Made by a program: the position numbers and the translations under genes | The notes under the pieces: model-generated | Database searches by the model: none | Seen by the model: the letters and a program-made list of their open reading frames with translations, nothing else | What the model was told of the DNA's origin: nothing | Source of the DNA: Patescibacteria group bacterium | GTDB lineage: Bacteria; Patescibacteriota; Microgenomatia; UBA8517 | Assembly (NCBI GenBank): GCA_041742135.1 | Contig: JBGSJG010000001.1 | Coordinates: forward strand, 3,151 to 67,150 | Direction: 5' to 3' | DNA: 64,000 nt | Shown: one piece after another, positions 1 through 64,000 of the stretch | Layout of the letters: each line of letters starts with the position of its first letter | Numbering within the stretch: position 1 is the stretch's first letter

Positions 1-92
1 AATATGTGATTATTTAAGTTTGAACACAATTATTCCAAGTAATAACAATATATCCTCTGGAATTCTCTATGAATTAGCAAAATCTGTAAAAA

Positions 93-905
93 ATGGATAG
101 AAAAATTATTGTAATTACCGGCGTAAGTTCAGGAATTGGAATGGCTTTTGTAAAAAAGGCTCTTAATTCTGGTGAATTTACTGTGATTGGATTAGGTAGA
201 AAAGACAATAAAGAGGTTAACGATCCAAATTATTTTTTCTATAAAGTTGATTTATTAGATGAGAGAACAATTAAGGTCGCTGTGGACAAAGTAATAAAGA
301 AATTTAAAAGGGTTAATGTTCTGATTAACAACGCTGGCTTTGCATATAGAAGCACATTCGAGGATCTGTCTTCTAAAGAAATGAGGGAACAATTTGAAGT
401 AAACCTTTTTGGCCCAGCAGTATTGGTTAATCTTATATTGTCTATTATGAGAAAACAGAATACAGGACATATTATAAATGTTAGCTCTGTTGCCTCAAGT
501 GTGAATACTCCAACTTTAGGATATTATGCTGCCACAAAAGTTGCATTAGATAAGCTAAGTGAGGTTCTAAGACAGGAAGTTAAAGCTTTTGGCATATCTG
601 TGAGTCTTCTAATCCCTGGTGCTGTTAAAACTAACTTTGGGAAGAACATTAAATTACCAAAAAACTATAAAAAGTCATCTTATAATAATTTATATTCCGA
701 ATGGGAAAATAGATTCCGTAATTTTTTCAATATAAGAAATACATCTGATGACGTTGCAGAAGGAATACTCTCCCTTATTAATAAACCGCAGAATATTAAA
801 TATATAAATAATCGTGATTGGGTTATGTGCACTCTGGAAAAATATCTACCAAGACAACTATTTCATTATTTATTTTTAAATTATTTTTACAGAAATGAAG
901 GCTAA
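93..905 (+). CDS. short-chain dehydrogenase/reductase (SDR) family oxidoreductase
   Basis: Rossmann motif ITGVSSGIGMA near N-terminus, NNAG motif, catalytic YAATK (YxxxK) in translation. Confidence 0.8.
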   Translation: MDRKIIVITGVSSGIGMAFVKKALNSGEFTVIGLGRKDNKEVNDPNYFFYKVDLLDERTIKVAVDKVIKKFKRVNVLINNAGFAYRSTFEDLSSKEMREQFEVNLFGPAVLVNLILSIMRKQNTGHIINVSSVASSVNTPTLGYYAATKVALDKLSEVLRQEVKAFGISVSLLIPGAVKTNFGKNIKLPKNYKKSSYNNLYSEWENRFRNFFNIRNTSDDVAEGILSLINKPQNIKYINNRDWVMCTLEKYLPRQLFHYLFLNYFYRNEG

Positions 906-1470
906 AAAATTTGGGTTTTTCTTTACAGTTAAATATATCGACAAAAACATCGAGGCCTATCGAGAAGTGTTAAAAGCTACAGATAAGCTTGGTGCTCAAA
1001 TGTATAATTCAAAACTTATTGAAGACTATCCAAAGTCAGTAAGCAAATTAAAAAACGATGGTAAATCTTTGGTTGATGGTACACAAAGGCTACTGCGTTC
1101 TGTAGATTTCGTAATTTCCTTTTTCAGCGACAAATCACGCATTGTCTTTTTGCAAACAATAATGGCGCTAGAGAACAAGACGCCAGCATTGTGTTTAGTC
1201 CATGAAAGTGCGTATAACAACTTTCCAGAAACTCTGCTTTCTTACGGCAAAGACTATGTAAAAGTTAGGAAATATAGTTCGACAAATCAGCTTCAGGAAA
1301 TTGTTACTGAATATATTGAAGATCTTGAACCCCCCAAACGAAGATTCAATGTTGTACTAAAAACAAAGACTTTAAAGCAACTTGAACAGCTAACCCGTGA
1401 GCTTGACATGACTAAGGCAGAACTATTAAGACGACTGATAGATAAAGAATACAGGAGGATGTTTGATTGA
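895..1470 (+). CDS. hypothetical protein; N-terminal nucleoside 2-deoxyribosyltransferase-like (Rossmann-like) region, C-terminal ribbon-helix-helix-like tail
   Basis: Pattern VDFVISFF..., ALENKTPALCLVHES resembles NDT/Rcl-like nucleoside-binding fold; C-terminal KTLKQLEQLTRELDMTKAELLRRLI is RHH-like; 11-nt overlap with upstream SDR gene. Confidence 0.35.
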   Translation: MKAKKFGFFFTVKYIDKNIEAYREVLKATDKLGAQMYNSKLIEDYPKSVSKLKNDGKSLVDGTQRLLRSVDFVISFFSDKSRIVFLQTIMALENKTPALCLVHESAYNNFPETLLSYGKDYVKVRKYSSTNQLQEIVTEYIEDLEPPKRRFNVVLKTKTLKQLEQLTRELDMTKAELLRRLIDKEYRRMFD

Positions 1471-1979
1471 TGAAAAAAAATGATGGTCAAAACCAAGTTC
1501 AGTTAGTTAAGGACTACGTCAGTAAGTGTCATAAAAAAGGTAAAACTGTTCTTATTGTCAAAGGTGTATTTGATCTTATCCACCCTGATCATATACAAAC
1601 ACTTGAGCGATTAAGCAAACTTGCCGATGAACTCATCGTCTTACTAATCCCTGATTGGGCTGCGTCACTCATAAAGCCTGGTAGACCTATCTTGCCAGAA
1701 TCTGCCCGACAAAAGGTTGTAAGTAACTTAAGACCTGTAAAAAAGTGTTTTATTGATTATGATTCACGAGATAGCAAAACGAATAAGTACTCTAAAGATA
1801 AAGATATCGAGCTGTTGAAACAAATTTCACCTGATATGTGGGCTTTAAGTGAAAACAACTTTTCCAAATTTGAAAAATATGATTTAGGTAAAATTGAGCT
1901 CATTAAGTATGAGGAAGGAGTGAATTATTCCACAACCAAAATTATTAGTAAGATTTTAGAAAAATATGCAAAAGCTTAA
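1467..1979 (+). CDS. cytidylyltransferase-like nucleotidyltransferase (RfaE domain II / glycerol-3-phosphate cytidylyltransferase family)
   Basis: HxGH motif in GVFDLIHPDH, downstream ESARQKVVSNLRPVKKC matching ERxxxLxxLxxVDxV pattern of CTP_transf_like family; 4-nt overlap with upstream gene. Confidence 0.6.
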   Translation: MMKKNDGQNQVQLVKDYVSKCHKKGKTVLIVKGVFDLIHPDHIQTLERLSKLADELIVLLIPDWAASLIKPGRPILPESARQKVVSNLRPVKKCFIDYDSRDSKTNKYSKDKDIELLKQISPDMWALSENNFSKFEKYDLGKIELIKYEEGVNYSTTKIISKILEKYAKA

Positions 1980-2817
1980 GAATTCCTTAATTTCCATTAT
2001 TATTCCTACTCACAACAGGGATTATATTTTGTGGAAAGCCATTCAAAGTATTCAGCAGCAAACTTACTCAAACTGGGAGTTGATAATAGTAGATGACAGA
2101 TCTACTGATGCAACCTACAAAATGATGCGTGAGTTCAAGCAAGACAAACGTATAAAATATATTCTTAATGAGTATAAACACAGTCCAGCCGGTGCCCGTA
2201 GATTTGGACAGAAAAATGCAAAAGGTGATCTGATTGCATACCTTGATAGCGATAACAGTGCTTCTAAATTGTGGTTACAAGAAATAGTCAATTTGTTTGA
2301 AAGCGATAGCAGTGCAGTTTTTGCGTATACCGCATTAAATTTTAAGGTTGATTATGTTGATAAGAATGAAAATATAGTAACACTGATTTCAGAAGTGAGA
2401 TTTGCGAACCCTCCTACAGTAGCCATGTTATGGTCTCATGAGTTTGAGGGAGATCCGAATGGTTTTGTTCACCGGTCTGATGTAGACAAAGCAATTGTCT
2501 GGGATGAAAAACTGGATTTGTATGAAGATTATGATTTTTCACTTCAACTTGCCAAGAAATACCCCAAGGGTATGCGATACATAAATCAAGCATTGGTGAA
2601 TTATGTCAGGAGATATGGTGAAGCAGGTATTTGCAACGATGCTACTTATAAATCTCTGTTGAAAAACCTTAAATACCTTAACAGAAAACACAGTAACCTC
2701 CCTCAATGGAACAAAAGTGACTGGCACAAAGAGGAAATAAGAAAGTTCAAAGAATTAGCTGACCAAGGACTAAAACCTATAGATAGGATATTGGCTAAGT
2801 ATGGAAACAAAAATTAA
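1966..2817 (+). CDS. family 2 glycosyltransferase
   Basis: Canonical GT2 N-terminus ISIIIPTHNRDYILWKAIQSIQQQTYSNWELIIVDDRSTD. Confidence 0.8.
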   Translation: MQKLKNSLISIIIPTHNRDYILWKAIQSIQQQTYSNWELIIVDDRSTDATYKMMREFKQDKRIKYILNEYKHSPAGARRFGQKNAKGDLIAYLDSDNSASKLWLQEIVNLFESDSSAVFAYTALNFKVDYVDKNENIVTLISEVRFANPPTVAMLWSHEFEGDPNGFVHRSDVDKAIVWDEKLDLYEDYDFSLQLAKKYPKGMRYINQALVNYVRRYGEAGICNDATYKSLLKNLKYLNRKHSNLPQWNKSDWHKEEIRKFKELADQGLKPIDRILAKYGNKN

Positions 2818-3682
2818 AAAGGCACTTCTCTATAATCCCAGCATTGGAATTGACGTCAAAAATATTACAGTCACTTCTCTACTTGGAGGAAAAGAATCCA
2901 GTATCTATAAAGTCACGAATCAAAATGACAAATGTGTTGTTGTAAAAATTCCAAAAACTGATTGGCAAAAGAGAGAGATCCATGTTTTTCGAGATTATTT
3001 AAGTAAACTTGATATCAGTACTCCAAGATTTTTAGGTGAGTACAATAACGAAGTTTTGATTATAGAGTTCTTAGAGGATTGCAAAACTTTAAACAAGCTG
3101 TCTTTGAGTGAACTAAAGCTTCTGAGAGAGTGGATTATTAATAAACATAGTAAGTCGTGCAAATTATTCACAAATGAATCAAGGAGTTTATTAAAACATG
3201 CTGAATGGATGGTGAATCATCCTATCAAGCAAATCTTAAGTAATAAAAGTATAGAATCTGATGTTAAAGGGAAGTTGTTAGAGTTGCAACCCAATTTACT
3301 TAAGGCATTAGACAAAATTGATCTGCCAATGGTGCTCGATCACTCTGATCTGGAAATCCAGAACTTACTTTTTGACACTAAGAAAGAGGATGTTTGTGTT
3401 TTAGATTGGGCAAATGCAATTAAGTCACCAGGTTTTTATGATATTGCACAATTTAGAAAATTAGCAAGACAATATGTTTCAAATGATGCCGATAGTTTAG
3501 TGTCCGAGCTAATGAAAGAAGTCGGACTCGCAGATAATAATGATCTATTGGAGACATTTGCACTTATAAAAGAAATCAATCTATTAAGTTATTATTTAAA
3601 AGAAAGAGGTGTAGAAAAAGATAATAAAAGTGAAATTGACTATGCGCGTAATATAATTACAGAATATGAAGAACAAAATTAA
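2801..3682 (+). CDS. phosphotransferase enzyme family (APH/choline-kinase fold) small-molecule kinase
   Basis: Brenner motif region VLDHSDLEIQNLLFD and downstream VLDWANA (D of DFG-like) typical of aminoglycoside-phosphotransferase fold kinases. Confidence 0.6.
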   Translation: METKIKKALLYNPSIGIDVKNITVTSLLGGKESSIYKVTNQNDKCVVVKIPKTDWQKREIHVFRDYLSKLDISTPRFLGEYNNEVLIIEFLEDCKTLNKLSLSELKLLREWIINKHSKSCKLFTNESRSLLKHAEWMVNHPIKQILSNKSIESDVKGKLLELQPNLLKALDKIDLPMVLDHSDLEIQNLLFDTKKEDVCVLDWANAIKSPGFYDIAQFRKLARQYVSNDADSLVSELMKEVGLADNNDLLETFALIKEINLLSYYLKERGVEKDNKSEIDYARNIITEYEEQN

Positions 3683-4121
3683 AGTTAGACTACGACTAAT
3701 AATTATCAAGGAAGAAAAGTTGTTGGCATATTATGATTCGATGGATGATTATTATTTCTACATTGGCGGTAAGCTTGAGTTTGGAGAAACCATTGAAGAT
3801 GGATGGAAAAGAGAAATTCAAGAAGAATTGGGCGACGATGTTGAATTCAAATTCAAGAAGATCTTATACATTAGAGATTTTATCCTCCCAGAGAAAAATG
3901 AACACAGCCTTGAGCTATTTATTTTAGGAGACATTAACAAGTTTATGGAGATAGATGAAAGACCAGATCCAGAATATGATGGCAAAAAGTGGCCAAAATG
4001 GTTGAATCTTAATAATTTGCCAGACAACCTCTACCCTAAGCCCTTAACTAAAAAGATCGTACAGGATTATAAAAATGGATTTCCAAACAGCGGAGAGTAT
4101 GTTGGCAGAATGGATAGTTAA
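3666..4121 (+). CDS. NUDIX hydrolase
   Basis: Nudix box GGKLEFGETIEDGWKREIQEELG (GX5EX7REUXEEXGU). Confidence 0.75.
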   Translation: MKNKIKVRLRLIIIKEEKLLAYYDSMDDYYFYIGGKLEFGETIEDGWKREIQEELGDDVEFKFKKILYIRDFILPEKNEHSLELFILGDINKFMEIDERPDPEYDGKKWPKWLNLNNLPDNLYPKPLTKKIVQDYKNGFPNSGEYVGRMDS

Positions 4122-4125
4122 GTAT

Positions 4126-5061
4126 CTATAAAGAAGCGAGTGTATTAACCACAGAGTTTAAAATAAGCTTGTCTCTGTTTAACTTTCCATTAGTAAAGTG
4201 TTGATAAGGGTCTTTTGTTTTTATTCCAAACTTCTTCTGAACTAACACTCCTAAGTCTGGGTATTCAGATGGAACTAAATCAGTCAGTGCTTTAGGTATT
4301 TCCAGATCAGTATCAATTGTAATTGACCTTTCCTGCTTCTCATTTTCTATTACACAAACGCTAAGACCAAAAGTGTTGTGTTTTTCATGCAAGATCGCAT
4401 TCCCGCTTTCAATAGAGACCAAAAACTTTGCTTTCTTATTTTTTATTTTCTTCTTCAAGTCTTCTAACCTGTTTATCGCACCTTGGTATGTTTCCTCGAT
4501 TGAATAAGGCTGCTCTGATATACCAGAGTCGGTTTTTACACCTACTACATTGCATCTATGTCCAAATTCTCGCAGCGCAAGAGAAGTGGCTGAAGTCTTT
4601 ATTATATTCTCAGAGCTAATATATACATTTGGCAAGCTTTTGTAGTAATCTGTGATTGCGTCAATTTTATTGTTTATTACAATTGGTTGCATAGCATTTA
4701 TTTCAGAATCGTAGCTAATTTCAGGAGCTGGGTTGAGCAAAAATATATCTCTGTTTAGTGTGAAGGCAAATCCCATCTCCATTAAACTATTTCCTCCAAT
4801 GTAGTTTTTAATTTCATTCTTATCGTAATTGAGAACCAAAATCCCTTCACTTTGTTTTATAAAATCATAATGTTTGCGGATGTAGTTATTTTCAACCTTC
4901 CTTTTGACAGCTTCTTTTGAAGATCCAGCCTCTTTATATCCTTGTAGTTCATTTGCACTTCCAGGCACATACACATTGAAGCCTTTTTCGGTAAGTCTAT
5001 CCTTCCACTCAAGCATCTCTTTGTGGAATTTCATGCTTCCACAGATTGTTATATTTATCAT
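4126..5061 (-). CDS. fusion protein: N-terminal nucleoside 2-deoxyribosyltransferase-like domain + C-terminal YjjX-type inosine/xanthosine triphosphatase-like domain
   Basis: N-term ICGSMKF...GILVLNY...GGNSLMEMGFAFTLNRDIFLL (NDT/DUF4406-like); C-term GISEQPYSIEETYQGAINR resembles YjjX GVPEQPFGSEETRxGAxNR. ORF-track start 5157 trimmed to internal Met (MINITICG) to avoid overlap with divergent CYTH gene. Confidence 0.45.
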   Translation of the reverse strand: MINITICGSMKFHKEMLEWKDRLTEKGFNVYVPGSANELQGYKEAGSSKEAVKRKVENNYIRKHYDFIKQSEGILVLNYDKNEIKNYIGGNSLMEMGFAFTLNRDIFLLNPAPEISYDSEINAMQPIVINNKIDAITDYYKSLPNVYISSENIIKTSATSLALREFGHRCNVVGVKTDSGISEQPYSIEETYQGAINRLEDLKKKIKNKKAKFLVSIESGNAILHEKHNTFGLSVCVIENEKQERSITIDTDLEIPKALTDLVPSEYPDLGVLVQKKFGIKTKDPYQHFTNGKLNRDKLILNSVVNTLASL

Positions 5062-5112
5062 CTCAAATATTCTAACATAGGCCGGGGGTTGCAGGGTGAT
5101 ATAATCAGATTT

Positions 5113-5691
5113 ATGTACACAGAATTTGAGGCAACTTTTACAAAAATTAATAAGCAAGAAATAAGAGAAAAGCTGAAAGCGATTGGCGCCAAACTAGAGC
5201 GGAAAGAATTTCTTCAAAAGAGAGTTGTCTTTAACCTTCCAAATGGTCATGAAATTGATGGTGGCTGGCTACGAGTTCGAGATGAGGGAGATAAAATTAC
5301 CATGAGTTTAAAGGTTGTTAAAGAAGGCAAAATAGAGGATCAAAAAGAAATCCAGCTTAATATAGATAGTTTTGATAATGCTGTATCACTTTTAGAAACA
5401 ATAGGTTGCGAAAACAAAGCATATCAAGAGACTAAGCGCGAGCTTTGGAAAATCGACGATATAGAAGTAACTATTGATGAATGGCCTTTCTTGGAACCAT
5501 TTGTGGAAATTGAGGGAAAGTCAGAGGCAGAAGTAAAATCTGTTTCTGAAAAACTGGATTTTGATTATTCACTAGCAAAGTTTTGTGCAGTGGATACGCT
5601 CTATGCAGAAAAATATGGTATTACAGAGGATAGAATAAACAATAACACTCCTAAAATTTTGTTTGGAGGGGCAAATCCTTTTACTGATTAA
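5113..5691 (+). CDS. CYTH-domain protein (class IV adenylate cyclase / triphosphatase fold)
   Basis: N-terminal EFEATFTKINKQEIREKL (ExExK-type CYTH motif) and overall 190-aa size; ORF-track start 5023 trimmed to Met at 5113. Confidence 0.55.
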   Translation: MYTEFEATFTKINKQEIREKLKAIGAKLERKEFLQKRVVFNLPNGHEIDGGWLRVRDEGDKITMSLKVVKEGKIEDQKEIQLNIDSFDNAVSLLETIGCENKAYQETKRELWKIDDIEVTIDEWPFLEPFVEIEGKSEAEVKSVSEKLDFDYSLAKFCAVDTLYAEKYGITEDRINNNTPKILFGGANPFTD

Positions 5692-6250
5692 GATACTCAG
5701 CCAATTTCTCCCAATAGCTTTCTACTTGTGCCCAATATTTAACCATGTCTTCTCTTGAAATTTCTGACTCCACTTTTCCATTATATCCATCTGGAATAAA
5801 CAATTCATTAATAGGTGTGTTTCCTTCTTTGTCTGTTTTTACTGCTTTTTTAGATATGATTCCTGTAACTTGGCTTGGGAAAGTGAGAGGTTCTTTGTTT
5901 GGTTCACAATATGCTAAACAACCTTTAATAGTTACACTTCTATCTGTTTTGCCTTCCATTAGTTTCAAGATGTCTTCAGAAGTGAGCCATTGGTTAATAT
6001 ATTTGATAAAAGGTCCTGGGAATCCATTTAGTGCATTGATGTACCAACCTGCATCAGTAAGGGCAACAGGTTTGCCTAATTTTTCAGCTGCAAATTTGGC
6101 AGAGTAGGAAGCAATTTTTTCTACATCAGTTGATTGAATTTCAGGAGTTTCAATTTTTTGTTGAATTAACTCAACATTAGAATTCTCAAGTACTTTCTGA
6201 GCAATTTCAAACTTATATTTATTTCCTGTTACAAAGATTATTTGTTTCAT
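5681..6250 (-). CDS. Ham1/RdgB-family non-canonical purine NTP pyrophosphatase (ITPase)
   Basis: IIFVTGNKYKFEIAQ N-terminus and TDAGWYINALNGFPGPFIKY core typical of Ham1/ITPA. Confidence 0.7.
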   Translation of the reverse strand: MKQIIFVTGNKYKFEIAQKVLENSNVELIQQKIETPEIQSTDVEKIASYSAKFAAEKLGKPVALTDAGWYINALNGFPGPFIKYINQWLTSEDILKLMEGKTDRSVTIKGCLAYCEPNKEPLTFPSQVTGIISKKAVKTDKEGNTPINELFIPDGYNGKVESEISREDMVKYWAQVESYWEKLAEYLNQ

Positions 6251-6253
6251 AGT

Positions 6254-6553
6254 TTACTTATTAGATTTTACTATTTTTTTAGTTACTTCACCCGCAAATA
6301 ATCTATATGCTGGACGTTTTTCTTTTGGGTACAGATAATATACTCCTAGTGTATCTTTACAATTCGGACAAATTAAATTCTTGTCAGATTGTTTTTCAAA
6401 ATCGACTATTCTGTCTAAATAAATTCGTTTTAAAATGCCTGGGCCATCTTTTTGATAATAAAAAAGATGAGTAGTACAAGACTCACAAGAAATATCATAA
6501 ACTTTTGAAGTTCCTCCTCTGGTTCTCCTAAATTTATCTTTTTTAATTTTCAT
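6254..6553 (-). CDS. small zinc-ribbon protein (CxxC...CxxC), hypothetical
   Basis: CESC...CPNC pair in 99-aa basic protein. Confidence 0.4.
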   Translation of the reverse strand: MKIKKDKFRRTRGGTSKVYDISCESCTTHLFYYQKDGPGILKRIYLDRIVDFEKQSDKNLICPNCKDTLGVYYLYPKEKRPAYRLFAGEVTKKIVKSNK

Positions 6554-6893
6554 TTATTTCAACCTTTATTCCCAGAACTCCATATTTTTCTTCATCTTCT
6601 TCAGAATAGTATTTTCTCATATCGTCGGACATTTTTTCTGGAGTATCGTCTTCGCTCCAACCAGCGTCGTTGCCTTTTATTTTTGAGAACATCTCAACAA
6701 AGTTTTTGAACTGATTTAAGTCAACGATTTTAGTATGAATACGTTCGTTTGTTTCTGTATTTGTAAAAACAATATTGTCTTCAACTTTCAACTTCTGTCG
6801 TTTTTCATCAAACAACCTGATTTCTATTGTTTTTTTGCCAGATTTAATTTTGTTAAATGGCTCTGGTCGCAAGCTCATTTGATGAGTGTTCAT
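6543..6893 (-). CDS. ASCH (PUA-like) domain protein
   Basis: MSLRPEPFNKIKSGKKTIEIR N-terminal pattern typical of ASCH domain. Confidence 0.5.
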   Translation of the reverse strand: MNTHQMSLRPEPFNKIKSGKKTIEIRLFDEKRQKLKVEDNIVFTNTETNERIHTKIVDLNQFKNFVEMFSKIKGNDAGWSEDDTPEKMSDDMRKYYSEEDEEKYGVLGIKVEINEN

Positions 6894-7552
6894 AGTGAGG
6901 AAATTATATCATCCAGTAAGTTTAATGTGGCTGAAGTTCGAGTTGACAAATCACCAGCTAAGGCATCTTTCCAAAGGCTTTCAAAACTTTCTGGTAGTTC
7001 CTCTAAATCATTAATTCTTCTAAAAGCAGTCGTACTTGGTGGTAATGGTTTATTGTTTGATAAATACAAGCCTCTAACTATTTGCCATAAAACATTTGAA
7101 ACATTGAAACCGATGGCTAAGTCATCGTCGTTTTGTTGAGCCGATTCGATTTTTATCTTTGCACTCTTTAGCCACTTTTTAACTCCAGTTATTTCTTTCG
7201 GATCTGGCTTGTAATTATCATAAATATCTTTAGCTTCATTAATTGCTTTTTCGGCAAAGTTGTCTTTATCAAATATCACTTTTGCATCTAGCCACTGGTA
7301 AACGTTCATTGGGTCGTCATGCATTTTTCGAATAAAACCATCTGACGTGTTTGTTTTGATCTCTACAACTATTCCTTCAATTAATTCTTCTTTAAAAGGT
7401 TGTTTTTCATTTGCAATAAGAAGCAAGTCTAAGTCTGAATTTTCAGATTGTTCATCTCTTGCAACACTACCCGTAACTAACAATGTAAGATTATTTTCAT
7501 TACTTCGATAAGTTGAAGCCAGTCTTTCAATTATCTGTTTGTGCTTAGACAT
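6890..7552 (-). CDS. Pol-beta superfamily nucleotidyltransferase (kanamycin/ANT(4')-like fold)
   Basis: LVTGSVARDEQSENSDLDLLLIANE = GS...D.D nucleotidyltransferase motif; 220 aa with helical C-terminal half. Confidence 0.6.
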   Translation of the reverse strand: MSKHKQIIERLASTYRSNENNLTLLVTGSVARDEQSENSDLDLLLIANEKQPFKEELIEGIVVEIKTNTSDGFIRKMHDDPMNVYQWLDAKVIFDKDNFAEKAINEAKDIYDNYKPDPKEITGVKKWLKSAKIKIESAQQNDDDLAIGFNVSNVLWQIVRGLYLSNNKPLPPSTTAFRRINDLEELPESFESLWKDALAGDLSTRTSATLNLLDDIISSL

Positions 7553-7554
7553 AG

Positions 7555-8523
7555 TTGAATTATATAATAAACCTCATGAAAATAATTCTAGGATCAAATA
7601 ACCATGACAAAGTTGAAATAATTAAGAAAGCATTAGAGCAACTACATTTGGAAATTGAGGTTGAAGGCGTGAAAGTTGCTTCTGAAATAACAGACCAACC
7701 TCTGGATAAAGAAACTACTTTAAAAGGTTCTCAAAACAGAGCTAGAAACGCTAGAAAGGCAAAACCAAATGCAGAATTCTACTTTGGCTTAGAAGGTGGG
7801 CTTCACGATTACGGAGAAGGATATCATCTTGTAACATTTGCTACTTTAATCGACAAAAGTGGTAATGAATATACTGGTGAAGGTGTAGAAATCCATCTCC
7901 CAGAAAAAGTTTCAGCGGAAGTTAAAAATGGTGGTTGGTTTGGAGAAGTAATTAGAATTTATGCAAAAGAGTATGACATTGATGAGAACTTAATTACAAG
8001 AGAAACTCCATTTATTGAAGCGATAGAAAGAGCATATGCAAATTACTTAAAAGCCAACGATAAACTTGCAGTCAGAAAAAAATCTATAGCTTTTATTTTT
8101 AATGAGGATAAAGAATTCTTACTAGTCCAACTTCAAACATACGGTCCAGACCATTGGAACATGCCTGGTGGTGGAATAGATGAAGGAGAAGATGCACAAA
8201 CTGCAATGAAAAGAGAATTGAAAGAAGAACTTGGCACAGACAAATTTGAAGTAATTGAAGAATCCAAGATTAAGAATCAATATGATTGGCCAGATTTTGT
8301 AATTGCGGACAGAATTGTTAGGAAAAATGAATATTTTAGCGGGCAGGAACAAACACAATTTATTGTTAAATTTACTGGCGTTAAAGATGAGATTAAAATT
8401 CAAGAAGAAGAAATAAAACAACACAAGTGGGTGAAATATGACGATCTAGAACAATACTTAATATTTCCTGACCAATGGGATAATTTCAAAGTTGTGGTTG
8501 AAACTTCATCATTTGAGCTATGA
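7555..8523 (+). CDS. fusion protein: N-terminal YjjX-type ITPase/XTPase (DUF84) + C-terminal NUDIX hydrolase
   Basis: N-term ILGSNNHDKVEI...ITDQPLDKETTLKGSQNRARNARK matches YjjX NPxK...GAxNRxxNA pattern; C-term Nudix box GGGIDEGEDAQTAMKRELKEELG. Confidence 0.6.
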   Translation: MNYIINLMKIILGSNNHDKVEIIKKALEQLHLEIEVEGVKVASEITDQPLDKETTLKGSQNRARNARKAKPNAEFYFGLEGGLHDYGEGYHLVTFATLIDKSGNEYTGEGVEIHLPEKVSAEVKNGGWFGEVIRIYAKEYDIDENLITRETPFIEAIERAYANYLKANDKLAVRKKSIAFIFNEDKEFLLVQLQTYGPDHWNMPGGGIDEGEDAQTAMKRELKEELGTDKFEVIEESKIKNQYDWPDFVIADRIVRKNEYFSGQEQTQFIVKFTGVKDEIKIQEEEIKQHKWVKYDDLEQYLIFPDQWDNFKVVVETSSFEL

Positions 8524-9014
8524 AATATCCCGTATCAACATTCTCATGGCAAGGCACAGATGTTACTAATACTTGGATAAAGACCACTGAGGTTGAAAAT
8601 TATTCTCCTATCACCCAAGCATACGCAGTTATTTTTAATGATAAAAATGAGATATTAATAGGTAGAGAGAAAGGTAAAGGCAAATGGTGTTTGCCAGGTG
8701 GTCATCCTGAAGATGGTGAGAGTTTAGTTGAAACTTTGTGTCGAGAAGTAGATGAGGAAGTTGATGTTGAAATTGATAATGTTAAGCCACTGGGAGTAAT
8801 TAAAGTAGAATTTGAAGATGCACCAAATAAACCTATTTATCAATCAAGATTTATAGCTAAACTGAAAAAACTGCTTCCTCAGACTCCTGATCCAGCAAAT
8901 AACAATATTTGGGAAAGAAAATTTGTTCCGGCAAAAGACATCAATGAATATGTTAAATGGGGTGAAACGGGGAAAGCAATGTTTAAAGATGCTATTGAAT
9001 TATCCGGACACTAA
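8520..9014 (+). CDS. NUDIX hydrolase
   Basis: Nudix box LPGGHPEDGESLVETLCREVDEEVDV. Confidence 0.75.
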   Translation: MKYPVSTFSWQGTDVTNTWIKTTEVENYSPITQAYAVIFNDKNEILIGREKGKGKWCLPGGHPEDGESLVETLCREVDEEVDVEIDNVKPLGVIKVEFEDAPNKPIYQSRFIAKLKKLLPQTPDPANNNIWERKFVPAKDINEYVKWGETGKAMFKDAIELSGH

Positions 9015-9107
9015 GGCAGCGGTGAGAATGTTTTGAAAAAAAACAACAAAATAGCCAACCTTCATGGGCTATTCTAGAGACCACGGTCTTGCCGCTAGAA
9101 TCTCAGC

Positions 9108-9176
9108 TGCGGGACAGGGACTCGAACCCCGATACCATCCTCCAGAGGGATGTGTCCTACCATTAGACGATCCCGC
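9108..9176 (-). tRNA. tRNA-Gln (anticodon CUG)
   Basis: Reverse complement GCGGGAT-CG-TCTAATGGTAGGA-CACATCC-CTCTGGA-GGATG...GGTTCGAGTCCCTGTCCCGCA folds as cloverleaf; anticodon loop CTCTGGA gives CUG; no encoded CCA. Confidence 0.85.
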
Positions 9177-9230
9177 AATATTAGATCGGCTAACTGGCAA
9201 GCTGTGCTTACCATTAGACGATCCCGCAAT
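9158..9230. repeat. direct repeat: ~22-bp copy of the tRNA-Gln 5' end (taccattagacgatcccgcaat) duplicated 51 bp away
   Basis: Identical 22-mer at 9158-9179 (inside tRNA) and 9209-9230; second copy does not continue into a tRNA. Confidence 0.7.
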
Positions 9231-9326
9231 GTGAGGCAATTTTATCACAATCGCAACCCCATTCAGGAATCACCTGGCAAAATAGAGCTTCAAATAGCCT
9301 AGCTTGCGGCATTCTCACCCCTATCG

Positions 9327-9533
9327 CTAAGATGCTTTTAGCAATTCAGGTTTATCTCCCTGACCATCAGCTGGTTGAGTTCTCTCGACCAGTGGCTGTT
9401 CAACCTGCACTCGACTAGGATACGAAGGCTCTCTCCTTCCACGGTAATTACTCATCCCAGGCAAGGTTATGTGCATAGTGTAAAGCAGCCTTTCGCTCAC
9501 GTCTTGAAAATACGACCCTCTTTCAACACTCAT
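9327..9533 (-). CDS. hypothetical 68-aa sORF within GC-rich non-coding stretch (may be non-coding)
   Basis: ATG preceded by AAAGGGGGTGAG Shine-Dalgarno-like run immediately after a terminator; no recognisable family. Confidence 0.2.
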   Translation of the reverse strand: MSVERGSYFQDVSERLLYTMHITLPGMSNYRGRREPSYPSRVQVEQPLVERTQPADGQGDKPELLKAS

Positions 9534-9553
9534 TCATCTCACCCCCTTTCCAT

Positions 9554-9577
9554 AAAAAAAGAGCCCTTTTGGGGCTC
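9554..9577 (-). terminator. rho-independent terminator (minus strand) downstream of DUF4258 gene
   Basis: Minus-strand GAGCCCCAAAAGGGCTC hairpin followed by TTTTTTT (plus strand shows aaaaaaa-gagccc-tttt-ggggctc). Confidence 0.6.
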
Positions 9578-9670
9578 AATACCTTATGTCTTATAAACCT
9601 ACAATCAGGTGGTGAAATTACAATCTTGAACCAGTTTATACCTGAAGGCGCCAAACAGCTGTAACGGCCG

Positions 9671-9913
9671 TTACAAGGCTCGGTTCCAGACCGAGAGGAT
9701 CAACCACTGTTTTTTTTCGTTTTGCTTAGCCACTACTTCAATCAATTGACTACCAATTTTTTTCTTATACACCCACGCTCCTTTGTTGGCTGCAAAATTT
9801 GATTCATCTGGAGAATACCATGTAGCCCAAGCATCACTTTGAGAAACACCCCGCTCAACTAAACGCTTAAGCGCGTGGTTTGTCCAAATCGTCCCTTTGA
9901 AGTCTTGCATCAA
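9671..9913 (-). CDS. DUF4258-family toxin-like small protein
   Basis: HALKRLVERGVSQSDA... and C-terminal ILSVWNR resemble DUF4258 (H-A-x-x-R-M-x-E-R-G-I ... V-V-T-V-Y-W) architecture. Confidence 0.5.
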   Translation of the reverse strand: MMQDFKGTIWTNHALKRLVERGVSQSDAWATWYSPDESNFAANKGAWVYKKKIGSQLIEVVAKQNEKKQWLILSVWNRAL

Positions 9914-10223
9914 ACATTTCCAAAATTTCTCGGCCCACTAAATAAATTTCATGCTTAATAAATTCCTCAACGTCATCACTCACACGCTCGCGGATGAAAT
10001 CCAAAATTGTTTCATCGTGAGCACGCGTTGCTACGTGATCAATAAATTCCTTGTGGTGCTCGCCCGGCAAGCGCTCCAAGATACAACCCACAACCCTGTG
10101 ATGGACAATTTCGTCAATTAGGCGATAAATTTCACCACGAGCCTCTTGGTCTTTAACGTTCTTTTTGATGAGTGCCTCAAGCTCGGACAAGTCCAGAAGA
10201 TGATCATAAAAGAGCTTAGACAT
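9867..10223 (-). CDS. hypothetical acidic protein, 47-nt overlap with downstream DUF4258 gene (possible antitoxin/partner)
   Basis: ORF only; overlaps toxin-like gene in different frame. Confidence 0.35.
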   Translation of the reverse strand: MSKLFYDHLLDLSELEALIKKNVKDQEARGEIYRLIDEIVHHRVVGCILERLPGEHHKEFIDHVATRAHDETILDFIRERVSDDVEEFIKHEIYLVGREILEMFDARLQRDDLDKPRA

Positions 10224-10243
10224 GATACGTACTTATTGAATCA

Positions 10244-11179
10244 TTATACATCGTTATAGCTAACTGGGCCAAGAGGTATTTTGTTCTCGGCATCATCCAC
10301 AAAAAACAAAATCACTGGTCCTTTTTTATACCTTGGGCCTCCCAGATAATCCATAACCTCCGGGCTTCCACCGAAATGTTTGCCAGTCCATGCTGCAGGA
10401 CCTGAATCAGCAATCGCAGCTACTACAGCCTTGCCATTATCGGTATTTACAATAATAACCTTTCGATATTTATACCAATCACGTAGATAACGAAAGCGAG
10501 TGTTCCAATCTGGAAGATAAAGTGTTTGAACGACCGCGTACCAACGCTCAGTTTCTTCCAAGTCAGGAGTTAGGGCCTCTTGGCTGGGTGCAAAATACCC
10601 CCAAGCTCCCAAGCCCGGAGCGATTCCTTCTTTGAGTATCTCCTCTGGGTCTTCCCCACCGTAATCTGTCGTTTCAGGTTTTTGGGCCGCCAACGTATCT
10701 CCAGGGTAACGGCGCAAATGCTGCTCGGCACCTATTCTGCCGTACGTTTGGTTTAAGTGCTCGCCTTCTAAAGTGGCACGTACTGGAATGCCCGTAAGCT
10801 CACTAATTATTTTTTCCAAATATTTTTCTTCAGTTTCGCTTAAAGGCCTAACTTGCTCCGGTAAAATTTTATGTAAAGCTTCTCTCAAAGACACCGCCCG
10901 GCTCACAGGTGGAAGGTTACTTTTGGCTTTTTCAATTACCTCGTGAGGTGGAGGCAAAAGCGCAAGGGACAAGTTTGGCGAAGAAAGCGCTAAACTACCA
11001 GCCAGTGCTCCGGCCGAAATAAGTTTTGTCGAGTGCTCACGGATTTTTGACAAATCAATCCCTTTTGAGATTAAAAACTGATTGGCATCATGGTATTTAT
11101 CCGAAAAATCCTTTTTAGTCTGAAGGTGTTTTAGTTTTAGTTTGTTACGAAGATCTTCGTGATCAAAGACAGGTTTCAT
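10244..11179 (-). CDS. RlpA-like double-psi beta-barrel (DPBB/3D-like) domain protein, probable cell-wall lytic transglycosylase-related
   Basis: C-terminal KVIIVNTDNGKAVVAAIADSGP...GKHFGGSPEVMDYLG resembles RlpA VxVtNlxNGrsvvvRINDRGP...DLSxaA; start moved to MKPVF (11179) to abut gltX stop. Confidence 0.45.
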   Translation of the reverse strand: MKPVFDHEDLRNKLKLKHLQTKKDFSDKYHDANQFLISKGIDLSKIREHSTKLISAGALAGSLALSSPNLSLALLPPPHEVIEKAKSNLPPVSRAVSLREALHKILPEQVRPLSETEEKYLEKIISELTGIPVRATLEGEHLNQTYGRIGAEQHLRRYPGDTLAAQKPETTDYGGEDPEEILKEGIAPGLGAWGYFAPSQEALTPDLEETERWYAVVQTLYLPDWNTRFRYLRDWYKYRKVIIVNTDNGKAVVAAIADSGPAAWTGKHFGGSPEVMDYLGGPRYKKGPVILFFVDDAENKIPLGPVSYNDV

Positions 11180-11180
11180 T

Positions 11181-12629
11181 CTACCTTTTATTGTACACCG
11201 AAAGGGCATCGGTGAGACGCGTAAGCGTCACGTCTTTGCCTAAAATCTCCATTGATTCGTTAATCGGCGGAGTGCTACGGCTTCCGGCAATTGAGCATCG
11301 CAAGTCCATATAAAAATCGCCAGTTTTAAAATTATTCTCGCCAATTAAATTCGTTAGCTGGCTATTTATGGTTTCCAAATTCCAATCGTTAGTTTTCTCC
11401 AAAGCTTCTAAAGCTTTTGTGACATGCTCTTTATACTTATCAGTCAAGTCGAAAATTGGTTCTTTTTGTTTGTAAAAATATTCAAGATATTCTCCCAATT
11501 CAGATAGTTTTTTAACTCTGGTTTTGACCAAAGGCACAATTTTGTGAAGTATTTCATCTGAGATTTCTTTTGAAACAAATGGTCTAGCCGACACGAAAAA
11601 ATCCTCATCTGAAAGCTTTTGGAGATATTGACTATTAAACCAATCAAGCTTGGCAGCATTAAAAGTTGGGTTTGCTTTTTGTACACCGTTTTGGTCAAAC
11701 GCCGCAACGAATTCAGAAAGCGTAAAAAGCTCTTGATTATCCTTCGGAGCCCAGCCTAAAAGCATGAGGTAATTTAATATCGCGGCTGGTAAATAGCCTT
11801 GCGAAGTCCAAGTATTGACCCCAAAAAGAGCAGTCATGTCGCGCTTGCTGAACTTTTTACCAGTTCTTGGGTCAAGAATCACACTGAAGTGGCCAATGTT
11901 TGGGACAGATTCTCCGAGTCCTTCGTAAACATGCAAGTGAATCGGGGTTGAGGAAATCCATTCTTGGCCCCGAAACACATGTGATATTTTCATCGCGACA
12001 TCATCAACCACCACAGCAAGATGGTATGTAGGAAAACCGTCTGACTTAAGAAGGATCATGTCGGGAACTTCTTTGCCAAAAAATTTAACTTTCTTTTTTA
12101 ATATCCAATCTTCGTACTCAAACACACGATCTTCAGGAATTTTTGCACGGACAACATAAGGCTCTCCATTTTTAACCCTTTCCAATGCGGCTTCAGGGCG
12201 CTCGTCTCGAGCTTTGGGCCGGATTTTTAGTTCTTTGAGTTTTTCATCCGAATCATAAGCGGCCTTAATTTCTTCTTTTTCCCTTTGTGGTGCTTCAAAG
12301 TCATAATAAGCATAGCCATTTTCCACGAGCTTGCGAGCTGCCTCTTGGTAAAGCGTGAGCCTTTCCGATTGCCTGTACGGAGCGTATGGACCACCTTTGT
12401 CTGGGCCTTCATCCCAATCAATCCCAAAACTTCTTAGCACCTTAAATATTTCGGCTTCGGTGTCCGCTCTTGAGCGTTTCTGGTCCGTGTCTTCAATACG
12501 AAGCACAAATTGGCCACCATTTTTTTTGGCATATGCATAATTCCACAGTGCTCTAATCACAAAACCCAGGTGAATGCTTTCTGGTGTTCCTGTTGGTGAG
12601 GGTGCAAAACGAGTTCTGACATCTGCCAT
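11181..12629 (-). CDS. gltX: glutamyl-tRNA synthetase
   Basis: RFAPSPTGTPESIHLGF (HIGH-class motif), VLRIEDTDQKRS, KFSKRD (KMSKS). Confidence 0.9.
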   Translation of the reverse strand: MADVRTRFAPSPTGTPESIHLGFVIRALWNYAYAKKNGGQFVLRIEDTDQKRSRADTEAEIFKVLRSFGIDWDEGPDKGGPYAPYRQSERLTLYQEAARKLVENGYAYYDFEAPQREKEEIKAAYDSDEKLKELKIRPKARDERPEAALERVKNGEPYVVRAKIPEDRVFEYEDWILKKKVKFFGKEVPDMILLKSDGFPTYHLAVVVDDVAMKISHVFRGQEWISSTPIHLHVYEGLGESVPNIGHFSVILDPRTGKKFSKRDMTALFGVNTWTSQGYLPAAILNYLMLLGWAPKDNQELFTLSEFVAAFDQNGVQKANPTFNAAKLDWFNSQYLQKLSDEDFFVSARPFVSKEISDEILHKIVPLVKTRVKKLSELGEYLEYFYKQKEPIFDLTDKYKEHVTKALEALEKTNDWNLETINSQLTNLIGENNFKTGDFYMDLRCSIAGSRSTPPINESMEILGKDVTLTRLTDALSVYNKR

Positions 12630-12667
12630 TTGCTAGAATTTTAGCATACCTTTATACTCGAAGGTGT

Positions 12668-13744
12668 ATGGCACAATCACTTACCTTAATCGCAATTAAA
12701 GCGCGGCAAGTAATCAAATATGGAATAGTGGCATTTTTTGCCATTATCTTCGGCCGCCTTCTGATTATTTTTCTAATTAACGCTTATAACACTTTGGTCC
12801 CAAAGCCACCTCCTCCTCCAACAGTAGGATTTAATCGTTTGGCGGTTTTGCCCTTTCCTGAGCAGACATCAGAGCTTCCTGCTATCCAATATACGGTGAA
12901 TACACCCGACGGTAATTTGCCCAAATACCCCGGACAAATCAATGTTTATTACATGCCTCAAAAAACTGCTAACTTGTTTTCTTTTGATCGAATGAAAACC
13001 TTGGCCGCCTCGTTTGGCTTTACTGGAGCTCCGCTACAAATATCAGAAACACAATATTCCTTTAACCATCCTAAAGTTTCTTCGACCTTTAAGGCTGATC
13101 TTATATACGAGTCTTTCTCGTTGGCATTTAACTTGGCCGAGGACACCAGCCCTCTAAGCCAACGCGCGCCAGATGTTTCCTCTGCTACTGGGACAGTTAC
13201 CTCGGCACTTGTAGCCGCACAGAGTAAGCCTGAAGATCTCTCAGGGCCTGTTACCCACGAATATCTTCGAGCAGAAGGCCAAAGCCTGGTGACAGCACTT
13301 TCGCTTTCAGATGCACAATTAACCAAAATTAATCTTCACCGCGCGCCGGTAATAATCAACGAGGTTGAATATCCCAGTGTTACTGCCGACACTAAAGAAG
13401 CTAATGTTTGGTTTATAGTAAGTGGAAGTGCGGATCGCCAAAAGAAGCTTATCGCTGGTGAATATCATTATTTTCCAATTGATTACACACGAGTCGAAAC
13501 CTATCCTATCAAAAACACCTCTGAGGCTCTAGAGCAGCTTCGTGCTGGAGGTGGCTATATCGCTAATTTGGGGCTTAATCCCGAGGGCGAAATTACAATA
13601 AGATCAATTCGCTTGGCGTACTACGACCCAGCAGTACCATATCTTTTCTATCAACCAGTTTACTCTTTTGAAGGCGATGACGGTTTTGTAGCTTATGTTC
13701 CCGCTGTCACAAGCGAGTATTACGGAGAAGAAACTTCAGAATAA
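12668..13744 (+). CDS. hypothetical membrane-anchored protein (N-terminal TM helix, Pro-rich linker)
   Basis: Hydrophobic N-terminus GIVAFFAIIFGRLLIIFLI followed by PKPPPPPT linker; no family recognised. Confidence 0.4.
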   Translation: MAQSLTLIAIKARQVIKYGIVAFFAIIFGRLLIIFLINAYNTLVPKPPPPPTVGFNRLAVLPFPEQTSELPAIQYTVNTPDGNLPKYPGQINVYYMPQKTANLFSFDRMKTLAASFGFTGAPLQISETQYSFNHPKVSSTFKADLIYESFSLAFNLAEDTSPLSQRAPDVSSATGTVTSALVAAQSKPEDLSGPVTHEYLRAEGQSLVTALSLSDAQLTKINLHRAPVIINEVEYPSVTADTKEANVWFIVSGSADRQKKLIAGEYHYFPIDYTRVETYPIKNTSEALEQLRAGGGYIANLGLNPEGEITIRSIRLAYYDPAVPYLFYQPVYSFEGDDGFVAYVPAVTSEYYGEETSE

Positions 13745-14649
13745 TCAAGCTCTTTCCACTCGAAATTGGTAAAAATCCACTCTAAAAGCTCCTGGCTTTC
13801 TCCAAAGCGGTCTTGGCTTCCCATAAGTGCAATCATCACACGCCTGCCATCACGGTTTGCGTAAGTTACCAAATTTTCACGAGCTTCAGGAGTCCAACCG
13901 GTTTTTACTCCCAGCACGCCAGGCACCTCCCCAAGCAGTTCGTTTCGGTTGGTCATGTGGTGTAAAATCGTTCCGTCTTCATTTTTAGCCACATATTCTT
14001 TTGTGCCTACAATATTGGCAAAGTCTCGCTCAAGCATCGCCTGCGACGCGATTCTTGCCAAGTCTTTTGGGGTAATTTCCTGGCCAGAATCATCAAGTCC
14101 TGAAGGATTTTCAAAATTAGTGGCGTAAGCGTGAAGCTCACGAGCTTTACTATTCATCGCGGCCACAAAGGCACTTTTGCCACCCGGATAACTATTTGCC
14201 AAAACCTCGGCCGCATCGTTAGCTGAGTGAACTAGAAGGCCATACACCAAGTCACGCGCAGATATGTTTTCGTTCCAAGACAGCCCCATTTGAGACCCGG
14301 TAGCTTTGAATACTCCGGTGTTGACTATCTGATCAAGATCGTAATAATCCAAAGCAACAAGCGCTGTAACTATTTTTGTCGTTGATGCCGGGAAAAAAGG
14401 TGACTGGGCATTTTTCTCATAAAAAACCACACCAGAATCAAGGTCGTAGGCATAAACTCCTTGTGCGGAAAGAACTGGAAAAGAGCTCGAGTCCATAAGG
14501 ACGGGAAGCTTACTTACGTTGTAAGTTTTGGCACGAGTTACATATACTGGTGGCTTTTTTGTAAGCGTTAAGCCAAAGGTCGTTACAAACAAAAGCGAAC
14601 AAGCGCTTATAGGAAGTATTCTGGCCTTTATAAATTCAAGCAGTTTCAC
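13720..14649 (-). CDS. D-alanyl-D-alanine carboxypeptidase (S11 serine peptidase, PBP5/DacA-like)
   Basis: SxxK (PASTTK), SxN (HSAND) and KTG (VKTGWT) motifs in order. Confidence 0.8.
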   Translation of the reverse strand: MKLLEFIKARILPISACSLLFVTTFGLTLTKKPPVYVTRAKTYNVSKLPVLMDSSSFPVLSAQGVYAYDLDSGVVFYEKNAQSPFFPASTTKIVTALVALDYYDLDQIVNTGVFKATGSQMGLSWNENISARDLVYGLLVHSANDAAEVLANSYPGGKSAFVAAMNSKARELHAYATNFENPSGLDDSGQEITPKDLARIASQAMLERDFANIVGTKEYVAKNEDGTILHHMTNRNELLGEVPGVLGVKTGWTPEARENLVTYANRDGRRVMIALMGSQDRFGESQELLEWIFTNFEWKELDYSEVSSP

Positions 14650-16049
14650 TGGGCTTTTTTTACCACTTTTAGCCCTAACTCATCAAGTTGCTCCTTTGAA
14701 GTCGAAGCCGGAGCATCCATTACTGCAGTCCTACCTGTCGAAGTCATTGGGAAGGCTATTGCTTCTTTAAGTGATGATTCGCCAGACAGAAGCATCACTA
14801 GCCTATCGAGCCCCAAAGCAATACCTCCATGCGGTGGGGCACCGTAGCTTAAAGCCTCGATCATATAACCAACACTTTTCTCAGTCTCTTCATCTGAATA
14901 ACCCATGATACGATAAGTAGCCTTAAGGCCTTCAGGTGTGTGCGCCCTTATGCTGCCTCCTCCAACCTCGTAACCATTGCAAACTAGATCGTACTGCGAG
15001 GTCAAAATCTGTTCTATATTCTCTCCTTTAAGGTGCCATTCCTTGTGTTCTGGCTTTGGGCTACTGAAAGGATTGTGGGTAAATGTCCAACCGCTTTTTC
15101 CATCCCTTACTTCAGCCGCGTCACTCTTGTCCACCTTTTTGAAAAAAGGGAAGTCGACAACCCAAGCAAAAGCGAGAGTGCCATCGCTTTTTTCTTCTTC
15201 ACTTCTTAAATCGAACTTATCCGCACCAAATTTCTCCATCGCCTCGCTGTATGTAAAAACTGGGAAATTTTCTTTTTGAAGCCTGCTTCCAACTTTCTTA
15301 ACTGCCTCTTTAACAACACCTTCTACAGTCGACATCACTTCGTCTCTGTCAACAAAGCTCATTTCTAAATCCAACTGTGTGAATTCAAAACCACGATCAG
15401 CTCTCAAGTCCTCATCTCGAAAACATTTGGCAAATTGAAAATAATTTTCAATTCCGCCAACCATCAGCAACTGTTTATATTGTTGTGGAGATTGCGGCAA
15501 GGCATAAAATTTCCCGGGTTGAAAACGGGAAGGAACAAGAAAGTCTCGCGCGCCTTCCATTGTAGCCTTGGACAAAACTGGCGTTTCCACTTCACAGAAA
15601 TCACGGCTAACCAATGATTGCCTAAGTTCGTGAACAAATTTGCTTCTAAATCTCATGATTTTCGCGAAACGTTCACGTCTCATGTCAAGGTATCTATATT
15701 TCAGACGGTGCTCTTCGTTGATATCCAAACCGTTTCCTTGTATTTGAATGGGGAGCTCTGGTGCTTCAGCCAAAATATTTAGTGATTCAATTTGAATTTC
15801 AATGATACCGGTGTCTAAATCAGGATTTATTAATTTTTCAGGACGCTTAGCAACTTTTCCTGAAATCTCAATGATGCTTTCCACGCTGACTTTTGATAAA
15901 TTCTGGCCAACACATTGAACTACACTCGTACGGTCCCTCAGGTCAATAAATGTTATTTTTCCGTGATCGCGGACTGAGCTGACCCAGCCACGAAGAAGGA
16001 CTTCTTCTCCAATTTTACCTACTGTCTCGCCAATTAGTGTTCTGTCCAT
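14646..16049 (-). CDS. aspS: aspartyl-tRNA synthetase, short (archaeal/non-GAD-insert) form
   Basis: N-terminal OB fold, QSPQQYKQLLMVGG and FRDEDLRADRGFEFTQLD class-II motif 2 diagnostic of AspRS; 467 aa lacks bacterial GAD insertion. Confidence 0.85.
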   Translation of the reverse strand: MDRTLIGETVGKIGEEVLLRGWVSSVRDHGKITFIDLRDRTSVVQCVGQNLSKVSVESIIEISGKVAKRPEKLINPDLDTGIIEIQIESLNILAEAPELPIQIQGNGLDINEEHRLKYRYLDMRRERFAKIMRFRSKFVHELRQSLVSRDFCEVETPVLSKATMEGARDFLVPSRFQPGKFYALPQSPQQYKQLLMVGGIENYFQFAKCFRDEDLRADRGFEFTQLDLEMSFVDRDEVMSTVEGVVKEAVKKVGSRLQKENFPVFTYSEAMEKFGADKFDLRSEEEKSDGTLAFAWVVDFPFFKKVDKSDAAEVRDGKSGWTFTHNPFSSPKPEHKEWHLKGENIEQILTSQYDLVCNGYEVGGGSIRAHTPEGLKATYRIMGYSDEETEKSVGYMIEALSYGAPPHGGIALGLDRLVMLLSGESSLKEAIAFPMTSTGRTAVMDAPASTSKEQLDELGLKVVKKAQ

Positions 16050-16071
16050 TGAGCTTGATTGTACCGCGCTT

Positions 16072-17514
16072 CTAGCCTTTCCTCAACTGCTTATTTATTT
16101 CGCGTTTCGCGGCTGAAGTCACAACAAAGTCTAGCCAGTCTCGATTTAGAGGCTTTTTGGTTTTTGATTTAACAATCTCCACGATGTCGCCACCGTTTAA
16201 TTTATAACTTAGAGGCACCATTTTTCCATTAACCTTGGCTGCAGAAATATAATCCGGCAAATCGGTGTGAACGCTAAAAGCATAATCCACAGGTGTTGCG
16301 CCGCTTGGTAGATCATACACATCGCCTTTCGGAGAGAAGACGAAGTTGCGATTATTCAAAGCATCAAATTTAACAGCTTCCAAAAATTCTTTTGAATCTG
16401 TGATTTCATTTTGCCAATCAACTAACTGCTTAACCCAAGACAATTTTGAGTCAACTCGCACGCCATGCTTCTCTAATTTTTTGTCCGAAGCGCCGGCACT
16501 TTTTGCGTTAGCATATGCCCAATGCGCTGCTACGCCATGCTCTGCCTGATCGTGCATCCCCTGTGTCCTGATTTGTACTTCAACAATCCTCCCGTGAGGA
16601 CCAAATACTTTTGTATGAATTGACTGGTAGCCATTCGGTTTAGGTTGCGCTATAAAATCGGAAATGCCAAAAGCAGGACTCGGACGAAATTCCGAGTGAA
16701 CAATCCCGAGGGCACTATAGCAATCGGAAACGCTCTCAACTAAAATCCTAAGAGCCATAATGTCGTGGATTCGATCCAAATCCCCTGCAATTTCAGGCCT
16801 GTTTAGCTTTTTCCACAAGGAATACAGCCCTTTTTTTCGGCCAAAAACTTTGGCACGTATGCCCTGTTGGCCAAGCTTGCCTAAAATTACGTGGCGCATT
16901 TTTTTAATGTCATTTAAGGTCGCTGCATAATAAGACTTACTATCTTTTTTTAGTTTTTTATAATCGCTGGGGAACAGGTACATAAAGGCCAAATCGCTCA
17001 GCTCTTCACTTGCCGTACCCATTCCAAGTCGATCCGCCAAAGGGGCATAAACTTCCAGAGTTTCTTTTGCTATGCGCTTTATTTTGTCTTTTGGAAGCGG
17101 CCAGAGTGTTCGCATGTTGTGAAGCCTATCTGCGATTTTAATTATTACCACTCGAATATCGCGTGCCATAAACAAAACCATCTTGCGTAGGTTCTCGACA
17201 AAGTGCTCTTCTGTTCCCTTTTGCCAACGGATAGTAGCAACGCGTGTTACACCATCAACCAGATTTGCAACATCTTCTCCAAAAAGTTCAACCAAATCCT
17301 CGCGTTTCGCGCCCCCGTCCTCGATTGTGTCGTGAAGTAGACCTGCGATAATTGAATCCTCATCAAGGTTCCAAGCAGCTAAGATGCGTGATACTTCGAT
17401 GGCATGGTTTATATAGTCTTCGCCGGTTTTTCGCTTTTGCCCGGTGTGTGCTAAAGTCGCAAACTCCAACGCTTTCGTAATTCTTTTGCTTTCTTTGTAA
17501 CTTGTTTCATCCAT
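16072..17514 (-). CDS. rel: (p)ppGpp synthetase/hydrolase RelA/SpoT homolog, C-terminally reduced
   Basis: HD hydrolase motif GLLHDTIED, synthetase region RILVESVSDCYSALGIVH, TGS-like C-terminus; only 480 aa. Confidence 0.8.
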   Translation of the reverse strand: MDETSYKESKRITKALEFATLAHTGQKRKTGEDYINHAIEVSRILAAWNLDEDSIIAGLLHDTIEDGGAKREDLVELFGEDVANLVDGVTRVATIRWQKGTEEHFVENLRKMVLFMARDIRVVIIKIADRLHNMRTLWPLPKDKIKRIAKETLEVYAPLADRLGMGTASEELSDLAFMYLFPSDYKKLKKDSKSYYAATLNDIKKMRHVILGKLGQQGIRAKVFGRKKGLYSLWKKLNRPEIAGDLDRIHDIMALRILVESVSDCYSALGIVHSEFRPSPAFGISDFIAQPKPNGYQSIHTKVFGPHGRIVEVQIRTQGMHDQAEHGVAAHWAYANAKSAGASDKKLEKHGVRVDSKLSWVKQLVDWQNEITDSKEFLEAVKFDALNNRNFVFSPKGDVYDLPSGATPVDYAFSVHTDLPDYISAAKVNGKMVPLSYKLNGGDIVEIVKSKTKKPLNRDWLDFVVTSAAKREINKQLRKG

Positions 17515-17517
17515 ATT

Positions 17518-19134
17518 TTATTTAATCTCCTTAACAGTTAACTCCAAAGTTTTATTTCCTCGCCATTCATTTTGGCTAAGCCTGTAAACAATATCTGCCT
17601 TTCCTTTCTTGATGGCGTCAATAAAATTAAAAGCGATACCACCAATTTTAAGCCCGTTTTTACCCATGAGCAATTTTTTATGCTTTCCACTCTCGCCAAC
17701 GTCGCGAGCTTCAATAATTTCTACATCCCGAGTTACAAAAACTGGCGAAGGATTTTTTGCTCCAAAAGGCTCAAGACGCAAAATTTCATCGTAAGTTTCT
17801 TGGTTTAATAGACTAAAGTCAAGCTCACAGTCTACGGTAGTTTTTCTTTTTAAAACTTCATCTGTTAAAAGTGGTTTAGCAACTTCCTGAATTTTTTCAA
17901 TAAACAGATGAACCTTTGCGGCTTCGATAGTAAAGCCGGCGGCCCCTTCATGTCCACCTCCTTCTAAAATAAACTCCTCGGCTGATCGAATAACTTTTAT
18001 AATATTTAGTCCTGAAATTGATCTTGCAGACGCTTTGTAGACATCTTTTTGTGCAGAAAAAACTATAGATGGCAAATAATATTTTTCGGTAAGCCGACTT
18101 GCGATTAAACCAATAATGCCTTCGTGATAGCTCGCGTGGACTGCTGTAACAATGGTGCCAGGCAAAACCTTAGTTTCATTCTCAGCAATTTTTAAGGCTT
18201 CATCAACAGTAGATTGGCGCTTAGTGTTAAGTTTATTTAGCAAAGCCGCAAGCTTCTCTGCACGAGCTCGATCGGTAGTACACAGAAGACGCAGTGCATC
18301 AAGCCCTTCGGCAAGTCTTCCTGCGGCGTTGATGCGCGGTGCAATTGCGAAGTTTATTTCATACGTTCCAATCTTTTTACCCAAAAGGCCTGCTGTTGCG
18401 AATAGTTTTTTAAGTCCTAAATTTGAGGTTTCATTAAGACTTTCTATTCCATGTTTGGCAAGAGAACGGTTAAAGCCCAAAAGTGGAAGCTGGTCTGCAA
18501 TGACACCAATGGCCGCCAATTCCAAATCACTATCATAGCCGTGGATCGCGTGAGATAAAAACCAAGAAATCCCTGCCCCGCTAGTGATAGTTGTGTGGAC
18601 AATGCAGAAAGCATCGGGCAATTTTTTAAGGTTTGCATGATGATCTGTGACAATCACTTGTATGCCGAGTTTATTAGCCTGGGCTATGCCTTCAAATGCT
18701 ACTATTCCGTTATCGACGGTAACAATTAAGGAGACCTCTGGATATTGTTTTTTTATTTTTTCAACCGAGTGAGGATTAATTCCATAGCCATCTTCAAATC
18801 TGTCGGGAATATATGGAAAAACCTTCGCGCCCAGTGCGTGAAGCGCTCTCCACATTATTGCAGTTGCGCATATGCCGTCAGCATCATAGTCGCCAAAAAT
18901 TACTATCAACTCTTGCCCGCTAACTGCTTTTTTAATCCGAGTTATCGCCTTTTTTAGTGCCTTGCTATCAATCTCTATATCCGCAGGCTTATACTCGGTC
19001 GGGCTTAGTGGCGTCAGGAACGCGTCACGGTCTTTTTTTGAAATCAGCCCGCGGTTTTTTAGTAAGACATCTAGAACTTGTTTAATATTTTTGGGGGTGA
19101 CAGTGCTTTTTACCTCCCAGTCCTTTTCTTGCAT
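17518..19134 (-). CDS. recJ: single-stranded-DNA-specific exonuclease RecJ
   Basis: DHH motif VIVTDHHANL, DHHA1 GGGHEGAAGF. Confidence 0.85.
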   Translation of the reverse strand: MQEKDWEVKSTVTPKNIKQVLDVLLKNRGLISKKDRDAFLTPLSPTEYKPADIEIDSKALKKAITRIKKAVSGQELIVIFGDYDADGICATAIMWRALHALGAKVFPYIPDRFEDGYGINPHSVEKIKKQYPEVSLIVTVDNGIVAFEGIAQANKLGIQVIVTDHHANLKKLPDAFCIVHTTITSGAGISWFLSHAIHGYDSDLELAAIGVIADQLPLLGFNRSLAKHGIESLNETSNLGLKKLFATAGLLGKKIGTYEINFAIAPRINAAGRLAEGLDALRLLCTTDRARAEKLAALLNKLNTKRQSTVDEALKIAENETKVLPGTIVTAVHASYHEGIIGLIASRLTEKYYLPSIVFSAQKDVYKASARSISGLNIIKVIRSAEEFILEGGGHEGAAGFTIEAAKVHLFIEKIQEVAKPLLTDEVLKRKTTVDCELDFSLLNQETYDEILRLEPFGAKNPSPVFVTRDVEIIEARDVGESGKHKKLLMGKNGLKIGGIAFNFIDAIKKGKADIVYRLSQNEWRGNKTLELTVKEIK

Positions 19135-19151
19135 AGTAGTATAATGACCTA

Positions 19152-20516
19152 ATGTTGGTTACTTTTCCACCTGAAGTTTTAGAATTAAGTGAAAAATTTA
19201 CGAACTCGGCACACGAGCTTTACTTAATTGGTGGTGCTGTTCGAGACTTGTTGATGGGTAAAACCATTTACGACTGGGACTTCACAACAGATGCAACTCC
19301 CGAGGAAATCTTGCAAATTTTAGGGCCCGACGCTTATTACAACAACACTTTTGGCACTGTTGGCTACCCCGGGCCTGAAGGTGAGCGGCCTTTTGAAATT
19401 ACAACTTACAGAACAGAAGCAGGCTACTCTGACGCGAGACACCCAGATGAGCTCAACTGGGGAAAAAGCTTAGAAGAAGACTTGACCCGTCGGGACTTTA
19501 CGATTAACGCAATGGCCCTTCGACTCGCTTCGCTCGCTCAGGGCAAACCAACTGATCAAAATATTATAGATTTATTCGGAGGACAGCTTGATTTAAAAGC
19601 AAAATTAATCCGCGCTGTGGGTGACCCTGCTGAGCGCTTTCGCGAAGATGCTCTTCGTATGATGCGGGCAGTCAGAATTGCCTCAGAACTGGGCTTTACG
19701 ATTGAAGAAGCCACTTTCAATGCCATTAAAATGCACAGTGGCGCTACCCAAAAAGTTTCCCGAGAACGAGTGCGCGAAGAGCTTTTTAAAATTATGGCTT
19801 CAAGATATCCATACGAAGGCGTGTTACTTCTTCACGGGACAGGGCTTATGGATGAGATTTTGCCAGAGCTTTCTAAAACGTTCGGAGTTGAACAGAAATC
19901 TCCAGGAAGGCATCACATCTACGACGTTGGCACACATTGCTTAATGGCTCTAAAAAACTGTCCTTCGAGTGATCCCTTGGTCCGCTTTGCGACCTTAATT
20001 CATGACATTGGCAAGCCTCAGACTTTTGCAATCAAGGAAGGCATAACAACTTTTTATAATCACGAAGTGATCGGGGCAAGGATTGCCAAAAATATTGCCG
20101 CTCGTTTGCGTTTTCCGAAAAAGGATGCTGATCGCCTTTTTAAATTGGTTCGCTGGCACCAGTTTACAGTCACTGAAAACCAGACAGACAAAGCCATACG
20201 AAGATTTATCACAAAAGTGGGTAGAGATAATGTCGAAGATATGCTGGCGCTTCGCACCGGCGACAGGCTTGGAGGAGGTTCCTCCGAAACCAGCTGGAGA
20301 CTGGAAGAGTTTAAAAAACGGCTTGTTGAAGTTCAAAAGCAACCTTTTAGTGTGCAGGATCTTAAGGTTAACGGCAAAGACGTGATGGATACTCTTAGCC
20401 TAAAACCCGGCCCAAAAGTTGGCGAAATCTTAAACGAACTGTTCAAAAAAGTGGAAGAAAAAGAAGTAGACAACGAAAGAGAAGTTTTACTTGCAAAGCT
20501 AAGAAGTTTTAACTAA
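19152..20516 (+). CDS. cca: CCA-adding tRNA nucleotidyltransferase / poly(A) polymerase family with HD domain
   Basis: LIGGAVRDLLMGKTIYDWDFTT head motif, HD-domain LIHDIGKP. Confidence 0.8.
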   Translation: MLVTFPPEVLELSEKFTNSAHELYLIGGAVRDLLMGKTIYDWDFTTDATPEEILQILGPDAYYNNTFGTVGYPGPEGERPFEITTYRTEAGYSDARHPDELNWGKSLEEDLTRRDFTINAMALRLASLAQGKPTDQNIIDLFGGQLDLKAKLIRAVGDPAERFREDALRMMRAVRIASELGFTIEEATFNAIKMHSGATQKVSRERVREELFKIMASRYPYEGVLLLHGTGLMDEILPELSKTFGVEQKSPGRHHIYDVGTHCLMALKNCPSSDPLVRFATLIHDIGKPQTFAIKEGITTFYNHEVIGARIAKNIAARLRFPKKDADRLFKLVRWHQFTVTENQTDKAIRRFITKVGRDNVEDMLALRTGDRLGGGSSETSWRLEEFKKRLVEVQKQPFSVQDLKVNGKDVMDTLSLKPGPKVGEILNELFKKVEEKEVDNEREVLLAKLRSFN

Positions 20517-21413
20517 TTTCCTCGCCTTCCATCTCCTGTAGATAATTACTACCAGAAGCACGGGAACCCAAACTATTGAGTATACAGCAAGCCAAATTGC
20601 CAACTCTCCAATTTTTTGCAAGGTCCCTAGCATGCTTCGCACGGCCAACTTAAATATCACATCTGGCCTAAACTTTGTGTCTGGAGCATAAGGCAAAGAC
20701 AATTCGTCGGTGGATAGATAAACCGTTATCTTCACATAACTGGCATTTTCCTCCAAAGCTTTCTTTTGGCCCATCAGATTATCTATCTGGGTCTGGGTAT
20801 TAATAAGTTCTCGCTGTACAGTCAAAATATCCTGAACCAGTGTGGCATTGTCTAAAATTCCTTCGAACTTGGTCTTTACTCTCTCCAAAGAACTGAGACG
20901 GCTTTCGATATTAACGTATTGTTCTGTTACATCTTTACCAATTAAATTCTCGCTAACAACCTCAATAGCCTGAGACCGGAAGTATTCCAATGTAGCATTT
21001 AACTTGTCAGAAGGAACACGTACAGAAATGTTCGCGTACGGAGAGTCGTTCGGTCGATTGTAGTCGCTTGAAACCATAAAACCTCCCTCGGTTTCTGCTT
21101 TTTTGATAATTGAATCCCCTGCAAGCTTTACATCTTTTACCAACAAAGAAAGGCTGGAATTTTGAACTACCATCCTGTTTGTGACAGGAACGTCGGCAGC
21201 TATCCCACCGTCATAGTATGAAGGCATTGATATGCCCATACTCCCCGCACCACTTGTGCTGCCAAAACTGGCCATCTCCACCACACTACTGGAATAACTA
21301 GGAGATCGCATGAAACTTCCGGTGTTAATCCCGAAAAGTTGAGTTGATAAAAAATACGCTACTACAACCAGAAGCAAAGATGTAAGTTTGTGAGATTTAA
21401 TCCAATTTAGCAT
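20499..21413 (-). CDS. DUF4349-like membrane protein (N- and C-terminal TM helices flanking coiled-coil)
   Basis: Architecture TM - Ser-rich - coiled coil (ESRLSSLERVKTKFEGILDNAT) - TM. Confidence 0.4.
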   Translation of the reverse strand: MLNWIKSHKLTSLLLVVVAYFLSTQLFGINTGSFMRSPSYSSSVVEMASFGSTSGAGSMGISMPSYYDGGIAADVPVTNRMVVQNSSLSLLVKDVKLAGDSIIKKAETEGGFMVSSDYNRPNDSPYANISVRVPSDKLNATLEYFRSQAIEVVSENLIGKDVTEQYVNIESRLSSLERVKTKFEGILDNATLVQDILTVQRELINTQTQIDNLMGQKKALEENASYVKITVYLSTDELSLPYAPDTKFRPDVIFKLAVRSMLGTLQKIGELAIWLAVYSIVWVPVLLVVIIYRRWKARKLVKTS

Positions 21414-21423
21414 CCAATTAATA

Positions 21424-22296
21424 CTATTCCTTTTTCAATCTTTTTTGCAAGCGCGTAAGAAATACAAAAAGAGGAACTGCCACAAAAGGAGATGAATAAG
21501 TTCCTGAAACTGCCCCAACCAAAAGGGCGGCCGCAAACCATCTCACCGTGTCGCCTCCCAAGGCCACTAGTGCTATGAGCATGAATATAATCGTCAGGGA
21601 GTTAATAATCGATCTGCGCATGGTTTCGGCGATTGCGCGGTTAGCAACAGTAGTAATTTGCCCACCATGCTTTTTTTGAATTTCGCGAATTCTGTCAAAC
21701 ACCACAATCGTGTCGTGCACAGAAAATGACAAAGTTGTGAGCATCGCCGTTACAAACAAAAAGTCTATCTGCGCTCCCCAGAAGTGACCAAACAAAGCAA
21801 ACATTCCTACTAAAATCATGCTGTCATGAAGCATCGCCAAAATTGCTGAAATGCCAAAGGAGAATTTCTTAAAACTTAAAGCCACCCACAACAAGATTGC
21901 TATTGCGGCAATAACTATTGCAACAATAGTTTTGCGGACGAGCTCGGGGCCAACTGAAGGGCCTACGTTTTGAAGCTGCAATCTTGTAATTTCGAGGCCT
22001 CCGGCTATCTCTTGTGTTTTTGCTTCCTCCTCACTAGACAAATTTTTTGTTTTTACTACCAGCCGATCTTCACCTGAAGAAATTATCTGATAAACCGGAA
22101 TACCTGCTTCTTCAAATTTTACCTTCAACTCATCGGCCGATTTTCCGGCCATCTCATAATCAATTACAGCCCCGCCCGTAAAATCGAGCCCCAATGGAAA
22201 GCCCCAGTTAGCGATTGCAAAAAAACCGATGGCAATTGCAGCCAACGAAATTGCGAAATATATCTTTGTAAACTTCAACCAATTAAAGTAGTTCAT
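21424..22296 (-). CDS. secF: protein-export membrane protein SecF
   Basis: GLDFTGG motif, 6-TM layout, position after secD. Confidence 0.85.
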   Translation of the reverse strand: MNYFNWLKFTKIYFAISLAAIAIGFFAIANWGFPLGLDFTGGAVIDYEMAGKSADELKVKFEEAGIPVYQIISSGEDRLVVKTKNLSSEEEAKTQEIAGGLEITRLQLQNVGPSVGPELVRKTIVAIVIAAIAILLWVALSFKKFSFGISAILAMLHDSMILVGMFALFGHFWGAQIDFLFVTAMLTTLSFSVHDTIVVFDRIREIQKKHGGQITTVANRAIAETMRRSIINSLTIIFMLIALVALGGDTVRWFAAALLVGAVSGTYSSPFVAVPLFVFLTRLQKRLKKE

Positions 22297-23609
22297 TTTA
22301 TAAATAATCTAAGTAAATTTCTCGAAACAAATACTCCTGTAAATAAGCTGATAAGTATTCCTAAAGCTAGAGTAACTGCGAATCCACGAACAGGACCCGA
22401 GGTGTGTAAAAACGACCACCCAAATGGGTTTGCAAGCACAAACGCCGTCATCAGTGTCGCGATATTTGCATCACGAATCGAATCCCACGCTCGGCCAAAA
22501 GCGGTTTCCAGAGAAAACGCAACCGAGGCTTTCTTGGCACGCTCTTCGCGAAATCTCTCAAAAATTAAAATATTTGAATCGACCGCCATTCCAACGGACA
22601 ATAAAAAGCCCGCAATTCCTGGAAGAGTCAGAACTACTGGTACTAACTTATAAAGAGCTAGTGTGTAAATTCCAAAAAGTATTAGCCCTATGTTTGCCAC
22701 AAGCCCAAGTTTTCTATAAACCAAAACCATAAAAATCATAACGATGGCAACGCCAACCAAGCCTGCCCTTACGCTTTTATCAATCGATGCTTGCCCTAGG
22801 CTTGGGCCAATCGTTCGCTCTTCCAAAAGTTCAATTGACACAGGCAAAGCACCCGCATTAATTTGTATTGAAATCTCGCGAGCAGTTTCTATTGTAAAAT
22901 TGCCTGTAATTTGCGCAGAAGTGCCAATAATTTTTTCCTGAACTACCGGGGCCGAGATTACTTGGCCATCAAGAATTATTGGCAAGACCTTTCCAACATT
23001 TGCTTCGGTAATCGTTTCAAATTTTTTAGCTCCCTCCGGCGTAAACTCAATGCCAACCCCAGGTGAGCCGTCTACTTCACTGAATACCACCTGAGAGCTT
23101 GAAATGTCAGCTCCTGTAAGCTCAGTCGGTACAAGAATCTCTGTCGCCTCCTCGCCTTCCGGAGTGTCTGGTGCTGTTTGAACCTCGGCAAACACCAAAC
23201 TTGCTGTTTTCCCGATTAAATTTTTAGCCTCAGATGTGTCAGTCACTCCTGGAAGTTCAACGATGATTCTGTCCCTGCCTTCAAAACTTGCTGTCTGGAC
23301 ATTGGCTTCAGACACTCCAAACAGATTAATACGCTGAGAAATTACTTCGACAAGACCCGCAAGGGCATTTTCTTTCTCTACCCCGGAAAGCTCATCAGTC
23401 TTTGCTTCAAAAACAAAATGGCTTCCACCAACCAAATCAAGTCCAAGTTTTAGTTCAAAATCACGAAAAATCTCAATATTACCGAACTTGATGTTTAAAG
23501 GCTGTTTTTCAAGATTTATAAAAGGTAATTTATTCGGAAGGGCAATCAGAAGTGACACAAACGTGATGACTAAAATAATTAATACACTTTTAAGAGGATT
23601 TTTATACAT
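22293..23609 (-). CDS. secD: protein-export membrane protein SecD
   Basis: LGLDLVGGSHFVFEA motif, periplasmic domain then 6 TM. Confidence 0.85.
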   Translation of the reverse strand: MYKNPLKSVLIILVITFVSLLIALPNKLPFINLEKQPLNIKFGNIEIFRDFELKLGLDLVGGSHFVFEAKTDELSGVEKENALAGLVEVISQRINLFGVSEANVQTASFEGRDRIIVELPGVTDTSEAKNLIGKTASLVFAEVQTAPDTPEGEEATEILVPTELTGADISSSQVVFSEVDGSPGVGIEFTPEGAKKFETITEANVGKVLPIILDGQVISAPVVQEKIIGTSAQITGNFTIETAREISIQINAGALPVSIELLEERTIGPSLGQASIDKSVRAGLVGVAIVMIFMVLVYRKLGLVANIGLILFGIYTLALYKLVPVVLTLPGIAGFLLSVGMAVDSNILIFERFREERAKKASVAFSLETAFGRAWDSIRDANIATLMTAFVLANPFGWSFLHTSGPVRGFAVTLALGILISLFTGVFVSRNLLRLFIK

Positions 23610-23613
23610 AACG

Positions 23614-24198
23614 CTAGCCTACAAGAAGATCTTCGTCACCAATAATCATAATTCGGCTTGCAGCCATTATTCCTTGCAAGAACGGGTCACGGCGCTTTCT
23701 TCTAAAATCAAGCTCTTCGCGGCTCATGACGGTGTAGTTTATCTCGACTCCTCGCCTTGATTCTTCAGCACGTATCATCGTGGCCAGTTCAGGAAGTACA
23801 ACCTCTCCGACGATTAAGATATCAACTTGGTCTTCTTTTTTCCTGGGTTTGTGGCGTGCAAACCCTCCTGAAAACATCACAAATCCAAGCTTTCCCAGTT
23901 TTTGCCTATTGGCTATAAGTTCAGAACCTAGTCCTGTTGTTTTTGCTACCATTGACAATAAATCGCCAAACATAGGGTAATCGTCTCGAACCCAATAATA
24001 AACTCTATTTCCACGAGCTTCTTTTTTGATAACTCCCGCAGTTTCAAGTCGAAGTAAGTCTCTGCGCACTGCATTAATTTCTTCTTTAACTTCCCGGACT
24101 ACACCACGCACATGATACATTTCATTCGGATTAGAAAAGAACAGCTCAATGAGCTTAATCCTTACTTTTGAGGTAATAATGTCGCGTAAATCTGCCAT
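23614..24198 (-). CDS. winged-helix transcriptional regulator-like protein
   Basis: N-terminal wHTH-like VRIKLIELFFSN...VREVKEEINAVRRDLLRLETAGVI; C-terminal domain unassigned. Confidence 0.4.
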   Translation of the reverse strand: MADLRDIITSKVRIKLIELFFSNPNEMYHVRGVVREVKEEINAVRRDLLRLETAGVIKKEARGNRVYYWVRDDYPMFGDLLSMVAKTTGLGSELIANRQKLGKLGFVMFSGGFARHKPRKKEDQVDILIVGEVVLPELATMIRAEESRRGVEINYTVMSREELDFRRKRRDPFLQGIMAASRIMIIGDEDLLVG

Positions 24199-24219
24199 AA
24201 ATTCCTGGGCAGGAATTAA

Positions 24220-25437
24220 TTAATATTCTACTACATTTCCGGTGGGTACGGCTTCGATCCAAATTGTTCCTCGAACAAAACTGATTTCCTGACCGTTCTC
24301 ATCAAAAAACTTAGTACGGTCAAATTGAGAATCTTTTTCCCAAGTCCCTTCGGTGACTCCGCCATTATTGAAAACCATTGCTTCTCCTCCACCAGTAGTT
24401 TCGTAATACACATGGCCTTCTTCGTCGATGTCAGTTTCTTCGTCTACAAACATCACAGCGATATTTTTTGTAGAAAGCTGAGGCTTGTCAAACTCCCAAT
24501 CTGTGTGTTTCTGGCCCCCATTTAGCCTGAGGTAGCTATTAGTTCTCTCGTCATACTGCCACTCAACAGTATAGTCAGATTTCCCTGACCAAAAATCAAA
24601 AGCGATCTTGGTGATATCGGAGTTGATTGCGGGCGAATCGTTAGTGAACTTCCAAGGTGTAAATCCCTTGTCCCAATTTCCATCAAAACCTCGAGACACT
24701 CCAAGATCGAAAAGTAAATCGGTAGATCCCACTGCTGAGTGCTCCCATGCTGCAGGAGTTTCACTCAAACGGTACTGATCACGGACAATCGCAGGAGCTC
24801 CAGCATTTGCGCCACCATCCAAGGCGTTGCCTTTAGAATGTCGCCAGCCCATGTCGATTAACTTCTCGATGGCCATAACTCGAGGATCCACAGTGCCTTT
24901 TCGCTTTGTGCCGTTTGCTAAACAAGCTGGATCTTCTTTGTTGGTACAAATATTATTAGCCCCTCCAAAGTGCACATAAAGCGGCTCTGTGCCATACTCT
25001 GAAATCCAATCAATGAAGTAAACTCGAGCGCTTCGAATTGGCCCGATCGTAACATTCTCAGCTGCGGCTGCACAGTAATATAGTGCTAGAAATCTTGTAA
25101 TTCCGCCTTCTGCGACTGCTTCGTAAACTACATCTGCACGCGAAAGCCCTGACTGCGGACGAGAGTCTAAGTGATTTTCAATCATGACCCCCATAGGCCT
25201 TCGACCTTCCCAAATGTCGCGCTCCACTTCGCTATACATCGCGCCATTTAAAATACATTCTTCGGTTTTTGGAAGTTCGGCAATTCTTGATCGTGCTGAG
25301 TCTAGCTCGTCAGAGCTTACTCCAGCTCCTGCCCTAGTGTATGAGAAAACAATCCAAGAAACTCCTGCAACGACAAGATATAAGCCTGCGAAGCTTAAAA
25401 TTAATGTGCCTTTTTTAGACTTAAATAAATTTTTCAT
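24220..25437 (-). CDS. DUF3048 (YerB-like) domain secreted/lipoprotein
   Basis: GVMIENHLDSRPQSGLSRADVVYEAVAEGGITRFLALYY matches DUF3048 N-domain signature; N-terminal TM/signal. Confidence 0.45.
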   Translation of the reverse strand: MKNLFKSKKGTLILSFAGLYLVVAGVSWIVFSYTRAGAGVSSDELDSARSRIAELPKTEECILNGAMYSEVERDIWEGRRPMGVMIENHLDSRPQSGLSRADVVYEAVAEGGITRFLALYYCAAAAENVTIGPIRSARVYFIDWISEYGTEPLYVHFGGANNICTNKEDPACLANGTKRKGTVDPRVMAIEKLIDMGWRHSKGNALDGGANAGAPAIVRDQYRLSETPAAWEHSAVGSTDLLFDLGVSRGFDGNWDKGFTPWKFTNDSPAINSDITKIAFDFWSGKSDYTVEWQYDERTNSYLRLNGGQKHTDWEFDKPQLSTKNIAVMFVDEETDIDEEGHVYYETTGGGEAMVFNNGGVTEGTWEKDSQFDRTKFFDENGQEISFVRGTIWIEAVPTGNVVEY

Positions 25438-25438
25438 T

Positions 25439-25903
25439 TTACTTTTTTAAGGCCTCAGCAAGCGCCTTTTCTTCCTCTTGGGCAAGTTCGTACTTACTTT
25501 TGCCCCCATTCACCGGTTTAGTATACACTCTTGTGCGATCTCTGGTGTGAAGAGTTGTTAGTATAAAACCCTCCCCTTCACCATTTAACAAGCATAAAGA
25601 AAAACTTTGATCTCCGCCTGTTTCGTTAAAAGGATTAAAGCGTACCAGTCCAACTTTTTGAATAGGCACAACCTCCCTTTTAATGATTTTATCAACCTCG
25701 CCCGACAATCTTTTGATTTCAGAAGAATTTGTTTCCTCAGATTTCAAAACAGTCTCGATTGCACGAATAACATCTCCACCTTGAGCTTTTCCTGCAATTC
25801 TTCTGTAATGAACTAAAATCTTCCAAAATACATAAGACAAACCGGAAAGCCAAAGCACAAGAGCAATCAGTATTATCGGTAAAAGATCCTCTAACTCTCT
25901 CAC
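25439..25903 (-). CDS. DUF4446-like membrane-anchored protein
   Basis: N-terminal TM plus VRFNPFNETGGDQSFSLCLLNGEGEGFILTTLHTRDRTRVYTKPV core. Confidence 0.4.
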   Translation of the reverse strand: MRELEDLLPIILIALVLWLSGLSYVFWKILVHYRRIAGKAQGGDVIRAIETVLKSEETNSSEIKRLSGEVDKIIKREVVPIQKVGLVRFNPFNETGGDQSFSLCLLNGEGEGFILTTLHTRDRTRVYTKPVNGGKSKYELAQEEEKALAEALKK

Positions 25904-25968
25904 ATTAAGCGACTAGACAAATTGTGTCAAGATTGACTTCAATTGTATAGTATTATATCTCAAAATAT

Positions 25969-26571
25969 ATGATTAACTACGGGCAAGTTTTTAAAGTTTT
26001 TGAAAAAAACTATATCGAAGTCCCTCTGGAAGTTTTTGGTGACGACCCCTACAGAACCCTTGTTTCCACACTTTTATCCTCGAGAACGAATGACGACACG
26101 ACTTTAAGTGCCGCAACACGCCTCTTTCTAGAATGCCCCGACATTAAGACTCTGGAGAAGCTGCCCCAAGAGAGAATCTCAGAATTAATTTATCCAGTTG
26201 GTTTTTATAAAACCAAAGCGAAACATCTGAAAACATTGGCGAAAATTGTTCTGAATAATTTTGAAGGAAAAGTGCCTAAGACTCGAGAGGGTTTGATGAA
26301 GCTTCCGGGAGTGGGCAGAAAAACCGCGAACTTGGTTTTGAATCGAGCTTTTGGCATTCCCGCAATCGCTGTTGACACGCACGTTCATCGAATAAGTAAT
26401 TTACTCGGGTGGGTGAAAACACAAAAACCGGAGCAAACTGAGTTAAAATTGATGGAAATTATTCCTCAAAAGTATTGGCCAAAGCTTAATAAGTTGTTTG
26501 TATCAATTGGGAGACAATACAGAAGCGAGAGACAATTGAAAGAATTTCTAAATGCCAACGAGCTAATCTAG
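25969..26571 (+). CDS. HhH-GPD base-excision glycosylase, endonuclease III-like without C-terminal Fe-S cysteines
   Basis: Helix-hairpin-helix LMKLPGVGRKTANLVL and catalytic-region AVDTHVHRISNLLGW; no CxxxxxxCxxC...C cluster. Confidence 0.7.
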   Translation: MINYGQVFKVFEKNYIEVPLEVFGDDPYRTLVSTLLSSRTNDDTTLSAATRLFLECPDIKTLEKLPQERISELIYPVGFYKTKAKHLKTLAKIVLNNFEGKVPKTREGLMKLPGVGRKTANLVLNRAFGIPAIAVDTHVHRISNLLGWVKTQKPEQTELKLMEIIPQKYWPKLNKLFVSIGRQYRSERQLKEFLNANELI

Positions 26572-27200
26572 TAAGCGGCGATTCCTACGCCAAAACCATT
26601 TTGGGCATAAGTGCAACCCCAGACGTATTCACCGCCGGTTAATAACTTTTTGTGACCGAGCGTATTCTCCCACAAACCAACAGCTTCTTTAGCTGACACT
26701 GCGCCTGAAACCAAAAATTCAGAAATGTTGTATTTTTCAAATATCCATTTTAAGTCCTCTCTTCGCTCAGCAAGTGTGCCAAAACCTTCGTGGCCATCTA
26801 GCTTGCCCAAATCCAATAGTTCATTCAAACGGATAGACGCGATGGTGCAAAGCTCACCGGCATTTTCGAGTGAATTTACACCCAACTCTTTTCTTCTTTT
26901 GTTGACCTCCTCCCAAAGCTCGGGGCCAGACCAGTTTGGACTGCTGGGAGCCTGTGGAGAAATTACAATGGTTCTTGGAGTAGGTGTAGGGGCCTCACCC
27001 ACAACGGTCGAGCTAACCTGTGTCGACTCATTTAAGATTTCGTCAATTCGACTCTGAGCTTGCCCAAAACCTGTATTTATGCCATTAAAATAACCATAAA
27101 GATAAACAACATACAAAAGTGCGGTTGCGCCCACTGAAAAGACGAGAACACTAATGCTCATCTTTAAAGCTTGTTTCAACTGACTAAGCAAGTATTTCAT
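26568..27200 (-). CDS. CAP/SCP (PR-1-like, YkwD-type) domain secreted protein
   Basis: N-terminal TM/signal; C-terminal LGHKKLLTGGEYVWGCTYAQ resembles CAP GHYTQVVW...GCA signature. Confidence 0.45.
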   Translation of the reverse strand: MKYLLSQLKQALKMSISVLVFSVGATALLYVVYLYGYFNGINTGFGQAQSRIDEILNESTQVSSTVVGEAPTPTPRTIVISPQAPSSPNWSGPELWEEVNKRRKELGVNSLENAGELCTIASIRLNELLDLGKLDGHEGFGTLAERREDLKWIFEKYNISEFLVSGAVSAKEAVGLWENTLGHKKLLTGGEYVWGCTYAQNGFGVGIAAY

Positions 27201-27201
27201 T

Positions 27202-27642
27202 TTATTTTGAATCTAGTGTAATAGTAACAGGACCATCAAGTGTCGTGCTAATAGTCATATAATTTCCAAAACTACCTGTCGCAACAGCCAAACTAGACTT
27301 TTTTAAAAGCTCAACAAAATATTCATAAAGCGCTCTAGCCCTGTCGGGGTCCTCTGCCTCTACAAACGACGGGCGATTTCCACCCGCCGTATTGGCATGT
27401 AAAGTAAATTGAGAAACCACAAGCAGTTGCGCGCTGGCATCTTTCACAGAGAGATTCATTTTGTCTTGACCATCGGCCATTACACGAAGCTTGAGAAGTT
27501 TTTCACTTAAAAATTCTACTTCGGCTTTTGTGTCACCTTTTTTAAATCCCACCAAAACCAATAGGCCATTTTGGATATTGCCTACGATTTTCTCTTTTGA
27601 AGTTACCGAAGCACTTCTGACTCGCTGAATTACTAGACGCAT
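27202..27642 (-). CDS. dtd: D-aminoacyl-tRNA deacylase
   Basis: MRLVIQRVRSASVT start, SQFTLHANTAGGNRPSF motif. Confidence 0.85.
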   Translation of the reverse strand: MRLVIQRVRSASVTSKEKIVGNIQNGLLVLVGFKKGDTKAEVEFLSEKLLKLRVMADGQDKMNLSVKDASAQLLVVSQFTLHANTAGGNRPSFVEAEDPDRARALYEYFVELLKKSSLAVATGSFGNYMTISTTLDGPVTITLDSK

Positions 27643-27660
27643 TAAAAATTTTTTTGTACT

Positions 27661-27992
27661 CTGGAGGACTATAAGCCAGGTTCTGTACTCTCGCCTAAGG
27701 CGAGGCCGTAATCATCTGTCTAAGCCCTAACTTCGGAGCGGGATTCGATTCTTCGAATCGTCGAGAAAGCAATCTTCTGAAGCTTTCGCTTCACCGTTCC
27801 ATTCGTAGGTTGCAGCGGGGAGGATTGCCCGTTTCACCCTTCTGCCAGCTTTAGGCTGACACAAGACTCGTCTCTGTTGCTCTAACTAGCGGTTACCCGT
27901 TTCCGGTTTTAACCGGAACACCCTTGCTTTCTGCTGCCTGGACTTTCCTCTCGCCTAAGGCGAGCGATTACACATCCTCCAGAGTGAGTATA
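27661..27992 (-). ncRNA. rnpB: RNase P RNA, bacterial type A
   Basis: Minus-strand read shows GAGAGGAAAGTCCAGGC (P4 5' strand), AAGGGTGAAACGGG, ACAGAACCTGGCTTA (P4 3' strand) and P1 pairing CTGGAGGA...TCCTCCAG; no ORF. Confidence 0.9.
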
Positions 27993-28033
27993 TTTTATCA
28001 CGAAGTGTCCATATTTTTCACAAAATGGCTAAC

Positions 28034-29017
28034 TTACGAAGTTTTTTTGTACCAAAACTCATTTAGAAGAACCCGAACAATGATAACTATCGGAACTGAA
28101 AGTATTGCCCCTACGACTCCGGCCATGCGAAAGCCAACCACGATAGAAAGCAAAGTCACAACTGGACTGACGTGAGCGTTTTTCTGCATCACCTTTGGCA
28201 CAATTAAATAATTTTCAAGCTGCTGCACGAGAACATAGAGTGCGGCAACAGATAATCCGGTAAATGGTGAGATGCCCAAACCTACTAAGACTGCGGGGAC
28301 TGAAGCAAAAAATGGCCCAAGGTTTGGGATAACCTCAAGTATTCCAGCCAAAACAGCCAATGGAAGGGCGTACGGAACGCCAATTGCAGAAAGGCCAACG
28401 TAAGTAGTAATGCCGATAATAACCATTAAAATTACTTGAGCACGAGCCCAACCTCCAAGCTCTTTTTCCAATCTAGCAAGCAGGCCATCAAATCTCTCAG
28501 CCTGATCTTCAGAAGCTATGGTTCTCACTTGATCTTTAAATTTCTTTCGAGCCAGAAGAAAATAAAGAGCAAATATAAATACTGCCAATAGCGATACTAT
28601 GTTCGAAAACACCGAAACACCGATTCGGAGAATTTGAGAAGGCAGGCTAGAAAGCTGAGAAGTTAACTGTGTAGTAATTTGATCAACCACCTCGATGGGA
28701 ATATTGAGCTCTGCCATAATTCTAGGGATTGCGTTCGAAAACTTAGCAGTCTGGTCAACGAGTGCCGGTACAAGCGTTGCTACAGCAAAAATCAAAAATA
28801 CTACTAGGATCAAATAAACTATCAAAACCGAAGCAGCTCTGGGTATTTTATATTTTTCAAGTTTTGTGACAATTGGATTTAAAACCGCCATTATAAGAAG
28901 CGCCACAAAAAGTTGGAGGATTATATCCTTGATGTAATACAAAAAGGTAATGAAGAGAATAAACAAAACCGTAAAAACTATAGTTTTGTAGGAAATTTCA
29001 ATTTTGCGTGGCATCAC
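28034..29017 (-). CDS. AI-2E family (PerM/UPF0118) transporter
   Basis: ~8 TM helices, length and hydrophobicity pattern typical of AI-2E family. Confidence 0.55.
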   Translation of the reverse strand: MMPRKIEISYKTIVFTVLFILFITFLYYIKDIILQLFVALLIMAVLNPIVTKLEKYKIPRAASVLIVYLILVVFLIFAVATLVPALVDQTAKFSNAIPRIMAELNIPIEVVDQITTQLTSQLSSLPSQILRIGVSVFSNIVSLLAVFIFALYFLLARKKFKDQVRTIASEDQAERFDGLLARLEKELGGWARAQVILMVIIGITTYVGLSAIGVPYALPLAVLAGILEVIPNLGPFFASVPAVLVGLGISPFTGLSVAALYVLVQQLENYLIVPKVMQKNAHVSPVVTLLSIVVGFRMAGVVGAILSVPIVIIVRVLLNEFWYKKTS

Positions 29018-29871
29018 TTATTATGCCATTTTTTGACCAGCTTTTCTATTCGTTGCTCAAAATTCGAGTTTGAAACGTCAAACCAATTAATTCGCGGTTC
29101 CTTTTTAAACCAAGTCATCTGGCGTTTGGCGTACTTAACTTCCTCAGTTTTCCATTTATCCAAGTCTGGCCAATCTTTATAGCCAATAGTTTTTGCGAGG
29201 GCATCTGTATAACCCTTTTTTATTAGTGACTGCACCTCCGCCTGCATCCCATTTCTGGCACGGTTTTCCACCCGATTCTCGATTCTCATTGCGAGCTCGT
29301 CTTTTGAGGCCATGAGGCCAAGCCATAAAACATCGTCAAATCTTGGTTTTCCAGTTTTATGTGGAAGAATATCCGTATTTAAAACTTCCAAGAGTCGAGT
29401 TAATCTTCGCGGGTTAGCTTTGTCTGAGGCGTTAAGCTTTGTGGCTTCTTTTGGAAATTTTTCCAAAAGCAAAGCATACAGCTCCCTTGCCGTTTTATTT
29501 AGAAGCTCTTTTCTAAGCTTCAGATTTCGAGGAATATGAATGCGATCCAAATCGTCGACTATGGCTTTTATATAAAAGCCAGTTCCACCAACTAAAATCG
29601 GCAGTTTACCGCGCTTGTAAATATTGTTTATCTTCTTTTCGGCAAATTTCACAAACTCTGAAACACTAAATTCCCCGTCAGGGTTAACCAAATCATAGCC
29701 CCAAATTTTGATTCCCTCTGGCCAGTCTTTACCCGTGCCTATATCCATAAATTTATAAACTTGGCGGGAGTCAGCGGAGACCAGCTCACCATTAAATTTC
29801 TTGGCAAGCCTAGCCGCCAGTGCCGTTTTCCCCGTTGCTGTAGGACCACAAATAATAAGTAATTTATGCAT
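29014..29871 (-). CDS. miaA: tRNA dimethylallyltransferase
   Basis: P-loop LIICGPTATGKTALAARLAKKF...VSADSRQVYKFMDIGTGK. Confidence 0.85.
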   Translation of the reverse strand: MHKLLIICGPTATGKTALAARLAKKFNGELVSADSRQVYKFMDIGTGKDWPEGIKIWGYDLVNPDGEFSVSEFVKFAEKKINNIYKRGKLPILVGGTGFYIKAIVDDLDRIHIPRNLKLRKELLNKTARELYALLLEKFPKEATKLNASDKANPRRLTRLLEVLNTDILPHKTGKPRFDDVLWLGLMASKDELAMRIENRVENRARNGMQAEVQSLIKKGYTDALAKTIGYKDWPDLDKWKTEEVKYAKRQMTWFKKEPRINWFDVSNSNFEQRIEKLVKKWHNK

Positions 29872-30582
29872 GAGCCAATTATACCTTCATGGTATAATTT
29901 AGGCATGGAATCAGTTAAGGGTAGAGCACTCCACGCTCAGGCAATAGACGAATTGGAACATGGGCAAAATTTCCAAGAAGCTCTCAGATTGGCTAGCGAG
30001 GCCTTGGCCGCATACGAAGCAGACAGCGATTCGCTTGGGGCTTCCGAACTTTTAAGCGCGAGATCGAACATCTATAACCACATGGGCAATAAAGATGCAG
30101 CGCTTGAAGACGCTAAATCTGCGGTGGCCAAAGCCGAAAACTCTGGCATTGCCGAAGCTCAAGCCATGCCACTTTTTGATCTTGGGAAAAGGTATACCGA
30201 GAAAGAAGAATATGTTGATGCCACAGATACACTCAAAAGGGCTTTTGGTTTACCACTTCCAGAGCGCCACAACAGAACTGCCGTAAAATCCGACATGAAG
30301 GCTCATTTGGCATTCGCCCAATATATGACCGGAGACAAATCAGCCTTGGGGTTAATGGACGAGGCAATCACCGAGCTTACCGACAATGTTGGTGAGGATA
30401 AATATAACCGTGATGTTTGGCTGTCAGGAGCCCATATGCGAGCTGCAACAATGCTTTACACAGATGAGCCGAACACAGCAAAAACACACCTAGATAAAGC
30501 CAAAGAAATCGTTGAAGCAAACCCAGAATTAGTACTTCGTGCTAAACAATTAGAAGAGCTTACCTCGAAACTTGCTTTTTAA
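29866..30582 (+). CDS. hypothetical TPR-like helical repeat protein
   Basis: Ala/Leu-rich helical repeats (ALRLASEALAAYE, KDAALEDAKSAVAKAE); no family assigned. Confidence 0.35.
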   Translation: MHEPIIPSWYNLGMESVKGRALHAQAIDELEHGQNFQEALRLASEALAAYEADSDSLGASELLSARSNIYNHMGNKDAALEDAKSAVAKAENSGIAEAQAMPLFDLGKRYTEKEEYVDATDTLKRAFGLPLPERHNRTAVKSDMKAHLAFAQYMTGDKSALGLMDEAITELTDNVGEDKYNRDVWLSGAHMRAATMLYTDEPNTAKTHLDKAKEIVEANPELVLRAKQLEELTSKLAF

Positions 30583-30835
30583 ACTTTTTCCCTGGAGTAA
30601 AGCGTGGGAGTCTGTGTGATTTGATTGTTACGAATTTTTCGGTATTGGGGATTTTAACGGTTTTGCCTTTCATTGTTACTACTCTGAAAGTTCCAAAACC
30701 TGAGATAACTACTTTTTCGCCTTTGGATAAAACTCGACCAATTTCGTTGAGGAATGTATCTACCGCTTCAGTTGCGCCTCTTTTAGTTAAGTGAGCCTTT
30801 CGGGCAACTTGATCGATTAGTTGTCGTTTGGTCAT
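30560..30835 (-). CDS. hup: HU-family DNA-binding protein
   Basis: MTKRQLIDQVA..., arm region GFGTFRVV...RLPRFTPGK. Confidence 0.85.
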   Translation of the reverse strand: MTKRQLIDQVARKAHLTKRGATEAVDTFLNEIGRVLSKGEKVVISGFGTFRVVTMKGKTVKIPNTEKFVTIKSHRLPRFTPGKKFKKQVSR

Positions 30836-30876
30836 TTGAATGAAGAATACGGCAATAACGAATAAATGTCAATACA

Positions 30877-31128
30877 TCAGCAAGCTGAATCCTTATCTCG
30901 GCTCGCGTTTTCCATACGACGAAGACTTCTTGAGAGTTCTAACTGGTTTAACCCTGAGCCAACGAAAACCGCACCAAAAAAACCCGCGGCGATAATACTA
31001 GCGGGGTCACCTCTTTGATAAATTGCATTGGAAGCGCTAAGAACAGTCCCCGCAAGACTGGCCTTAGTGAGAAAACGTACACAACCTCGTTCGCTATTAA
31101 GTTGGTCAACACGCGACATCTCCTTCAT
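30877..31128 (-). CDS. hypothetical small protein with Gly/Ala-rich hydrophobic core
   Basis: ORF only; IIAAGFFGAVFVGSG segment. Confidence 0.3.
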   Translation of the reverse strand: MKEMSRVDQLNSERGCVRFLTKASLAGTVLSASNAIYQRGDPASIIAAGFFGAVFVGSGLNQLELSRSLRRMENASRDKDSAC

Positions 31129-31133
31129 GGATT

Positions 31134-32312
31134 TTATTTTGCAGAAGTAGTGTCCGAAGCACGAGTTTCGCGGATCACAGTCACTTTAATTTGCCCTGCA
31201 TACTCTGCCTCTTTTTCAAGGCGTACTGCAATGTCGTGAGCTAAAACAGTGAGCTTGTCGTCACTTACTTCGTCAGGATTTACAACCACTCGAACGTCTC
31301 TGCCTGCTTGAAAAGCCAAGGCTTCGCGAACACCCTCAAAACTCCCAGAAATTTCCTCAATTTTTTCCATTCTCTGAATATAGTTTTCGTGAGGCTCATA
31401 GCGGGCTCCCGGACGGCTTCCTGATATCGCATCAGCTGTCCAAACTATCACAGATTCCAGCGAGCTAAAGGGTTTATCTTCGTGGTGCTCTGCGATAATC
31501 GCTACCACTTTTTTTGGAAGCCCAAAACGCTTGGCAATCTCCACTCCTTTTTGAATATGCGTTCCTTCATCGTCCGTAGCAACTTTGCCAATGTCATGCA
31601 TCAAGCCTCCAAGGCGAACCGCTTCTTCGTCCGCTCCAAGTTCTCGAGCAATTGCCATGCCAATTTTGGTTTCTTCAATTGTGTGGAGTCCCAAGTTTTG
31701 GCCATAACTAGTTCTAAACTTGAATCTCCCAAGCATGCTAAGAAGCTCGGTTGGCAAGTTATACTCGCCCACTTCTTCTGCGATCTTTTTGCCCTCCTCC
31801 AAAAGCACTCCGTCCATGTCGCTTGCTACCTGTGCTACTACTTCTTCAATACGCGAAGGCTGAATACGCTTATCCCGAAGCAAAATTTCCAATGCTCGGC
31901 GAGCAATTTCGCGGCGAACGGAATCAAAAGAAGAAAGCCTTATTTCGTTTGTTTCGTCGAGTTCAATTTCCACTCCAGCAGCACGCTCAAAAGCACGGAT
32001 GTTTCGACCTTCACGGCCAATAATTCTGCCCTTTGCTTCTTCATTTTCGACTCTTACAGTAGATATTGTGTATTCAGCAACATACCCGGTAGCCCCATGC
32101 TTCATCGCGTCGATTAATATTTCGCGAGCTTTTTCTGCGGACTCGAGTTTAATACGCTCTTCTGCGTTTCTGATACGTGTTGCAATTTCGGCGGTCAAGT
32201 CCTTTTGAAGCTCATCCATAAACTCGCGCTTCGCGTCTTCACGAGTAAGCCCAGAGGCCTTCTCAAGCTTCACTAATAACTCTTCACGGATATCATCAAT
32301 TGTTTTTGCCAT
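31134..32312 (-). CDS. rny: ribonuclease Y (KH + HD domains) lacking the usual N-terminal transmembrane helix
   Basis: KH motif KGRIIGREGRNIRAFE, HD motif GGLMHDIGK, C-terminal RNase Y conserved tail. Confidence 0.8.
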   Translation of the reverse strand: MAKTIDDIREELLVKLEKASGLTREDAKREFMDELQKDLTAEIATRIRNAEERIKLESAEKAREILIDAMKHGATGYVAEYTISTVRVENEEAKGRIIGREGRNIRAFERAAGVEIELDETNEIRLSSFDSVRREIARRALEILLRDKRIQPSRIEEVVAQVASDMDGVLLEEGKKIAEEVGEYNLPTELLSMLGRFKFRTSYGQNLGLHTIEETKIGMAIARELGADEEAVRLGGLMHDIGKVATDDEGTHIQKGVEIAKRFGLPKKVVAIIAEHHEDKPFSSLESVIVWTADAISGSRPGARYEPHENYIQRMEKIEEISGSFEGVREALAFQAGRDVRVVVNPDEVSDDKLTVLAHDIAVRLEKEAEYAGQIKVTVIRETRASDTTSAK

Positions 32313-32374
32313 AAGTCACGAAGAACAAGAATCGCTATTCGGATTTACTTAATAAAAAGCAGTAATACGCCCCT

Positions 32375-32980
32375 TTAAACATTCTCATTCTCCTGTTCAT
32401 ATTGTAGCACATTCTTGATCGTTTCAAAACCAAAACCCTTCCGGGCCAAATAGGCAAAAGCTTTCTGGGAGTCACTAAATTTTCTTTTTGCGAGAAGTTT
32501 TCGGATACTCTTTTCTTCATCGATATCGCTTTCTGCTATGACTTCATCGACAACTGCGCGATCAATTCCCTTTTGTCTTAATTCAAACTTGAGTTCCTTC
32601 TTTGATTTTTGCTTAAACTCAAGCCGTTGGCCGACCCACCAACGGGCGAATTTAAGATCATCTAGTAATTCTAAGTGCTTTAGTTTGTCAAACAGCTTTT
32701 CGTAAATAGTTGGTGGCACTTTTTTGCGCTTCAGCCAATTAAAGTATTCTTTTTGAGACCTTGGGCGGGCAGTTGCAAAGTTAAGGATTCTGTTATAAGT
32801 TTTGTCAAATTCAGAAGCGTGGATTATTTTATCAATCTCCTCTTTGGTAAATTCTTTTTCAATTTTGATGCCGTACTTAACTAAATTATCCAAGTCAATT
32901 CCAAAGCTGAATTCGCCGTCCAAATATACATTTACATATTTATTATTTTTCTGAGGTTTAAGTAAGGTAACTCTTGGCAT
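32375..32980 (-). CDS. recX: recombination regulator RecX
   Basis: Three-helix repeat architecture, position downstream of recA on same strand. Confidence 0.65.
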   Translation of the reverse strand: MPRVTLLKPQKNNKYVNVYLDGEFSFGIDLDNLVKYGIKIEKEFTKEEIDKIIHASEFDKTYNRILNFATARPRSQKEYFNWLKRKKVPPTIYEKLFDKLKHLELLDDLKFARWWVGQRLEFKQKSKKELKFELRQKGIDRAVVDEVIAESDIDEEKSIRKLLAKRKFSDSQKAFAYLARKGFGFETIKNVLQYEQENENV

Positions 32981-33039
32981 TACCTATTCTAACATTCGAA
33001 TTGACAGTCGCTTTAGATTGCTGTAGTTTTTGGATATAA

Positions 33040-33462
33040 ATGTCGCCAATAGAAAATATTGAAATTGGAAACCCTCGAGGTTTTACGCTTTCAAGACCCA
33101 CTGAAAAAGAACCTTCAATTACTACCGAGCGGGAAGCTCGAGCACGAGAAATCCTTGATTTATTAAGCGCAGATTTAAAACAAAGAAATGTCGATAGACA
33201 CGAGCCAAGACAACCTGAAGATCCGATAGCTGTCGTCACAATAACAGTTGTGAAAGCCCCCGGACGGAGCGCTCCAGCATTTAACGAAGCACAATCTTAT
33301 GTTGAAAGTATCCGCGGAGATGTAAGAACTGTGATTAGGCTAGACGATTTACGTGACAACTCCCCTTGGTCAGATAAACAAATCTCTTTCAGAAGCAGGA
33401 AAGACCCTGAGGATAAAAACAAAGCTTACGTTTTGATTACAGCCTACGAGCGGGATAAATAA
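33040..33462 (+). CDS. hypothetical protein encoded antisense in the recA-recX spacer
   Basis: 140-aa ORF with balanced, non-repetitive composition filling the 485-nt recA-recX gap on opposite strand. Confidence 0.35.
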   Translation: MSPIENIEIGNPRGFTLSRPTEKEPSITTEREARAREILDLLSADLKQRNVDRHEPRQPEDPIAVVTITVVKAPGRSAPAFNEAQSYVESIRGDVRTVIRLDDLRDNSPWSDKQISFRSRKDPEDKNKAYVLITAYERDK

Positions 33463-33465
33463 AAA

Positions 33466-34554
33466 TTATTCTTCTTCACTCTCTTCCCCCAACTCCTTGG
33501 GAACCTCTTTACCTGAAGATAACGCTTTGCGAATTTCATCTTCAATTTCGTGAGCTAATTTGGGGTTTTCGCGTAAATAAATCTTGGCGGCTTCACGGCC
33601 TTGCGCAATTGTTTTATCTTTGTAACTAAAGAACGCGCCCTTCTTTTGTAAAATATCCATTTCACTAGCAACATCAATAATTCCGCCGACTTTACTTATG
33701 CCTTCATCGTTCATAATGTCAAACTCGGCAACACGAAGAGGTGGTGCTACTTTGTTTTTCACGATGCGTGCACGGTGGCGACTACCGATAACATTATCGC
33801 CATCTTTAAGTGTTTCGATGCGGCGAATATCAATTCGAACAGATGTGTAAAACTTAAGAGCCAAGCCGCCGGGGGTTGTCTCGGGGTTACCAAACATGAC
33901 TCCAATTTTCTGGCGGATTTGATTGGTAAAAATAAGAATAGTTTTTGATTTGGAAATTGCACCCGTGAGCTTTCGCAAAGCCTGGCTCATAAGGCGCGCC
34001 TGCATTCCCATAACCGCGTCGCCCATCTCGCCTTCCAGCTCGGCTCTCGGAACCAAAGCCGCAACTGAGTCGACCACTATCACGTCTAAAGCTCCAGAGC
34101 GGATCAAGGTCTCCGTAATTTCCAAAGCCTGCTCTCCACTATCTGGCTGGGAAAGCAAAAGGTCATCCAAATTAACGCCAATTGCTTCCGCACGTGTTGG
34201 GTCAAGAGCGTGCTCAGCATCAACAAACGCACACTGGCCACCTTTCTTTTGTGCTTCTGCGATTACATGAAGCGCTAAAGTGGTTTTACCAGAAGCTTCA
34301 GGACCGTAAATTTCAATGATTCGGCCACGAGGAAGCCCACCAACTCCAAGTGCCAAATCAAGCGCGATTGAGCCTGTGGGGATAGTATCGATGTGGCGAT
34401 CTGCGGCGGACTTTTCTCCAAGGCGCATTATGGATCCCGCACCATACTGCTTTTCAATCTGCTCCATAGCTAGTTTAATAGCCTGAAGTCGCGGGGATCC
34501 TGAATCCTCCTGGGTTACTACTTCCAAAGTTACGTCTTTTTTATGTCTTGCCAT
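33466..34554 (-). CDS. recA: recombinase RecA
   Basis: Walker [28 protein letters not shown]-terminal region, L2 loop. Confidence 0.95.
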
Positions 34555-34595
34555 CTCTAAAAAAAGTTATAACACCGATAGTATACAATTACAAG

Positions 34596-35090
34596 ATGGT
34601 GAAATATGATTTTTGCCCCAAATGCGGAAAGTCTGTCGACCAAAAAGACGGTGTCGTAAAATGCCCAAATTGCCATCACGCAATTTATCTTCATTCGGCA
34701 ATCACAGGTTCTGTGTTTGTAATTAATGACAAAAAAGTAATGCTGTCTAAAAGAAAATTTGATCCATACAAAGGAGCATGGGATGTGCCGGGAGGGTTTC
34801 TCAAATTTGGCGAGGACCCAGAGGTGGGTGCAATGCGCGAACTTTATGAAGAAACAGGGGTCGATGTAAAAATTACTAAACTTCTTGGAGTTTACATGGA
34901 CAAATATCCATTTCAAGACGAAGTTATTCCAACTTTAAACTGCATCTTCATTGGCACGATTGGAAACCAAACACCCGAGCCTGCGGATGATGTAGAAGAA
35001 ATCAAATGGTTTGATTTAGATAAGCCACTTCCCAAAATCCCATTCCCTGCAATTTCTAAGGCCTTGGAGGACCTTGCTAGAATTAAATAA
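34596..35090 (+). CDS. NUDIX hydrolase with N-terminal zinc ribbon (NudC-like architecture)
   Basis: CPKCGK...CPNCHH zinc ribbon then Nudix box GGFLKFGEDPEVGAMRELYEETGVDV; ORF-track TTG start 34548 trimmed to first ATG. Confidence 0.7.
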   Translation: MVKYDFCPKCGKSVDQKDGVVKCPNCHHAIYLHSAITGSVFVINDKKVMLSKRKFDPYKGAWDVPGGFLKFGEDPEVGAMRELYEETGVDVKITKLLGVYMDKYPFQDEVIPTLNCIFIGTIGNQTPEPADDVEEIKWFDLDKPLPKIPFPAISKALEDLARIK

Positions 35091-35126
35091 TCGACATCAT
35101 TGACCGTCGGGCAGTATACTTAGGTT

Positions 35127-35960
35127 GTGAAACAGTACAGATCTGTAAATTTCGTTTTGATTGCTTTATTAGTAATTGCTACAGGGTTTTATGTATATTT
35201 GTTAAGCAATTCCTCAGTTAAAAACTCTTCGGAAACAACATTGACACAAGATCCAGAATCGGCTGAAAATCGACTAGCCACAATTCCTCCATCAGCAGAC
35301 CCTATATTTCAACAAGTTAAAGAATTTATTGACGAGAAAACGCAACCTGATAACGTCTTGATAACTAAAAAATCGTATGTTTGGTGGCTAGACTCTGACG
35401 GATACAACATAATTAACAACAGAGATTTGGGCATAGAATCTCAGTTTAATTGCATGAATTATCCAGCCAGCCGCTTTGATTCTAGTTTGATAAGTTTGTC
35501 CGCATTGTTCCCAACATTTATGCAACAACAAGGATTTACCAAAAACAATCGCAATTCTTCAGCGTCATTAACTGATGATCAGTTTTACGATTATGTTCAA
35601 GCTTACGAAAAGGATGGAGTAAAGTGTATTCTGACCGCAAACCCAGACTGTTCTGGAATCACTGATGATAATATGTGGCAAACAATATCTTTCTCTTGCA
35701 CGTCCAATTATGATGAAAATCATGCGATACAGGTCCCAATTTTAAAGGATTTGGATATCAAGGATGCTGTTGTTTCAATCTCAAAGCAGGCTGGTAACTT
35801 TGCTAAGATTCAGGTTCACTACCGAAGAACTGGACATTACATGATTGCGGTGAAAGAAAACGGAATCTGGAAGGAGCTTTACCGCGGCCAAGACACTCCA
35901 AGTTGTTCGCTTATGAATCAGTACAAAGTTCCAAAAGAGGTCTACGAAAGTTGTTTCTAA
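35127..35960 (+). CDS. hypothetical secreted/membrane-anchored Cys-containing protein
   Basis: N-terminal TM (FVLIALLVIATGFYVYLL), several Cys in C-terminal half. Confidence 0.35.
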   Translation: MKQYRSVNFVLIALLVIATGFYVYLLSNSSVKNSSETTLTQDPESAENRLATIPPSADPIFQQVKEFIDEKTQPDNVLITKKSYVWWLDSDGYNIINNRDLGIESQFNCMNYPASRFDSSLISLSALFPTFMQQQGFTKNNRNSSASLTDDQFYDYVQAYEKDGVKCILTANPDCSGITDDNMWQTISFSCTSNYDENHAIQVPILKDLDIKDAVVSISKQAGNFAKIQVHYRRTGHYMIAVKENGIWKELYRGQDTPSCSLMNQYKVPKEVYESCF

Positions 35961-35968
35961 GACTTTTT

Positions 35969-36050
35969 GTCAGGGTAAGCAAAGCTTGGCCCACTACATT
36001 TCGTGTCGGGGTAAGCAAAGCTTGGCCCACTACACTTCGTGTCGGGGTAG
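35969..36050. repeat. tandem 36-bp direct repeats (2 full copies + partial) each beginning with the 3' acceptor end of tRNA-Pro
   Basis: Copy A 35969-36004 gtcagggtaagcaaagcttggcccactacatttcgt; copy B 36005-36040 gtcggggtaagcaaagcttggcccactacacttcgt; third partial copy gtcggggta is the tRNA 3' end. Confidence 0.8.
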
Positions 36051-36112
36051 GAGGAATTGAACCTCCGCCGCACGGCCCCCAGCCGCGCATTCTGCCGTTA
36101 AACTATACCCCG
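36042..36112 (-). tRNA. tRNA-Pro (anticodon GGG)
   Basis: Reverse complement CGGGGTA-TA-GTTTAACGGCAGAAT-G-CGCGG-CTGGGGG-CCGTG-CGGC-GGAGGTTCAATTCCTCC-TACCCCG-A cloverleaf. Confidence 0.8.
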
Positions 36113-36119
36113 AATGAAG

Positions 36120-36788
36120 CTATTTTAGCACGTCTGAGGTTATTATTCGCTCTTCTCCCTTTACAAGAACTTTTCCGTTCTCAACTATTATTTCTTCACC
36201 ATTTTTGACTAAATATAATTTTTTACCCTTATAAATTTTTTTAATATCTTCAATTTGGCCGTCTTCATAGTGTGGCCAGAAGTTAAAGTCAACCAAACCA
36301 AGGCCGGGGATCACTCCTGCTCCCCATTCTTCTTCACCTATATAATGCTCAACAAAGCTAAGGTCTGAAGCTGTCACCATACTACCCGCACTTGAGCCAA
36401 CATAAATTGACCGCTCAAGAAGTCTCGAGAAATGTTTATCCAGTTTGCATCTGCGGATCCAGTACATTAAATATCCACATGCACCTCCGGCCATCCAGAT
36501 AATATCTATATTTTCAAGCTTCGCAATAGCCGACTCGTCTTTGTAATCTTCAAGTTGTACAGGACTAACGTTAGCGCCTAATTCTTGAACCAATTTAAAA
36601 GTGGTGCTGTTTTCCTTCCAATCCCCAAAAGGTTCTTCGCCATTGGCTGCAGTTGGAATATAGGCGATAGCCTTGCCTTCAAATCCGCCAACATACTCCC
36701 GAAGCTTCTCGATACTCGCAGGGTTTTTGGCTTCAGAGGCAAGAAAAAGTTTCATCATTTGTAATATAACACACTTAGCACTTAGCAC
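36120..36788 (-). CDS. peptidase S51 (dipeptidase E/cyanophycinase-like)
   Basis: GSSAGSM nucleophile-elbow motif, IIWMAGGACGYL; likely true start at MKLFLAS (36755). Confidence 0.6.
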   Translation of the reverse strand: MLSAKCVILQMMKLFLASEAKNPASIEKLREYVGGFEGKAIAYIPTAANGEEPFGDWKENSTTFKLVQELGANVSPVQLEDYKDESAIAKLENIDIIWMAGGACGYLMYWIRRCKLDKHFSRLLERSIYVGSSAGSMVTASDLSFVEHYIGEEEWGAGVIPGLGLVDFNFWPHYEDGQIEDIKKIYKGKKLYLVKNGEEIIVENGKVLVKGEERIITSDVLK

Positions 36789-36812
36789 TGGAGGTGTAAT
36801 ATTGGCTTATTC

Positions 36813-37958
36813 ATGAAGAAAATTGTAGTTTTCTTGTTGGCTTTGCTTTTACTTTTTGTACCGACGGTTATCCGTGCGCAAGACGCGCCCCAGATTGACT
36901 TTTTTTACAGTGAAACATGCCCCCACTGCAGAGATGAACAAAAATTTTTGGACAACCTCGAGCGTGATTATCCCGAACTAATTATTAACCGCTACCCCGT
37001 CAAAGACTCAGTCGGCCGCGATCTGTTGGTGCAAAAAGCCAAAGAAATTGGCAACGAAGAAATCTTGGGTGTCGTGCCGATCACATTTGTTGGGAATAAA
37101 ATCTTTGTGGGCTACGACAACGAAAAAGGAATAGGGGCCAAAATCCGATCTGAAGTTGAGAGTTTCTATTCACCAGCAAACCCTCAACCAGAACTGGAAT
37201 CGGAGCTAAATGGCCCGATTGTGCCAATTTTGGGGGAAATCGACACTTCACGATACTCCTTGCCTATTTTGGCTGTGGTGCTTGGGTTTTTGGATGGCTT
37301 TAATGTATGTTCTCTGGGGGCCTTAGCCTTGATACTCGGTCTTGTAATCACACTTCATGAAAGAAAAAAGATTCTAATTTTCGGCGGCATTTTTATCTTT
37401 ACCACTGCACTAGTTTATGGGTTTTTGATTTTCTTCTGGCACAAGCTATTTGAACTCGTGTCCGGTTACAGCTTTATACTTGAACTTGGAATTGGTATCT
37501 TGGGCATAGTTGGTGGATATTATTTGTTTCGAGAATTTCTTGCCTGTCGCAAGGCAGGCCCCGCATGTAAGTTTGGTCAGATTCCTGTGGTTCGCAAAGT
37601 CTCGTCAACAGTACAGCGAGCTTTTAGTGACAAAGCAGACATGGCTCGTGTTCTTTTGGCAATCTTGGCATTTGCAGCTGTTATAACAATTGTCGAATTT
37701 CCTTGCTCCGCGGCAATTCCTGTGGTGTTTGCAGGTCTTCTAGCCGACGCTAACGTGGGTGCATTAGGATACTTGAGCCTTATCGCCATTTTCGTATTTT
37801 TCTACCTTTTAGATGAACTGGTAGTGTATATGATCGCAACAACCAAAATGACCATGTGGCTTGGTAACCCAAAATTTACTACTTGGGCTGTTTTGATTGA
37901 GTCCTTACTTCTTTTAGGAATTGGCACCTACTACCTTGCTTCACTTTTGGGTTTATAA
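36813..37958 (+). CDS. thioredoxin-fold (CPHC) domain fused to CcdA/DsbD-like polytopic membrane thiol-disulfide transporter
   Basis: Signal/TM then CPHCRDEQKFLDNL redox motif; TM domain with paired Cys (FNVCSLGALA and EFPCSAAIP). Confidence 0.5.
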   Translation: MKKIVVFLLALLLLFVPTVIRAQDAPQIDFFYSETCPHCRDEQKFLDNLERDYPELIINRYPVKDSVGRDLLVQKAKEIGNEEILGVVPITFVGNKIFVGYDNEKGIGAKIRSEVESFYSPANPQPELESELNGPIVPILGEIDTSRYSLPILAVVLGFLDGFNVCSLGALALILGLVITLHERKKILIFGGIFIFTTALVYGFLIFFWHKLFELVSGYSFILELGIGILGIVGGYYLFREFLACRKAGPACKFGQIPVVRKVSSTVQRAFSDKADMARVLLAILAFAAVITIVEFPCSAAIPVVFAGLLADANVGALGYLSLIAIFVFFYLLDELVVYMIATTKMTMWLGNPKFTTWAVLIESLLLLGIGTYYLASLLGL

Positions 37959-38012
37959 CCAAAAAATAACCCCCTTCAAGACGAAGAGGGCTATTTAAAA
38001 AACCAATTATTC

Positions 38013-38231
38013 TTAGACTTCAGGAGCACTAAGGCTATCCCAAACATCTTTGCTTACAAATTTTGTGAGTCTAGAACCGTCAACTTCAGCCTTAAGGGCG
38101 TATCTGACTTGAGTTCCACCATCTTTGGTAGGTCTCTCGTATTTGGTCTTTTTGACTTGTGAGCCGGAAACAGAAACTTTAGCTCTTTTCTTTACGTCGT
38201 AAAATTCAATATCGTTCATCTTGTGACTCAC
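38013..38231 (-). CDS. hypothetical small basic protein
   Basis: 72-aa ORF preceded by strong SD (GAGGAGGTGAG). Confidence 0.4.
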   Translation of the reverse strand: MSHKMNDIEFYDVKKRAKVSVSGSQVKKTKYERPTKDGGTQVRYALKAEVDGSRLTKFVSKDVWDSLSAPEV

Positions 38232-38306
38232 CTCCTCTTGTAGCAGACTAAGGTTAAAATAGTCTACTTGGCCTCACCTTGTCAAGCACGAATTACCTCA
38301 AAAGTG

Positions 38307-38335
38307 TTTACTCGCACGTAAAGCTCGCATATAAT
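38307..38335 (+). promoter_or_regulatory. sigma70-like promoter (TTTACT-17-TATAAT) for VIT-family gene, likely short/leaderless transcript
   Basis: TTTACT at 38307-38312, 17-nt spacer, TATAAT at 38330-38335, first ATG at 38345. Confidence 0.4.
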
Positions 38336-38344
38336 GGCTATAAC

Positions 38345-38845
38345 ATGGCTTCCGCGAAAAAAGAGGAATTTGCTACTTACGTTCGAAATTTTATTTTTGG
38401 AGTAGAAGATAGCCTTGTTTCCACCGCAGGGCTTCTCTCGGGTGTTGCCGCTGCTGGGCTTCCCAGGCAAGAAGTTTTTTTGACTGGCATGGTGCTCATC
38501 TTCGTTGAGGCTTTCTCGATGGGAGTTGGCAGCTATTTATCTGAAGAATCCGCCGAAGAATATACTGGTACCAAAAAATCACTTTCAGTTAAGAGTGCAG
38601 CCATTATGTTTGTTTCTTATTTTGCGGCAGGGTTTGTGCCGTTGTCCCCATACCTGCTTTTTGAAGTCGAGTCAGCATTCGTTGTCTCTATTATCTTCTC
38701 TCTTGCGGCACTATTTGTTTTGGGATTTGTCAGTAGCATGATCTTCCATGATCGACGCACTTGGAAACATGCGATTCGGATGTTTGTCATTGGCGGCATG
38801 GCCATACTCGTGGGAATAATTGTAGGCCAAATTGTGAATGCTTAA
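38345..38845 (+). CDS. VIT1/CCC1-family membrane protein (iron/manganese transporter-like)
   Basis: GVEDSLVSTAGLLSGVAAAG motif and 5-TM layout; ORF-track TTG start 38279 trimmed to ATG 38345 downstream of TATAAT. Confidence 0.6.
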   Translation: MASAKKEEFATYVRNFIFGVEDSLVSTAGLLSGVAAAGLPRQEVFLTGMVLIFVEAFSMGVGSYLSEESAEEYTGTKKSLSVKSAAIMFVSYFAAGFVPLSPYLLFEVESAFVVSIIFSLAALFVLGFVSSMIFHDRRTWKHAIRMFVIGGMAILVGIIVGQIVNA

Positions 38846-40063
38846 TTACTCGTAACGAATTGCCTCGATCGGGGTTAAGCTTGCGGCTCGGCGAGCCGGG
38901 AAGACTCCAAAGAAAATTCCAATTGCCGAAGAAATTCCTATTGCAATAAGTACAGCCGCCATATCCAAACCAACCGGGAAGTAAGGCTTAACTATAACCA
39001 CAACAAGTGCAGCCAATAAAAGCCCAGAAATACCACCCAACAGAGAAAGCATGATGCTTTCAGCTAAAAACTGAAAAAGTATGTCTTTTTCGGTAGCACC
39101 AATTGCGCGCCTTATGCCAATTTCTTTGGTCCTCTCGGTTACGTTGGCATACATGATGTTCATGATTCCTATTCCGCCTACGACAAGAGAAATTGAACCA
39201 ATCGCCACAAGCACAATGTTTATAACACCAAATATTTGATTGATCGCGTTAACTAGCTCCGTCTGCTTGACCACGGAAAATTCATCGTCCTCATAACGCC
39301 TTTGTAGTACTTCCTCAGCATCTTCTTTAACACGATCCACGTCTTCTTCGTTGGTAACACCTATGTAGAGCTCCTGAAACTCGCGGTCTGGGTTAAGATT
39401 CGAATATGTAGTGGTATAGGGCATATAAACTCCTTCGTCAAAGCTAGGTCCGCCAAAGCCACCTCCACCTTTTTCTTCTAAAACACCTATCACCCTGTAT
39501 CTTTGGTTGGAAAAGCGAACGTTTTGGCCTACCGCAGAATTAATATCACTAAAAAGGTTTGTGGCAAGCTTATTGCCCAATACCACCACTTTGGATTTTT
39601 TGCCGACGTCAGAATCGCTAAAAACATCGCCAATTTCAGCTTCGAGGCTAAGTGCCGCAAAAACGTCCGCCGAGCCCGCAAAAATGGTGGCACTTTCACT
39701 CTCGGCTCCCTGCTCTACCGTCACAGAGTTACTGTAAAGTGGAATAATATATTCAACTCCCTCAAGCCCTCTTTCCAAGCTACTTACATCTCTATCGTCA
39801 AAACTACCCATAAAAGCATCTGGGCTAAAGCCTTCAAAGCTTCCGTCCTCACCCAGAACGTTGCCAGGGACGACAAACAAAAGATTACTTCCCAAGCTTT
39901 CAAATTGGCCTTCTATGTAATTTCGAAGCCCGATGCCAATGGCAATTAAAATAACTACAGAAAAAACTCCGATCATAATTCCAAGAGAAGTTAAAAAGGT
40001 ACGGACCTTGCTTCGCTCGAAATCTTTCAGTGCTGTTTTAATTTGAAAAACGTAGTAATTCAT
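38846..40063 (-). CDS. ABC transporter permease, MacB/FtsX-like
   Basis: N-terminal TM, large periplasmic MacB-type domain, C-terminal FtsX 3-TM bundle. Confidence 0.75.
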   Translation of the reverse strand: MNYYVFQIKTALKDFERSKVRTFLTSLGIMIGVFSVVILIAIGIGLRNYIEGQFESLGSNLLFVVPGNVLGEDGSFEGFSPDAFMGSFDDRDVSSLERGLEGVEYIIPLYSNSVTVEQGAESESATIFAGSADVFAALSLEAEIGDVFSDSDVGKKSKVVVLGNKLATNLFSDINSAVGQNVRFSNQRYRVIGVLEEKGGGGFGGPSFDEGVYMPYTTTYSNLNPDREFQELYIGVTNEEDVDRVKEDAEEVLQRRYEDDEFSVVKQTELVNAINQIFGVINIVLVAIGSISLVVGGIGIMNIMYANVTERTKEIGIRRAIGATEKDILFQFLAESIMLSLLGGISGLLLAALVVVIVKPYFPVGLDMAAVLIAIGISSAIGIFFGVFPARRAASLTPIEAIRYE

Positions 40064-40065
40064 TT

Positions 40066-40740
40066 TTAGTATTTATTAACAATTTGTCCGTCGCGAACAA
40101 AAATTTGTCGGTCCGTTTTTTGAGCCACCGACTTGTCATGGGTCACAACAATTACAGTGACACCAAGATCATGATTTAGGGTCCCCAGAAGTTTTAAAAT
40201 TTCGTCCCCCGTTGCCGTGTCCAAGTTGCCCGTTGGCTCGTCCGCAAGAACAATGTCTGGCTTCATCACAAGCGCGCGGGCAATCGCCACTCTTTGCTGC
40301 TGTCCTCCCGAGAGCTTATTGGGAAAGCTTTTTGCTTTGTCCGCAATTCCAAATTTTTCCAAAAGCTCTAGTGCGTATTTTGCGACATCAAAATCAAGCT
40401 TTTCTTTTGAGTATTGTGTGGGCAAGAGAACATTTTCTAAAACAGAAAGTTTTTGGATTAAATTAAATTGCTGAAAGACAAAGCCAATATAGTTTCCTCG
40501 AAGTTTACTAATTTGGGCATCGCTCAAGTCTTTGGTATCTTTGCCTGAAATTACAATTATGCCGCTAGTAGGCTTGTCCAGAAGTCCAATGATGTGCATC
40601 AAGGTCGACTTGCCCGAGCCAGAAGTACCCAAAATACCAACATATTCTTTATCCTTAATGGTGAGGCTTACGTCCCTTAATGCGTAAAAATCGCCATCCG
40701 CAACCTTGTAGACTTTGTCAATGTTTTTGACGGTGATCAT
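40066..40740 (-). CDS. ABC transporter ATP-binding protein (MacB/LolD-type)
   Basis: Walker [11 protein letters not shown], signature [15 protein letters not shown], Walker B IVLADEPT. Confidence 0.9.
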
Positions 40741-40745
40741 GCATT

Positions 40746-41756
40746 TTAATAGTAAATTTTCTCGCCCTCTGAGATATCGGTAACTTCAATACTATCCTCA
40801 CCTTCCAAGCCTACTTGAACGTATTTTTTATCTTTACCTGCATTTACTAATAAATATTTCCCATCTTTGTCGCTTTTGACAAATTTTGAAGGCACATACA
40901 AAACGTCTTCTTTAGAAGAAAGCACAAAGGTTGCATCTCCGGTCATCCCAACTTTTAGCTTTTGCGCAAAGCCTGTACTGTTTAGTGAAAGGCGAATTGG
41001 GTAAACCGTTCCGCTCTCAGCGGGATTGGGGGCTGCCGAAACGGATGTAATGACCCCTTCAAATTCTTCGTCTTCAAACGCATCCAGAGCCAAAGTAGCC
41101 GTATCCCCAGCCTTAAAGTCATTAACCTCTGTCTGGTCAGCATTAACCAAAAAGTAAATAGTCGAAGGATTTACGACAACCACTTGAGGAGCCCCAGCCG
41201 TAATATTTACACCAGAAGACTCGGTATTTAATACCGCAACCACTCCATCAAATGGAGCAACTAACGTAGCATTTCTCAAGTCCTTTTGAGCGGCCACGAA
41301 AGCTTCGTAAGCTTTGTCTTTTGCGGTTTCTGCTGCAGTTCGCGTGTTTTTTTCTTCAAATGACTCGTCGCTATCATTGCCTTTCACTTCATCGTGTACC
41401 TGCGCCAAATTGGCTTCAGCAGCACGAAGGTTTGCCTGAGCCACTTGGAAAGCAGAATTAAGGACCGTCGTATCAAGCTTTATTAAAGCCTGGCCCTTTT
41501 CAACAGTGTCTCCCACTTTTACTCCCACCCAAGAAATCGTTCCGGAAGAATTAAACTGAAGCGAAGCGTAATCAGTCGCTTTTATCTCTCCTGTAAGAAC
41601 AAGAGTCTCCTCGACCGTTCCGCGCATGACTTCTGATTCTTCAAATGTTTCGCCATTACCGCGTGAGCGAAAGATAAAAAAGCCCACAGCAACAATTACC
41701 AAAATAATTGCAATTAATCTTTTTCGCCGCAATAAACCAGAAAATCGAGCTTTCAT
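40746..41756 (-). CDS. HlyD/MacA-family periplasmic adaptor (membrane fusion protein)
   Basis: N-terminal TM after MKARFSGLLRRKRLIAIIL, coiled-coil and beta-barrel segments; start trimmed from 41888. Confidence 0.65.
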   Translation of the reverse strand: MKARFSGLLRRKRLIAIILVIVAVGFFIFRSRGNGETFEESEVMRGTVEETLVLTGEIKATDYASLQFNSSGTISWVGVKVGDTVEKGQALIKLDTTVLNSAFQVAQANLRAAEANLAQVHDEVKGNDSDESFEEKNTRTAAETAKDKAYEAFVAAQKDLRNATLVAPFDGVVAVLNTESSGVNITAGAPQVVVVNPSTIYFLVNADQTEVNDFKAGDTATLALDAFEDEEFEGVITSVSAAPNPAESGTVYPIRLSLNSTGFAQKLKVGMTGDATFVLSSKEDVLYVPSKFVKSDKDGKYLLVNAGKDKKYVQVGLEGEDSIEVTDISEGEKIYY

Positions 41757-41814
41757 AGAATATAAGTATTGTACAACAATATGGCTTTTTTTGCAGTGTG
41801 AGTTAAACTTAAAC

Positions 41815-42675
41815 ATGGCAGAAGACCCCGATCCCAGAACAGATATAACAGATGCAGTTGCAAGAGCCAGACAAGATGTAATGGACAAACATGGTTGGGA
41901 CGGGTTAACCGAAGAACAAATTACAACTCAAGTAGAAGCCCATCCTGCAGTTATCGCGCAAAGAGAAAAGGATAAAATAGAGGGATACAGGAGAAAAGTA
42001 GGTGAAGCATTTGATACAGCACTAGATACAAGCCATGATGCACTAAATCAAAGGGTTATCGTTGATATGCAAAAACTAGAGAATGATGTTGAAGCAATTG
42101 ATCTAGAGACACAAGTTAAGGGTACAGTACCAAATGGGCCTGGAATTGTGACAACCGAACGAAATAAAGATTTTGAAATGCTTCTCGGTATTGTAATGAG
42201 TGAAAAACAAAGAAGAGAGGCCATCCCTTGGGACGACTGGGTAAGAATTCCACGAAGAAGTGAAGGCCGTGAGGAAAAAAGCCTTCGCACGATCCACTAC
42301 GAATATCACGACCGAATACTCCACCACGAACCCCAGCATGCAGAAGCATACAAGGGTAAGATAACCGATCCGAAAACCGGTGAGCCTGTAGACGATGAAG
42401 TCGGTATAGTTTTTGGGTTTCAAGTAGTCAAACCACAGAGTGGCAATCGATTTGACATCGTCCCATTCACTACCTACAACGGCCAAGTTCGCCTTCACGA
42501 CCTAATTGAGGCAACGGCGGCTCCAGAAGATTTGTCCAGAGCTGACAGGCGAGTTCTAGAGTTGCACGAAAGAAGATTGAAAAATGCAGGATTGATGCTT
42601 TCTGGGGAATCAATATTTAATCCCAACGACAGGGAAAGAATGTACGAAAGAAAAAGCCGCAATCATAATCGCTAA
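41815..42675 (+). CDS. hypothetical acidic soluble protein
   Basis: 286-aa ORF from MAEDPDPRTD; ORF-track start 41626 overlaps adaptor gene and was trimmed; no family recognised. Confidence 0.4.
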   Translation: MAEDPDPRTDITDAVARARQDVMDKHGWDGLTEEQITTQVEAHPAVIAQREKDKIEGYRRKVGEAFDTALDTSHDALNQRVIVDMQKLENDVEAIDLETQVKGTVPNGPGIVTTERNKDFEMLLGIVMSEKQRREAIPWDDWVRIPRRSEGREEKSLRTIHYEYHDRILHHEPQHAEAYKGKITDPKTGEPVDDEVGIVFGFQVVKPQSGNRFDIVPFTTYNGQVRLHDLIEATAAPEDLSRADRRVLELHERRLKNAGLMLSGESIFNPNDRERMYERKSRNHNR

Positions 42676-42692
42676 GATAATTACTTGGAAAA

Positions 42693-42968
42693 TTAGTCGG
42701 TAGAAAATAGGTCCACCGTATGAATAAAGGATTCTAAATCTTTGATATTTAAGTCACGTATTATTTCAGCAATAAACCTATCTGGATCCACCCCATCTAG
42801 CAAAGCAGCTTCAAGACAATGCTGGCATGTCTCTGCTGCAAAATAAGCAACTGCTACATCAGCTTTATCCAAAGTAAAGGGAATATCCGGCGTGCGTAAA
42901 AAGTCATTGCGACGTTGATCAACAATTTGTACTATTTCTCTGAAAGATGTCAGGAATTCTCCAGACAT
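42693..42968 (-). CDS. hypothetical small protein appended to rplM-rpsI operon
   Basis: 91-aa ORF 6 nt downstream of rpsI on same strand. Confidence 0.4.
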   Translation of the reverse strand: MSGEFLTSFREIVQIVDQRRNDFLRTPDIPFTLDKADVAVAYFAAETCQHCLEAALLDGVDPDRFIAEIIRDLNIKDLESFIHTVDLFSTD

Positions 42969-42973
42969 AATTC

Positions 42974-43384
42974 TTAACGCTTTGGAGACTGCTTTTGTTT
43001 GCGAGCTTTTCCACCAGTACCCACCATTCTTCGCTCTTTTTCGCGGGCATCACGAGTCAAAAGTCCTGCGGCTTTAATTACAGTTCTATGTTTTTTAACG
43101 TCAACTGCCACAACTGCTCTAGAAATGCCATGGACCAAAGCATCTATTTGGCCGTTTTTGCCGCCGCCTTCTACTTTTGCAGTAAAGTAATACTTACCCA
43201 AAAGCCCGACCAGCTCAAAAGGCTTCTGCCAAGAAAGCATGTTCACCTTTCCTGGAAAATACTTGCCAACAAGATCACCATTTACCATGTTTTCTTCATT
43301 GCCTTTATGAAGGCGAACACGAGCAGTCGCTGATTTTCTGCGGCCGATTGCAAATATATAATCTTTTTTTGTTTTTTTAGCCAT
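42974..43384 (-). CDS. rpsI: 30S ribosomal protein S9
   Basis: GRRKSATARVRL..., LLTRDAREKERRMVG...KARKQKQSPKR tail. Confidence 0.95.
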   Translation of the reverse strand: MAKKTKKDYIFAIGRRKSATARVRLHKGNEENMVNGDLVGKYFPGKVNMLSWQKPFELVGLLGKYYFTAKVEGGGKNGQIDALVHGISRAVVAVDVKKHRTVIKAAGLLTRDAREKERRMVGTGGKARKQKQSPKR

Positions 43385-43389
43385 TTTAT

Positions 43390-43773
43390 TTATGCTTTTA
43401 CAGTCAAACGCCTCATGCGTGGAGACTGCAACCTGTTTTTAGGTAACATGCGAGAAACTGCCAACTCAATAACTTTAGTAGGGGCTTCCTTCAAAAGCTT
43501 ACTAACCGCAACTTCTTTAAAGCCTCCCGGATAATTTGAATGCTTCTGGTAAACCTTTTGGGATATCTTTTTACCTGTCAAGACAATTTTTGCTGCATTT
43601 AAGACCGTTACAGTATCCCCCATATCCATGTGAGGGGTATAGGTTGGCTTATGCTTACCCATCAGTAGGATCGCAACACGCGATGCCAAGCGACCCAGAG
43701 TCTCACCTGAGGCATCAATTGTGTGATCTTCTCTTTTAATCTGTTTTTCCTTTATTTGAAACGTTTTCATCAT
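43390..43773 (-). CDS. rplM: 50S ribosomal protein L13
   Basis: IDASGETLGRLASRVAILLMGKHKPTYTPHMDMGDTV. Confidence 0.95.
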   Translation of the reverse strand: MMKTFQIKEKQIKREDHTIDASGETLGRLASRVAILLMGKHKPTYTPHMDMGDTVTVLNAAKIVLTGKKISQKVYQKHSNYPGGFKEVAVSKLLKEAPTKVIELAVSRMLPKNRLQSPRMRRLTVKA

Positions 43774-44146
43774 TTGTAACTTTTGCTGCGACCTCTACCC
43801 AGCTTATACTAACCATCGGCGCAGCATCTCCTTTTCTTGGGCCCAGTGAGCTCCAAGTAGTAAAGCCAGAATTACGGCTTTTTGCAAGTGCTTGGTATTT
43901 AGTAAACAACAATTCTGTTGCATCTTTGTCGTTACCTAAACGAGCCAGCACTTCCCGTCTCGCGACTATCGAGCTGTCGCGAGACAAGTTTATAAGCTTG
44001 TCCAGCTCGCCAACCACTGCCTGAGCCTTTGCCTTGGTAGTTTTTATGCTACCTTTGACAATCATAGACTTCATGAGTGCACGAAAAAGCGCTGTTCTGG
44101 ACCTGCGATTCCGGCTTAACTGTTTTCCAAAAACCTTCTTACGCAT
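43736..44146 (-). CDS. rplQ: 50S ribosomal protein L17
   Basis: LSRNRRSRTALFRALM N-terminus; follows rpoA. Confidence 0.9.
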   Translation of the reverse strand: MRKKVFGKQLSRNRRSRTALFRALMKSMIVKGSIKTTKAKAQAVVGELDKLINLSRDSSIVARREVLARLGNDKDATELLFTKYQALAKSRNSGFTTWSSLGPRKGDAAPMVSISWVEVAAKVTNDENVSNKGKTD

Positions 44147-45062
44147 TTTTTAGCTGCACTCCCTTCTCGGCCAAAGCTTTATTGACTATGTCGATTGATT
44201 TTTCTCCAAGGTTTCTTACCTTTACAAGCTCTTCTCTCGGGGCGTTGACGAGTCTTTCGACTGTATCAAAACCTGCTTTAGTCAATGCATTTGCTACACG
44301 AGTGGGAAGGCCAATCTCTTCAACTGAAAGCTTGCCTGCCGCACCTAGTGTGCTTTCAGTAACTTCATGAGCTACTTCAGCCACTTTTTTCGGAGTTACG
44401 ATTTGCTCAAAATATGAAAGCAAAATCTTTGCCGACTCTGTTAGTGCGTCGCTTGGGGTCATAGTACCATCTGTCCAAACTTCTAGAATAAGTTTGTTGT
44501 AGTTGGTAACTCGCCCAACTCTGGTTTCTTCAACCTTAAAGTTAACTCGCTCTACTGGTGAAAAACTGGCATCAAGAGGAATTGAATCAACTCTCTCTTT
44601 TTCGCGATCTTCAGATGAAGAATAGCCGATTCCAGTTTCAACAGTCATCTCTGCGCTAAGGCTTGCTCCATCAGCCAAGTTTGCTAAAACCAAATCAGGA
44701 TTAGCAACGCGGACTCCAGAAGGAGTTACCAAATCAGCAGCTTTAACTTCTCCAGCTTTTTTGACTGAAAGTGTAACTTTAACAGCATCAGTTCCTTTAT
44801 ATTCAAATCTAACGCGCTTTAAGTTCAAAAGAAAGTCCAAAACGTCTTCTTTCATTCCTTTGAGAGTAGAGAATTGATGCTTAACCCCACCAATGCGAAC
44901 ACTTGTGATGGCTGCACCCTTGAGACTCGAGAGCATTACTCGCCTTAAGGAGTTTCCCACGGTCTCACCGTATCCTGCTCCCAAAGGAGTAATTTCAAAT
45001 TTAGAATGATTATCTTTGTTTTCTTTTTCTGTTATTTCAAAAATTGGGTCCATAAACATCAC
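44139..45062 (-). CDS. rpoA: DNA-directed RNA polymerase subunit alpha
   Basis: EITPLGAGYGETVGNSLRRVMLSSL N-terminal domain, alpha-CTD; position rpsD-rpoA-rplQ. Confidence 0.95.
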   Translation of the reverse strand: MMFMDPIFEITEKENKDNHSKFEITPLGAGYGETVGNSLRRVMLSSLKGAAITSVRIGGVKHQFSTLKGMKEDVLDFLLNLKRVRFEYKGTDAVKVTLSVKKAGEVKAADLVTPSGVRVANPDLVLANLADGASLSAEMTVETGIGYSSSEDREKERVDSIPLDASFSPVERVNFKVEETRVGRVTNYNKLILEVWTDGTMTPSDALTESAKILLSYFEQIVTPKKVAEVAHEVTESTLGAAGKLSVEEIGLPTRVANALTKAGFDTVERLVNAPREELVKVRNLGEKSIDIVNKALAEKGVQLKNA

Positions 45063-45108
45063 CTCCTATATAAAATTGTCGATAAATACGGAAACATCAT
45101 AGTATACA

Positions 45109-45711
45109 TTATCTTGAATAGAACTCAATAATATCTTGATCCTCAATTGGCTCTGTTACGTCTTCACGAATCGGCCTTCGAACAACCTTGCCTGCTCCAC
45201 CTTTGCGCTTAAGCCAGCTAGGCAGTTCAATTTCCTTAGATTTAAGTAGCTCAGATACTTTCGGAATTTTAAGAGCCTTGGTTGTAAGTGCAATCGCGTC
45301 TTCCGCTCGTACACTGTATGAGGGGATATTCACGCGCACTCCATTAACCATGATGTGTCTGTGGCTAACCATTTGCCTTGCCTGAGTGCGGCTTGCGGCG
45401 AAACCAAGCCTGTAGATGGTGTTGTCGAGCCTGCTTTCTAAAAGTTCAAAAAGTTTGCTTTTGGTGTTGCCTTTGCTCTTGAAAGCTTGTGTCATGTAGC
45501 GAGCAAATTGCTTTTCGGTCAAGCCGTACATTCTTTTAACTTTCTGTTTTTCGCGGAGCTGACGACCATATTGAGAGCCACGGCCGCGAGTACCTTTTGG
45601 TCCGTGTACCCCAGGTGGAAGTGTCAAACGAGTAAGCTTTGCACCTTTGCCAAAAAGGTCAAAACCTTCGCGCCTACTTAATTTGTCTTTTGGTCCTGTA
45701 TATCTTGCCAT
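45109..45711 (-). CDS. rpsD: 30S ribosomal protein S4
   Basis: MARYTGPKDKLSRREG start. Confidence 0.95.
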   Translation of the reverse strand: MARYTGPKDKLSRREGFDLFGKGAKLTRLTLPPGVHGPKGTRGRGSQYGRQLREKQKVKRMYGLTEKQFARYMTQAFKSKGNTKSKLFELLESRLDNTIYRLGFAASRTQARQMVSHRHIMVNGVRVNIPSYSVRAEDAIALTTKALKIPKVSELLKSKEIELPSWLKRKGGAGKVVRRPIREDVTEPIEDQDIIEFYSR

Positions 45712-45717
45712 ACTCCC

Positions 45718-46077
45718 TTATGCTCTCCTCTTCTTTTTCGGCCTCGGCCCGTCGTGCGGCATTGGTGTTACATCAGCAATCAAACTTATCTTGACTCCAA
45801 CTGCCTTGATCGCACGAAGTGCTGCGTCTCGCCCCGGCCCTGGCCCTTTGATATAAACTTCTACTTCTTTTAAGCCATCCTCTTTTGCTTTTTTAATTAC
45901 TTTCTCCACAGCCGAGGTAGCGGCAAACGGTGTAGCTTTTCTGGTGCCTTTAAAGCCAACGTTTCCAGCTGAAGCCCATCCGAGCGTGTTTCCACCCTCA
46001 TCAGTCAGGGTCACAATTGTATTGTTAAAACTTGCCGATACGTATACTTTGCCGTTTGCTTCTTTTTTAGTTGCCAT
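45718..46077 (-). CDS. rpsK: 30S ribosomal protein S11
   Basis: [28 protein letters not shown]. Confidence 0.95.
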
Positions 46078-46080
46078 AGT

Positions 46081-46482
46081 TTATTTTGATGCCTCCGGTT
46101 TTGCTTTAGCCGCCAACTCATCTTTTCTAAATGCACCGACGGTCTTTCTTTTACCTCGTTTTGTTCTGGCATTAGATTTGGTTCTCTGCCCACGAGCAGG
46201 AAGACCACGAGAATGCCGAAGTCCGCGGTAACTATTAATCTCTTTGAGTCGTTGAATGTTTTCGCGAATTTGCCTTACCAAGTCTCCTTCGGTTACGAAG
46301 TTTTCCAAAGCTGCTGTGATTTTTGAAATGTCCTCGGTGCTTAATTCGTTAACTCTTTTGCTTGAGGCAACACCTGACGCCTTAAGTGCTTCTTGAGACT
46401 TTACCCAGCCAATGCCCTTTATTCGGGTCAAAGCCCAATCTATTTTTGCGTTATCTGGTAATTCTATTCCTGCTACTCTCAT
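46081..46482 (-). CDS. rpsM: 30S ribosomal protein S13
   Basis: MRVAGIELPDNAKIDWALTRIKGIG. Confidence 0.95.
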   Translation of the reverse strand: MRVAGIELPDNAKIDWALTRIKGIGWVKSQEALKASGVASSKRVNELSTEDISKITAALENFVTEGDLVRQIRENIQRLKEINSYRGLRHSRGLPARGQRTKSNARTKRGKRKTVGAFRKDELAAKAKPEASK

Positions 46483-46483
46483 A

Positions 46484-46597
46484 TTAACCTTGTCTTTGTT
46501 TGTGCTTTGGATTTTTGCAAATTACAAAAAGCACACCTTTTCGGCGAACTAACTTACAATCTTTACAAATTTTTTTAATTGACGATCTTACTTTCAT
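46484..46597 (-). CDS. rpmJ: 50S ribosomal protein L36 (not in ORF track, <60 aa)
   Basis: Minus-strand translation [37 protein letters not shown] between infA and rpsM. Confidence 0.9.
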
Positions 46598-46603
46598 ATA
46601 TTT

Positions 46604-46822
46604 TTAATAAGCCTTGGCTACAATCCTGCCGCGAGAATCATCGTACGGCGTCATTTCTACCTTAATTCTCTGCCCCGGCATAAGCCTCATAAAACCTCTT
46701 CTCATCTTTCCGGATGGAACGCCAATAATTTCTCGCTCCCCCTCGACTTTGACTCTAAACATCGTGTTAGGCAAAATCTGCAAAATTTCTCCCTCAATAA
46801 TAGTGTTTTTCTTGTTATCCAT
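46604..46822 (-). CDS. infA: translation initiation factor IF-1
   Basis: GEILQILPNTMFRVKVEGEREIIGVPSGKMRR. Confidence 0.95.
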   Translation of the reverse strand: MDNKKNTIIEGEILQILPNTMFRVKVEGEREIIGVPSGKMRRGFMRLMPGQRIKVEMTPYDDSRGRIVAKAY

Positions 46823-46824
46823 TG

Positions 46825-47577
46825 TCAGGCAGTTAATACAAAAGGACCGTCCTTAGTGATCGCGACGGTCTCTTCAAAAAGCGCTGATAGTTTACCATCT
46901 TTTGTGCGTATTGTCCAACCGTCAGAATCCGTTTTTACCTCACCACGTCCAAAGGTGTACATTATCTCGATCGCCAGAACCATTCCAATGCCTAAGGGAA
47001 GGTCGTCCCCGGGGTATCCTGCAAAGCAGGGTACCATAGGGTCTTCGTGAAGCTCACGGCCTATACCGTGGCCTACCAGGGCACGTACTGGATTATAACC
47101 ATTGCTAACCAGCCCTGATTCAATTGCTTCAGAAATATCTCCCAAAAATCGTCCTTTTTTGGCCTTCGAAATAGCTCGGTTTAGCGTAGATCTGCCAACT
47201 TCCAAAAACTTCTTTATCTGTGGGTCACCCCCAAGATATACGGTTACAGATGTGTCGGTGTGAAAACCCTTATAAAATACCCCTACATCAACGCTTACTA
47301 CGTCCCCTTTGGCAAAGACTAGTTCCTTTTTGGGTATACCATGAACTATACCATCATTTACATTGACACATGTTGCCCACTTATAGCCTGGAACTTTTGT
47401 AAAGGATGGTTCGGCTCCCAATTCTATGATCGTTTTGACAGCCAAAGCCTCAATATCGGCCGCACTAACTCCGACAGCAACCGCGCGAGCTAGCGTTTTC
47501 TTCACAGTAGCCAATTTAGCTCCCCCCTCGGCCATAATTTTTATTTCATCTGGTGTTTTAAGCTCGAATTTTTTCAT
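46825..47577 (-). CDS. map: type I methionine aminopeptidase
   Basis: Pita-bread fold motifs GIVHGIP, DVGV, HGIGRELHE. Confidence 0.9.
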   Translation of the reverse strand: MKKFELKTPDEIKIMAEGGAKLATVKKTLARAVAVGVSAADIEALAVKTIIELGAEPSFTKVPGYKWATCVNVNDGIVHGIPKKELVFAKGDVVSVDVGVFYKGFHTDTSVTVYLGGDPQIKKFLEVGRSTLNRAISKAKKGRFLGDISEAIESGLVSNGYNPVRALVGHGIGRELHEDPMVPCFAGYPGDDLPLGIGMVLAIEIMYTFGRGEVKTDSDGWTIRTKDGKLSALFEETVAITKDGPFVLTA

Positions 47578-48181
47578 TTATTTCCTTTTGTATAACTTCA
47601 ATAGGTTGTTCGCCATTAATTTCAACTAAAACACCGTCTTTTCTAAGAAGTTCGATCAGTGGTTGTGTGGTCTTGTGATAGTGCTCAAGACGCTCGGCGA
47701 TTGCTTCAGGAGTATCATCCTCGCGATGAACCAGCTTAGTTTGATCCACTTCAGGCCCCGGCGGATTGGTCAGCAAGTTATAGATCTCGCCAGTTGCAGG
47801 GTCTTGCCTACGAGCTGACAACCTGGCAATTGAAACTTGGTCAGAAACTTTCAAAAATATTGCGTGGTTTATACTTGCGCCATGAGCCAAAAACCAATCA
47901 TTAATTGCGTGATACTGAATAATCGAACGTGGATAACCGTCTAAAACCATGTTGTCATATCTTTTCTCGGACTCAAAAAAGTTGGTTACCATCGCGAACA
48001 TGTCGGCGTCGGGAACTAGCTCTCCGCGCTTATTTACTATCTCGTCGATCCGAGCGTCTTTTTCGGCAATTTCCCGTAAATGAGCTCCTGAGTCAAAGTA
48101 GTAATAATCGAGCTTCTCGGCCAACAGTTTCGCCTGTGTGCCCTTGCCCGAGCCTTGTGGCCCCATTACGAGGATTATCAT
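47558..48181 (-). CDS. adk: adenylate kinase
   Basis: P-loop VMGPQGSGKGTQA, LID region. Confidence 0.95.
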   Translation of the reverse strand: MIILVMGPQGSGKGTQAKLLAEKLDYYYFDSGAHLREIAEKDARIDEIVNKRGELVPDADMFAMVTNFFESEKRYDNMVLDGYPRSIIQYHAINDWFLAHGASINHAIFLKVSDQVSIARLSARRQDPATGEIYNLLTNPPGPEVDQTKLVHREDDTPEAIAERLEHYHKTTQPLIELLRKDGVLVEINGEQPIEVIQKEINEKIRA

Positions 48182-49458
48182 CGAAGTAGGCTTTCGTATC
48201 GCTTCATAACAAGTTGAGCTTCGATGTCGCGTGTTATTTCCAAAAGAACCGCCACGACGATTAGTATTCCGGTACCCCCAATAACCAAATCGGGAATGCC
48301 AATAGCAGTAGAAACTAAGGCTGGCAAAACCGCGATAAGGCCCAAAAACACAGCTCCTGCCGCAGTAATTCTGGTTAAAACATAATTTAGGTACTTAATG
48401 GTTTGAGGCCCCGGTCTGGTTCCAGGAATAAATCCTCCATTTTTTTGCAAGTTTTCGGCGATTTTTTCAGGATTAAATACTACTGAAGTGTAAAAATATG
48501 TAAAACCAACAACCAAAAGGAAATAAACTATATTATAAATTGCACTATTGGGCTGAAATGTTTGAGCCAAATTCGTAGCAAACTGCGCAATTTGCGGGTT
48601 TCCCACTCCAGACAAAAACTGCGCTAGCATTGTCGGCATAAGTACTAAAGAAACAGCAAAGATTATCGGGATCACTCCAGCCTGGTTAACTCGAAGCGGA
48701 AGATAGGAGCTTTGACTTCCTGTTGCGCTCACACGCCTTGCATAATGGATCGGAATTTGCCTTGTAGCCTCGTTTACAAAAACTATCAAAGCAATCACGC
48801 CCACTGATACAGCTAGAAAAATTCCAATATACAAAAGGTCCTCGGCACGAACTGTTGTAATTGTGCGAGTTAGAGAAACCGGCAGGCGAGCTATGATTCC
48901 TGCAAAAATTAGGAATGAAACTCCGTTACCCACACCGTATTCGGTAATCATTTCGCCAATCCAAATCGCAAGCATTGTGCCCGCGGTCATTGTGGCTACC
49001 AGTGCCGCAATACCCAAAGGCGGCAAGCCTTGGATAATCCCCTGAGATGTAAGTAGGGCATACATACCGAAGGATTGGAAAAGGGCAAAAGGGATTGTCA
49101 AAATTCTGGTGTATTGATTGATTTTCTCCTGACCAAATTCGCCTTCTTTAGACAACTCTTCAAGCTTGGGGACAACAACCGTCAAAAGCTGCAAGATAAT
49201 AGAGGCGTTAATATAAGGAGTCAATCCCAAGGCCATAATAGAAAAATTTGCCAAGGTTCCACCTGAGAAGACATCCAAAAGGCTAAGCAGTGGACTTCCG
49301 GAGAACAAAGCCTGTAGCGAATTGCGGTCGATTCCAGCGGCTGGAATATGTGCAACAAGCCTAAAAACCACAAGCGCCAAAGCGGTTATTATTATTTTTT
49401 TCCGGATTGGCGGGGACTTAAAACTACGGGTAAAAAAAGTTACTATTGCGCCAAGCAT
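48178..49458 (-). CDS. secY: preprotein translocase subunit SecY
   Basis: 10-TM protein between rplO and adk; conserved plug/TM2 region. Confidence 0.95.
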   Translation of the reverse strand: MLGAIVTFFTRSFKSPPIRKKIIITALALVVFRLVAHIPAAGIDRNSLQALFSGSPLLSLLDVFSGGTLANFSIMALGLTPYINASIILQLLTVVVPKLEELSKEGEFGQEKINQYTRILTIPFALFQSFGMYALLTSQGIIQGLPPLGIAALVATMTAGTMLAIWIGEMITEYGVGNGVSFLIFAGIIARLPVSLTRTITTVRAEDLLYIGIFLAVSVGVIALIVFVNEATRQIPIHYARRVSATGSQSSYLPLRVNQAGVIPIIFAVSLVLMPTMLAQFLSGVGNPQIAQFATNLAQTFQPNSAIYNIVYFLLVVGFTYFYTSVVFNPEKIAENLQKNGGFIPGTRPGPQTIKYLNYVLTRITAAGAVFLGLIAVLPALVSTAIGIPDLVIGGTGILIVVAVLLEITRDIEAQLVMKRYESLLR

Positions 49459-49460
49459 TT

Positions 49461-49892
49461 TTACTTAATACTTCCCCCAGCATCTATAATTTTTTTAGCA
49501 GCTGAGCCAGAAACAGGAAGAGCTACTTCAAGCTTCTTTGTAAGTTTACCATTTCCGAGAATCTTCACGCCATAAGTTTGTGCGTGAGACTCCTTAACGA
49601 TTCCAGCTTTGGCCAATGTTTCAATGGTGACCACAGCTCCATCTTTTAATAAATTTAATACTTCAAGATTAATAATAACTGGCTTAGCTTTTGCGTGGAA
49701 CTTGCCTTTACCTCGCATGAGTGGCAGTCTGTTCAGAAGAGACTTTCTAACTTTCAAGCCTTCAAACAAAATACCAACTGAGCCTCGGGACTTTTGCCCC
49801 TTCTGGCCTCGACTGGAAGTGTGTCCTCCCTTACCGCTTCCATACCCGCGCCCAAGTCTTTTTTTAGATCTGGTTTTTACTTTAAGTATCAT
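49461..49892 (-). CDS. rplO: 50S ribosomal protein L15
   Basis: RLGRGYGSGKGGHTSSRGQKGQKSR. Confidence 0.95.
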   Translation of the reverse strand: MILKVKTRSKKRLGRGYGSGKGGHTSSRGQKGQKSRGSVGILFEGLKVRKSLLNRLPLMRGKGKFHAKAKPVIINLEVLNLLKDGAVVTIETLAKAGIVKESHAQTYGVKILGNGKLTKKLEVALPVSGSAAKKIIDAGGSIK

Positions 49893-50359
49893 TTATTCTC
49901 CTTTTTATTCTTAAGCTTAGTCAAGTTCTCAAGCGCTCCGAGAGTTGCATAAACATTTGAGATTTTATTATTTGTCCCCAAGATTTTACCTACTGCGTCG
50001 CGAATACCGGCCGCTTCCAAAACGACTCGCATAGGTCCTCCTGCAATAATACCGCTTCCAGCCGGTGCTGGCTTAAGTAAAATTTTAGCAGCATTGTATT
50101 TATAATTAATCTCAAAAGGAACTGTTGTACCACGGAGAGGTACTTCTACCATACTTCTGTTAGCTACACCAATCGCTTTTTGGATTGCCCCTCGGACATC
50201 ACGAGCCTTAGCAAGGCCTGCTCCCACATGGCCATTGCGATCTCCAACCACAACTAATGCAGAAAAACGCATCTGATTTCCACCTTTTGTCTTTTTGGAA
50301 ATCCTGTTTATCTGAACAACTGTTTCGTTGCTTGGTTCTTGTGATCTTTGATTATCCAT
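49889..50359 (-). CDS. rpsE: 30S ribosomal protein S5
   Basis: VVQINRISKKTKGGNQMRFSALVVVGDRNGHVGAG. Confidence 0.95.
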   Translation of the reverse strand: MDNQRSQEPSNETVVQINRISKKTKGGNQMRFSALVVVGDRNGHVGAGLAKARDVRGAIQKAIGVANRSMVEVPLRGTTVPFEINYKYNAAKILLKPAPAGSGIIAGGPMRVVLEAAGIRDAVGKILGTNNKISNVYATLGALENLTKLKNKKENK

Positions 50360-50667
50360 TAAAATTCTAAGCCTCCCGTTCTTGCAGCTTCTGCCAAGAG
50401 CTTAACGTTACCTTGATATCTGTACCCACCACGATCAAAAACCACTCTTTTGATTTTTGCTTTAACAGCTTTTTTAGCAAGCTCTTCGCCGACCTTGGTT
50501 CCATTTGCTCCGTGAGCCTCAACCAAAGTTGCCGCCTTATCATCGTTGATTGCCTGAGCATATATGGCTGTGTTGGATCTGTAAACCGCAAGCCTTGGGC
50601 GGGCGGCTGTCCCCCACACTTTTGATCTGATTCTTTTTTTCCTGGCGAGTCTTTTTGTGCTTAACAT
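50359..50667 (-). CDS. rplR: 50S ribosomal protein L18
   Basis: RKKRIRSKV...[10 protein letters not shown]. Confidence 0.9.
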
Positions 50668-50670
50668 ATT

Positions 50671-51213
50671 TTATTCAGTCTTTCCTGCCTGCTTACCTAC
50701 TTTTCGTCTAATAACTTCATCTTGGTATTTTATTCCCGAGCCTGTGTAGGGATTGGGTCTTCGAGTGTCTCGAATAAGGGCGGAAATATGACCAACAACT
50801 TCTTTATCCACACCTTCAACCGTTAAAACATTTTTTTCCATTGTAAACTTGATATTCTCTGGTGCGGCAAAAGTAATCGGGTGGGAATGCCCGACCATTA
50901 AAGACAGGTCGCTTCCTCGAACTTCACCCCTATATCCAGGACCGTTTATTTCCAAAACTTTCTTCCAGCCTTCGGAGACACCTTTGACCATATTGGCAAT
51001 ATGGGCGCGAGTTGAGCCTTGCGCCGCCAGTGCGGCTTTAGAATTGCCCTTTTTGGAAACCTCAATATTATTTTCAACCATGGCAATACCCACAAACCTT
51101 GGAAAAACTCGACTGAGATTCCCTTTGGGTCCGCTAACAGCAAAGCTTGTGCCATTAAGCTCAACTTTGACACTTTCAGGAACTGAAACTGGTAAATTTC
51201 CTAATCTTCCCAT
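50671..51213 (-). CDS. rplF: 50S ribosomal protein L6
   Basis: Two-domain L6; start trimmed to MGRLGNLPVSVPESVKVELNG. Confidence 0.9.
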   Translation of the reverse strand: MGRLGNLPVSVPESVKVELNGTSFAVSGPKGNLSRVFPRFVGIAMVENNIEVSKKGNSKAALAAQGSTRAHIANMVKGVSEGWKKVLEINGPGYRGEVRGSDLSLMVGHSHPITFAAPENIKFTMEKNVLTVEGVDKEVVGHISALIRDTRRPNPYTGSGIKYQDEVIRRKVGKQAGKTE

Positions 51214-51217
51214 ATTT

Positions 51218-51601
51218 TTACCAAACCTCCGCAATAACTTCTCCTCCAAGACTCTTTTTAGCCGCTTCTTGCCCAGTCATTACTCCGCTAGAAGTAGACA
51301 AAATAAGCTCGGTTGCATTTCTTCTTTTTCTTTTCTTCATGTCATCTTGCGAAACATAGCGCCTTAAGCCCGGTTTTGAAACCAGCTTAAGATCTATAAG
51401 CATTGGTTCCTTTTTGTGATAAGTTAGTGTCGAAATTAGTTTTCCGTCGACGACTTCAGAGGAATCAAGTACCTGCATTTTTTTAAGTACCTCTGAGACT
51501 TTGACTAAAAATTTGGTGCTTTCCACTTCGACGGTTTTCCTTCGTGCGCGAGCCGCATTTTTAATCTGAATTAAATAATCTCCAACTCTATAGTTTGTCA
51601 T
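51218..51601 (-). CDS. rpsH: 30S ribosomal protein S8
   Basis: MTNYRVGDYLIQIKNA. Confidence 0.95.
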   Translation of the reverse strand: MTNYRVGDYLIQIKNAARARRKTVEVESTKFLVKVSEVLKKMQVLDSSEVVDGKLISTLTYHKKEPMLIDLKLVSKPGLRRYVSQDDMKKRKRRNATELILSTSSGVMTGQEAAKKSLGGEVIAEVW

Positions 51602-51605
51602 AATA

Positions 51606-51791
51606 TTACCAACTTGCCTTTCTTACTCCCGGAATTTCGCCTTTTAAGGCATGTTCTCGGAAGCATGCTCGGCAAAGGCCAAATCGCCTCATGTAGCCGC
51701 GGGGACGGCCGCACAATCGGCATCGATTACGATACCTAGTCTCGTATTTTAATTTCTTTGTTTCGCGAACTACCTTAGATGTTTTAGCCAT
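51606..51791 (-). CDS. rpsZ: 30S ribosomal protein S14, zinc-binding type Z (61 aa)
   Basis: [23 protein letters not shown]. Confidence 0.95.
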
Positions 51792-51792
51792 A

Positions 51793-52338
51793 TTATTCCT
51801 TTACAAAAGGCATTCCCAATGTCCCCAGTAAAATCTTGGACTTTTCAGGACTAGAATTTGAAAGCACAATCGTGATTTCCATGCCTTGTGACTTGTCCAC
51901 TTTTGCCAAATCAATTTCTGGAAAAACAGTATGTTCTACCAAACCCAAAGTATAGTTTCCTGCCGAATCAAACCTCGCTGGTACTCCTCGGAAATCGCGG
52001 AGTCGAGGCAACACTACTGACATCAATTTGTCCAGAAAGTGGTACATTCTATCACGTCGCAAGGTTACAGTAAGCCCCACAGGCATGCCTTCGCGCAAAT
52101 TAAACCCAGAGATCGACATACGCGCAGGTTGAACTTTAGGCTTTTGACCGGTTATCGCAGCCAAATCCGCCATAAGCTTCTCTTTAGTATCTTTATTGCG
52201 AAGCTTCTCACCAGTACCCATATTCACCACGACTTTAGTGATTTTGGGCAATGCCATTACGTTTTTAACTTCCAAATCCTTCATAAGCTGGTCTGAAAGA
52301 CTTTTGTATTTTTCTTTTAATGCTATGTGTTTATTCAT
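51793..52338 (-). CDS. rplE: 50S ribosomal protein L5
   Basis: Position and [14 protein letters not shown] motif. Confidence 0.95.
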
Positions 52339-52340
52339 AA

Positions 52341-52658
52341 TTATTTTATTTTATCGAGCATTACGCCACTTTTTTTACTTATTCTTACTTTTTTATCTCC
52401 CTCGAGCCTGAACCCAACTCTGGTTGGTTTACCTGTTTTTGGGTCCAAAACGGAAAGTCTGGACAAATCAATCGGGCGGGGAATATCAAAAATTCCACCT
52501 TTATTATCTTTTGTTAAGCTTTTTTTGACGTGTTTTTTGTAAACATTTACGCCTTGAATTAGGGCCTTACCGGACACGATAGACTCTATAGACCCTTCAC
52601 GTCCGCGGTCTTTGCCTGATCGCACTCTTACTTTGTCACCAACTTTAAATTTATTCAT
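52341..52658 (-). CDS. rplX: 50S ribosomal protein L24
   Basis: KVGDKVRVRSGKDRGREGSI KOW motif. Confidence 0.95.
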   Translation of the reverse strand: MNKFKVGDKVRVRSGKDRGREGSIESIVSGKALIQGVNVYKKHVKKSLTKDNKGGIFDIPRPIDLSRLSVLDPKTGKPTRVGFRLEGDKKVRISKKSGVMLDKIK

Positions 52659-52659
52659 A

Positions 52660-53025
52660 TTAGATTACCTCTCGTGCAAGTGATGCAATTTTAGTGTATC
52701 CCGCTTCACGCACTTCTCGCGCAATCGGCCCCATTACACGGGTTCCTCGTGGCAAACCCTGCTTATCGATAACCACGGCCGCATTGTCGTCAAAGCGAAC
52801 ATAAGTTCCATCTTTTCGGCCTACTTCTTTTCTAGTTCGGACTACAACTGCTGTAACCAGCTCTTTGTTGGCAACAGCCCCGTTTGGATCAGCACCATGA
52901 ACTGAGCAGCGGACCACTTGGCCAACTGTCGCTTTTTTGCCAATTTTATGGGAAATACCAACAACCATTAAGGCTTTAGCCCCTGAGTTGTCAGCCGGAT
53001 TAAGAACACTTCTAAGCTGTATCAT
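52660..53025 (-). CDS. rplN: 50S ribosomal protein L14
   Basis: MIQLRSVLNPADNSGAK. Confidence 0.95.
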   Translation of the reverse strand: MIQLRSVLNPADNSGAKALMVVGISHKIGKKATVGQVVRCSVHGADPNGAVANKELVTAVVVRTRKEVGRKDGTYVRFDDNAAVVIDKQGLPRGTRVMGPIAREVREAGYTKIASLAREVI

Positions 53026-53309
53026 TATTTTTTAGCTCCTTTTTTGGCAGTTGCCGATTCTTTCTTAGCTGGCTTTTTGACGGCCTTCACAGATTCATAA
53101 ATTTTCCATTTTTTAAGCTTACTAATAGGCTTGCAAGCGATAAAATGAACCGTCTGGCCAACTTTTACACCCACTTCATCGTGGACTTGATATTTCTTGG
53201 TTCGCTTAACACGCTTACCATAAACCGGATGCTGCATTTCGCGCAGCACCTCAACGGTTGCAGTTTTGGCCATTTTCATCGAAACTACTTTACCTGTAAA
53301 AATTTTCAT
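53025..53309 (-). CDS. rpsQ: 30S ribosomal protein S17
   Basis: GKVVSMKMAKTATVEV. Confidence 0.95.
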   Translation of the reverse strand: MKIFTGKVVSMKMAKTATVEVLREMQHPVYGKRVKRTKKYQVHDEVGVKVGQTVHFIACKPISKLKKWKIYESVKAVKKPAKKESATAKKGAKK

Positions 53310-53310
53310 A

Positions 53311-53520
53311 TTATTTTTTCTCTTCCTTCCTCGGTTCTGCTATTATACTCAAAATTTGGGCAATATCACGGCGTAAATTCTTAAAAACCTTAACGTTCTT
53401 TTCTTTACCAGAAACTTCCGCCACCAAAAGCTCTGTTTGCTTGGTGCGAAGGCTTGAAAGCTGGCTTTCTAGCTCTTCTTTTGTCTTGTTGTGTAATTCC
53501 TTCAGTTCTTTTGTTTTCAT
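53311..53520 (-). CDS. rpmC: 50S ribosomal protein L29
   Basis: MKTKELKELHNKTKEELESQL. Confidence 0.9.
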   Translation of the reverse strand: MKTKELKELHNKTKEELESQLSSLRTKQTELLVAEVSGKEKNVKVFKNLRRDIAQILSIIAEPRKEEKK

Positions 53521-53521
53521 A

Positions 53522-53929
53522 TTAAGCTTTATAAATAAGTTTTGTCTTAAATGGAATCTTGTCGCTGGCTTTTCTCAAAGCTTCCTCGGCAACTGTTTTT
53601 TCAACTCCTGCAATCTCATACAAAATCCTTCCCGGTCGCACGACTGCAGAGTGATGATCAACCTCTCCTTTACCGCTTCCCATACGCTGACCAGCGGCGC
53701 GAAGAGTTATTGGTTTGTCAGGAAAAACGCGAATCCAGATTCTACCTTTTCTTTTGAGTGAATTGGTAATGGCACGTCGCCCTGCCTCGATTTGATTTGC
53801 GCTCATCCATCCACAACCTAAAGACTTAAGGCCAAACTCTCCAAAAGAAAGGCTGTTTCCTCGAAGAGCCATTCCTCGCCTCTTGCCGCGGAACTGTTTT
53901 CTAAATTTCTCTCGTCTTGGTGCTATCAT
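53522..53929 (-). CDS. rplP: 50S ribosomal protein L16
   Basis: RREKFRKQFRGKRRG, RVFPDKPIT. Confidence 0.95.
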   Translation of the reverse strand: MIAPRREKFRKQFRGKRRGMALRGNSLSFGEFGLKSLGCGWMSANQIEAGRRAITNSLKRKGRIWIRVFPDKPITLRAAGQRMGSGKGEVDHHSAVVRPGRILYEIAGVEKTVAEEALRKASDKIPFKTKLIYKA

Positions 53930-53931
53930 AT

Positions 53932-54585
53932 TTATTCTTCTTTCGGTTTATTTATCCAGACTTTCACTCCGACATAGCCTCTTTTCAAAAGAGCTGGAAC
54001 CTGTGCATAGTCAATATTTCCTCTAAGCGTTTGAGTAGGAACTGCACCAACATGGTACTTCTCGGTTCTAGCAATATCAGTTCCCCCGATTCTACCGGAT
54101 AGGACCACTTTTGCGCCTTTAGCTCCCGAGGCCATAATTCGCTCAAGATTTTTGGCAATTACACGTCTATGTGGGAGTCTTCGCTCAAGCTCCCCGACAA
54201 TTCGAACTGCTACTAATTGAGCTGAAATTTCCGGATTTTTAATTTCGCGCACTTGTAAATCAATCTTCTGATCTTTGGGCAAACTGCCACGAACTTCTTT
54301 AATTATCCCAACAACTTGTCTTTTAAGCTCCTCAATACCTGAGCCTCCACGGCCAATAACAACCCCCGGCCTTGAAACTATTGCTGTGATTACCAAGCTC
54401 TTGGTCAAGCGAGCAATTTCGATTTTGTCGACTCCAGCCACTTTTAAGCGCTCCATCAAAAACCTTCTAATTTTGATGTCTTCCAAAAGAAGGTCTTTAA
54501 AATTCTTTTTGTCCTCAAACCACATTGACTTCCAAGGTATCAAGTGCCCCGTCCTAAAACCTACTGGATTAACTTTTTGGCTCAT
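53932..54585 (-). CDS. rpsC: 30S ribosomal protein S3
   Basis: MSQKVNPVGFRTG, KH domain. Confidence 0.95.
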   Translation of the reverse strand: MSQKVNPVGFRTGHLIPWKSMWFEDKKNFKDLLLEDIKIRRFLMERLKVAGVDKIEIARLTKSLVITAIVSRPGVVIGRGGSGIEELKRQVVGIIKEVRGSLPKDQKIDLQVREIKNPEISAQLVAVRIVGELERRLPHRRVIAKNLERIMASGAKGAKVVLSGRIGGTDIARTEKYHVGAVPTQTLRGNIDYAQVPALLKRGYVGVKVWINKPKEE

Positions 54586-54973
54586 TTTTTCTCACTTTCT
54601 TTTTTGAAACGGCCTTTGTTTTTGGCTCTTTAACTGGCTCCTTAGCGATAGTCTCAACAATGACTTTGATATTGCTCATCTTGTGAACATAACTATGAGC
54701 CTGTCCTCTCGAAACCGGTCTAAATCTTTTTAGTCTTGTCCCTTCTTCGATTTCAATTGTTTTAACAAACAAGTCAGCTGGATTAGCGCCTTTCACAGTT
54801 GCATTAGCTACGGCGGTTTTAATTACCTTTGAAATTGGTAAAGAGGCGGCCCTATTCACAAAAGGCAAGGCGGCCAACACCTCATCAGCTTTTTTGCCAC
54901 GAACCAAATCCGCAACAAGTCTTAACTTGATCGGACTCATTCTGATAAATTTTTGTGTCGATATTGCGTCCAT
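54569..54973 (-). CDS. rplV: 50S ribosomal protein L22
   Basis: IRMSPIKLRLVADLVRGK. Confidence 0.95.
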   Translation of the reverse strand: MDAISTQKFIRMSPIKLRLVADLVRGKKADEVLAALPFVNRAASLPISKVIKTAVANATVKGANPADLFVKTIEIEEGTRLKRFRPVSRGQAHSYVHKMSNIKVIVETIAKEPVKEPKTKAVSKKKVRKNEPKS

Positions 54974-54975
54974 GT

Positions 54976-55257
54976 TTATGTCTTTTCAATAATTCTCTTA
55001 ACAACTTGTCCGTGACCTCTAAACATTCGAGTTGGCGAAAATTCACCAAGCTTGTGGCCTACCATGTCTTCGGTAACGAATACCTCGGTAAATGCTCGAC
55101 CGTTATGAACCATAAAATATTTACCCACAAATTCGGGTGAAATCTCAGATGCACGCGACCAGGTCTTGATTGGGTTTGCCTTGTCTCCCATTCCCTTTTC
55201 AACTTTTGCAACAAGTCTCGGGTCAACGCTTGGTCCTTTTTTTATACTTCTGCTCAT
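54976..55257 (-). CDS. rpsS: 30S ribosomal protein S19
   Basis: MSRSIKKGP...HNGRAF...[11 protein letters not shown]. Confidence 0.95.
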
Positions 55258-55262
55258 ATTAT

Positions 55263-56039
55263 TTAAATATTTTTCTGATGCGGTCCAGCTTTTCTGCGAT
55301 TAACAATTAAACCATTTGAATACTTGTATTTTTTACGAGTTCTTCCCACTGCTGGAGTTCCGGTGTATCTTTTCGGATACTTAAGCCCTACTCCACTTCG
55401 GCCTTCTCCCCCTCCATGAGGATGAGAGCCTGGGTGCTGGGCAACTCCACGAACAGTTGGCCTAATTCCCCGCCTACGATTGACCCCCGCGTTTTTAACG
55501 CGCTCGAGCCTGTAGCCGATATTGCCAACGGTACCGATTGTAGCATAAGCGTCAGGTAAAAAGCGCCTAAGCTCACCAGATGGCAACTTGACCAACACAT
55601 AACTAGCTTCAACTCCTTGAACGACCGCTGCCGAGCCTGCGCCGCGCACCATCTGGCCACCTTTTCCGGGCCTAATCTCGATGTTGTGAATCGGGCTTCC
55701 AGCTGGGATCTTTCCCAAAGGCAATGCGTTACCCGGCTCAATGGCCGCAAATTCTGATGCCATGACGCTTGCGCCAACCTTAAGGCCGTCAGGGGCGATA
55801 ATGTATCTTTTTTGACCATCAGGATAAAGAATCAACGCAACTCCTGCATTTCTATTTGGATCATACTCCAAAGCGATAACTTTACCCATGACATCACGCT
55901 TGTCACGCTTGTAATCAATTTCGCGTAAGAAGCGCTTTTGGCGGCCACCTTGATGTCGCACAGTTACACGCCCGCCCGAGCGTCCTGATTTTTTAGGTAG
56001 TATGGTTTTAAGTCTCATTTTATTTTTTCTGAGCTTCAA
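55263..56039 (-). CDS. rplB: 50S ribosomal protein L2 (true start may be internal Met at 56018)
   Basis: [11 protein letters not shown]..., [10 protein letters not shown] motif. Confidence 0.95.
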
Positions 56040-56298
56040 AGATATTTATAGATTCTTTAGCTTTAAGTGTAACCACTGCCTTCTTTCTGGCGGGAACCGT
56101 AACTTTTTTTCTGGCAAGCGATAAAAACTTTCTCCCTGCTCGTTTTTGAGTACTTACAGAAACTGTGTGAACTTTAAAAGTTTTATTGACTAGCTCTTTT
56201 ATTTGAAACTTATTAAAACTTACAGGAACCCAAAATGAATACTTACCGTTTTTAGCGGCATTCATGGATTTTTCGGTAAGAATTGGTGTTAATATCAT
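56020..56298 (-). CDS. rplW: 50S ribosomal protein L23
   Basis: ILTPILTEKS start; position L4-L23-L2. Confidence 0.9.
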   Translation of the reverse strand: MILTPILTEKSMNAAKNGKYSFWVPVSFNKFQIKELVNKTFKVHTVSVSTQKRAGRKFLSLARKKVTVPARKKAVVTLKAKESINIFEAQKK

Positions 56299-56936
56299 TT
56301 TGTTTTCGCAGGTGTTGCTTTGGCTGGCTTAGCTTTTTCAAAATTATCGACGTCAAGGACAAGTGTCCCTCCGAAATAAACTTTATAGGCATTAAGGTCG
56401 CTAAATCGCTCAAAACTAACTTCCTCGATGTTTTTCAAAAACGTATGAACCGGATGATTTTTGTCTGAAACTGCAAAGGTAGCTCTTTTGGCTTTGTTGT
56501 CAGTTAGAATTTTATTTACCAAATCCTGAGCTTCTTTGGTTTTTTTAATTGCCGACAGATCACTCACTGCTACAACTTGGCTTTCGTGAGCCTTGGCAAT
56601 AAAGCTACTTTCCAGGGCCTTTATCTTCATCTTCTTTGGAAGATCCAAAATTCGCTTGTTACCCTTTGGTCCATGAGTCACACCTCCACCAACAAATATC
56701 GGAGCTGACTGGGCACCGTGTCTGGCATGCCCTGTTCCTTTTTGTTTAAACCACTTGGCTTTAGTTAAAGTAACTTCGGCTCGAGTTTTTACCTTGGAGT
56801 TCCCTGCATGCGAGCGGTCGCGGTAAACATGGATCGCTTGTGCCAACAGATCGGTATTAACTTTACCTTCAAAAACTTTGGGCAACGCAAAGCTTCCCGG
56901 GTTTTTGGTTTTGGTTGAATATAAATTAACTTTCAT
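56295..56936 (-). CDS. rplD: 50S ribosomal protein L4
   Basis: KQKGTGHARHGAQSAPIFVGGGVTHGP. Confidence 0.95.
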   Translation of the reverse strand: MKVNLYSTKTKNPGSFALPKVFEGKVNTDLLAQAIHVYRDRSHAGNSKVKTRAEVTLTKAKWFKQKGTGHARHGAQSAPIFVGGGVTHGPKGNKRILDLPKKMKIKALESSFIAKAHESQVVAVSDLSAIKKTKEAQDLVNKILTDNKAKRATFAVSDKNHPVHTFLKNIEEVSFERFSDLNAYKVYFGGTLVLDVDNFEKAKPAKATPAKTK

Positions 56937-57609
56937 TTGCCTCCTTAGCTACTTCAACCACTTCTGGTTCCTGCTTCTCTGAGATTCTTCTAATTATGAG
57001 GAGTGATCCGGGAACTCCTGGGACAGGCCCTGAAAGATGAAGTTCATTTTGATCAGGGTCCACTGCAACTACATGAAGATTTTTTACACTGATTGTTTCA
57101 TTACCCATTCTTCCAGCCATTCTTTTGCCTTTCCACACACGCCCCGGGCTTGTTCCTTGGCCGATTGATCCTGGTGCTCGGTGACGGTCCGACTGGCCGT
57201 GAGTCTTTGGGCCTCCGGCAAAGCCGTGTCGCTTCATGCCTCCTGCGAAACCTTTACCTTTAGAGACTCCGGTAACAGAGACTGTGTCTCCGACCGTAAA
57301 TATGTCAGAAACTTTGACAACATCGCCAGCCTTTTCAGTAGGCTCCGCATACACTCTTACCTCACGCAAAAAACGAGGGGCCTTGTTTTCGTGAATGGCC
57401 CCTTTTAAATGTCCTTGTAGTGGCTTGGTAATGTTTTTAATTCTTTTAGTACCCATACCAAGCTGAACTCCGAAGTATCCGTCAGTAGCTTCAGTTTTAA
57501 CTTGGGTGACAACGCAAGGCCCAGCGTTTATTACACTCACTGGTACACGATTGTTATCCACAAACGCTTGTGTCATTTTTGCTTTTGTGCCTAAAATTGT
57601 ATTCAACAT
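56926..57609 (-). CDS. rplC: 50S ribosomal protein L3
   Basis: GFAGGMKRHGFAGGPKTHGQSDRHRAPGSIG. Confidence 0.95.
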   Translation of the reverse strand: MLNTILGTKAKMTQAFVDNNRVPVSVINAGPCVVTQVKTEATDGYFGVQLGMGTKRIKNITKPLQGHLKGAIHENKAPRFLREVRVYAEPTEKAGDVVKVSDIFTVGDTVSVTGVSKGKGFAGGMKRHGFAGGPKTHGQSDRHRAPGSIGQGTSPGRVWKGKRMAGRMGNETISVKNLHVVAVDPDQNELHLSGPVPGVPGSLLIIRRISEKQEPEVVEVAKEANES

Positions 57610-57625
57610 ATTAGTAACTTAATCC

Positions 57626-57649
57626 AAAAAAACAGCGCCCGAAGGCGCT
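57626..57649 (-). promoter_or_regulatory. leader hairpin plus U-run (terminator/attenuator-like) 17 nt upstream of rplC start
   Basis: Minus-strand AGCGCC-TTCG-GGCGCT followed by TTTTTTT; lies downstream of the promoter below, so within rplC 5' UTR. Confidence 0.55.
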
Positions 57650-57708
57650 AGCTAGCTTCCTTCAAACTAAACTTCGAGGTTACGGGCTAATCCACCTCAT
57701 GTGAGAGG

Positions 57709-57737
57709 ATTATATCAAATGAGGGGAGCTTAGGCAA
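57709..57737 (-). promoter_or_regulatory. sigma70-like promoter TTGCCT-17-TATAAT for the rplC-led ribosomal operon
   Basis: Minus-strand cTTGCCTaagctcccctcatttgaTATAATc; -35 at 57732-57737, -10 at 57709-57714. Confidence 0.55.
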
Positions 57738-57747
57738 GAAATACTCA

Positions 57748-58230
57748 CTAACAGAATAACAACCCAAGAGTTTTGTGGATTTCTTCACGAGATCCTTGTA
57801 AGGCGCATAGACCGTCAACTTTTTTCACTAACCTTGGAGCTGTTTCCTGAAGTTTCCTAATCCTATCTCCCCTGTTTAGTCCCTCGTTATCTGGTTCAAT
57901 GAACTGACCTGGAGTCAGACATAATATTTCACCGTCTTTTCTCAGCGCATATGTGTGGTACATTGGCTTACCTCCATCTCTCGACACGACAGCACCAGTG
58001 CTTATCTCAAACCCATATGGCAAAACATTGAGGGCTCGAGCCCAAAACCCGCACACAGGCATCTCACCATACTCCCTCTTGTTAAGATCAAATGCTGCTA
58101 AATAGTCCGGGAAGGCTGACAGGTTTTTTCTTCTATCAATTCTTTCCTCTTCCATGGCACCAACAATAGTATCCCGATTCTCAATAATCCAAGTATCAAC
58201 AGATAAAAGTCTTTCAGCGTTGAGTGACAT
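57748..58230 (-). CDS. hypothetical protein inserted between rpsJ and rplC
   Basis: 160-aa ORF, no recognisable family; interrupts universally adjacent S10-L3 pair. Confidence 0.45.
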   Translation of the reverse strand: MSLNAERLLSVDTWIIENRDTIVGAMEEERIDRRKNLSAFPDYLAAFDLNKREYGEMPVCGFWARALNVLPYGFEISTGAVVSRDGGKPMYHTYALRKDGEILCLTPGQFIEPDNEGLNRGDRIRKLQETAPRLVKKVDGLCALQGSREEIHKTLGLLFC

Positions 58231-58285
58231 AACAATATATTATCTCAGAAACATGGGGTAAAATGCAAAAAACTATAGGGGAAGA

Positions 58286-58594
58286 TTACATCTTCACTTC
58301 AATCGATACTCCTGCTGGGAGATCGAGATTAGAAAGCATGTCAATTGTGCGCTCCGAGGGGTCTAAAATATCGATAAGTCTTTTGTGAACCAAAATTTCA
58401 AAATGTTCTTGGGCGTCTTTATGCTTAAAGGGCGACTCAAGTGTAGGGATAATTGTTCGCTTGGTTGGAAGAGGAATAGGACCGATAATTTTAGCACCAG
58501 AAGCCATAGCGCTGTCGAGAATTTTCGCAGCTGCTTCGTCTATGACCCTGTGGTCGTAGCTTTTTAGCTTAACTCTTAGTCTGCCTGCTGGCAT
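58286..58594 (-). CDS. rpsJ: 30S ribosomal protein S10
   Basis: RLRVKLKSYDHRVIDEAAAKI... Confidence 0.95.
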   Translation of the reverse strand: MPAGRLRVKLKSYDHRVIDEAAAKILDSAMASGAKIIGPIPLPTKRTIIPTLESPFKHKDAQEHFEILVHKRLIDILDPSERTIDMLSNLDLPAGVSIEVKM

Positions 58595-58636
58595 ATATCG
58601 GTTCCTTTAATGTGCTTGCCGCTTACGCGGTGGGGA

Positions 58637-59833
58637 TTATTTAAGAATCTTGGCAATGGCTCCTGCCCCAACAGTGTGGCCACCTTCACGAATTGCAAAT
58701 CTCATACCTTCTTCCAAAGCGACTGGGACAATAAGTTTCACAGTCATCTTGGCGGAATCCCCCGGCATAATCATCTCAACACCTTCCTGCAGTATTACTT
58801 CACCTGTGATGTCAGCAGTTCGGATAAAGAACTGAGGCTTATAACCTGTAAAGAATGGCGAATGGCGTCCACCCTCGTCTTTGCTTAGAATATAAACTTC
58901 TGCTTCAAATTCTGTGTGAGGTGTAATTGAGCCTGGCTTAGCTAAAACTTGTCCGCGCTCGACATCGTCTTTCTCTTTACCTCTCAAAAGAACTCCTACG
59001 TTGTCACCAGCTTGTGTTTCATCAAGTGTCTTTCTAAACATTTCAAGACCTGTAACTGTAACTTTCTCTGTGGCCTTAAGTCCAACGATTTCAACTTCCT
59101 CGTTTACCTTCAAAACTCCGCGCTCAACTCTGCCTGTGACGACTGTACCTCGACCCTTGATCGAGAAAACATCCTCGACAGACATCAAAAATGGCTTGTC
59201 TGTTTCGCGAGCTGGCTCCGGAATATACTCATCGACCTTGTTCATAAGCTCCATAATCTGCTTTTCAGCTTCAGGGTCACCTTCCAAAGCCTTTAGAGCA
59301 CTCCCACGAATTACTGGAATCTCATCTCCTGGGAATTCATATTTCTTGAGAAGATCGCGTACATCTTGCTCAACCAAATCGACGATTTCAGGATCATCAA
59401 CTGTGTCGACTTTGTTAAGAAAGACAACCAATGCTGGGACGTTGACCTGTCTGGCCAAAATAACGTGTTCACGAGTCTGAGGCATAGGACCGTCTGCAGC
59501 AGAGATGACAAGAATAGCTCCGTCCATCTGAGCCGCACCGGTGATCATGTTCTTAATATAATCGGCGTGTCCTGGGGCATCGATGTGAGCATAATGCCTT
59601 TTCTCTGTTTCGTATTCAATGTGAGTAATATTGATTGTGACTCCACGCTCTTTTTCTTCAGGAGCATTGTCAATTTCATCAAATCTGTAAGCTTTATTTC
59701 CGGGAACGTGCTTGGAGAGAACTGTTGAAATAGCTGCAGTTAAAGTGGTTTTACCATGATCAACGTGACCAATGGTGCCAATATTAACGTGTGGCTTGGT
59801 TCTGTTAAATTTCTGCTTTGTGTCAGCGGCCAT
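58637..59833 (-). CDS. tuf: elongation factor Tu
   Basis: [22 protein letters not shown] motifs. Confidence 0.97.
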
Positions 59834-59895
59834 ATATGTATTATAAGTATTTTCTGGGCAAATTCAACTCCCGATTTCATCTCAGGATAAATGCA

Positions 59896-59924
59896 AGTAT
59901 ATTGAGGCCAAATAATTCTGTCAA
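59896..59924 (-). promoter_or_regulatory. sigma70-like promoter TTGACA-17-TATACT upstream of tuf
   Basis: Minus-strand cTTGACAgaattatttggcctcaaTATACTtgc; also TATAAT immediately before the tuf ATG. Confidence 0.5.
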
Positions 59925-59944
59925 GAGCTAAATTTGGTTAACGC

Positions 59945-60541
59945 CTAAGCATCCATGTGATCATAATCGGCCATGGACCATGAGGGGTATTCGCTGTATT
60001 TTGGAGCTAGAAGTTCGAGAGATCCCGTTGCGTTGGCTGGTACGAACAGTCTTGCATCTATGTATCTATCCTGGTGAGCATATGGGGCATGCTCAATCGA
60101 GCCAAAAAACGGCGTGTAAAGCGATGGGTAGTAGCAAATACTTACCGGCGTAGCCTGCACGCCTGTAGGATCAAAGATTAATCTTGTTTCTGGCATCGTG
60201 CCTGCTTCACCACTCGGCCCGACAAGCTCGAGCCAACAATGCGAGCTTGTCAGTGCCCACACCAGCCGCCTATCGGCCACAGAAGCTGGCAAGCTTCCTT
60301 CCGACAGAGCAACCATTGCTTGATTAAAAAAGCTTTCGCAATATTTTGGCCTCCAGTACTGACCGGTGGACCGATAAAGACCTTCCAAATAGCCAACGAT
60401 CGGTGTATCTGCCAATAATTGAGGGGTGAAAAATCCTAAATACTCTTCAAATGGAGGCATGTGGGTTGCCAAATAATCGGCAGGTAAATCTCGTTGGGTA
60501 TATACGATCTGGTCATAACCGGGGTGAACCGTTTCTACCAT
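59945..60541 (-). CDS. hypothetical protein inserted between fusA and tuf, locally higher GC
   Basis: 198-aa ORF, Trp/Tyr/Pro-rich, no family recognised; region noticeably more GC-rich than flanks. Confidence 0.45.
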   Translation of the reverse strand: MVETVHPGYDQIVYTQRDLPADYLATHMPPFEEYLGFFTPQLLADTPIVGYLEGLYRSTGQYWRPKYCESFFNQAMVALSEGSLPASVADRRLVWALTSSHCWLELVGPSGEAGTMPETRLIFDPTGVQATPVSICYYPSLYTPFFGSIEHAPYAHQDRYIDARLFVPANATGSLELLAPKYSEYPSWSMADYDHMDA

Positions 60542-60552
60542 GAAGTCAAAAA

Positions 60553-62718
60553 TTACGCAGCGTTCGCCATACCACGCTTGGCGATAATGTTTTCAGTGAT
60601 ATTCTTGGGTACTTCCTCATAGTGGGAAGGCTCCATGTAAAAGCTTGCACGCCCTTGGGTGATGGAACGTAGTGTTGTTGCATAACCACTCATTTCCGCA
60701 AGTGGCACAGTTGCGTTTATCGCCGTAAATATGCCTTTTTGTTCAGTTCCAGAGATTTGTGCGCGCTTACTGCTTAAGTCCCCGATGATGTCTCCCATGA
60801 AGTCTTCTGGTGTAGAAACTTCAACTTTCATAATAGGCTCAAGCATTACCATATCAGCTTGGCGTGCCGCGGTTTCAACTGCCATCGATCCCGCGATCTT
60901 AAAGGCAATTTCAGACGAGTCGACATCGTGGTAGGATCCATCAAAAACGGTGACTTTAAGATCCACCATCGGGAACCCTGCCAAGATTCCGTTTTCAAGC
61001 TTTTCAACTACACCCTTTTGAATTGGTGAAATGTATTCTTGAGGAATTGCGCCACCTTTAATTGCAGAAATAAACTCAAAACCTTCACCCCTACCTTTAG
61101 GCTCAACTTTGAGCCAACAATGGCCATACTGCCCGCGGCCACCGGTTTGCCTGATATACTTGCCTTCACCTTCGGCATTTTTCTTAATTGTTTCTTTGTA
61201 AGCAACTTGCGGGGCACCGATTGACGCTTCAACGTTAAATTCACGTTTCATGCGATCTACTAACACTTCAAGCTGAAGCTCTCCCATTCCCGAGATTATG
61301 GTTTGGGCAGTTTCTGGGTTACTTTTAATCTTAAAAGTTGGATCTTCGTCCGAAAGCTTGTTTAGTGCCAAGCCCATTTTCTCTTGATCTGTTTTAGTTT
61401 TAGGCTCAATTGCAAGAGAGATAACCGGCTCTGGAAATTCTATCGACTCCAAGAGAATTGGATGCGCCGGGTCACTAATTGAGTCTCCAGTTGAAGTGTC
61501 TCGAACTCCCACAACAGCCACGATTTCTCCTGCATAAGCTTCGTCAATAAGCTCCCTTTGATCAGCATGCATAAGAACGAGCTTTCCAATACGCTCAGAA
61601 GTTTGTTTACTTACGTTATACACGGCCTGGCCCGCCTTTACAGTCCCTGAATAAATTCGCATATAAACCAAGCGGCCTACGTGAGGGTCTGTTATGACCT
61701 TAAAGCCCAGTGCCGCGAGCGGCTCTTTGTTGTCGGTTTTGCGCTCTTCTTCAGCACCGGTTTTAGGATTAGTACCTTTGATTGACGGGACATCAATAGG
61801 AGAGGGCAAATACTCAACAACTGCATCAAGCATAAGCTGCACGGTTGCTGTCCTGTTGTCTCCACCCAAAATCGGGAAAAACTTGACGGCAATCACACCT
61901 TTTCTGATGGCTTTTTTAATGTCTGCCTCAGATAATTCCGCGCCTTCAAGATATTTTTGCAAAACCTCGTCGTCAAACTCAGCAACTTTTTCGATTAATT
62001 CCTCGCGGTACTTTTTGGCCGCTTCGAGCATATCTGCCGGAATTTCTTCTTCGGTAAGCTTGTTATCCTCAATAGCGGCATAGGTATAAGCCTTCATACG
62101 GAGAAGGTCCACCACTCCACGGTGGGCGTGTTCCTGCCCTATCGGCAAAATTACAGGGTGAGCATTAGCTCCAAGCCTGTCATGAATTGATTTGATGCTA
62201 CTTTCAAAATCCGCACCTATTAAATTAAGTTTGTTTAAAACACAAATGCGTGGAACGTGATAACGATCTGCTTGTCTCCAAACAGTTTCAGATTGGGACT
62301 CAACACCTGTTCTGCCATCAAACACCATAACTGCGCCATCCAAAACTCGAAGTGATCTTTCAACTTCAGCCGTAAAGTCAATGTGCCCGGGAGTGTCAAT
62401 TATGTTTATTCGATAATGTCCATTTTCAACTGAAGATGGTGACTGCAAATCCCAAAAGGTGGTAATGGCTGCAGAGACAATAGTAATTCCACGCTCGCGC
62501 TCCTGCTCCATCCAGTCGGTCGCGGTTGTTCCATCATCAACGGACCCCAACTTATAAGTCTTACCAGTTTCATACAAAATGCGCTCTGTGGTTGTGGTTT
62601 TACCGGCATCAATGTGAGCGATAATGCCGATATTTCGGATCTTTTCAAAAGGCACCAAGCGATCCTTGGTAATCGTACTGACGATGGCTGATTTTTTCTT
62701 GGTGACTTGTGCTGGCAT
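60553..62718 (-). CDS. fusA: elongation factor G
   Basis: [28 protein letters not shown] GTPase motifs; 5 domains. Confidence 0.97.
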
Positions 62719-62788
62719 ATCCGCTTACAAAAATAATCCCCTCACTGGGGAACTCAATTGTATCAAGCGAGCGTGGTAAAATCAATAA

Positions 62789-63073
62789 ATGAAAGAGCAT
62801 CTCACACGAATGATCTCCTTATTGATAGTTTGTCTGATTCTCTTCGTTGTGTGGGAGTTTTTGCTGTTTCTGAGAGTCGTACCTAGCACACTTAACCATC
62901 GCACAATCTCAAATTGCGAAAGCGCTCAATGCTTCCTTGGAACTACATGTGTTAATGATAAAAAATTATACGTACTCCGAGACACTGGCTTCATGGGCAC
63001 CTCACCATCAGAAACATATAGCTGTATATCTTGGATAGAAAATGGATTAATTAGCTTGGGTATTAAGCAATGA
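62789..63073 (+). CDS. small N-terminally membrane-anchored Cys-containing protein (paralog 1)
   Basis: TM helix ISLLIVCLILFVVWEFLLFL then Cys-containing domain with LYxxxDxGFMxT...C..W. Confidence 0.4.
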   Translation: MKEHLTRMISLLIVCLILFVVWEFLLFLRVVPSTLNHRTISNCESAQCFLGTTCVNDKKLYVLRDTGFMGTSPSETYSCISWIENGLISLGIKQ

Positions 63074-63339
63074 AATCAAACAATAAACATAATCAACTCG
63101 CTTTAATTTTTTTCTTCTTTATTGCGACATTTACCGTCTTGTCTTGGCAATTATATCTTTATTTTGCTTTCAATAAATCTTTTCTATCCACATGTCCGTT
63201 TGGAATGGTAGAAGTTAAGCAAACAAACAACGAGGCTGGTTTGTACAGGTTCCATGCTCCATATGGATTTATGGAAACAAATAGATGTAACGCGTGGATG
63301 ACTCCGGCCTTTGAGGCTTTTGGTATACAGCCATTTTAG
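63070..63339 (+). CDS. small N-terminally membrane-anchored Cys-containing protein (paralog 2)
   Basis: TM helix LALIFFFFIATFTVLSW then LYRFHAPYGFMETNRCNAW matching paralog 1 pattern; 4-nt overlap with paralog 1. Confidence 0.4.
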   Translation: MKSNNKHNQLALIFFFFIATFTVLSWQLYLYFAFNKSFLSTCPFGMVEVKQTNNEAGLYRFHAPYGFMETNRCNAWMTPAFEAFGIQPF

Positions 63340-63385
63340 CAATTTACCACGGTTCGTATTATATATTACAACCACAGAGGCCAAG

Positions 63386-64000
63386 TGCCGTTCATTTGCT
63401 GTGGATGGTATAATTGTTTCTGTGACAGAGAAAAAAACTCTCTTTAGTCGCAAAATCTTCGCAATTTTCTTTGCATTTTTGGCATTTCAGCTCCTGTTTT
63501 TCCCTTTTTATAACAACCAATTTGGCCACATAGCGGTTCCTATCTTTGGCACGATCGGATTTTTTTTGACAATACTTTCTGCCAACTTATCAAATTTAAT
63601 TATCGTACAAGGCAGAAGGTCTAGAATGTTTCTTGCTTCGGCTGCGTTCTCGGTTTTGTGTGCTGGCCTAAGTTTGTTTCGCGCAAGCACGATCGACAAC
63701 ATCCTGCTTTCATTTTTGTCTCTGCTTTGGTGGGTAATATCTTATTATCTTGCTATCGCTCCGAAATCTTTAGACTCACTTAGTAGCGTCCTCTTAGTTC
63801 CTATTGGAATTTTTAATTCTTGGGTCAAGGCCTCACAAATGCTTATATCTAAAGCTTCAAAACTTAAATCCTCCCAGTCAAAAATTAACTTCAGGTTTTT
63901 AATGTTGGCAATTGGCATTGTGATTACGATCCCTGTGGCGACAGTTATTATTCTTCTTTTGTCCTCTGCCGATCCGGTATTTCGCTTCTATGTTGAGAGG
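63386..64000 (+). CDS. polytopic membrane protein, partial (runs off window end); not in ORF track because no stop
   Basis: Open frame from GTG 63386 (or GTG 63401/63422) to window end; multiple hydrophobic helices (IFAIFFAFLAFQLLFF, MLAIGIVITIPVATVIILLL). Confidence 0.4.

Follow-up and report, generated by a model that had tools for sequence, protein, structure and literature searches.

What placed an AT-rich block of accessory genes against the 3' end of a tRNA gene in an uncultured, ultra-small Microgenomates/Woesebacteria-like CPR bacterium? An initial annotation of the window (the whole 64,000-nucleotide stretch of DNA analyzed here) had proposed an integrative element at the tRNA insertion point. 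The compositional part of that proposal was borne out. GC content is 33.8% in window positions 1 to 9105 and 43.0% in positions 9106 to 64000, and the 1-kb windows of the two parts do not overlap (island maximum, 0.358; backbone minimum, 0.378 to 0.38; Mann-Whitney p = 1.9e-6), although the backbone range, given initially as 45 to 53%, was measured at 38 to 49% (mean, 43%). The profile across positions 1 to 64000 is stepped, not uniform, in tetranucleotides also: GC-normalized correlations are 0.55 to 0.64 between island and backbone and 0.76 to 0.90 among backbone chunks. GC1, GC2, and GC3 are each below backbone values in the island, and the reduction of GC1 and GC2 indicates that the island proteins themselves are AT biased in composition. 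All 13 genes called in positions 1 to 9014 have a GC content of 28 to 36%, while only 5 of ∼75 backbone open reading frames (ORFs) fall below 38%.

The position of the break was also as first described. The maximum-likelihood GC change-point lies between the last island stop codon (9014) and the 3' end of tRNA-Gln(CUG), and because this tRNA gene is on the minus strand, its 3' end faces the AT-rich block, which adjoins it within ∼50 to 90 bp. A compositionally foreign-looking accessory block ending near the tRNA-Gln 3' end is therefore confirmed.

The initial annotation had placed the far boundary and any integrase off the left edge of the window. Extension with contigs L001 and L112 located the boundary ∼3.14 to 3.21 kb left of window position 1, inside a truncated gene, but revealed no integrase there. 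The whole block spans ∼12.2 kb, contains 16 intact genes, and has a GC content of 33.5%, compared with ∼43% for the host genome. At the left end of the block, reached in L112, is a 127-aa ORF whose residues 21 to 127 match the C-terminal quarter of a 432-aa PRTase-like protein (76%); ahead of it lie 226 bp at 40% GC, holding the end of another ORF. Just these 226 bp are readable past the junction, which makes the placing of the left boundary tentative.

Table 1. Features of the AT-rich block and of the neighboring tRNA loci (window coordinates)
Feature	Position	Strand	Evidence or remark
PRAI/RPE-like fusion, HAD phosphatase, truncated PRTase-like remnant	left of window		L001, L112
Ppx/GppA-family gene, 3' end	1..100	+	Pfam Ppx-GppA E = 1e-32
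Short-chain dehydrogenase/reductase (SDR)	93..905	+	Pfam adh_short E = 1e-42; GC 0.311
191-aa protein, no assigned function	895..1470	+	Weak C-terminal RHH_1, E = 0.0036, below cutoff
Cytidylyltransferase-like nucleotidyltransferase	1467..1979	+	Pfam CTP_transf_like E = 9e-11
Family-2 glycosyltransferase (GT2)	1966..2817	+	Pfam Glycos_transf_2 E = 4e-32
APH/choline-kinase-like kinase	2801..3682	+	Pfam APH E = 3e-7; Choline_kinase E = 3e-6
NUDIX hydrolase, closes long plus-strand operon	3666..4121	+	Pfam NUDIX E = 8e-6
Fusion, C-terminal half DUF84/YjjX-type ITP/XTPase	4126..5061	-	Pfam NTPase_I-T E = 2e-22; putative start
CYTH (triphosphate-tunnel) enzyme	5113..5691	+	Pfam CYTH E = 3.5e-10; putative start codon
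Ham1/RdgB noncanonical purine NTP pyrophosphatase	5681..6250	-	Pfam Ham1p_like E = 2e-23
99-aa Zn-ribbon protein, no assigned function	6254..6553	-	Sub-threshold Zn-ribbon matches only
ASCH-domain protein	6543..6893	-	Pfam ASCH E = 1e-10; phrog_19935 E = 1e-21
Pol-beta-type nucleotidyltransferase	6890..7552	-	Pfam NTP_transf_2 E = 9e-7
DUF84 (ITP/XTPase) + NUDIX fusion	7576..8523	+	Pfam NTPase_I-T E = 2e-28, NUDIX E = 1e-19
NUDIX hydrolase, final low-GC gene	8520..9014	+	Pfam NUDIX E = 1e-15; GC 0.352
Compositional boundary	9015..9105	.	Intergenic, hairpins, NUDIX stop to tRNA 3' end; change-point 9053
tRNA-Gln(CUG), without encoded CCA	9106..9177	-	ARAGORN; Rfam tRNA 57.4 bits
29-nt palindromic insert (9180-9208) + 22-nt tRNA 5' copy (9209-9230)	9180..9230	-	Outside island
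Putative extended -10-like box TGATAAAAT	9239..9247	-	10 nt upstream of upstream tRNA copy
Two tandem 36-nt units 3' of tRNA-Pro(GGG)	35968..36039	+	tRNA-Pro 36041-36112 minus

Operon 1, the left half of the block, is codirectional, in the order (truncated PRTase-like)-HAD-PRAI/RPE fusion-Ppx/GppA-SDR-191aa-cytidylyltransferase-GT2-kinase-NUDIX. Its domains suggest a pathway that would make and transfer a nucleotide-activated sugar or polyol phosphate. The second half comprises three short hydrolase-rich operons plus the ASCH and Pol-beta-type nucleotidyltransferase genes; counting the NUDIX gene of operon 1, the block carries four NUDIX, two DUF84/YjjX, one Ham1/RdgB, and one CYTH domain. Pfam scores exceed the curated cutoffs for Ham1p_like (83.6 bits; cutoff, 22.5), NTPase_I-T (80.3 and 99.9 bits; cutoff, 25), and NUDIX (26.4, 71.1, and 58.3 bits; cutoff, 21.1). 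No NCBIfam equivalog match for the house-cleaning enzymes reaches its cutoff; the Ham1/RdgB protein scores 139 bits as XTP/dITP diphosphatase (cutoff, 203), and the CYTH protein scores 41 bits as cyaB, under the cutoff. The first DUF84 fusion matches YjjX in the PDB (E = 3e-7), and its N-terminal half has a sub-threshold 2-deoxyribosyltransferase-like match (Nuc_deoxyrib_tr E = 0.0075; 16.8 bits versus a cutoff of 28.8). Judged by these domains, the hydrolases would act on noncanonical or surplus nucleoside polyphosphates and might sanitize the nucleotide pool, which CPR cells have to obtain by scavenging instead of synthesis. The description of all 14 window genes as accessory enzymes holds for the 12 with enzyme domains but not for the 191-aa protein or the 99-aa Zn-ribbon protein, whose gene has the lowest GC content of the block (0.283).

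The tRNA-Gln side of the locus is shared with relatives, and the block is not. Fourteen backbone genes (9671 to 24198) are collinear with those of six relatives (L012, L007, L002, L005, L006, and L008), and the gltX-...-tRNA-Gln arrangement is ancestral. Relatives collinear on the tRNA's other side have none of the island genes, the sequence after tRNA-Gln differs in every relative, and the block is absent from all relatives with gltX...tRNA-Gln synteny, which are 40 to 74% identical in protein and include three whose contigs end 11 to 161 bp past the tRNA. A search for a close relative (>90% average nucleotide identity) with an empty site found none.

Elsewhere, the core module of operon 1 occurs at 50 to 76% identity in >10 metagenome contigs (L078 to L088, L093, and L094), in a context different from that in the window: next to ASCH and, in L093, beside ASCH-NDK-M16-ComEC. 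The 191-aa protein, for which a search for a solved structural relative found none, is among its most conserved members (67 to 73% identity across module copies). The SDR is 51 to 59% identical to its module homologue in L078, L080, L081, and L084, GT2 homologues (35 to 48%) lie beside the module in the last three of these, and the NUDIX protein closing operon 1 is 61 to 62% identical to the product of a gene in L085 (949 kb, 33% GC). The GC content of the module matches that of the low-GC contigs L078, L084, and L085 but is an outlier in L093 (0.29 to 0.31 versus 0.38 to 0.40). Pairwise identity between the window and L078 is 59 to 73% for module proteins versus 40 to 41% for two shared backbone genes. 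Published work (PMC12455944) describes hundreds of genomic islands in Patescibacteria, with transfers mostly within the phylum.

We favor, with a probability of roughly 0.55, lateral exchange from CPR to CPR into a variable region, rather than classical integration. The block would fill a variable region just downstream of tRNA-Gln, its donors would be CPR lineages with whole-genome GC contents of ∼33 to 36%, and entry may have occurred by transformation or recombination, with local rearrangement and deletion to follow.

Considerably less probable, but the strongest competitor, is a native flexible region in which vertically inherited, weakly constrained DNA drifted toward AT richness and gene order was scrambled with no recent transfer. 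The DUF84+NUDIX protein (P0028, 315 aa) speaks for such a history. Orthologue-like genes (77, 64, and 57% identical) occupy core contexts in relatives, and pairwise identity follows backbone divergence, with 77% and 64% in the nearest relatives and 53 to 57% in Woesebacteria homologues. The gene is low in GC in three other genomes as well (0.355, 0.358, and 0.376 versus ∼0.43 to 0.44), whatever its context. It looks vertically inherited, lineage typical rather than exotic, and because it is nevertheless low in GC, low GC cannot be taken as an unambiguous sign of foreign origin in this lineage. Single low-GC housekeeping genes also occur in relatives (murB, 0.335 in L096; gltX, 0.356 in L097). 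In L003 and L007, both distant relatives, the region downstream of tRNA-Gln likewise contains NUDIX/ASCH/IMPase/dUTPase genes and shows a GC dip of 4 to 5 points; part of the tRNA-Gln neighborhood may be old. Drift in place, however, sits poorly with a sharp ∼9-point GC step spanning 14 contiguous window genes (16 intact genes overall) in a genome whose backbone genes are rarely so low. It fits no better with a left-hand module that is patchily distributed, lies in other contexts elsewhere, and resembles low-GC CPR genomes in composition, with a truncated gene at its left edge and with proteins closer to those of L078 than the shared backbone proteins are.

The initial proposal would require a tyrosine-integrase element that inserted at the tRNA-Gln 3' end and subsequently lost both its integrase and its distal att site, through a deletion that the truncated gene would mark. 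The sharp break so close to the tRNA 3' end is as expected of such an element, the gene truncation at the block's other end shows a deletion or breakpoint, and the contigs of relatives break directly past tRNA-Gln, as they might at an integration hot spot. In tRNA-integrated islands the integrase usually adjoins the tRNA; here, the tRNA-proximal slot is held by NUDIX genes. Family scans of the ∼12.2 kb (16 intact genes and the remnant) detected no integrase, recombinase, excisionase, or transposase, and no integrase lies downstream of tRNA-Gln in the relatives. In the 10.96 kb searched for tRNA-Gln copies (the L001 extension and window positions 1 to 9105), no 12-mer of the tRNA or its 3' flank was found with one mismatch allowed, and at the left junction, within the 226 bp readable beyond it, tRNA-derived sequence aligns no better than shuffles. 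The block has no blastn match in phage or plasmid records and no relatives among 2.9 million viral contigs. A self-mobile element is unlikely to have integrated here site specifically, given that the block has neither an integrase nor att repeats and stops inside a truncated gene on the left. We consider this history doubtful, well behind drift in place; the initial reading is partly supported, in that composition and position hold and the defining parts of an integrative element fail.

The initial annotation had also pointed to a 22-bp duplicate of the tRNA 5' segment 51 bp away. The repeat is real (9158 to 9179 and 9209 to 9230; spacing, 51), but the copy comprises the tRNA-Gln 5' end plus 2 upstream nucleotides and lies upstream of the tRNA, on the backbone side. 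Folding of the copy plus the insert gives a long, imperfect hairpin at the DNA level (z = -3.1). The head of the insert (GGTA, then AGCAnAGCTTG...) defines a short palindromic family found also at tRNA-Pro and in the distant relative L007. Each 36-nt unit at tRNA-Pro consists of the insert head of the tRNA-Gln site plus 9 nt copied from the 3' end of tRNA-Pro, and the tandem units have an identical sequence in the independent contig L109. As a 5' copy that is upstream and part of a separate insert family, the 22-nt repeat was rejected as an att site. The -10-like box beyond the copy was not called by a consensus scan; TGGTAAAAT/GGTATAAT boxes occur ∼9 to 14 nt upstream of intact tRNA-Gln in five relatives (L012, L013, L008, L003, and L017).

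Very improbable is an antiphage defense island or prophage remnant, whose enzymes would act during infection by depleting or modifying nucleotides. NUDIX domains match PADLOC candidate PDC-S07 weakly, the Pol-beta-type nucleotidyltransferase matches PDC-S09 and Hailong HalB, likewise weakly, and the ASCH protein resembles a family of phage proteins. These matches, however, are generic, at the domain level, and far under family cutoffs (for HalB, 28.8 versus 190 bits; the nucleotidyltransferase reaches E = 0.005 in the PDB). Against PADLOC and Hailong the NUDIX and nucleotidyltransferase matches are partial rather than full length with an adjacent partner, and there is no HalA-like neighbor or other partner effector. 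The block contains no phage structural, replication, or lysis genes, its PHROG matches are only to NUDIX, ASCH, and repressor-like RHH families, and the viral contigs again count against a phage origin. Finally, an assembly or binning artifact fusing two CPR genomes at the tRNA gene, conceivable because the break adjoins a conserved 72-nt gene in metagenome-derived sequence, is already effectively refuted and the junction is not a chimera, since an independent assembly crosses it: the single unbranched contig L090, from a per-run Logan assembly of a different sequencing run, equals window positions 5032 to 9585 at 100% and overlaps L091, which runs on into the backbone, while L001 and L112 tile the left side with overlaps (with the window and each other) 99.96 to 100% identical.

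The block belongs to a known phenomenon, of which it is a fairly ordinary case. It resembles tRNA-associated islands (P4-like elements and ICEs) in deviant composition, accessory genes, adjacency to a tRNA 3' end, and apparent absence from the locus in the relatives compared (40 to 74% protein identity), but it differs in having no integrase, mobility genes, or att repeats of the tRNA 3' part, in ending at a truncated gene, and in that the one tRNA repeat nearby duplicates the 5' end, on the backbone side. It is closer to the islands of Patescibacteria metagenome-assembled genomes described in PMC12455944, which are compositional islands with nearest homologues in other CPR and with metabolic or accessory content; the block likewise combines outlier composition with closest homologues in differently composed CPR genomes and other contexts. 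The PRAI/RPE-Ppx-SDR module plus NTP pyrophosphatase cluster was not found in the searched portion of that paper. Operon 1 is like low-GC surface-glycan clusters (O-antigen, capsule, and teichoic-acid type) in low GC and patchy distribution and shares with them an isomerase/epimerase-like protein, a reductase, a kinase, a cytidylyltransferase-like enzyme, and a GT2, but it lacks flippase, polymerase, and transporter genes, and the PRTase-like and Ppx/GppA genes, together with the PfkB and guanylate-kinase-like genes of relatives, point to ribose/nucleotide chemistry. The hydrolases resemble RdgB/Ham1, YjjX (DUF84), and MutT/NUDIX house-cleaning enzymes by above-threshold Pfam domains, and their predicted activity is hydrolysis of ITP/XTP/dITP, oxidized NTPs, and similar substrates. 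The block is unusual among such systems in packing eight domains into ∼5.4 kb, two of which belong to fusions (DUF84 C-terminal and DUF84+NUDIX).

Sliding GC content, change-point analysis and tetranucleotide usage all agree with the initial annotation that the DNA adjoining tRNA-Gln is an AT-rich block. GC content is 0.31 to 0.36 over positions 1 to 9000 of the window and 0.38 to 0.49 over 9001 to 64000 (1-kb profile), with no overlap between block and backbone values (Mann-Whitney P = 1.9e-6). The step falls at 8900 to 9100 in a 200-bp profile, and a two-segment likelihood scan puts the change point at 9053. As whole segments, 1 to 9105 has 33.8% GC and the remaining window 43.0%, so that the backbone figure first proposed was too high. 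The block lies below the backbone at all three codon positions, all ORFs in 1 to 9014 have 28 to 36% GC (only 5 of ∼75 backbone ORFs are below 38%), and the GC-normalized tetranucleotide correlation is 0.55 to 0.64 between the block and six backbone chunks versus 0.76 to 0.90 between chunks. An Rfam scan of 8900 to 9900 returned the tRNA and no other family. A 13-nt inverted repeat flanking the tRNA (9018 to 9030 and 9310 to 9322) was dropped, as by our own estimate ∼0.3 such pairs per kb are expected by chance.

Features of the block, its surroundings and related loci (L-numbers are other genome or metagenome contigs)
Feature	Location	Remarks
tRNA-Gln(CUG)	window 9106-9177, minus strand	ARAGORN, Rfam
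127-aa ORF, block's left end	L112 167-550	∼3.2-2.8 kb left of window position 1
Left operon, gene order		HAD, PRAI/RPE fusion, Ppx/GppA, SDR, 191-aa unknown, cytidylyltransferase-like, GT2, APH/choline-kinase-like kinase, NUDIX
Right part, genes		DUF84-carrying fusion, CYTH, Ham1, Zn-ribbon protein, ASCH, Pol-beta-type nucleotidyltransferase, DUF84+NUDIX fusion, NUDIX
Stretch beside tRNA-Gln	window 9231-9555	∼320 bp, 45-49% GC, between DUF4258-gene terminator (9561-9577) and tRNA-Gln promoter region; no long minus-strand ORF, no Rfam match
Isolated low-GC backbone ORF	window 56020-56298	GC 0.33
Isolated low-GC backbone ORF	window 63070-63339	GC 0.356
Isolated low-GC backbone ORF	window 32375-32980	GC 0.365; RecX, adjoining recA
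Window gltX	window 11181-12629	68% identity to L002, 42% to L012
Contig end near tRNA-Gln	L008 11627-11711	
Contig end near tRNA-Gln	L013 9672-9754	
Contig end near tRNA-Gln	L012 13926-14158	
Region just 3' of tRNA-Gln	L003 15082-17105	GC 4-5 points under surroundings
Region just 3' of tRNA-Gln	L007 17180-21123	GC 4-5 points under surroundings
Module operon, example	L084 1998-9233	
murB	L096 9778-10773	GC 0.335
DUF84+NUDIX, BpsA_C, AdoMetDC, gltX	L097 10001-14506	GC 0.35-0.39
22-nt repeat	window 9158-9179 and 9209-9230	
Insert, tRNA-Gln	window 9180-9230	22-nt perfect duplicate
Insert, tRNA-Pro	window 35968-36039	9-nt perfect duplicate
Insert, tRNA-Gln	L007 16757-16840	24-nt perfect duplicate
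GIY-YIG nuclease ORF, 105 aa	L007 16461-16778	ends within upstream partial tRNA-Gln copy

Beyond the left edge of the window, contig L001 adds 1856 bp, still at 33% GC, and contig L112, found through the host's own PRAI/RPE protein (P0129, a cluster mate), extends to 3363 bp left of the window; a host copy of the PRTase-like protein was absent from the protein database searched. Leftward from the window the genes encode Ppx/GppA, a PRAI/RPE-like fusion, a HAD phosphatase and a 127-aa ORF. In this ORF, 20 new N-terminal residues precede a stretch (residues 21 to 127) with 76% identity to the C-terminal quarter of a PRTase-like protein of 432 aa, whose gene opens the homologous module in contigs L093 and L094. 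Since the C-terminal quarter alone is kept, the PRTase-like gene is truncated, marking a breakpoint within the gene. The adjoining 226 bp have 40% GC and contain the end of another ORF, and the left boundary, drawn on this flank, is tentative. So delimited, the block spans ∼12.2 kb, has a GC content of 33.5% and holds the remnant and 16 intact genes. The proposed leftward extension reached a tentative far end, with neither an integrase nor a partial tRNA-Gln repeat.

The left part is a single co-directional, overlapping operon of nine genes. Its core module recurs at 50 to 76% identity in >10 metagenome contigs, elsewhere in the order (ASCH)-kinase/GT2-PRTase-like-HAD-PRAI/RPE-Ppx-SDR-191aa-PfkB-guanylate-kinase-like. 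The stretch from the PRTase-like to the guanylate-kinase-like gene is kept in L078, L080, L081, L082, L084, L093 and L094, often beside an ASCH gene, and we found no published description of an operon with this gene order. Genes around the module are as low in GC as the module itself in L078, L084 and L085; in L093, the module has a GC content of 0.29 to 0.31 versus 0.36 to 0.40 for ComEC, M16, NDK and ASCH genes, the step coinciding with the start of the PRTase-like gene. Together with the terminal NUDIX of the left operon, the right part brings eight nucleoside-polyphosphate hydrolase domains into ∼5.4 kb, an unusual concentration of putative nucleotide-sanitizing genes. RdgB/Ham1, YjjX and MutT-type enzymes have established roles in nucleotide-pool sanitation, and because of these roles we infer a putative sanitation function for the right part. 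None of the block's hydrolase proteins reached an equivalog cutoff, and a literature search for house-cleaning gene clusters in CPR found nothing relevant.

A genome scan with the window GltX as the query matched CPR genomes of the Microgenomates group. Across 9671 to 24198, 14 backbone genes are collinear with six relatives (L012, L007, L002, L005, L006 and L008), the proteins of L012, a “Candidatus Woesebacteria” contig, being 50 to 74% identical to those of the window. In L007, L012, L008, L013, L017 and L018, the gltX block is succeeded by a co-directional tRNA-Gln(CUG), the position of which is therefore ancestral. Past the tRNA, the window and the relatives have no genes in common: L007 continues with PGM, Fe-ADH, IMPase and NUDIX, L003 with IMPase, dUTPase, ASCH and NUDIX, and L018 with SpoU, an APH-like kinase, a methyltransferase and BipA, with no integrase found past tRNA-Gln in these three. 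The synteny comparison envisaged at the outset thus gave a collinear backbone side and no block genes in relatives, but not one shared arrangement past the tRNA, as each relative differs there. Absence of the block from such distant relatives is weak evidence alone; 14 collinear genes on one side of the tRNA versus none on the other is informative. In addition, independent metagenome-assembled contigs of three relatives stop 11 to 161 bp after the tRNA-Gln 3' end, which suggests strain-variable sequence downstream of the tRNA in several populations.

The 3' neighborhoods of tRNA-Gln in L003 and L007 hold IMPase, NUDIX, ASCH or dUTPase genes, a loosely recurring “nucleotide hydrolase” neighborhood at this tRNA in two distant relatives. 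Orthology with the window genes is lacking: in L003, only ASCH and NUDIX gave hits to window proteins, at ∼26% identity, and the L007 genes gave no hits. Within the backbone, L012 is the closest relative for the genes flanking gltX (63 to 74% identity), and the identities of gltX itself suggest that it may have been replaced xenologously inside an otherwise collinear block.

We favor, with a probability of roughly 55%, the reading that the block was acquired by lateral exchange among CPR without site-specific integration. Several observations argue for this: the composition step is sharp, the block proteins are AT biased in composition, and an edge gene is truncated. Furthermore, the module is patchily distributed, occurs in other contexts elsewhere and is compositionally at home in low-GC CPR genomes, and its proteins are 59 to 73% identical to those of L078, versus 40 to 41% for shared backbone proteins. 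A published account (PMC12455944) describes Patescibacteria as having many islands and exchanging genes mostly within the phylum.

The serious rival, possible but clearly the less probable, is a native flexible region that has drifted AT-rich. The nearest relatives of the DUF84+NUDIX fusion (77% identity in L096 and 64% in L097; 53 to 57% for Woesebacteria homologues) stand in core contexts, beside YchF-S6-SSB (L097 and L110) or near murA, murB and gyrB (L096), and the fusion is low in GC there as well (0.355, 0.358 and 0.376). This pattern, with the isolated low-GC housekeeping genes also present in relatives, keeps a native origin in contention against the truncated gene and the patchy module. 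Such single genes or small patches in L096 and L097 sit inside Microgenomates genomes of 43 to 44% GC, some of them housekeeping genes, so that GC content by itself says little about whether DNA is foreign in this lineage.

The integrative element first proposed, now decayed, has the tRNA in its favor, which lies on the minus strand and so has its 3' end toward the block. We nevertheless consider it improbable: no gene of the whole block matched an integrase, recombinase or transposase, and no 12-mer of the tRNA or its 3' flank recurred, with one mismatch allowed, in the visible 10.96 kb (the L001 extension plus window 1 to 9105). Alignment of the left junction with the tRNA region scored 18 to 20, no better than shuffled sequence (mean, 19.5). 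The block thus has interesting cargo and no integrative machinery. Phage origin or a known defense system is unsupported, as viral contigs yielded no relatives of the block, blastn against phage and plasmid records gave no match, and PADLOC returned only generic NUDIX and nucleotidyltransferase domain matches. It is very unlikely that the sequence is chimeric at the tRNA, because contig L090, from an independent per-run Logan assembly, spans the junction at 100% (window 5032 to 9585, 0 mismatches) and shares a 55-bp overlap with L091 (9531 to 10442), and the left side is covered by L001 and L112.

The 22-bp duplicate initially noted near the tRNA is real, but it copies the tRNA 5' end and is placed upstream, a placement then unremarked. 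As an att site of the block it is at the wrong tRNA end and on the wrong side, and it belongs to a family of inserts found also at tRNA-Pro and in L007. In tRNA sense the layout is TGATAAAAT (a −10-like box), 10 nt, ATTGCGGGATCGTCTAATGGTA, AGCACAGCTTGCCAGTTAGCCGATCTAAT and ATTGCGGGATCGTCTAATGGTA, then GGACAC... into the tRNA. Relatives lacking the duplicate have the same type of −10 box ∼9 to 14 nt upstream of an intact tRNA, which suggests that the upstream copy is the original tRNA 5' end with its promoter. Each site consists of a tRNA segment ending in GGTA, a head AGCA(A/C)AGCTTG(G)CC, a rough inverted partial copy and a perfect direct duplicate that restores the tRNA gene; the motif has the form GGTA|AGCANAGCTTG.

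Both window tRNA genes carry the insert, tRNA-Gln at its 5' end and tRNA-Pro at its 3' end. The 15-mer GGTAAGCANAGCTTG has three exact matches in the window, two of them directly 3' of tRNA-Pro(GGG), where two tandem 36-nt units, each a head plus a 9-nt copy of the tRNA-Pro 3' end, are seen again in an independent contig. L007 shares the layout, its duplicate copying its own tRNA-Gln 5' end; although 5 of 20 positions distinguish its tRNA-Gln from that of the window, the two share the insert head AGCAAAGCTTGGCC. Copy and insert together fold into a long, imperfect hairpin, with z = −3.1 and −2.7 for tRNA-Gln (two sites) and a weaker signal for tRNA-Pro. The motif had no meaningful occurrence in the other loci compared, and its 10 matches in viral contigs, all coding and without tRNAs, are consistent with chance. 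L085, L048 and L018 have small GIY-YIG ORFs related to that of L007, the one in L018 lying 2.6 kb downstream of tRNA-Gln; no trace of a decayed one was seen upstream of the window tRNA-Gln. A literature search on partial duplications flanking tRNAs found nothing relevant.

The insert, which is not the att site of the block, may represent either a stereotyped product of repair or a small element that targets tRNA genes. That the duplicate represents an undescribed short element or repair scar targeting tRNA genes in Microgenomates is, in our estimate, rather unlikely; if it does, such sites could serve as break or recombination points for exchanging AT-rich blocks without an integrase. These tRNA-linked palindromic inserts were the least expected item of the analysis and merit a genome-wide survey.

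To our knowledge, ultra-small CPR bacteria lack nucleotide synthesis and have few mobile elements; the concentration of putative nucleotide-sanitizing genes would fit a scavenged-nucleotide lifestyle. Should lateral exchange prove correct, the block would be a clean, delimited case of these bacteria trading accessory metabolism, a 12-kb cassette without mobility genes that adjoins a tRNA gene and has one edge gene cut. A caution follows for such genomes, in which some lineage-typical genes stay persistently low in GC: low GC and tRNA adjacency are insufficient for calling an integrative element. The initial observation is confirmed and its interpretation partly supported, and the block fits best among the compositional genomic islands or variable regions previously described in Patescibacteria.

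Follow-up and report, generated by a model that had tools for sequence, protein, structure and literature searches.

The first 4121 nt of a 64,000-nt stretch of Patescibacteria group bacterium DNA (the window) are best explained as the downstream portion of a single long polycistronic operon. On balance, we lean towards the view that this operon encodes a cytoplasmic, TrpD/TrpF-type pathway, autoregulated by a nucleotide-sensing ribbon-helix-helix (RHH) repressor, and its product is probably a ribose-phosphate-derived compound. In what follows, the reaction order, the ligand's identity and the match between the RHH protein and an operator are given as we infer them. The operon is rare, being found in several candidate-phyla-radiation (Patescibacteria) lineages and a few other metagenomic bacteria, and no description of it or of its pathway was found in the searchable literature. 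The genes of the window concerned are the following.

1-100, plus strand: Ppx/GppA-like (ASKHA) gene, 3' end (truncated at the window edge)
93-905, plus strand: SDR (adh_short match)
895-1470, plus strand: DNPH1-like/RHH protein (DNPH1/Rcl profile and RHH match)
1467-1979, plus strand: cytidylyltransferase-like enzyme (CTP_transf_like, rfaE_dom_II)
1966-2817, plus strand: GT2 (Glycos_transf_2)
2801-3682, plus strand: APH/choline-kinase-like kinase (APH, Choline_kinase)
3666-4121, plus strand: Nudix hydrolase (PF00293), end of the coupled run

The five genes from the SDR to the kinase had been described, in a sequence-only reading of this DNA, as a block with overlaps of 4-17 nt, and both their positions and their overlaps (in order, 11, 4, 14 and 17 nt) were confirmed. 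Each start codon is the first ATG, with the next in-frame start at least 16 codons further on; for the cytidylyltransferase, the ATG at 1470 may be an alternative start, which would leave an overlap of 1 nt and an AGGAGG 9 nt upstream. The coupled run goes on downstream, where the Nudix gene overlaps the kinase gene by 17 nt. Upstream, a near-identical contig (L001; 1 mismatch to the window in 2442 nt) shows that positions 1-100, which read ...ILYELAKSVKNG* in frame 2, encode the C-terminus of a 315-aa ORF at 1009-1956 of that contig. Positions 1-92, earlier taken for an upstream operator region, are thus coding sequence, the 3' end of the Ppx/GppA-like gene. This gene overlaps the start of the SDR gene by 8 nt (window 1-100 and L001 combined) and shares 14 nt with a PRAI- and RPE-like gene upstream of it in L001. 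Promoter-like and terminator-like sites in 1-4300 occur at the level of shuffled sequence, which is consistent with a single polycistronic unit. The operon lies in a low-GC island (33.7% vs 43.0%) adjacent to a tRNA-Gln and was probably acquired horizontally.

The window and L001 stop short of the PRTase and HAD genes and of the promoter region, which are known from other loci. Six genes form a core that is invariant in ~15 non-redundant loci, drawn from Saccharibacteria, WWE3, Gribaldobacteria and further metagenomic bacteria; in order, they encode the PRTase, a HAD phosphatase, PRAI-RPE, the Ppx-like protein, the SDR and DNPH1-RHH. The core stays collinear down to 26-33% protein identity, in several phyla and in loci of 28-53% GC. 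Three signature families are equally rare (49, 34 and 46 clusters among 5.8e9 proteins) and fall on the same contigs; a second database-scale count found 31 representatives among 1.84e9. A chance grouping of common, unrelated genes might be suspected in so compact a genome, where overlap per se is common (a crude ORF count finds it at 19 of 56 same-strand junctions in the rest of the window). However, the longest overlapping run elsewhere is 3, against 5 in the window and 2 upstream here, and such a run with conservation in other loci is not chance. With order, linkage and a cis-element common to these loci, synteny refutes this explanation, which has next to no probability left.

The SDR and the RHH protein belong to the core, whereas the other three genes form a movable accessory module of CTP-transferase (or an NDK-like protein), GT2 and kinase. 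Orthologues of the cytidylyltransferase adjoin the GT2-kinase pair in L013, L028, L029 and L033, in the last with the same order as in the window, and the kinase gene always follows that of GT2. The pair, with its cytidylyltransferase or NDK-like partner, is missing from the most distant loci (L032, L037 and L038). Given this division, the five genes are largely refuted as a unit. They had been proposed as a self-contained pathway for activating a sugar or nucleoside-like moiety and transferring it, with the NDT-like protein as enzyme or regulator and with a functional link to the nucleotide-hydrolase cluster downstream. The proposal has its attractions: the kinase, nucleotidyltransferase and GT2 make a recognisable activation-and-transfer triad, whose order is kept in L033, and the NDT-like domain is structurally near MilB and BcmB, CMP N-glycosidases of nucleoside-antibiotic pathways. 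Yet the catalytic Glu, Tyr and Asp are gone from that domain, and none of the genes at 4126-9014 was found beside the operon in any other locus examined. As this cluster does not travel with the operon, one system comprising both is without comparative support, the caveats being the Nudix gene that overlaps the kinase gene and the ASCH-type genes that recur near the cluster in other loci. The five-gene pathway is therefore improbable. Profile searches with each ORF showed all five family assignments to be right, and the co-occurrence of the genes marks a true conserved linkage group rather than a generic LPS set; 'nucleoside-antibiotic-like' chemistry is possible for the operon.

The Nudix protein (PF00293, E = 8e-6) has an intact Nudix box (residues 35-56) and, by its distribution, is seemingly a lineage-specific add-on: no Nudix gene was found beside the cluster in other loci, save a 33%-identical one 2 kb from it in L032. 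It also has a weak match to the PADLOC model PDC-S07 (E = 5e-8).

The enzymes of the core suggest a chemistry that starts from PRPP. The PRTase gene product (420-440 aa) joins a novel helical N-domain to a C-terminal type I phosphoribosyltransferase domain with a PRPP motif and the type I PRT fold (AF2 pLDDT 90), the closest structures of which are purine PRTases (HGPRT) and PyrR. The PRAI-RPE gene, upstream of the window (L001/L008), encodes a TrpF-like PRA isomerase fused to a ribulose-phosphate-3-epimerase-like barrel. The TrpF-like domain (Pfam PRAI, E = 1e-14; 1pii, E = 6.6e-6) has the catalytic Cys in a KxCG-type N-terminus, the catalytic Asp of an LLD motif and two phosphate motifs, GGTG and LAGG. 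Variation is absent at D128 and G133-G136 and almost absent at C7, and the LAGG and GFDxQS motifs are conserved as well; a PRA-isomerase-type active site thus appears to be kept. Assignment of the RPE-like domain is weak (Pfam E = 0.002-0.02; PDB E = 0.7), and its HxDxxDGxFV motif is conserved. The product of core gene 4 matches Pfam Ppx-GppA (E = 1e-32) and TIGR03706 (E = 5e-43, below the cutoff of that model); it is a short phosphohydrolase of that type and the most conserved protein of the cluster. Core gene 5 encodes a classical SDR (adh_short, E = 1e-42, 146 bits) with TGVSSGIG at 9-16, NNAG at 79-82, S131 and Y145xxxK149. The RHH protein gene is always directly downstream, even where the two form a separate unit.

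In the TrpD/TrpF-type pathway that we favour, the PRTase would couple PRPP to an amine, the TrpF-like domain would carry out an Amadori rearrangement to 1-amino-1-deoxy-ribulose 5-phosphate, the RPE-like domain would epimerise C3, the SDR would reduce the alpha-amino ketone, and HAD and Ppx would remove phosphate. In the clade of the window, the product might then be tailored by the accessory enzymes: phosphorylation by the choline-kinase-like kinase, activation to an NDP-alcohol or NDP-sugar by the cytidylyltransferase-like enzyme, and glycosylation by GT2. Several findings speak against this scheme. Purine PRTases and PyrR, the nearest PRTase structures, give products incapable of Amadori rearrangement; the Ppx-like protein is left without an explained role despite its conservation; the RPE-like assignment is weak; and the cytidylyltransferase has HxDH for HxGH. 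Further, accessory genes found in other loci (PfkB, guanylate-kinase-like and NDK-like) hint at nucleotide-type rather than alditol-type chemistry.

These accessory genes can be read as parts of a module for nucleotide salvage, analogues or conflict, in which an NMP from the PRTase is raised to an NDP by the guanylate-kinase-like enzyme and to an NTP by the NDK-like one, PfkB acts as a nucleoside kinase, and the repressor senses a nucleotide. Such a module could serve nucleic-acid modification, antimetabolite production or anti-phage defence. The nearness of the PRT domain to HGPRT and PyrR would fit, as would accessory AAA_17 kinases, the frequent neighbours (R-M systems, RhuM, KilA-N and transposases), the NTP pyrophosphatases packed into the island of the window, and distant DNPH1-RHH paralogues beside NDK, Nudix and PRT genes. 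However, the kinases are accessory and not core, the core proteins match no PADLOC defence-system model, and no phage homologues were found. The TrpF catalytic residues that have been kept favour ring-opening (Amadori) chemistry, which is closed to ordinary nucleotides, and we regard the nucleotide module as doubtful.

The accessory enzymes of the window can be placed in families with some precision. The cytidylyltransferase-like protein (PF01467, E = 9e-11, 42.5 bits vs a gathering cutoff of 21; rfaE_dom_II, E = 1e-15) finds 3glv (E = 1.5e-11) as well as ECT, TagD and CCT in the PDB, and its profile matches identify it as a small nucleotidyltransferase of the HldE domain II/TagD/ECT/CCT family. 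The (R)TxGISTT-type C-terminal motif is represented by an invariant S155TTKI. The canonical (H/T)xGH signature, previously reported as 'HxGH', is in fact H39-P-D-H42, with the Asp invariant (HxDH in 5/5 orthologues examined). GT2 (PF00535, E = 4e-32, 112 bits vs 23.3) has the GT-A motifs DDRSTD at 43-48 and D94-S-D96, and is soluble, with no membrane segment; chondroitin synthase, GalT1 and PglI are its closest solved structures. The kinase matches APH (PF01636, E = 3e-7, 30.7 bits vs 23.2) and Choline_kinase (E = 3e-6), and its profile finds the choline kinases 3mes and LicA (4r77). The Brenner motif HxDxxxxN, the Mg-binding Asp and the Lys/Glu pair are all present, K49, E59, H181SDLEIQN188 and D202 being invariant in 9 orthologues.

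Envelope chemistry might be read from these relatives. In a decoration pathway for a glycopolymer of the teichoic-acid kind, an alditol phosphate would arise through the RPE-like domain and the SDR (compare the CDP-ribitol pathway, TarJ/TarI) and be activated by the cytidylyltransferase, while GT2 and the LicA-like kinase decorated a surface polymer. The closeness of the cytidylyltransferase to TagD, ECT, CCT and RfaE-II, of the kinase to LicA, and of GT2 to TuaG, PglI and TagF-type enzymes agrees with this. Nevertheless, the conserved genes of the loci encode no flippase, polyprenyl-phosphate transferase or polymerase, the L032, L037 and L038 variants do without the cytidylyltransferase, GT2 and kinase, and the PRTase, the TrpF-like active site and the Ppx-like protein are not accounted for. 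As membrane segments are absent from all conserved components, teichoic-acid or surface-glycan chemistry, also suggested earlier, is unlikely, and we give the glycopolymer pathway little credence.

Control of the favoured TrpD/TrpF-type operon would fall to core gene 6, which encodes a DNPH1/Rcl-like domain (aa 1-145) followed by an RHH tail (aa ~148-190; AF2 pLDDT 87 for the model). The family profile of the N-terminal domain finds DNPH1 in the PDB (E = 5e-17), and DNPH1, MilB and BcmB are the best Foldseek matches (prob 1.0, target-normalised TM ~0.8), in keeping with the NDT/DNPH1 Rossmann-like fold. In DNPH1, Glu104 is the nucleophile, Tyr24 and Asp80 have catalytic roles, and Ser98 is a ligand of the 5'-phosphate (PMC10483697). 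By hmmalign, these catalytic residues are gone from the window protein and from 13/13 close relatives (Y24 to G7, D80 to T63 and E104 to Q87). Ser98 is kept as an invariant S81, R30 is replaced by an equally invariant K13, and Ser128', from the partner subunit in DNPH1, is a Pro. Since the nucleophile and both helpers are lost and the phosphate pocket is kept, the domain probably binds an N-ribosyl 5'-phosphate, or a similar nucleotide-like ligand, as DNPH1 does, but without cleaving it. The role of pathway enzyme once proposed for the NDT-like domain is therefore unlikely. The tail falls below the Pfam cutoff for RHH_1 (E = 0.0036), and the family profile finds CopG (2cpg, E = 0.002) and NikR (E = 0.014); there is also a match to the PHROG 'transcriptional repressor' (E = 2e-4), and AF2 places a strand, KRRFNVVLK, before helices 157-170 and 174-190, as in the beta-strand/helix/helix RHH motif.

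In other loci, most transcription units of the cluster have a palindrome, TTATACA-N5-TGTATAA, that overlaps their promoter. In 12 of 13 non-redundant loci it precedes the PRTase gene and departs from this sequence by no more than 1 mismatch; L038 has a symmetric variant, and extra copies stand before separate GT2 or SDR-RHH units. No copy was found elsewhere in these loci, away from cluster promoters, and none with at most 1 mismatch within the 64-kb window. The palindrome is a candidate operator of the RHH protein, a putative pairing; against this reading, its 3' half-site doubles as an extended -10 box. The ligand of the DNPH1-like domain may be the PRTase product or a nucleotide, and the domain would then control RHH binding over the -10 box. 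Together with the lost catalytic residues, the palindrome strengthens the earlier idea of a ligand-sensing autoregulator, and the switch of the operon is probably a fusion of a dead nucleotide hydrolase with a DNA-binding tail. The family calls, the linkage and the autoregulator of the sequence-only reading are supported, while its five-gene unit, operator region, enzyme role, hydrolase link and glycan chemistry are not.

More speculatively, there is a slim chance that the core makes a novel PRPP-derived metabolite, that dead-DNPH1 transcription factors are a class sensing N-ribosyl 5'-phosphates, and that the neighbouring NTP pyrophosphatase, Nudix and ASCH enzymes protect or recycle. If so, the metabolite might have antimetabolite or signalling activity and be either an acyclic N-(aminodeoxypentityl) compound or a ring-opened nucleotide analogue; the operon behind it would be one that reduced, host-dependent Patescibacteria swap horizontally.

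Trp and His pathways are, to our knowledge, generally absent from the host lineages. As in TrpD-TrpF or HisG...HisA, a PRPP-dependent transferase is encoded here with a (beta-alpha)8 Amadori isomerase. However, the PRTase is of type I with a novel N-domain (TrpD is type III and HisG type IV), the isomerase is fused to an RPE-like barrel, and the cluster has no IGPS, HisI or SAICAR-synthase-like partner. The terminal SDR reduction and dephosphorylation can be likened to the pentostatin/coformycin logic of PenA PRTase, a His-pathway Amadori step and PenB SDR (PMC12648386 for the roles of PenA and PenB). The kinase and nucleotidyltransferase also recall activation pairs such as LicA/LicC, Kennedy CK/CCT, TagD and the HldE kinase-adenylyltransferase: a choline-kinase-fold kinase and a TagD/ECT/CCT/RfaE-II-like nucleotidyltransferase are encoded here alongside a transferase. 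However, the scores are far below equivalog cutoffs, the motif is HxDH and not HxGH, an NDK-like protein replaces the nucleotidyltransferase in some loci, and the transferase is a soluble GT2 rather than LicD or TagF. DNPH1/Rcl and the CMP N-glycosidases MilB, BlsM and BcmB of the nucleoside 2-deoxyribosyltransferase superfamily have fold, homology and the Ser98 equivalent in common with the sensor domain, but every operon-linked member has Gln, Gly and Thr for Glu104, Tyr24 and Asp80. No solved or described member of that superfamily has an RHH tail, and a literature search found no such combination of sensor and RHH. Joining a DNA-binding module to a metabolite-binding domain is a feature common to this protein and CopG, MetJ, NikR, PurR, PyrR and NrdR. 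CopG, MetJ and NikR are ligand-responsive RHH repressors, and PurR and PyrR of B. subtilis are nucleotide sensors derived from the PRT fold. NrdR senses nucleotides through an ATP-cone, likewise derived from an enzyme fold (PMC12176259). The RHH motif is C-terminal here; NikR, CopG and MetJ have it at the N-terminus or consist of it entirely. Finally, the predicted arrangement, a palindrome over the promoter of the operon that contains the regulator gene, is that of ligand-responsive repressors.

The five plus-strand ORFs that had been read as one coupled module were all found, overlapping in order by 11, 4, 14 and 17 nt, and each family assignment was borne out by profile searches. These ORFs, the Nudix gene behind them and the neighbouring hydrolase cluster are as follows.

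93-905, +: classical SDR (profile search E=1e-42)
895-1470, +: RHH protein of 191 aa, a DNPH1/Rcl-like domain with a C-terminal ribbon-helix-helix tail (searched alone, a weak RHH_1 match only)
1467-1979, +: cytidylyltransferase-like nucleotidyltransferase, CTPt (PF01467 E=9e-11; rfaE domain II E=1e-15)
1966-2817, +: GT2 (profile search E=4e-32)
2801-3682, +: APH/choline-kinase fold kinase (E=3e-7 and 3e-6)
3666-4121: Nudix gene, overlapping the kinase by 17 nt
4126-9014: dense nucleotide-hydrolase cluster, comprising an NDT-like + NTPase_I-T fusion, CYTH, Ham1, a Zn-ribbon protein, ASCH, an NTP_transf_2 nucleotidyltransferase, an NTPase_I-T + Nudix fusion, and Nudix

The catalytic motifs of the SDR, the GT2, the kinase and the downstream Nudix protein are all intact. 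For the CTPt, the sequence-only reading named the right family and the wrong motif: in place of HxGH the protein carries H-P-D-H, and the H-x-D-H form was present in all five orthologues examined. The first ATG was used as the start of every ORF; alternative starts leave the overlaps standing, except at the CTPt, where ATG 1470, with a good AGGAGG upstream, is possible and gives a 1-nt overlap. Elsewhere in the window about one third of same-strand junctions overlap and the longest run is three; at this locus five consecutive overlaps lie in the window, and seven when L001, an independent metagenomic contig, is included. Scans of 1-4300 for promoter-like and terminator-like sites did no better than shuffle level, and an Rfam scan of 1-12000 gave the tRNA as its sole match.

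L001 differs from the window by one mismatch in 2442 nt and reaches 1856 nt further left, ending inside the PRAI/RPE gene; exact-protein look-ups gave only two short Logan contigs. With this extension, window positions 1-100 prove to encode the C-terminal 32 residues of a Ppx/GppA-like protein of 315 aa. Its gene extends 8 nt into the SDR gene and shares 14 nt with the preceding gene, for a PRAI+RPE-like two-barrel protein. The region 1-92, once taken for the upstream region that might hold an operator, is therefore coding sequence. Rather than a five-gene module, the functional unit is a rare operon with, in the window genome, eight genes or more: a six-gene core and accessories. Confidence in the membership of its genes is high.

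The five genes do form a true linkage group. A set of 38 loci was gathered from genome and metagenome collections by exact-protein look-up and degenerate-pattern scanning, and their ORFs were annotated by BLASTP against the window proteins and those of other loci. Dereplication leaves about 15 informative loci from Saccharibacteria MAGs, one Patescibacteria MAG, WWE3, Gribaldobacteria and metagenomic bins at 28-53% GC. Every locus of sufficient length carries a collinear core of a 420-440-aa protein (PRTase), a HAD phosphatase, the PRAI+RPE-like fusion (PRAI-RPE), the Ppx/GppA-like protein, the SDR and the RHH protein. The tightest pair is the SDR followed by the RHH gene, which in the most distant loci (L032, L037 and L038) stands as a separate convergent two-gene unit. 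The GT2-kinase pair, in that order, occurs in one large clade, lying upstream on the same strand, divergently or, as the window shows, behind the RHH gene. Ahead of the pair comes the window-type nucleotidyltransferase in L013, L028, L029 and L033, and an NDK-like protein in L003 and L006. The three most distant loci are without this whole module. Further frequent accessories are PfkB with a guanylate-kinase-like protein, and an ASCH-type small protein. On this comparison the five genes fall into two layers: the SDR and the RHH protein belong to the core, and the other three (CTPt, GT2 and kinase) to an accessory module for tailoring. The conserved synteny rules out both chance adjacency and a generic LPS-core gene set. 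Since none of the cluster's conserved proteins has a membrane segment, a surface-polymer pathway was not kept as the leading model.

Several features vary around this core. The NDK-like proteins (L003 2418-3116, L006 3964-4461, L034 15532-16149) have IKPD and NxxH..DS motifs and match Pfam NDK at E=0.003; those of L003 and L006 adjoin GT2-kinase at the place taken by the CTPt in the window and L033, and the L034 homologue sits downstream of the RHH gene. A small ASCH/PUA-like protein, in two unrelated sequence types, accompanies nearly every complete cluster copy (L003 10821-11276, L006 4521-4964, L008 988-1365, window 6543-6893); the window gene lies 2.4 kb downstream, within the hydrolase cluster. 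L037 (GCA_964484675.1, 3706-11559) is a minimal operon in a 53% GC genome, without GT2, kinase or CTPt and with an AAA_17 kinase. MFS and EamA transporters lie directly downstream of it and may export the core product.

Three signature families, those of the RHH protein, PRTase and PRAI-RPE, are similarly rare and share contigs; their best existing annotations are 'hypothetical protein' or 'phosphoribosylanthranilate isomerase'. The core proteins had no match in PADLOC and only generic ones in PHROGs, and no homologue of the RHH protein was found in 2.9 M viral contigs. The literature searched (PRA isomerase in Patescibacteria, deoxyribosyltransferase + RHH, DNPH1-type sensors) held no description of the operon.

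The operon shares a low-GC island with the hydrolase cluster: window 1-9050 has 33.7% GC, the remainder 43.0%, and the segment ends at the 3' side of a tRNA-Gln(CTG) gene (9107-9177, -). A 27-nt direct repeat over the 5' part of the tRNA (9158-9184 and 9209-9235, 93% identity) and the low-GC border together suggest an integration or rearrangement scar; no integrase was seen within the window. The operon proteins are 70-77% identical to those of MAGs placed in different candidate phyla, and the flanks of other loci hold R-M systems, RhuM, KilA-N and transposases. Horizontal spread of the operon would be the simplest reading. The proposal that operon and hydrolase cluster form one system found no support, as no 4126-9014 gene adjoins the operon in the other BLASTP-annotated loci. 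Within that cluster, ORFs 4126-5157 (-) and 5023-5691 (+) share 135 nt in a head-to-head overlap. ORF 4126-5157 (343 aa, TTG start) looks over-extended by its first ~32 codons, and MINITICGSM... is the more likely N-terminus of its NDT-like domain.

The RHH protein with its conserved candidate operator is the most interesting single element. Its family comprises 49 clusters at 90% identity (among 5.8e9 proteins) and 31 representatives at 50% identity (among 1.84e9 proteins), all of 180-200 aa and the same two-domain layout. The family profile matches solved DNPH1/Rcl structures over residues 1-140 (E=5e-17) and the RHH domains of CopG and NikR over residues 143-187 (E=0.002-0.02). The best structural match of the AF2 model (pLDDT 87) is DNPH1, followed by MilB, BcmB and NDTs. 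In DNPH1, Tyr24, Asp80 and the nucleophile Glu104 are conserved and catalytically important (PMC10483697). When human DNPH1 was aligned to the family HMM, these residues corresponded to Gly7, Thr63 and Gln87 of the window protein, as in 13 of 13 operon-linked relatives, and the phosphate-binding Ser98 was retained as Ser81. As judged from sequence, this pattern is the signature of a domain that would still bind an N-ribosyl 5'-phosphate, its cleavage activity lost. The RHH protein would be a clean and testable example of an enzyme turned sensor, DNPH1 minus three catalytic residues plus an RHH tail. Distant paralogues (L035 1528-2100, L036 1547-2128; 23-28% identity), some of which keep the Glu or Tyr, have NDK, Nudix and a small PRTase gene as neighbours on unrelated contigs, a hint that the whole DNPH1-like/RHH family regulates nucleotide metabolism.

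The intergenic DNA before the PRTase gene is unalignable between loci, apart from a palindrome. A perfect TTATACA-N5-TGTATAA precedes the gene in L003, L006, L008, L013, L016, L028, L029, L033 (as two tandem copies) and L034; L010, L032 and L037 have one mismatch, and L038 has the symmetric variant TATACC/GGTATA. In split clusters most transcription units examined have their own copy, with an extra one before GT2 in L003, one before the SDR-RHH unit in L032, L037 and L038, and one in the divergent CTPt/PRTase spacer of L033. Allowing one mismatch at most, the fetched loci, among them one of 53% GC, hold no further copy. The 3' half-site doubles as an extended -10 box (TGTATAAT), and TTGACT lies directly upstream in several loci. 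Protein binding at this site would therefore block access to the promoter. As the sole conserved DNA-binding protein of the cluster, with a nearly invariant beta-strand K(R/K)RFNV, the RHH protein is proposed as the repressor. It would repress the operon through the palindrome while its DNPH1-like domain senses a ribosyl-5'-phosphate compound, a model held with moderate confidence. Autoregulation by this protein, as first suggested, survives in principle, with a conserved candidate operator at cluster promoters elsewhere, though not at 1-92. The 64 kb window holds no operator copy with at most one mismatch. Its CTPt-GT2-kinase-Nudix genes are joined directly to the downstream side of the RHH gene and would not need a promoter of their own; the operator of this genome should lie upstream of the window. 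A perfectly symmetric variant (TTATACCttcatGGTATAA, 29879-29897), with the half-sites TATACC/GGTATA of the L038 cluster promoters, sits in the gap that separates miaA (29014-29871, -) from a TPR-like ORF (~29906-30582, +). As a generic 2-mismatch match it is at chance level (0.27 expected), although the RHH protein might still bind it as a second target. Such a sensor-repressor would be a new nucleotide-responsive transcription factor family, and the 19 bp candidate operator gives a direct experimental handle on the pathway's intermediate.

Of the core enzymes, the PRTase has a type I PRPP-binding motif, LILDDSITTGRT, with weak Pribosyltran and HPRT matches. In its confident AF2 model (pLDDT 90, pTM 0.91) the C-terminal domain superposes on HGPRT, PyrR and APRT; the helical N-domain of ~230 residues found no match. 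The N-terminal barrel of PRAI-RPE (Pfam PRAI E=1e-14; 1pii E=6.6e-6) retains the TrpF hallmarks, namely the N-terminal Cys (KxCNIKN), the Asp (LxDKSxxGGTG), LAGG and GFDxQS, and the second barrel has an RPE-like VDFFHIDISDGFV motif with weak statistics (E=0.002-0.02). With a PRTase encoded beside a competent TrpF-type isomerase, we infer that the TrpD-to-TrpF logic is reproduced. The PRTase would phosphoribosylate an amine using PRPP, and the TrpF-like barrel would convert the ribosylamine to 1-amino-1-deoxy-ribulose 5-phosphate by Amadori rearrangement. Since this product is a ribulose-5-phosphate analogue, the fused RPE-like domain, which would epimerise C3, makes chemical sense. The SDR would act on the resulting alpha-amino ketone, a natural SDR substrate, and the HAD phosphatase, possibly with the Ppx/GppA-like protein, would remove the phosphate. 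In the window's clade, the choline-kinase-like kinase may then re-phosphorylate the product, the TagD/CCT/RfaE-II-like nucleotidyltransferase activate it as a nucleotide derivative and the soluble GT2 glycosylate it. Confidence in this specific chemistry is low to moderate. A nucleotide analogue is kept alive as the product by the kinase-rich accessory set (PfkB, guanylate-kinase-like, NDK-like, AAA_17).

The operon combines a TrpF-like isomerase/epimerase-like barrel fusion, a novel phosphoribosyltransferase and tailoring enzymes. Because candidate-phyla-radiation (CPR) bacteria are credited with next to no biosynthetic capacity, the conservation and horizontal sharing of such an operon would be a pointer to a specialised metabolite that matters for their life as epibionts. 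Among described pathways, the nearest precedent for the PRTase-Amadori-SDR order is pentostatin/coformycin biosynthesis (PenA, PenB), in which a PRTase is followed by an Amadori step and an SDR (PMC12648386). However, the enzyme families of the operon differ from those of that pathway, whose SAICAR-synthase-like partner is absent from the operon.

Follow-up and report, generated by a model that had tools for sequence, protein, structure and literature searches.

Known relatives of the enzymes

Nucleotide synthesis is often missing in CPR bacteria, and they draw on a salvage pathway for nucleotides (PMC7304191). Non-canonical NTPs are cleared by house-cleaning enzymes, among them YjjX, ITPases, Nudix hydrolases and MazG, and RNA degradation returns modified RNA bases to the pool (PMC3899018). 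DNPH1/Rcl, a 2'-deoxynucleoside 5'-phosphate N-hydrolase, and MilB/BlsM, the CMP/hmCMP N-glycosidases, belong to the hydrolase branch of the nucleoside 2'-deoxyribosyltransferase (NDT) fold. DNPH1 is an NDT-family N-glycosidase with a catalytic Glu and sanitises the nucleotide pool (PMC10603095); MilB is an NDT-fold hmCMP N-glycosidase (PMC4081090). YqfB acts in N4-acetylcytidine catabolism and salvage, and its essential residues include K21, R26 and the nucleophile Thr24 (PMC6972931).

In the window, i.e., 64,000 nucleotides of a Patescibacteria group bacterium, a tRNA gene is flanked by an AT-rich patch into which about ten genes for nucleotide hydrolysis are packed, including two fusion genes (Table 1). 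The dense cluster of nucleotide house-cleaning domains reported in the preliminary description was confirmed. Its domain calls were borne out by profile searches, with matches above Pfam cut-offs, and its two fusion architectures were right, with high-confidence structure models for both. None of these proteins reached an NCBIfam equivalog cut-off. With slightly better than even confidence, we read the segment and the cluster jointly. On this reading, the chromosome of this Woesebacteria-like (Patescibacteria/CPR) bacterium carries a variable, low-GC region at least 10.9 kb long next to tRNA-Gln, and the segment would be its right-hand part. The cluster would have arisen by accretion of enzymes that sanitise and recycle scavenged nucleotides, beside envelope-glycan genes, and would not be one dedicated pathway or conserved system.

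Table 1. Genes of the low-GC stretch and its tRNA boundary (window positions)
Feature	Coordinates	Strand	Evidence and remarks
Short-chain dehydrogenase	93..905	+	Pfam adh_short 146 bits; GC 31%
Unknown protein, weak C-terminal ribbon-helix-helix match	895..1470	+	Pfam RHH_1 E 3.6e-3, below cut-off
Cytidylyltransferase-like (HxGH-type) nucleotidyltransferase	1467..1979	+	Pfam CTP_transf_like 42.5 bits
Family-2 glycosyltransferase (GT2)	1966..2817	+	Pfam Glycos_transf_2 112 bits
APH/choline-kinase-fold small-molecule kinase	2801..3682	+	Pfam APH 30.7 bits; Choline_kinase 27.2 bits
Nudix1, 151 aa	3666..4121	+	Pfam NUDIX 26.4 bits; Nudix box GKLEFGE-x7-REIQEELG intact
NDT-YjjX: NDT-fold domain (aa 1-140) and YjjX/DUF84 NTP phosphatase domain (aa 141-311)	4126..5061	-	Fusion
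CYTH (triphosphate tunnel metalloenzyme, TTM)	5113..5691	+	Pfam CYTH 40.5 bits; divergent from NDT-YjjX, 51-nt spacer
Ham1/ITPase-family, divergent	5681..6250	-	Pfam Ham1p_like 83.6 bits; last in tightly packed run 7552 to 5681
Zn-ribbon protein (CxxC…CxxC), 99 aa, without family	6254..6553	-	Sub-threshold zinc-ribbon matches only
ASCH domain protein, 116 aa	6543..6893	-	Pfam ASCH 42.7 bits
Pol-beta/KNTase-type nucleotidyltransferase (NTase), 220 aa	6890..7552	-	Pfam NTP_transf_2 29.7 bits; motif GS-x10-DLD
YjjX-Nudix: YjjX/DUF84 and RppH/Ap4A-hydrolase-like Nudix domain, 315 aa	7576..8523	+	Pfam; AF2
Nudix3, 164 aa	8520..9014	+	Pfam NUDIX 58.3 bits; 4-nt overlap with YjjX-Nudix end
tRNA-Gln(CUG)	9106..9177	-	ARAGORN; Rfam tRNA 57.4 bits

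The low-GC stretch and its boundary

The low-GC stretch is sharply bounded and also carries envelope-glycan genes and a Ppx/GppA gene. GC was 0.337±0.014 inside and 0.430±0.022 outside, with non-overlapping ranges, and all 14 genes in the stretch had 28-36%. The content stepped from about 35% at 9000 to about 48% at 9001-9500. At the junction it rises by 9 points within about 100 nt. The tRNA-Gln gene forms the right boundary, with its 3' end pointing toward the stretch. An independent Logan contig from another run (L001) matched 5032-9585 at 100% identity, spanning the junction and the tRNA. On a second one (L124), a Ppx/GppA phosphatase and a PRAI-like ORF, at about 32% GC, were found directly upstream of the dehydrogenase gene. 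In a Woesebacteria MAG (L016) the right flank was syntenic, with YjjX-Nudix placed in the same way relative to orf118, orf321, GluRS and orf358, and the left-side accessory genes were different. The part of the region covered here yielded neither an integrase nor an att repeat. Because YjjX-Nudix has a low GC content in every genome, composition by itself does not prove recent import of each gene.

The cluster comprises at least five compact transcription units on alternating strands and is not one operon. The dehydrogenase gene, the first complete gene of the stretch in the window, opens a same-strand run (93-4121), and Nudix1 was assigned as its final gene because of its 17-nt overlap with the kinase gene. 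The cytidylyltransferase-like protein had an LPS-core biosynthesis protein (3glv), ethanolamine-phosphate cytidylyltransferase and glycerol-3-phosphate cytidylyltransferase as nearest solved relatives. The second product of the run matched phrog_876 'transcriptional repressor' (E 2e-4) and is possibly a regulator; by hhalign it showed no similarity to the NDT-like domain.

The two fusion proteins

Homologs of YjjX-Nudix formed 79 clusters, nearly all with the same architecture, and those of NDT-YjjX formed 204. The named ones were Woesebacteria, Saccharibacteria, Dojkabacteria or Patescibacteria. The fusions had been called novel, but they are conserved, widespread Patescibacteria families whose members public databases already list as 'DUF84 family protein', 'inosine/xanthosine triphosphatase' or 'RNA pyrophosphohydrolase'. 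No published description of either fusion was found. A YjjX domain weakly matched NF002250, an NCBIfam subfamily of bifunctional pantetheine-phosphate adenylyltransferase/NTP phosphatase, whose listing indicates that DUF84 fusions as such are not new. In other genomes, ribosomal, tRNA-synthetase and nucleotide-metabolism genes surround the fusions, and neither was found on viral contigs.

Both YjjX domains align end to end with the DUF84/NTPase_I-T ITPase/XTPases, i.e., E. coli YjjX and V. cholerae VC0702, and the K, (E/D)QP, GAxNR and E(S/G)G motifs are conserved. However, identity to these enzymes is only 21-29%, both domains fall under the NCBIfam equivalog cut-offs, and each has a second catalytic domain attached. 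Between the two, identity is 32% over 75 aa.

The AF2 model of YjjX-Nudix (pLDDT 92.9, pTM 0.83) matched VC0702/YjjX (TM about 0.8), lupin Ap4A hydrolase (31% identity) and RppH in Foldseek. The structure of its Nudix half is nearest to lupin Ap4A hydrolase and E. coli RppH, with an intact Nudix box, and the nearest NCBIfam models are RNA pyrophosphohydrolases (85 bits against an RppH cut-off of 116). Unlike RppH and Ap4A hydrolase, it is fused to a YjjX domain. A triple fusion, YjjX-Nudix-GrpB, also exists (P0008), and in L016 GrpB and Nudix genes lie divergent to YjjX-Nudix.

The NDT-like domain was found on more than 560 metagenome stretches (993 representatives, 523 at E<=1e-10). Its Pfam NDT score is below the cut-off, and no PDB relative was detectable by sequence; it thus differs from DNPH1, MilB and BlsM in having no sequence-level similarity to any solved member. 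In the DNPH1 Tyr/Asp/Glu triad only the Glu is recognisable, and the other invariant polar residues, S9, N78, Y87 and E120, differ from those of DNPH1, so the domain could bind a nucleotide instead of cleaving it. Besides the YjjX fusions (P0321 and the NDT-YjjX family), it is independently fused to MazG (P0310; NDT-NDT-MazG in P0241), and it adjoins Nudix genes at five loci (L057, L058, L095, L112 and L114). Fusion to an NTP phosphatase was not found described for DNPH1 or MilB. As a Rosetta-stone sign, these fusions and neighbours suggest that a phosphohydrolase and an N-glycosidase may be coupled in a two-step breakdown, first of NTP to NMP and then of NMP to base and sugar phosphate, a step that DNPH1 carries out on dNMPs. 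At one locus (L011), ribonucleotide reductase is directly followed by CYTH and NDT-YjjX; CTP synthase is nearby there and at L009.

The single-domain proteins

The nearest solved relative of the CYTH protein is the TTM Saci_0718. E4, E6 and the tunnel Arg, Glu and Asp are invariant, and the Lys of EXEXK is replaced by Thr in this clade.

The Ham1 protein is of a divergent archaeal-type subfamily, with Mj0226 (E 4e-25) and PH1917 as nearest solved relatives, and is under every NCBIfam equivalog cut-off (139 against 203 bits). The N-terminal TGNxxK, PEIQ, D(A/S)G and GFPG, aligned to Mj0226, are shared with the Ham1/RdgB/ITPA non-canonical purine NTP pyrophosphatases. In contrast, the GFGYDP of PH1917 aligns to NTPINE, and the C-terminal helix also differs. 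The L013 and L025 homologs keep these C-terminal differences, and the subfamily may therefore have another base specificity.

The ASCH protein has the uncharacterised archaeal PH0355 and PF0455 as nearest solved relatives and matches phrog_19935 over its full length. It resembles YqfB-type amidohydrolases in fold and approximate size. Its motif, G19-K-K21-T-I-E24-I-R26, has K21 and R26 at essential YqfB positions, and the YqfB nucleophile Thr24 is Glu24 here, i.e., the canonical ASCH motif. By analogy with YqfB, recycling of a modified nucleoside would fit the neighbourhood.

Together with the YjjX identities above, these data do not agree with the redundant set of (d)ITP/XTP-type pyrophosphatases that had been proposed. 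The three Nudix proteins, all with intact boxes, resemble each other only around the Nudix box, the fused one is RppH/Ap4A-hydrolase-like and not MutT-like, and Ham1 is a divergent archaeal type.

Occurrence in other genomes

Among the sampled loci, the full 10-gene cluster was found outside the source only in assemblies of the same organism. It was missing at 10/10 adequately flanked YjjX-Nudix loci and at 10/10 NDT-YjjX loci from other genomes. The co-localisation in relatives on which the proposal depended thus largely fails, the genes there being scattered or grouped in pairs at most. The NTase (39 clusters of homologs) is divergent from YjjX-Nudix across a 23-nt spacer in the window, and its homologs divergently adjoin Nudix3 homologs in L127 (51%) and L128 (55%) and a Nudix3 fragment in L125, where YjjX-Nudix is also followed by Nudix3. 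This NTase and Nudix3 pair recurs with or without YjjX-Nudix. The NDT domain adjoins CYTH also in L011, L069 and L116, and Ham1 adjoining Nudix1 is a further recurring sub-module; Nudix1 homologs adjoin Ham1 or Nudix2 in L013, L025 and L031. No ASCH homolog was found in the other fetched loci, no Zn-ribbon homolog among the 127 fetched loci except L001, and neither recurred in loci of relatives. All the gene families, and a few of the pairs, are thus common among CPR genomes while the full cluster was confined to this organism in the sampled loci, which points to accumulation rather than one new pathway.

Possible roles of the cluster

Bacteria of this group are generally unable to make nucleotides and would live on scavenged ones. 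Such pools would hold deaminated, oxidised and RNA-modification-derived nucleotides, which the enzymes may remove and recycle. YjjX, Nudix and Ham1 (MazG in relatives) would convert non-canonical NTPs to NDPs or NMPs. The fused NDT-fold domain, acting on NMPs like DNPH1 or MilB, would cut the N-glycosidic bond, so that the freed base and (deoxy)ribose 5-phosphate could be reused. What speaks against this scheme is that E. coli YjjX yields the diphosphate, whereas a DNPH1-like enzyme would need the monophosphate; the altered triad of the NDT-like domain and the EXEXK change in CYTH also count against it. CYTH and the upstream Ppx/GppA may handle tri- and polyphosphate products. Because its Nudix half resembles RppH and Ap4A hydrolase, the likeliest substrates of YjjX-Nudix would be dinucleoside polyphosphates or 5'-triphosphate ends, together with the NTP that is released.

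The idea of non-canonical nucleotide handling in the preliminary description is reasonable. The dedicated pathway it proposed for making or destroying one unusual nucleotide or nucleoside is unsupported, since the fusions are widespread, the genes are scattered in relatives and the ITPases are not redundant copies, and we consider it quite unlikely. Such a pathway could resemble a nucleoside-antibiotic route, in which an NDT-fold N-glycosidase frees the base (cf. MilB, BlsM) and the kinase, cytidylyltransferase, GT2 and dehydrogenase build a glycoconjugate, or it could detoxify a nucleotide-analogue toxin. Only pairs recur elsewhere, the ASCH and Zn-ribbon genes never recur, the units alternate in strand, and both fusions behave as housekeeping-like conserved CPR genes in many unrelated contexts. 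A conflict system is very improbable. This would be an island of anti-phage defence or counter-defence, making or degrading signalling nucleotides (dITP as in Kongming, oligonucleotides as in Hailong) or depleting nucleotide pools during infection. PADLOC gave generic domain-level hits for Nudix (PDC-S07) and NTase (PDC-S09) only and zero for the other six proteins, and HalB scored 28.8 bits against a cut-off of 190. Ham1 is much nearer to the housekeeping archaeal NTPases than to KomB, no SIR2, nuclease, pore protein or similar effector is present, and the genomic contexts of the fusions are non-viral. That the cluster is an artefact, i.e., a chimeric assembly of two organisms at about 9030 or over-read weak domain matches, is scarcely credible. 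The abrupt GC jump and the metagenome-assembled source would agree with it, but the junction is intact in the independent assembly, the placement of YjjX-Nudix is shared with the Woesebacteria MAG, and the Pfam scores and fusion models speak against over-reading.

Accretion of sanitation and recycling enzymes is compatible, for the rest of the cluster, with a further proposal on Nudix1 and possibly NTase and Nudix3, which we hold to be unlikely. These would serve the envelope-glycan genes, with hydrolysis of NDP-sugars or CDP-alcohols controlling precursor pools. Nudix genes embedded in polysaccharide clusters are known, e.g., the E. coli GDP-mannose hydrolase. Against the proposal, Nudix1 homologs adjoin Ham1 or Nudix2 and not glycan genes, and the NTase and Nudix3 pair lies without glycosyltransferases in L127 and L128. 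In its favour, the relatives of the cytidylyltransferase-like protein are enzymes of LPS-core and phospho-alcohol metabolism, and GT2 genes lie left of YjjX-Nudix in L016 and L003. Nudix1 ends the dehydrogenase, unknown, cytidylyltransferase-like, GT2 and kinase run, and in L126 an NTase homolog is followed by GT4, NDK, GT2, polysaccharide pyruvyl transferase and Nudix. From this translational coupling and the L126 order, some members may serve NDP-sugar or CDP-alcohol metabolism.

Gene content and density

The gene cluster at 3666-9014, in a variable AT-rich region of a Woesebacteria-like genome, appears to be an accumulation of known house-cleaning families that is specific to this lineage. 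All of the domains named here in the preliminary description were reproduced by ORF translation and Pfam scan. HMMs from homolog alignments were run over the other 58 kb of the window for extra YjjX, NDT-like, Ham1, CYTH, and Nudix domains. No additional YjjX, NDT-like, Ham1, or CYTH copy was found there with these models. One further Nudix was found at 34548-35090, i.e., outside the low-GC stretch, in the chromosome of normal GC. Six of the seven such genes were placed within 8% of the window (P ~2e-6; ~2e-5 after position correction), and therefore the clustering is real. The genome had also been called tiny, which agrees with the 901,682 bp of a related complete Woesebacteria genome.

Genes of the house-cleaning cluster and their domains
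Gene	Position (nt)	Domain
Nudix1	3666-4121	NUDIX (Pfam scan of translated ORFs)
NDT-YjjX	4126-5061	NTPase_I-T/DUF84 + sub-threshold Nuc_deoxyrib_tr (Pfam)
CYTH protein	5113-5691	CYTH (Pfam)
Ham1	5681-6250	Ham1p_like (Pfam)
Zn-ribbon protein, 99 aa	6254-6553	two CxxC pairs; without family
ASCH protein	6543-6893	ASCH (Pfam)
NTase	6890-7552	NTP_transf_2 (Pfam)
YjjX-Nudix	7576-8523	NTPase_I-T + NUDIX (Pfam)
Nudix3	8520-9014	NUDIX (Pfam)

The two YjjX domains showed 32% identity over 75 residues, and the three Nudix proteins aligned to each other solely around the Nudix box. The paralogs of the cluster are therefore not recent duplicates. Between the consecutive NTase, ASCH, Zn-ribbon, and Ham1 genes there were two overlaps, of 4 and 11 nt, and one 3-nt gap, and such tight packing makes their co-transcription probable in the source genome. 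This arrangement was absent from all other loci among the 127 fetched. The promoter and terminator scan was uninformative, i.e., the counts were those of shuffled sequence.

Genomic setting

The GC content was 33.7+-1.4% from position 1 to ~9030 of the window and 43.0+-2.2% beyond, with no overlap between the ranges when taken in 900-nt windows. All 14 genes of the low-GC stretch had 28-36% GC and a GC3 of 15-37%. The GC step was located within about 100 nt, between the Nudix3 stop (9014) and the 3' end of tRNA-Gln(CUG) at 9106. The stretch has the deviant composition and the sharp tRNA boundary of a tRNA-associated genomic island. The same junction between low GC and the tRNA was reproduced in the independent contig L001. 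An assembly artefact or chimera was excluded by this contig and by synteny with L016, a locus of a Woesebacteria MAG.

In the second independent assembly, L124, the low-GC stretch continued leftwards of the window for 1.86 kb or more. Directly upstream of position 1, L124 carried a Ppx/GppA phosphatase gene (L124:1009-1956) and a PRAI-like ORF (L124:3-1022), and therefore the theme of nucleotide/polyphosphate hydrolases reaches beyond the window. The left part of the stretch encoded an SDR, an unknown protein that matched RHH weakly, a cytidylyltransferase-like protein, a GT2, and an APH/choline-kinase-fold kinase, whose gene overlapped Nudix1 by 17 nt. The closest solved relatives of the cytidylyltransferase-like protein were the LPS-core, ethanolamine-phosphate, and glycerol-3-phosphate cytidylyltransferases. 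This part looks like an envelope-decoration route. The protein at 895-1470 had been suspected by eye to be a second NDT-like domain, which was rejected by hhalign (probability 0.3%).

In L016, synteny was kept to the right of YjjX-Nudix, i.e., orf118, orf321 (63% identity), GluRS, and orf358. To the left and in between, L016 had different accessory genes, and its GC step was milder than that of the window. The YjjX-Nudix gene had 35-38% GC in every genome examined, including L002, L003, and L005 (43-45% GC), which is 6-9 points under its surroundings. This hints that the gene is often exchanged among Woesebacteria, or that its composition is under an unusual constraint. The best description of the low-GC region is as flexible, AT-rich accessory DNA adjoining a tRNA, with YjjX-Nudix at or near its ancestral position and the other hydrolase genes collected around it.

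No integrase was found among the 16 genes of the low-GC stretch seen in the window and L124, and no repeat of the tRNA region of 12 nt or longer was found as an att site in window 1-9000 or L124. At 9209-9230 (cf. 9157-9178), starting 30 nt upstream from the complete gene, the 5' end of tRNA-Gln (acceptor stem and D-arm) was repeated exactly over 22 nt. An earlier recombination or integration at the tRNA may have left this copy as a scar. RNase P class A RNA was found at 27656-27983 (111.9 bits) and tRNA-Pro at 36041-36112. These genes confirm that the part of normal GC is an ordinary bacterial chromosome.

Conservation of the cluster and rival explanations

By exact-protein look-ups and degenerate-pattern scans, 127 loci were fetched, and all of the island proteins were searched against them with tblastn. 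The whole cluster was present only in L001, a 4.5-kb contig of the same organism from run SRR28170474, which carried an identical copy of 5032-9585. In other genomes, ten YjjX-Nudix loci were adequately flanked, and their neighbours were housekeeping genes, e.g., GluRS, YchF, S6, SSB, peptidases, and RF. One or two related neighbours were found at four of the ten. In L013, a Ham1 (72% identity) and a truncated Nudix1 remnant were placed 1.5 kb from YjjX-Nudix, with an unrelated methyltransferase and a racemase in the intervening stretch. In L015, a CYTH (72%) and a Nudix were 3 kb away. In L016, GrpB, i.e., an NTase-fold protein, and a Nudix were divergent to YjjX-Nudix. In L125, Nudix3 was directly downstream and the NTase was 7.5 kb off.

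Three of ten NDT-YjjX loci (L011, L046, and L049) had a related neighbour. In L011, the CYTH gene was immediately upstream of NDT-YjjX, beside ribonucleotide reductase and close to CTP synthase. The NTase homologs formed 39 clusters. An NTase homolog and a Nudix3 homolog were divergent neighbours in L127 and L128; in L125, the neighbour was a Nudix3 fragment. The NTase/Nudix3 spacer of L128 was 23 nt, which equals the NTase/YjjX-Nudix spacer in the window. No homolog of the ASCH and Zn-ribbon proteins was found by tblastn in any other fetched locus. A DUF5674 gene, absent from the window, was found beside YjjX-Nudix (L016:11470-11811) or beside the Nudix3 and NTase pair (L127:9139-9489).

In the preliminary description, a dedicated pathway for an unusual nucleotide was proposed, and scattering of the genes in relatives was named as the outcome that would speak against it. 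The whole cluster was seen only in the same organism and the genes were alone or paired elsewhere, and therefore such scattering is largely what was observed. Yet three sub-modules of two or three genes recur, i.e., NTase beside Nudix3 with or without YjjX-Nudix, the NDT domain beside CYTH, and Ham1 beside Nudix1. The cluster lacks conservation and consists of several units on alternating strands, which disfavours a single pathway dedicated to one unusual nucleotide. The observation of a dense cluster was confirmed, and its interpretation was supported in part.

A defence or counter-defence system is disfavoured as well. PADLOC gave matches, but only generic ones to its candidate families PDC-S07 (Nudix) and PDC-S09 (minimal NTase), and six of ten proteins had no match. 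No effector was present, both fusions were absent from IMG/VR viral contigs, and in other genomes the fusions were in housekeeping contexts. Phage origin was rejected on the same absence from IMG/VR and on PHROGs, which returned generic Nudix matches and one ASCH family; no specific phage relative was found there for cluster genes other than ASCH. It is plausible that some of the Nudix and NTase genes work in NDP-sugar/CDP-alcohol metabolism, and this is compatible with a local accumulation of house-cleaning families. No new system is revealed by the finding, and the dense cluster appears to be such an accumulation, so its value is mainly in supplying enzymology targets.

Motifs of the Nudix, Ham1, CYTH, ASCH, and NTase proteins

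The three Nudix domains exceeded the PF00293 cut-off of 21.1 bits, with 26.4 (Nudix1), 71.1 (YjjX-Nudix), and 58.3 bits (Nudix3). By the consensus GX5EX7REUXEEXGU, the Nudix boxes were intact in all three, i.e., GKLEFGE-x7-REIQEELG (Nudix1), GGIDEGE-x7-RELKEELG (YjjX-Nudix), and GHPEDGE-x7-REVDEEVD (Nudix3), the last with Asp in place of the final Gly.

Ham1 exceeded the PF01725 cut-off (83.6 vs 22.5 bits) and was nearest to the archaeal NTPases Mj0226 (E 4e-25) and PH1917, but its score was under the equivalog cut-off NF011396 (139 vs 203 bits). In ITPA/RdgB structures, C-terminal motifs of the 'GFGYDP' type read the base. In Ham1, however, 'NTPINE' was aligned to the 'GFGYDP' of PH1917, and the C-terminal helix differed too. 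Both departures were conserved in the L013 and L025 homologs, so the base preference of Ham1 may differ.

The CYTH protein exceeded the PF01928 cut-off (40.5 vs 23.2 bits) and matched the Saci_0718 TTM in a profile search (E 9e-7). The N-terminal EXEXK motif was altered to E4-F-E6-A-T8, with both Glu and the tunnel residues kept. The Lys was Thr in the CYTH proteins of the window, L015, L116, and L069, and was kept in L011 and L033.

The ASCH domain was above its Pfam cut-off (42.7 vs 21.2 bits), and its closest solved relatives were uncharacterised archaeal proteins. YqfB is an ac4C amidohydrolase with an essential Lys21-Thr24-Glu74 triad and Arg26 (PMC6972931). K21 and R26 were shared by the cluster protein, whereas position 24 was Glu, as in canonical ASCH (K21/E24/R26), and not the Thr24 nucleophile. 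The protein was therefore not assigned as a YqfB-type amidohydrolase. Over its full length it also matched phrog_19935 (E 1e-21), a phage family labelled 'RNA-binding protein'.

The NTase exceeded the NTP_transf_2 cut-off of Pfam (29.7 vs 21 bits) and carried the motif hG[GS]x9-13Dh[DE]h as TGSVARDEQSENSDLDLLLI, with GS...DLD intact. Assignments as the ANT(4')-I, MntA, or HalB equivalog were rejected by scores of 16, 18, and 29 bits against cut-offs of 350, 60, and 190.

Fusion proteins

Both YjjX domains exceeded the PF01931 gathering score (80.6 and 99.9 bits vs a cut-off of 25) and had the YjjX fold. The family motifs were kept, and the alignment with YjjX and VC0702 was end to end. Both scores were under the NCBIfam equivalog cut-offs (65 vs 117 bits and 84 vs 199 bits), and the ITP/XTP-specific activity is putative. 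From alignments of 20-21 sequences, AlphaFold gave confident models of both NDT-YjjX and YjjX-Nudix (pLDDT 89.3 and 92.9, pTM 0.84 and 0.83, respectively), which bears out the two fusion architectures. By Foldseek, the N-half of YjjX-Nudix matched VC0702/YjjX, and the C-half matched lupin Ap4A hydrolase (31% identity) and E. coli RppH. The best NCBIfam models for this protein, RNA pyrophosphohydrolases, agreed with the C-half, with scores under their cut-off.

The fusions had been called novel, but as sequences they are not. The YjjX-Nudix query gave 79 clusters in databases, nearly all of them about 315 aa long and with an identical pair of Pfam domains, and the NDT-YjjX query gave 204 clusters of about 300-318 aa. 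Their named sources were Candidatus Woesebacteria, Saccharibacteria, Dojkabacteria, or 'Patescibacteria group', and the public labels were 'DUF84 family protein', 'inosine/xanthosine triphosphatase', and 'RNA pyrophosphohydrolase'. Literature searches combining DUF84 with Nudix, and Patescibacteria with house-cleaning, found no paper on either architecture. YjjX-Nudix and NDT-YjjX are conserved but undescribed CPR fusion enzymes. In a relative, P0008 (488 aa) united three domains in one chain, i.e., YjjX, Nudix, and the NTase-fold domain GrpB. It ties YjjX-Nudix to an NTase-fold partner, as does the divergent NTase/YjjX-Nudix pair in the window.

NDT-like domain and its predicted role

The predicted N-domain of NDT-YjjX had the NDT fold, with a score under the Pfam gathering score of PF05014 (17.1 vs 28.8 bits). 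A profile search of PDB sequences with this domain detected no member at E<=10. E95, placed in a Gly-rich motif at a helix start, was invariant in 21 fused sequences and in 19 mixed fused and stand-alone sequences. Besides E95, the polar residues S9, N78, Y87, and E120 were invariant. The precomputed Pfam annotation of the NDT-YjjX family was PF01931 alone, which leaves the N-domain without annotation in public data. The public gene call for NDT-YjjX, P0080 (302 aa), begins 9 codons too late, and homologs back the 311-aa form. The late start cuts off the conserved first beta-strand ('ITICGSM') of the domain. The public annotation is corrected here, i.e., it misses the N-domain of 'DUF84 family proteins', and the gene call of the source genome cuts this domain short.

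When the 140-residue domain was searched exhaustively, 993 representatives were obtained, of which 523 had E<=1e-10. Stand-alone proteins of about 135-145 aa made up most of the representatives. Among the longer proteins, YjjX was one fusion partner (P0321 and the NDT-YjjX family), and MazG was an independent one (P0310; P0241, i.e., NDT-NDT-MazG). Stand-alone genes adjoined Nudix genes in L057, L058, L095, L112, and L114 and CYTH genes in L069 and L116.

The YjjX, MazG, and Nudix proteins have unrelated folds and the shared job of hydrolysing mostly non-canonical NTPs (PMC3899018). Enzymes of the NDT fold are known for chemistry of this kind: DNPH1 converts dNMPs such as hm-dUMP to base and deoxyribose 5-phosphate by a Glu nucleophile (PMC10603095, PMC10483697), its catalytic triad being Y24/D80/E104 (PMC10603095), and MilB cleaves hmCMP in a DNPH1-like manner (PMC4081090). 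CPR organisms are often unable to synthesise nucleotides and use a nucleotide salvage route (PMC7304191). That one NDT-like domain is repeatedly coupled to YjjX, MazG, and Nudix argues that it would act on the product of their hydrolysis. The phosphohydrolase partner would take the NTP to the NMP, and the NDT-like domain would take the NMP to base and sugar phosphate. Such a breakdown would serve sanitation and recycling in organisms often without nucleotide synthesis. As a caveat to this scheme, the products of E. coli YjjX are diphosphates rather than monophosphates. The invariant E95 of the NDT-like domain is a candidate counterpart of the DNPH1 Glu. No conserved Tyr or Asp of the triad could be placed in the domain by sequence alignment, and the domain might only bind nucleotides.

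The NDT-like domain and its partners are the strongest functional clue of the cluster. This NDT-fold domain, with ~1,000 representatives linked to YjjX, MazG, and Nudix, is the worthwhile lead, and it implies a putative conserved route from NTP through NMP to base and sugar phosphate. The route would be a bacterial counterpart of the human pool sanitiser DNPH1, which makes the idea concrete and testable. CPR/Patescibacteria account for much of bacterial diversity and depend on scavenged nucleotides. To our knowledge, pool cleaning and nucleotide recycling are largely unstudied in them. A further-reaching proposal joins two parts. The NDT domain fused to YjjX or MazG would be an undescribed single-chain 'nucleotide demolition' class, which converts a specific non-canonical NTP to base and sugar phosphate, and the surrounding set (divergent Ham1, ASCH, Zn-ribbon, NTase, YjjX-Nudix, Nudix3, and CYTH) would be a dedicated lineage module against one class of foreign or signalling nucleotide, e.g., host-derived modified nucleotides or dITP-type immune signals. 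We consider this combined proposal unlikely.

The NDT-like genes at L069:2741-3157 and L116:10001-10417 had one in-frame stop each, and the neighbouring CYTH genes were intact. These NDT-like genes may have decayed to pseudogenes, or the stop codon may be reassigned in their lineages. Further contexts of the domain were the C-terminus of a class II aminoacyl-tRNA synthetase (Asp/Lys/Asn type), a DUF7768 fusion, and, very often, tandem duplicates (P0296, 628 aa; P0382; P0239/P0242; L060, L065, L073, L078, and L093).
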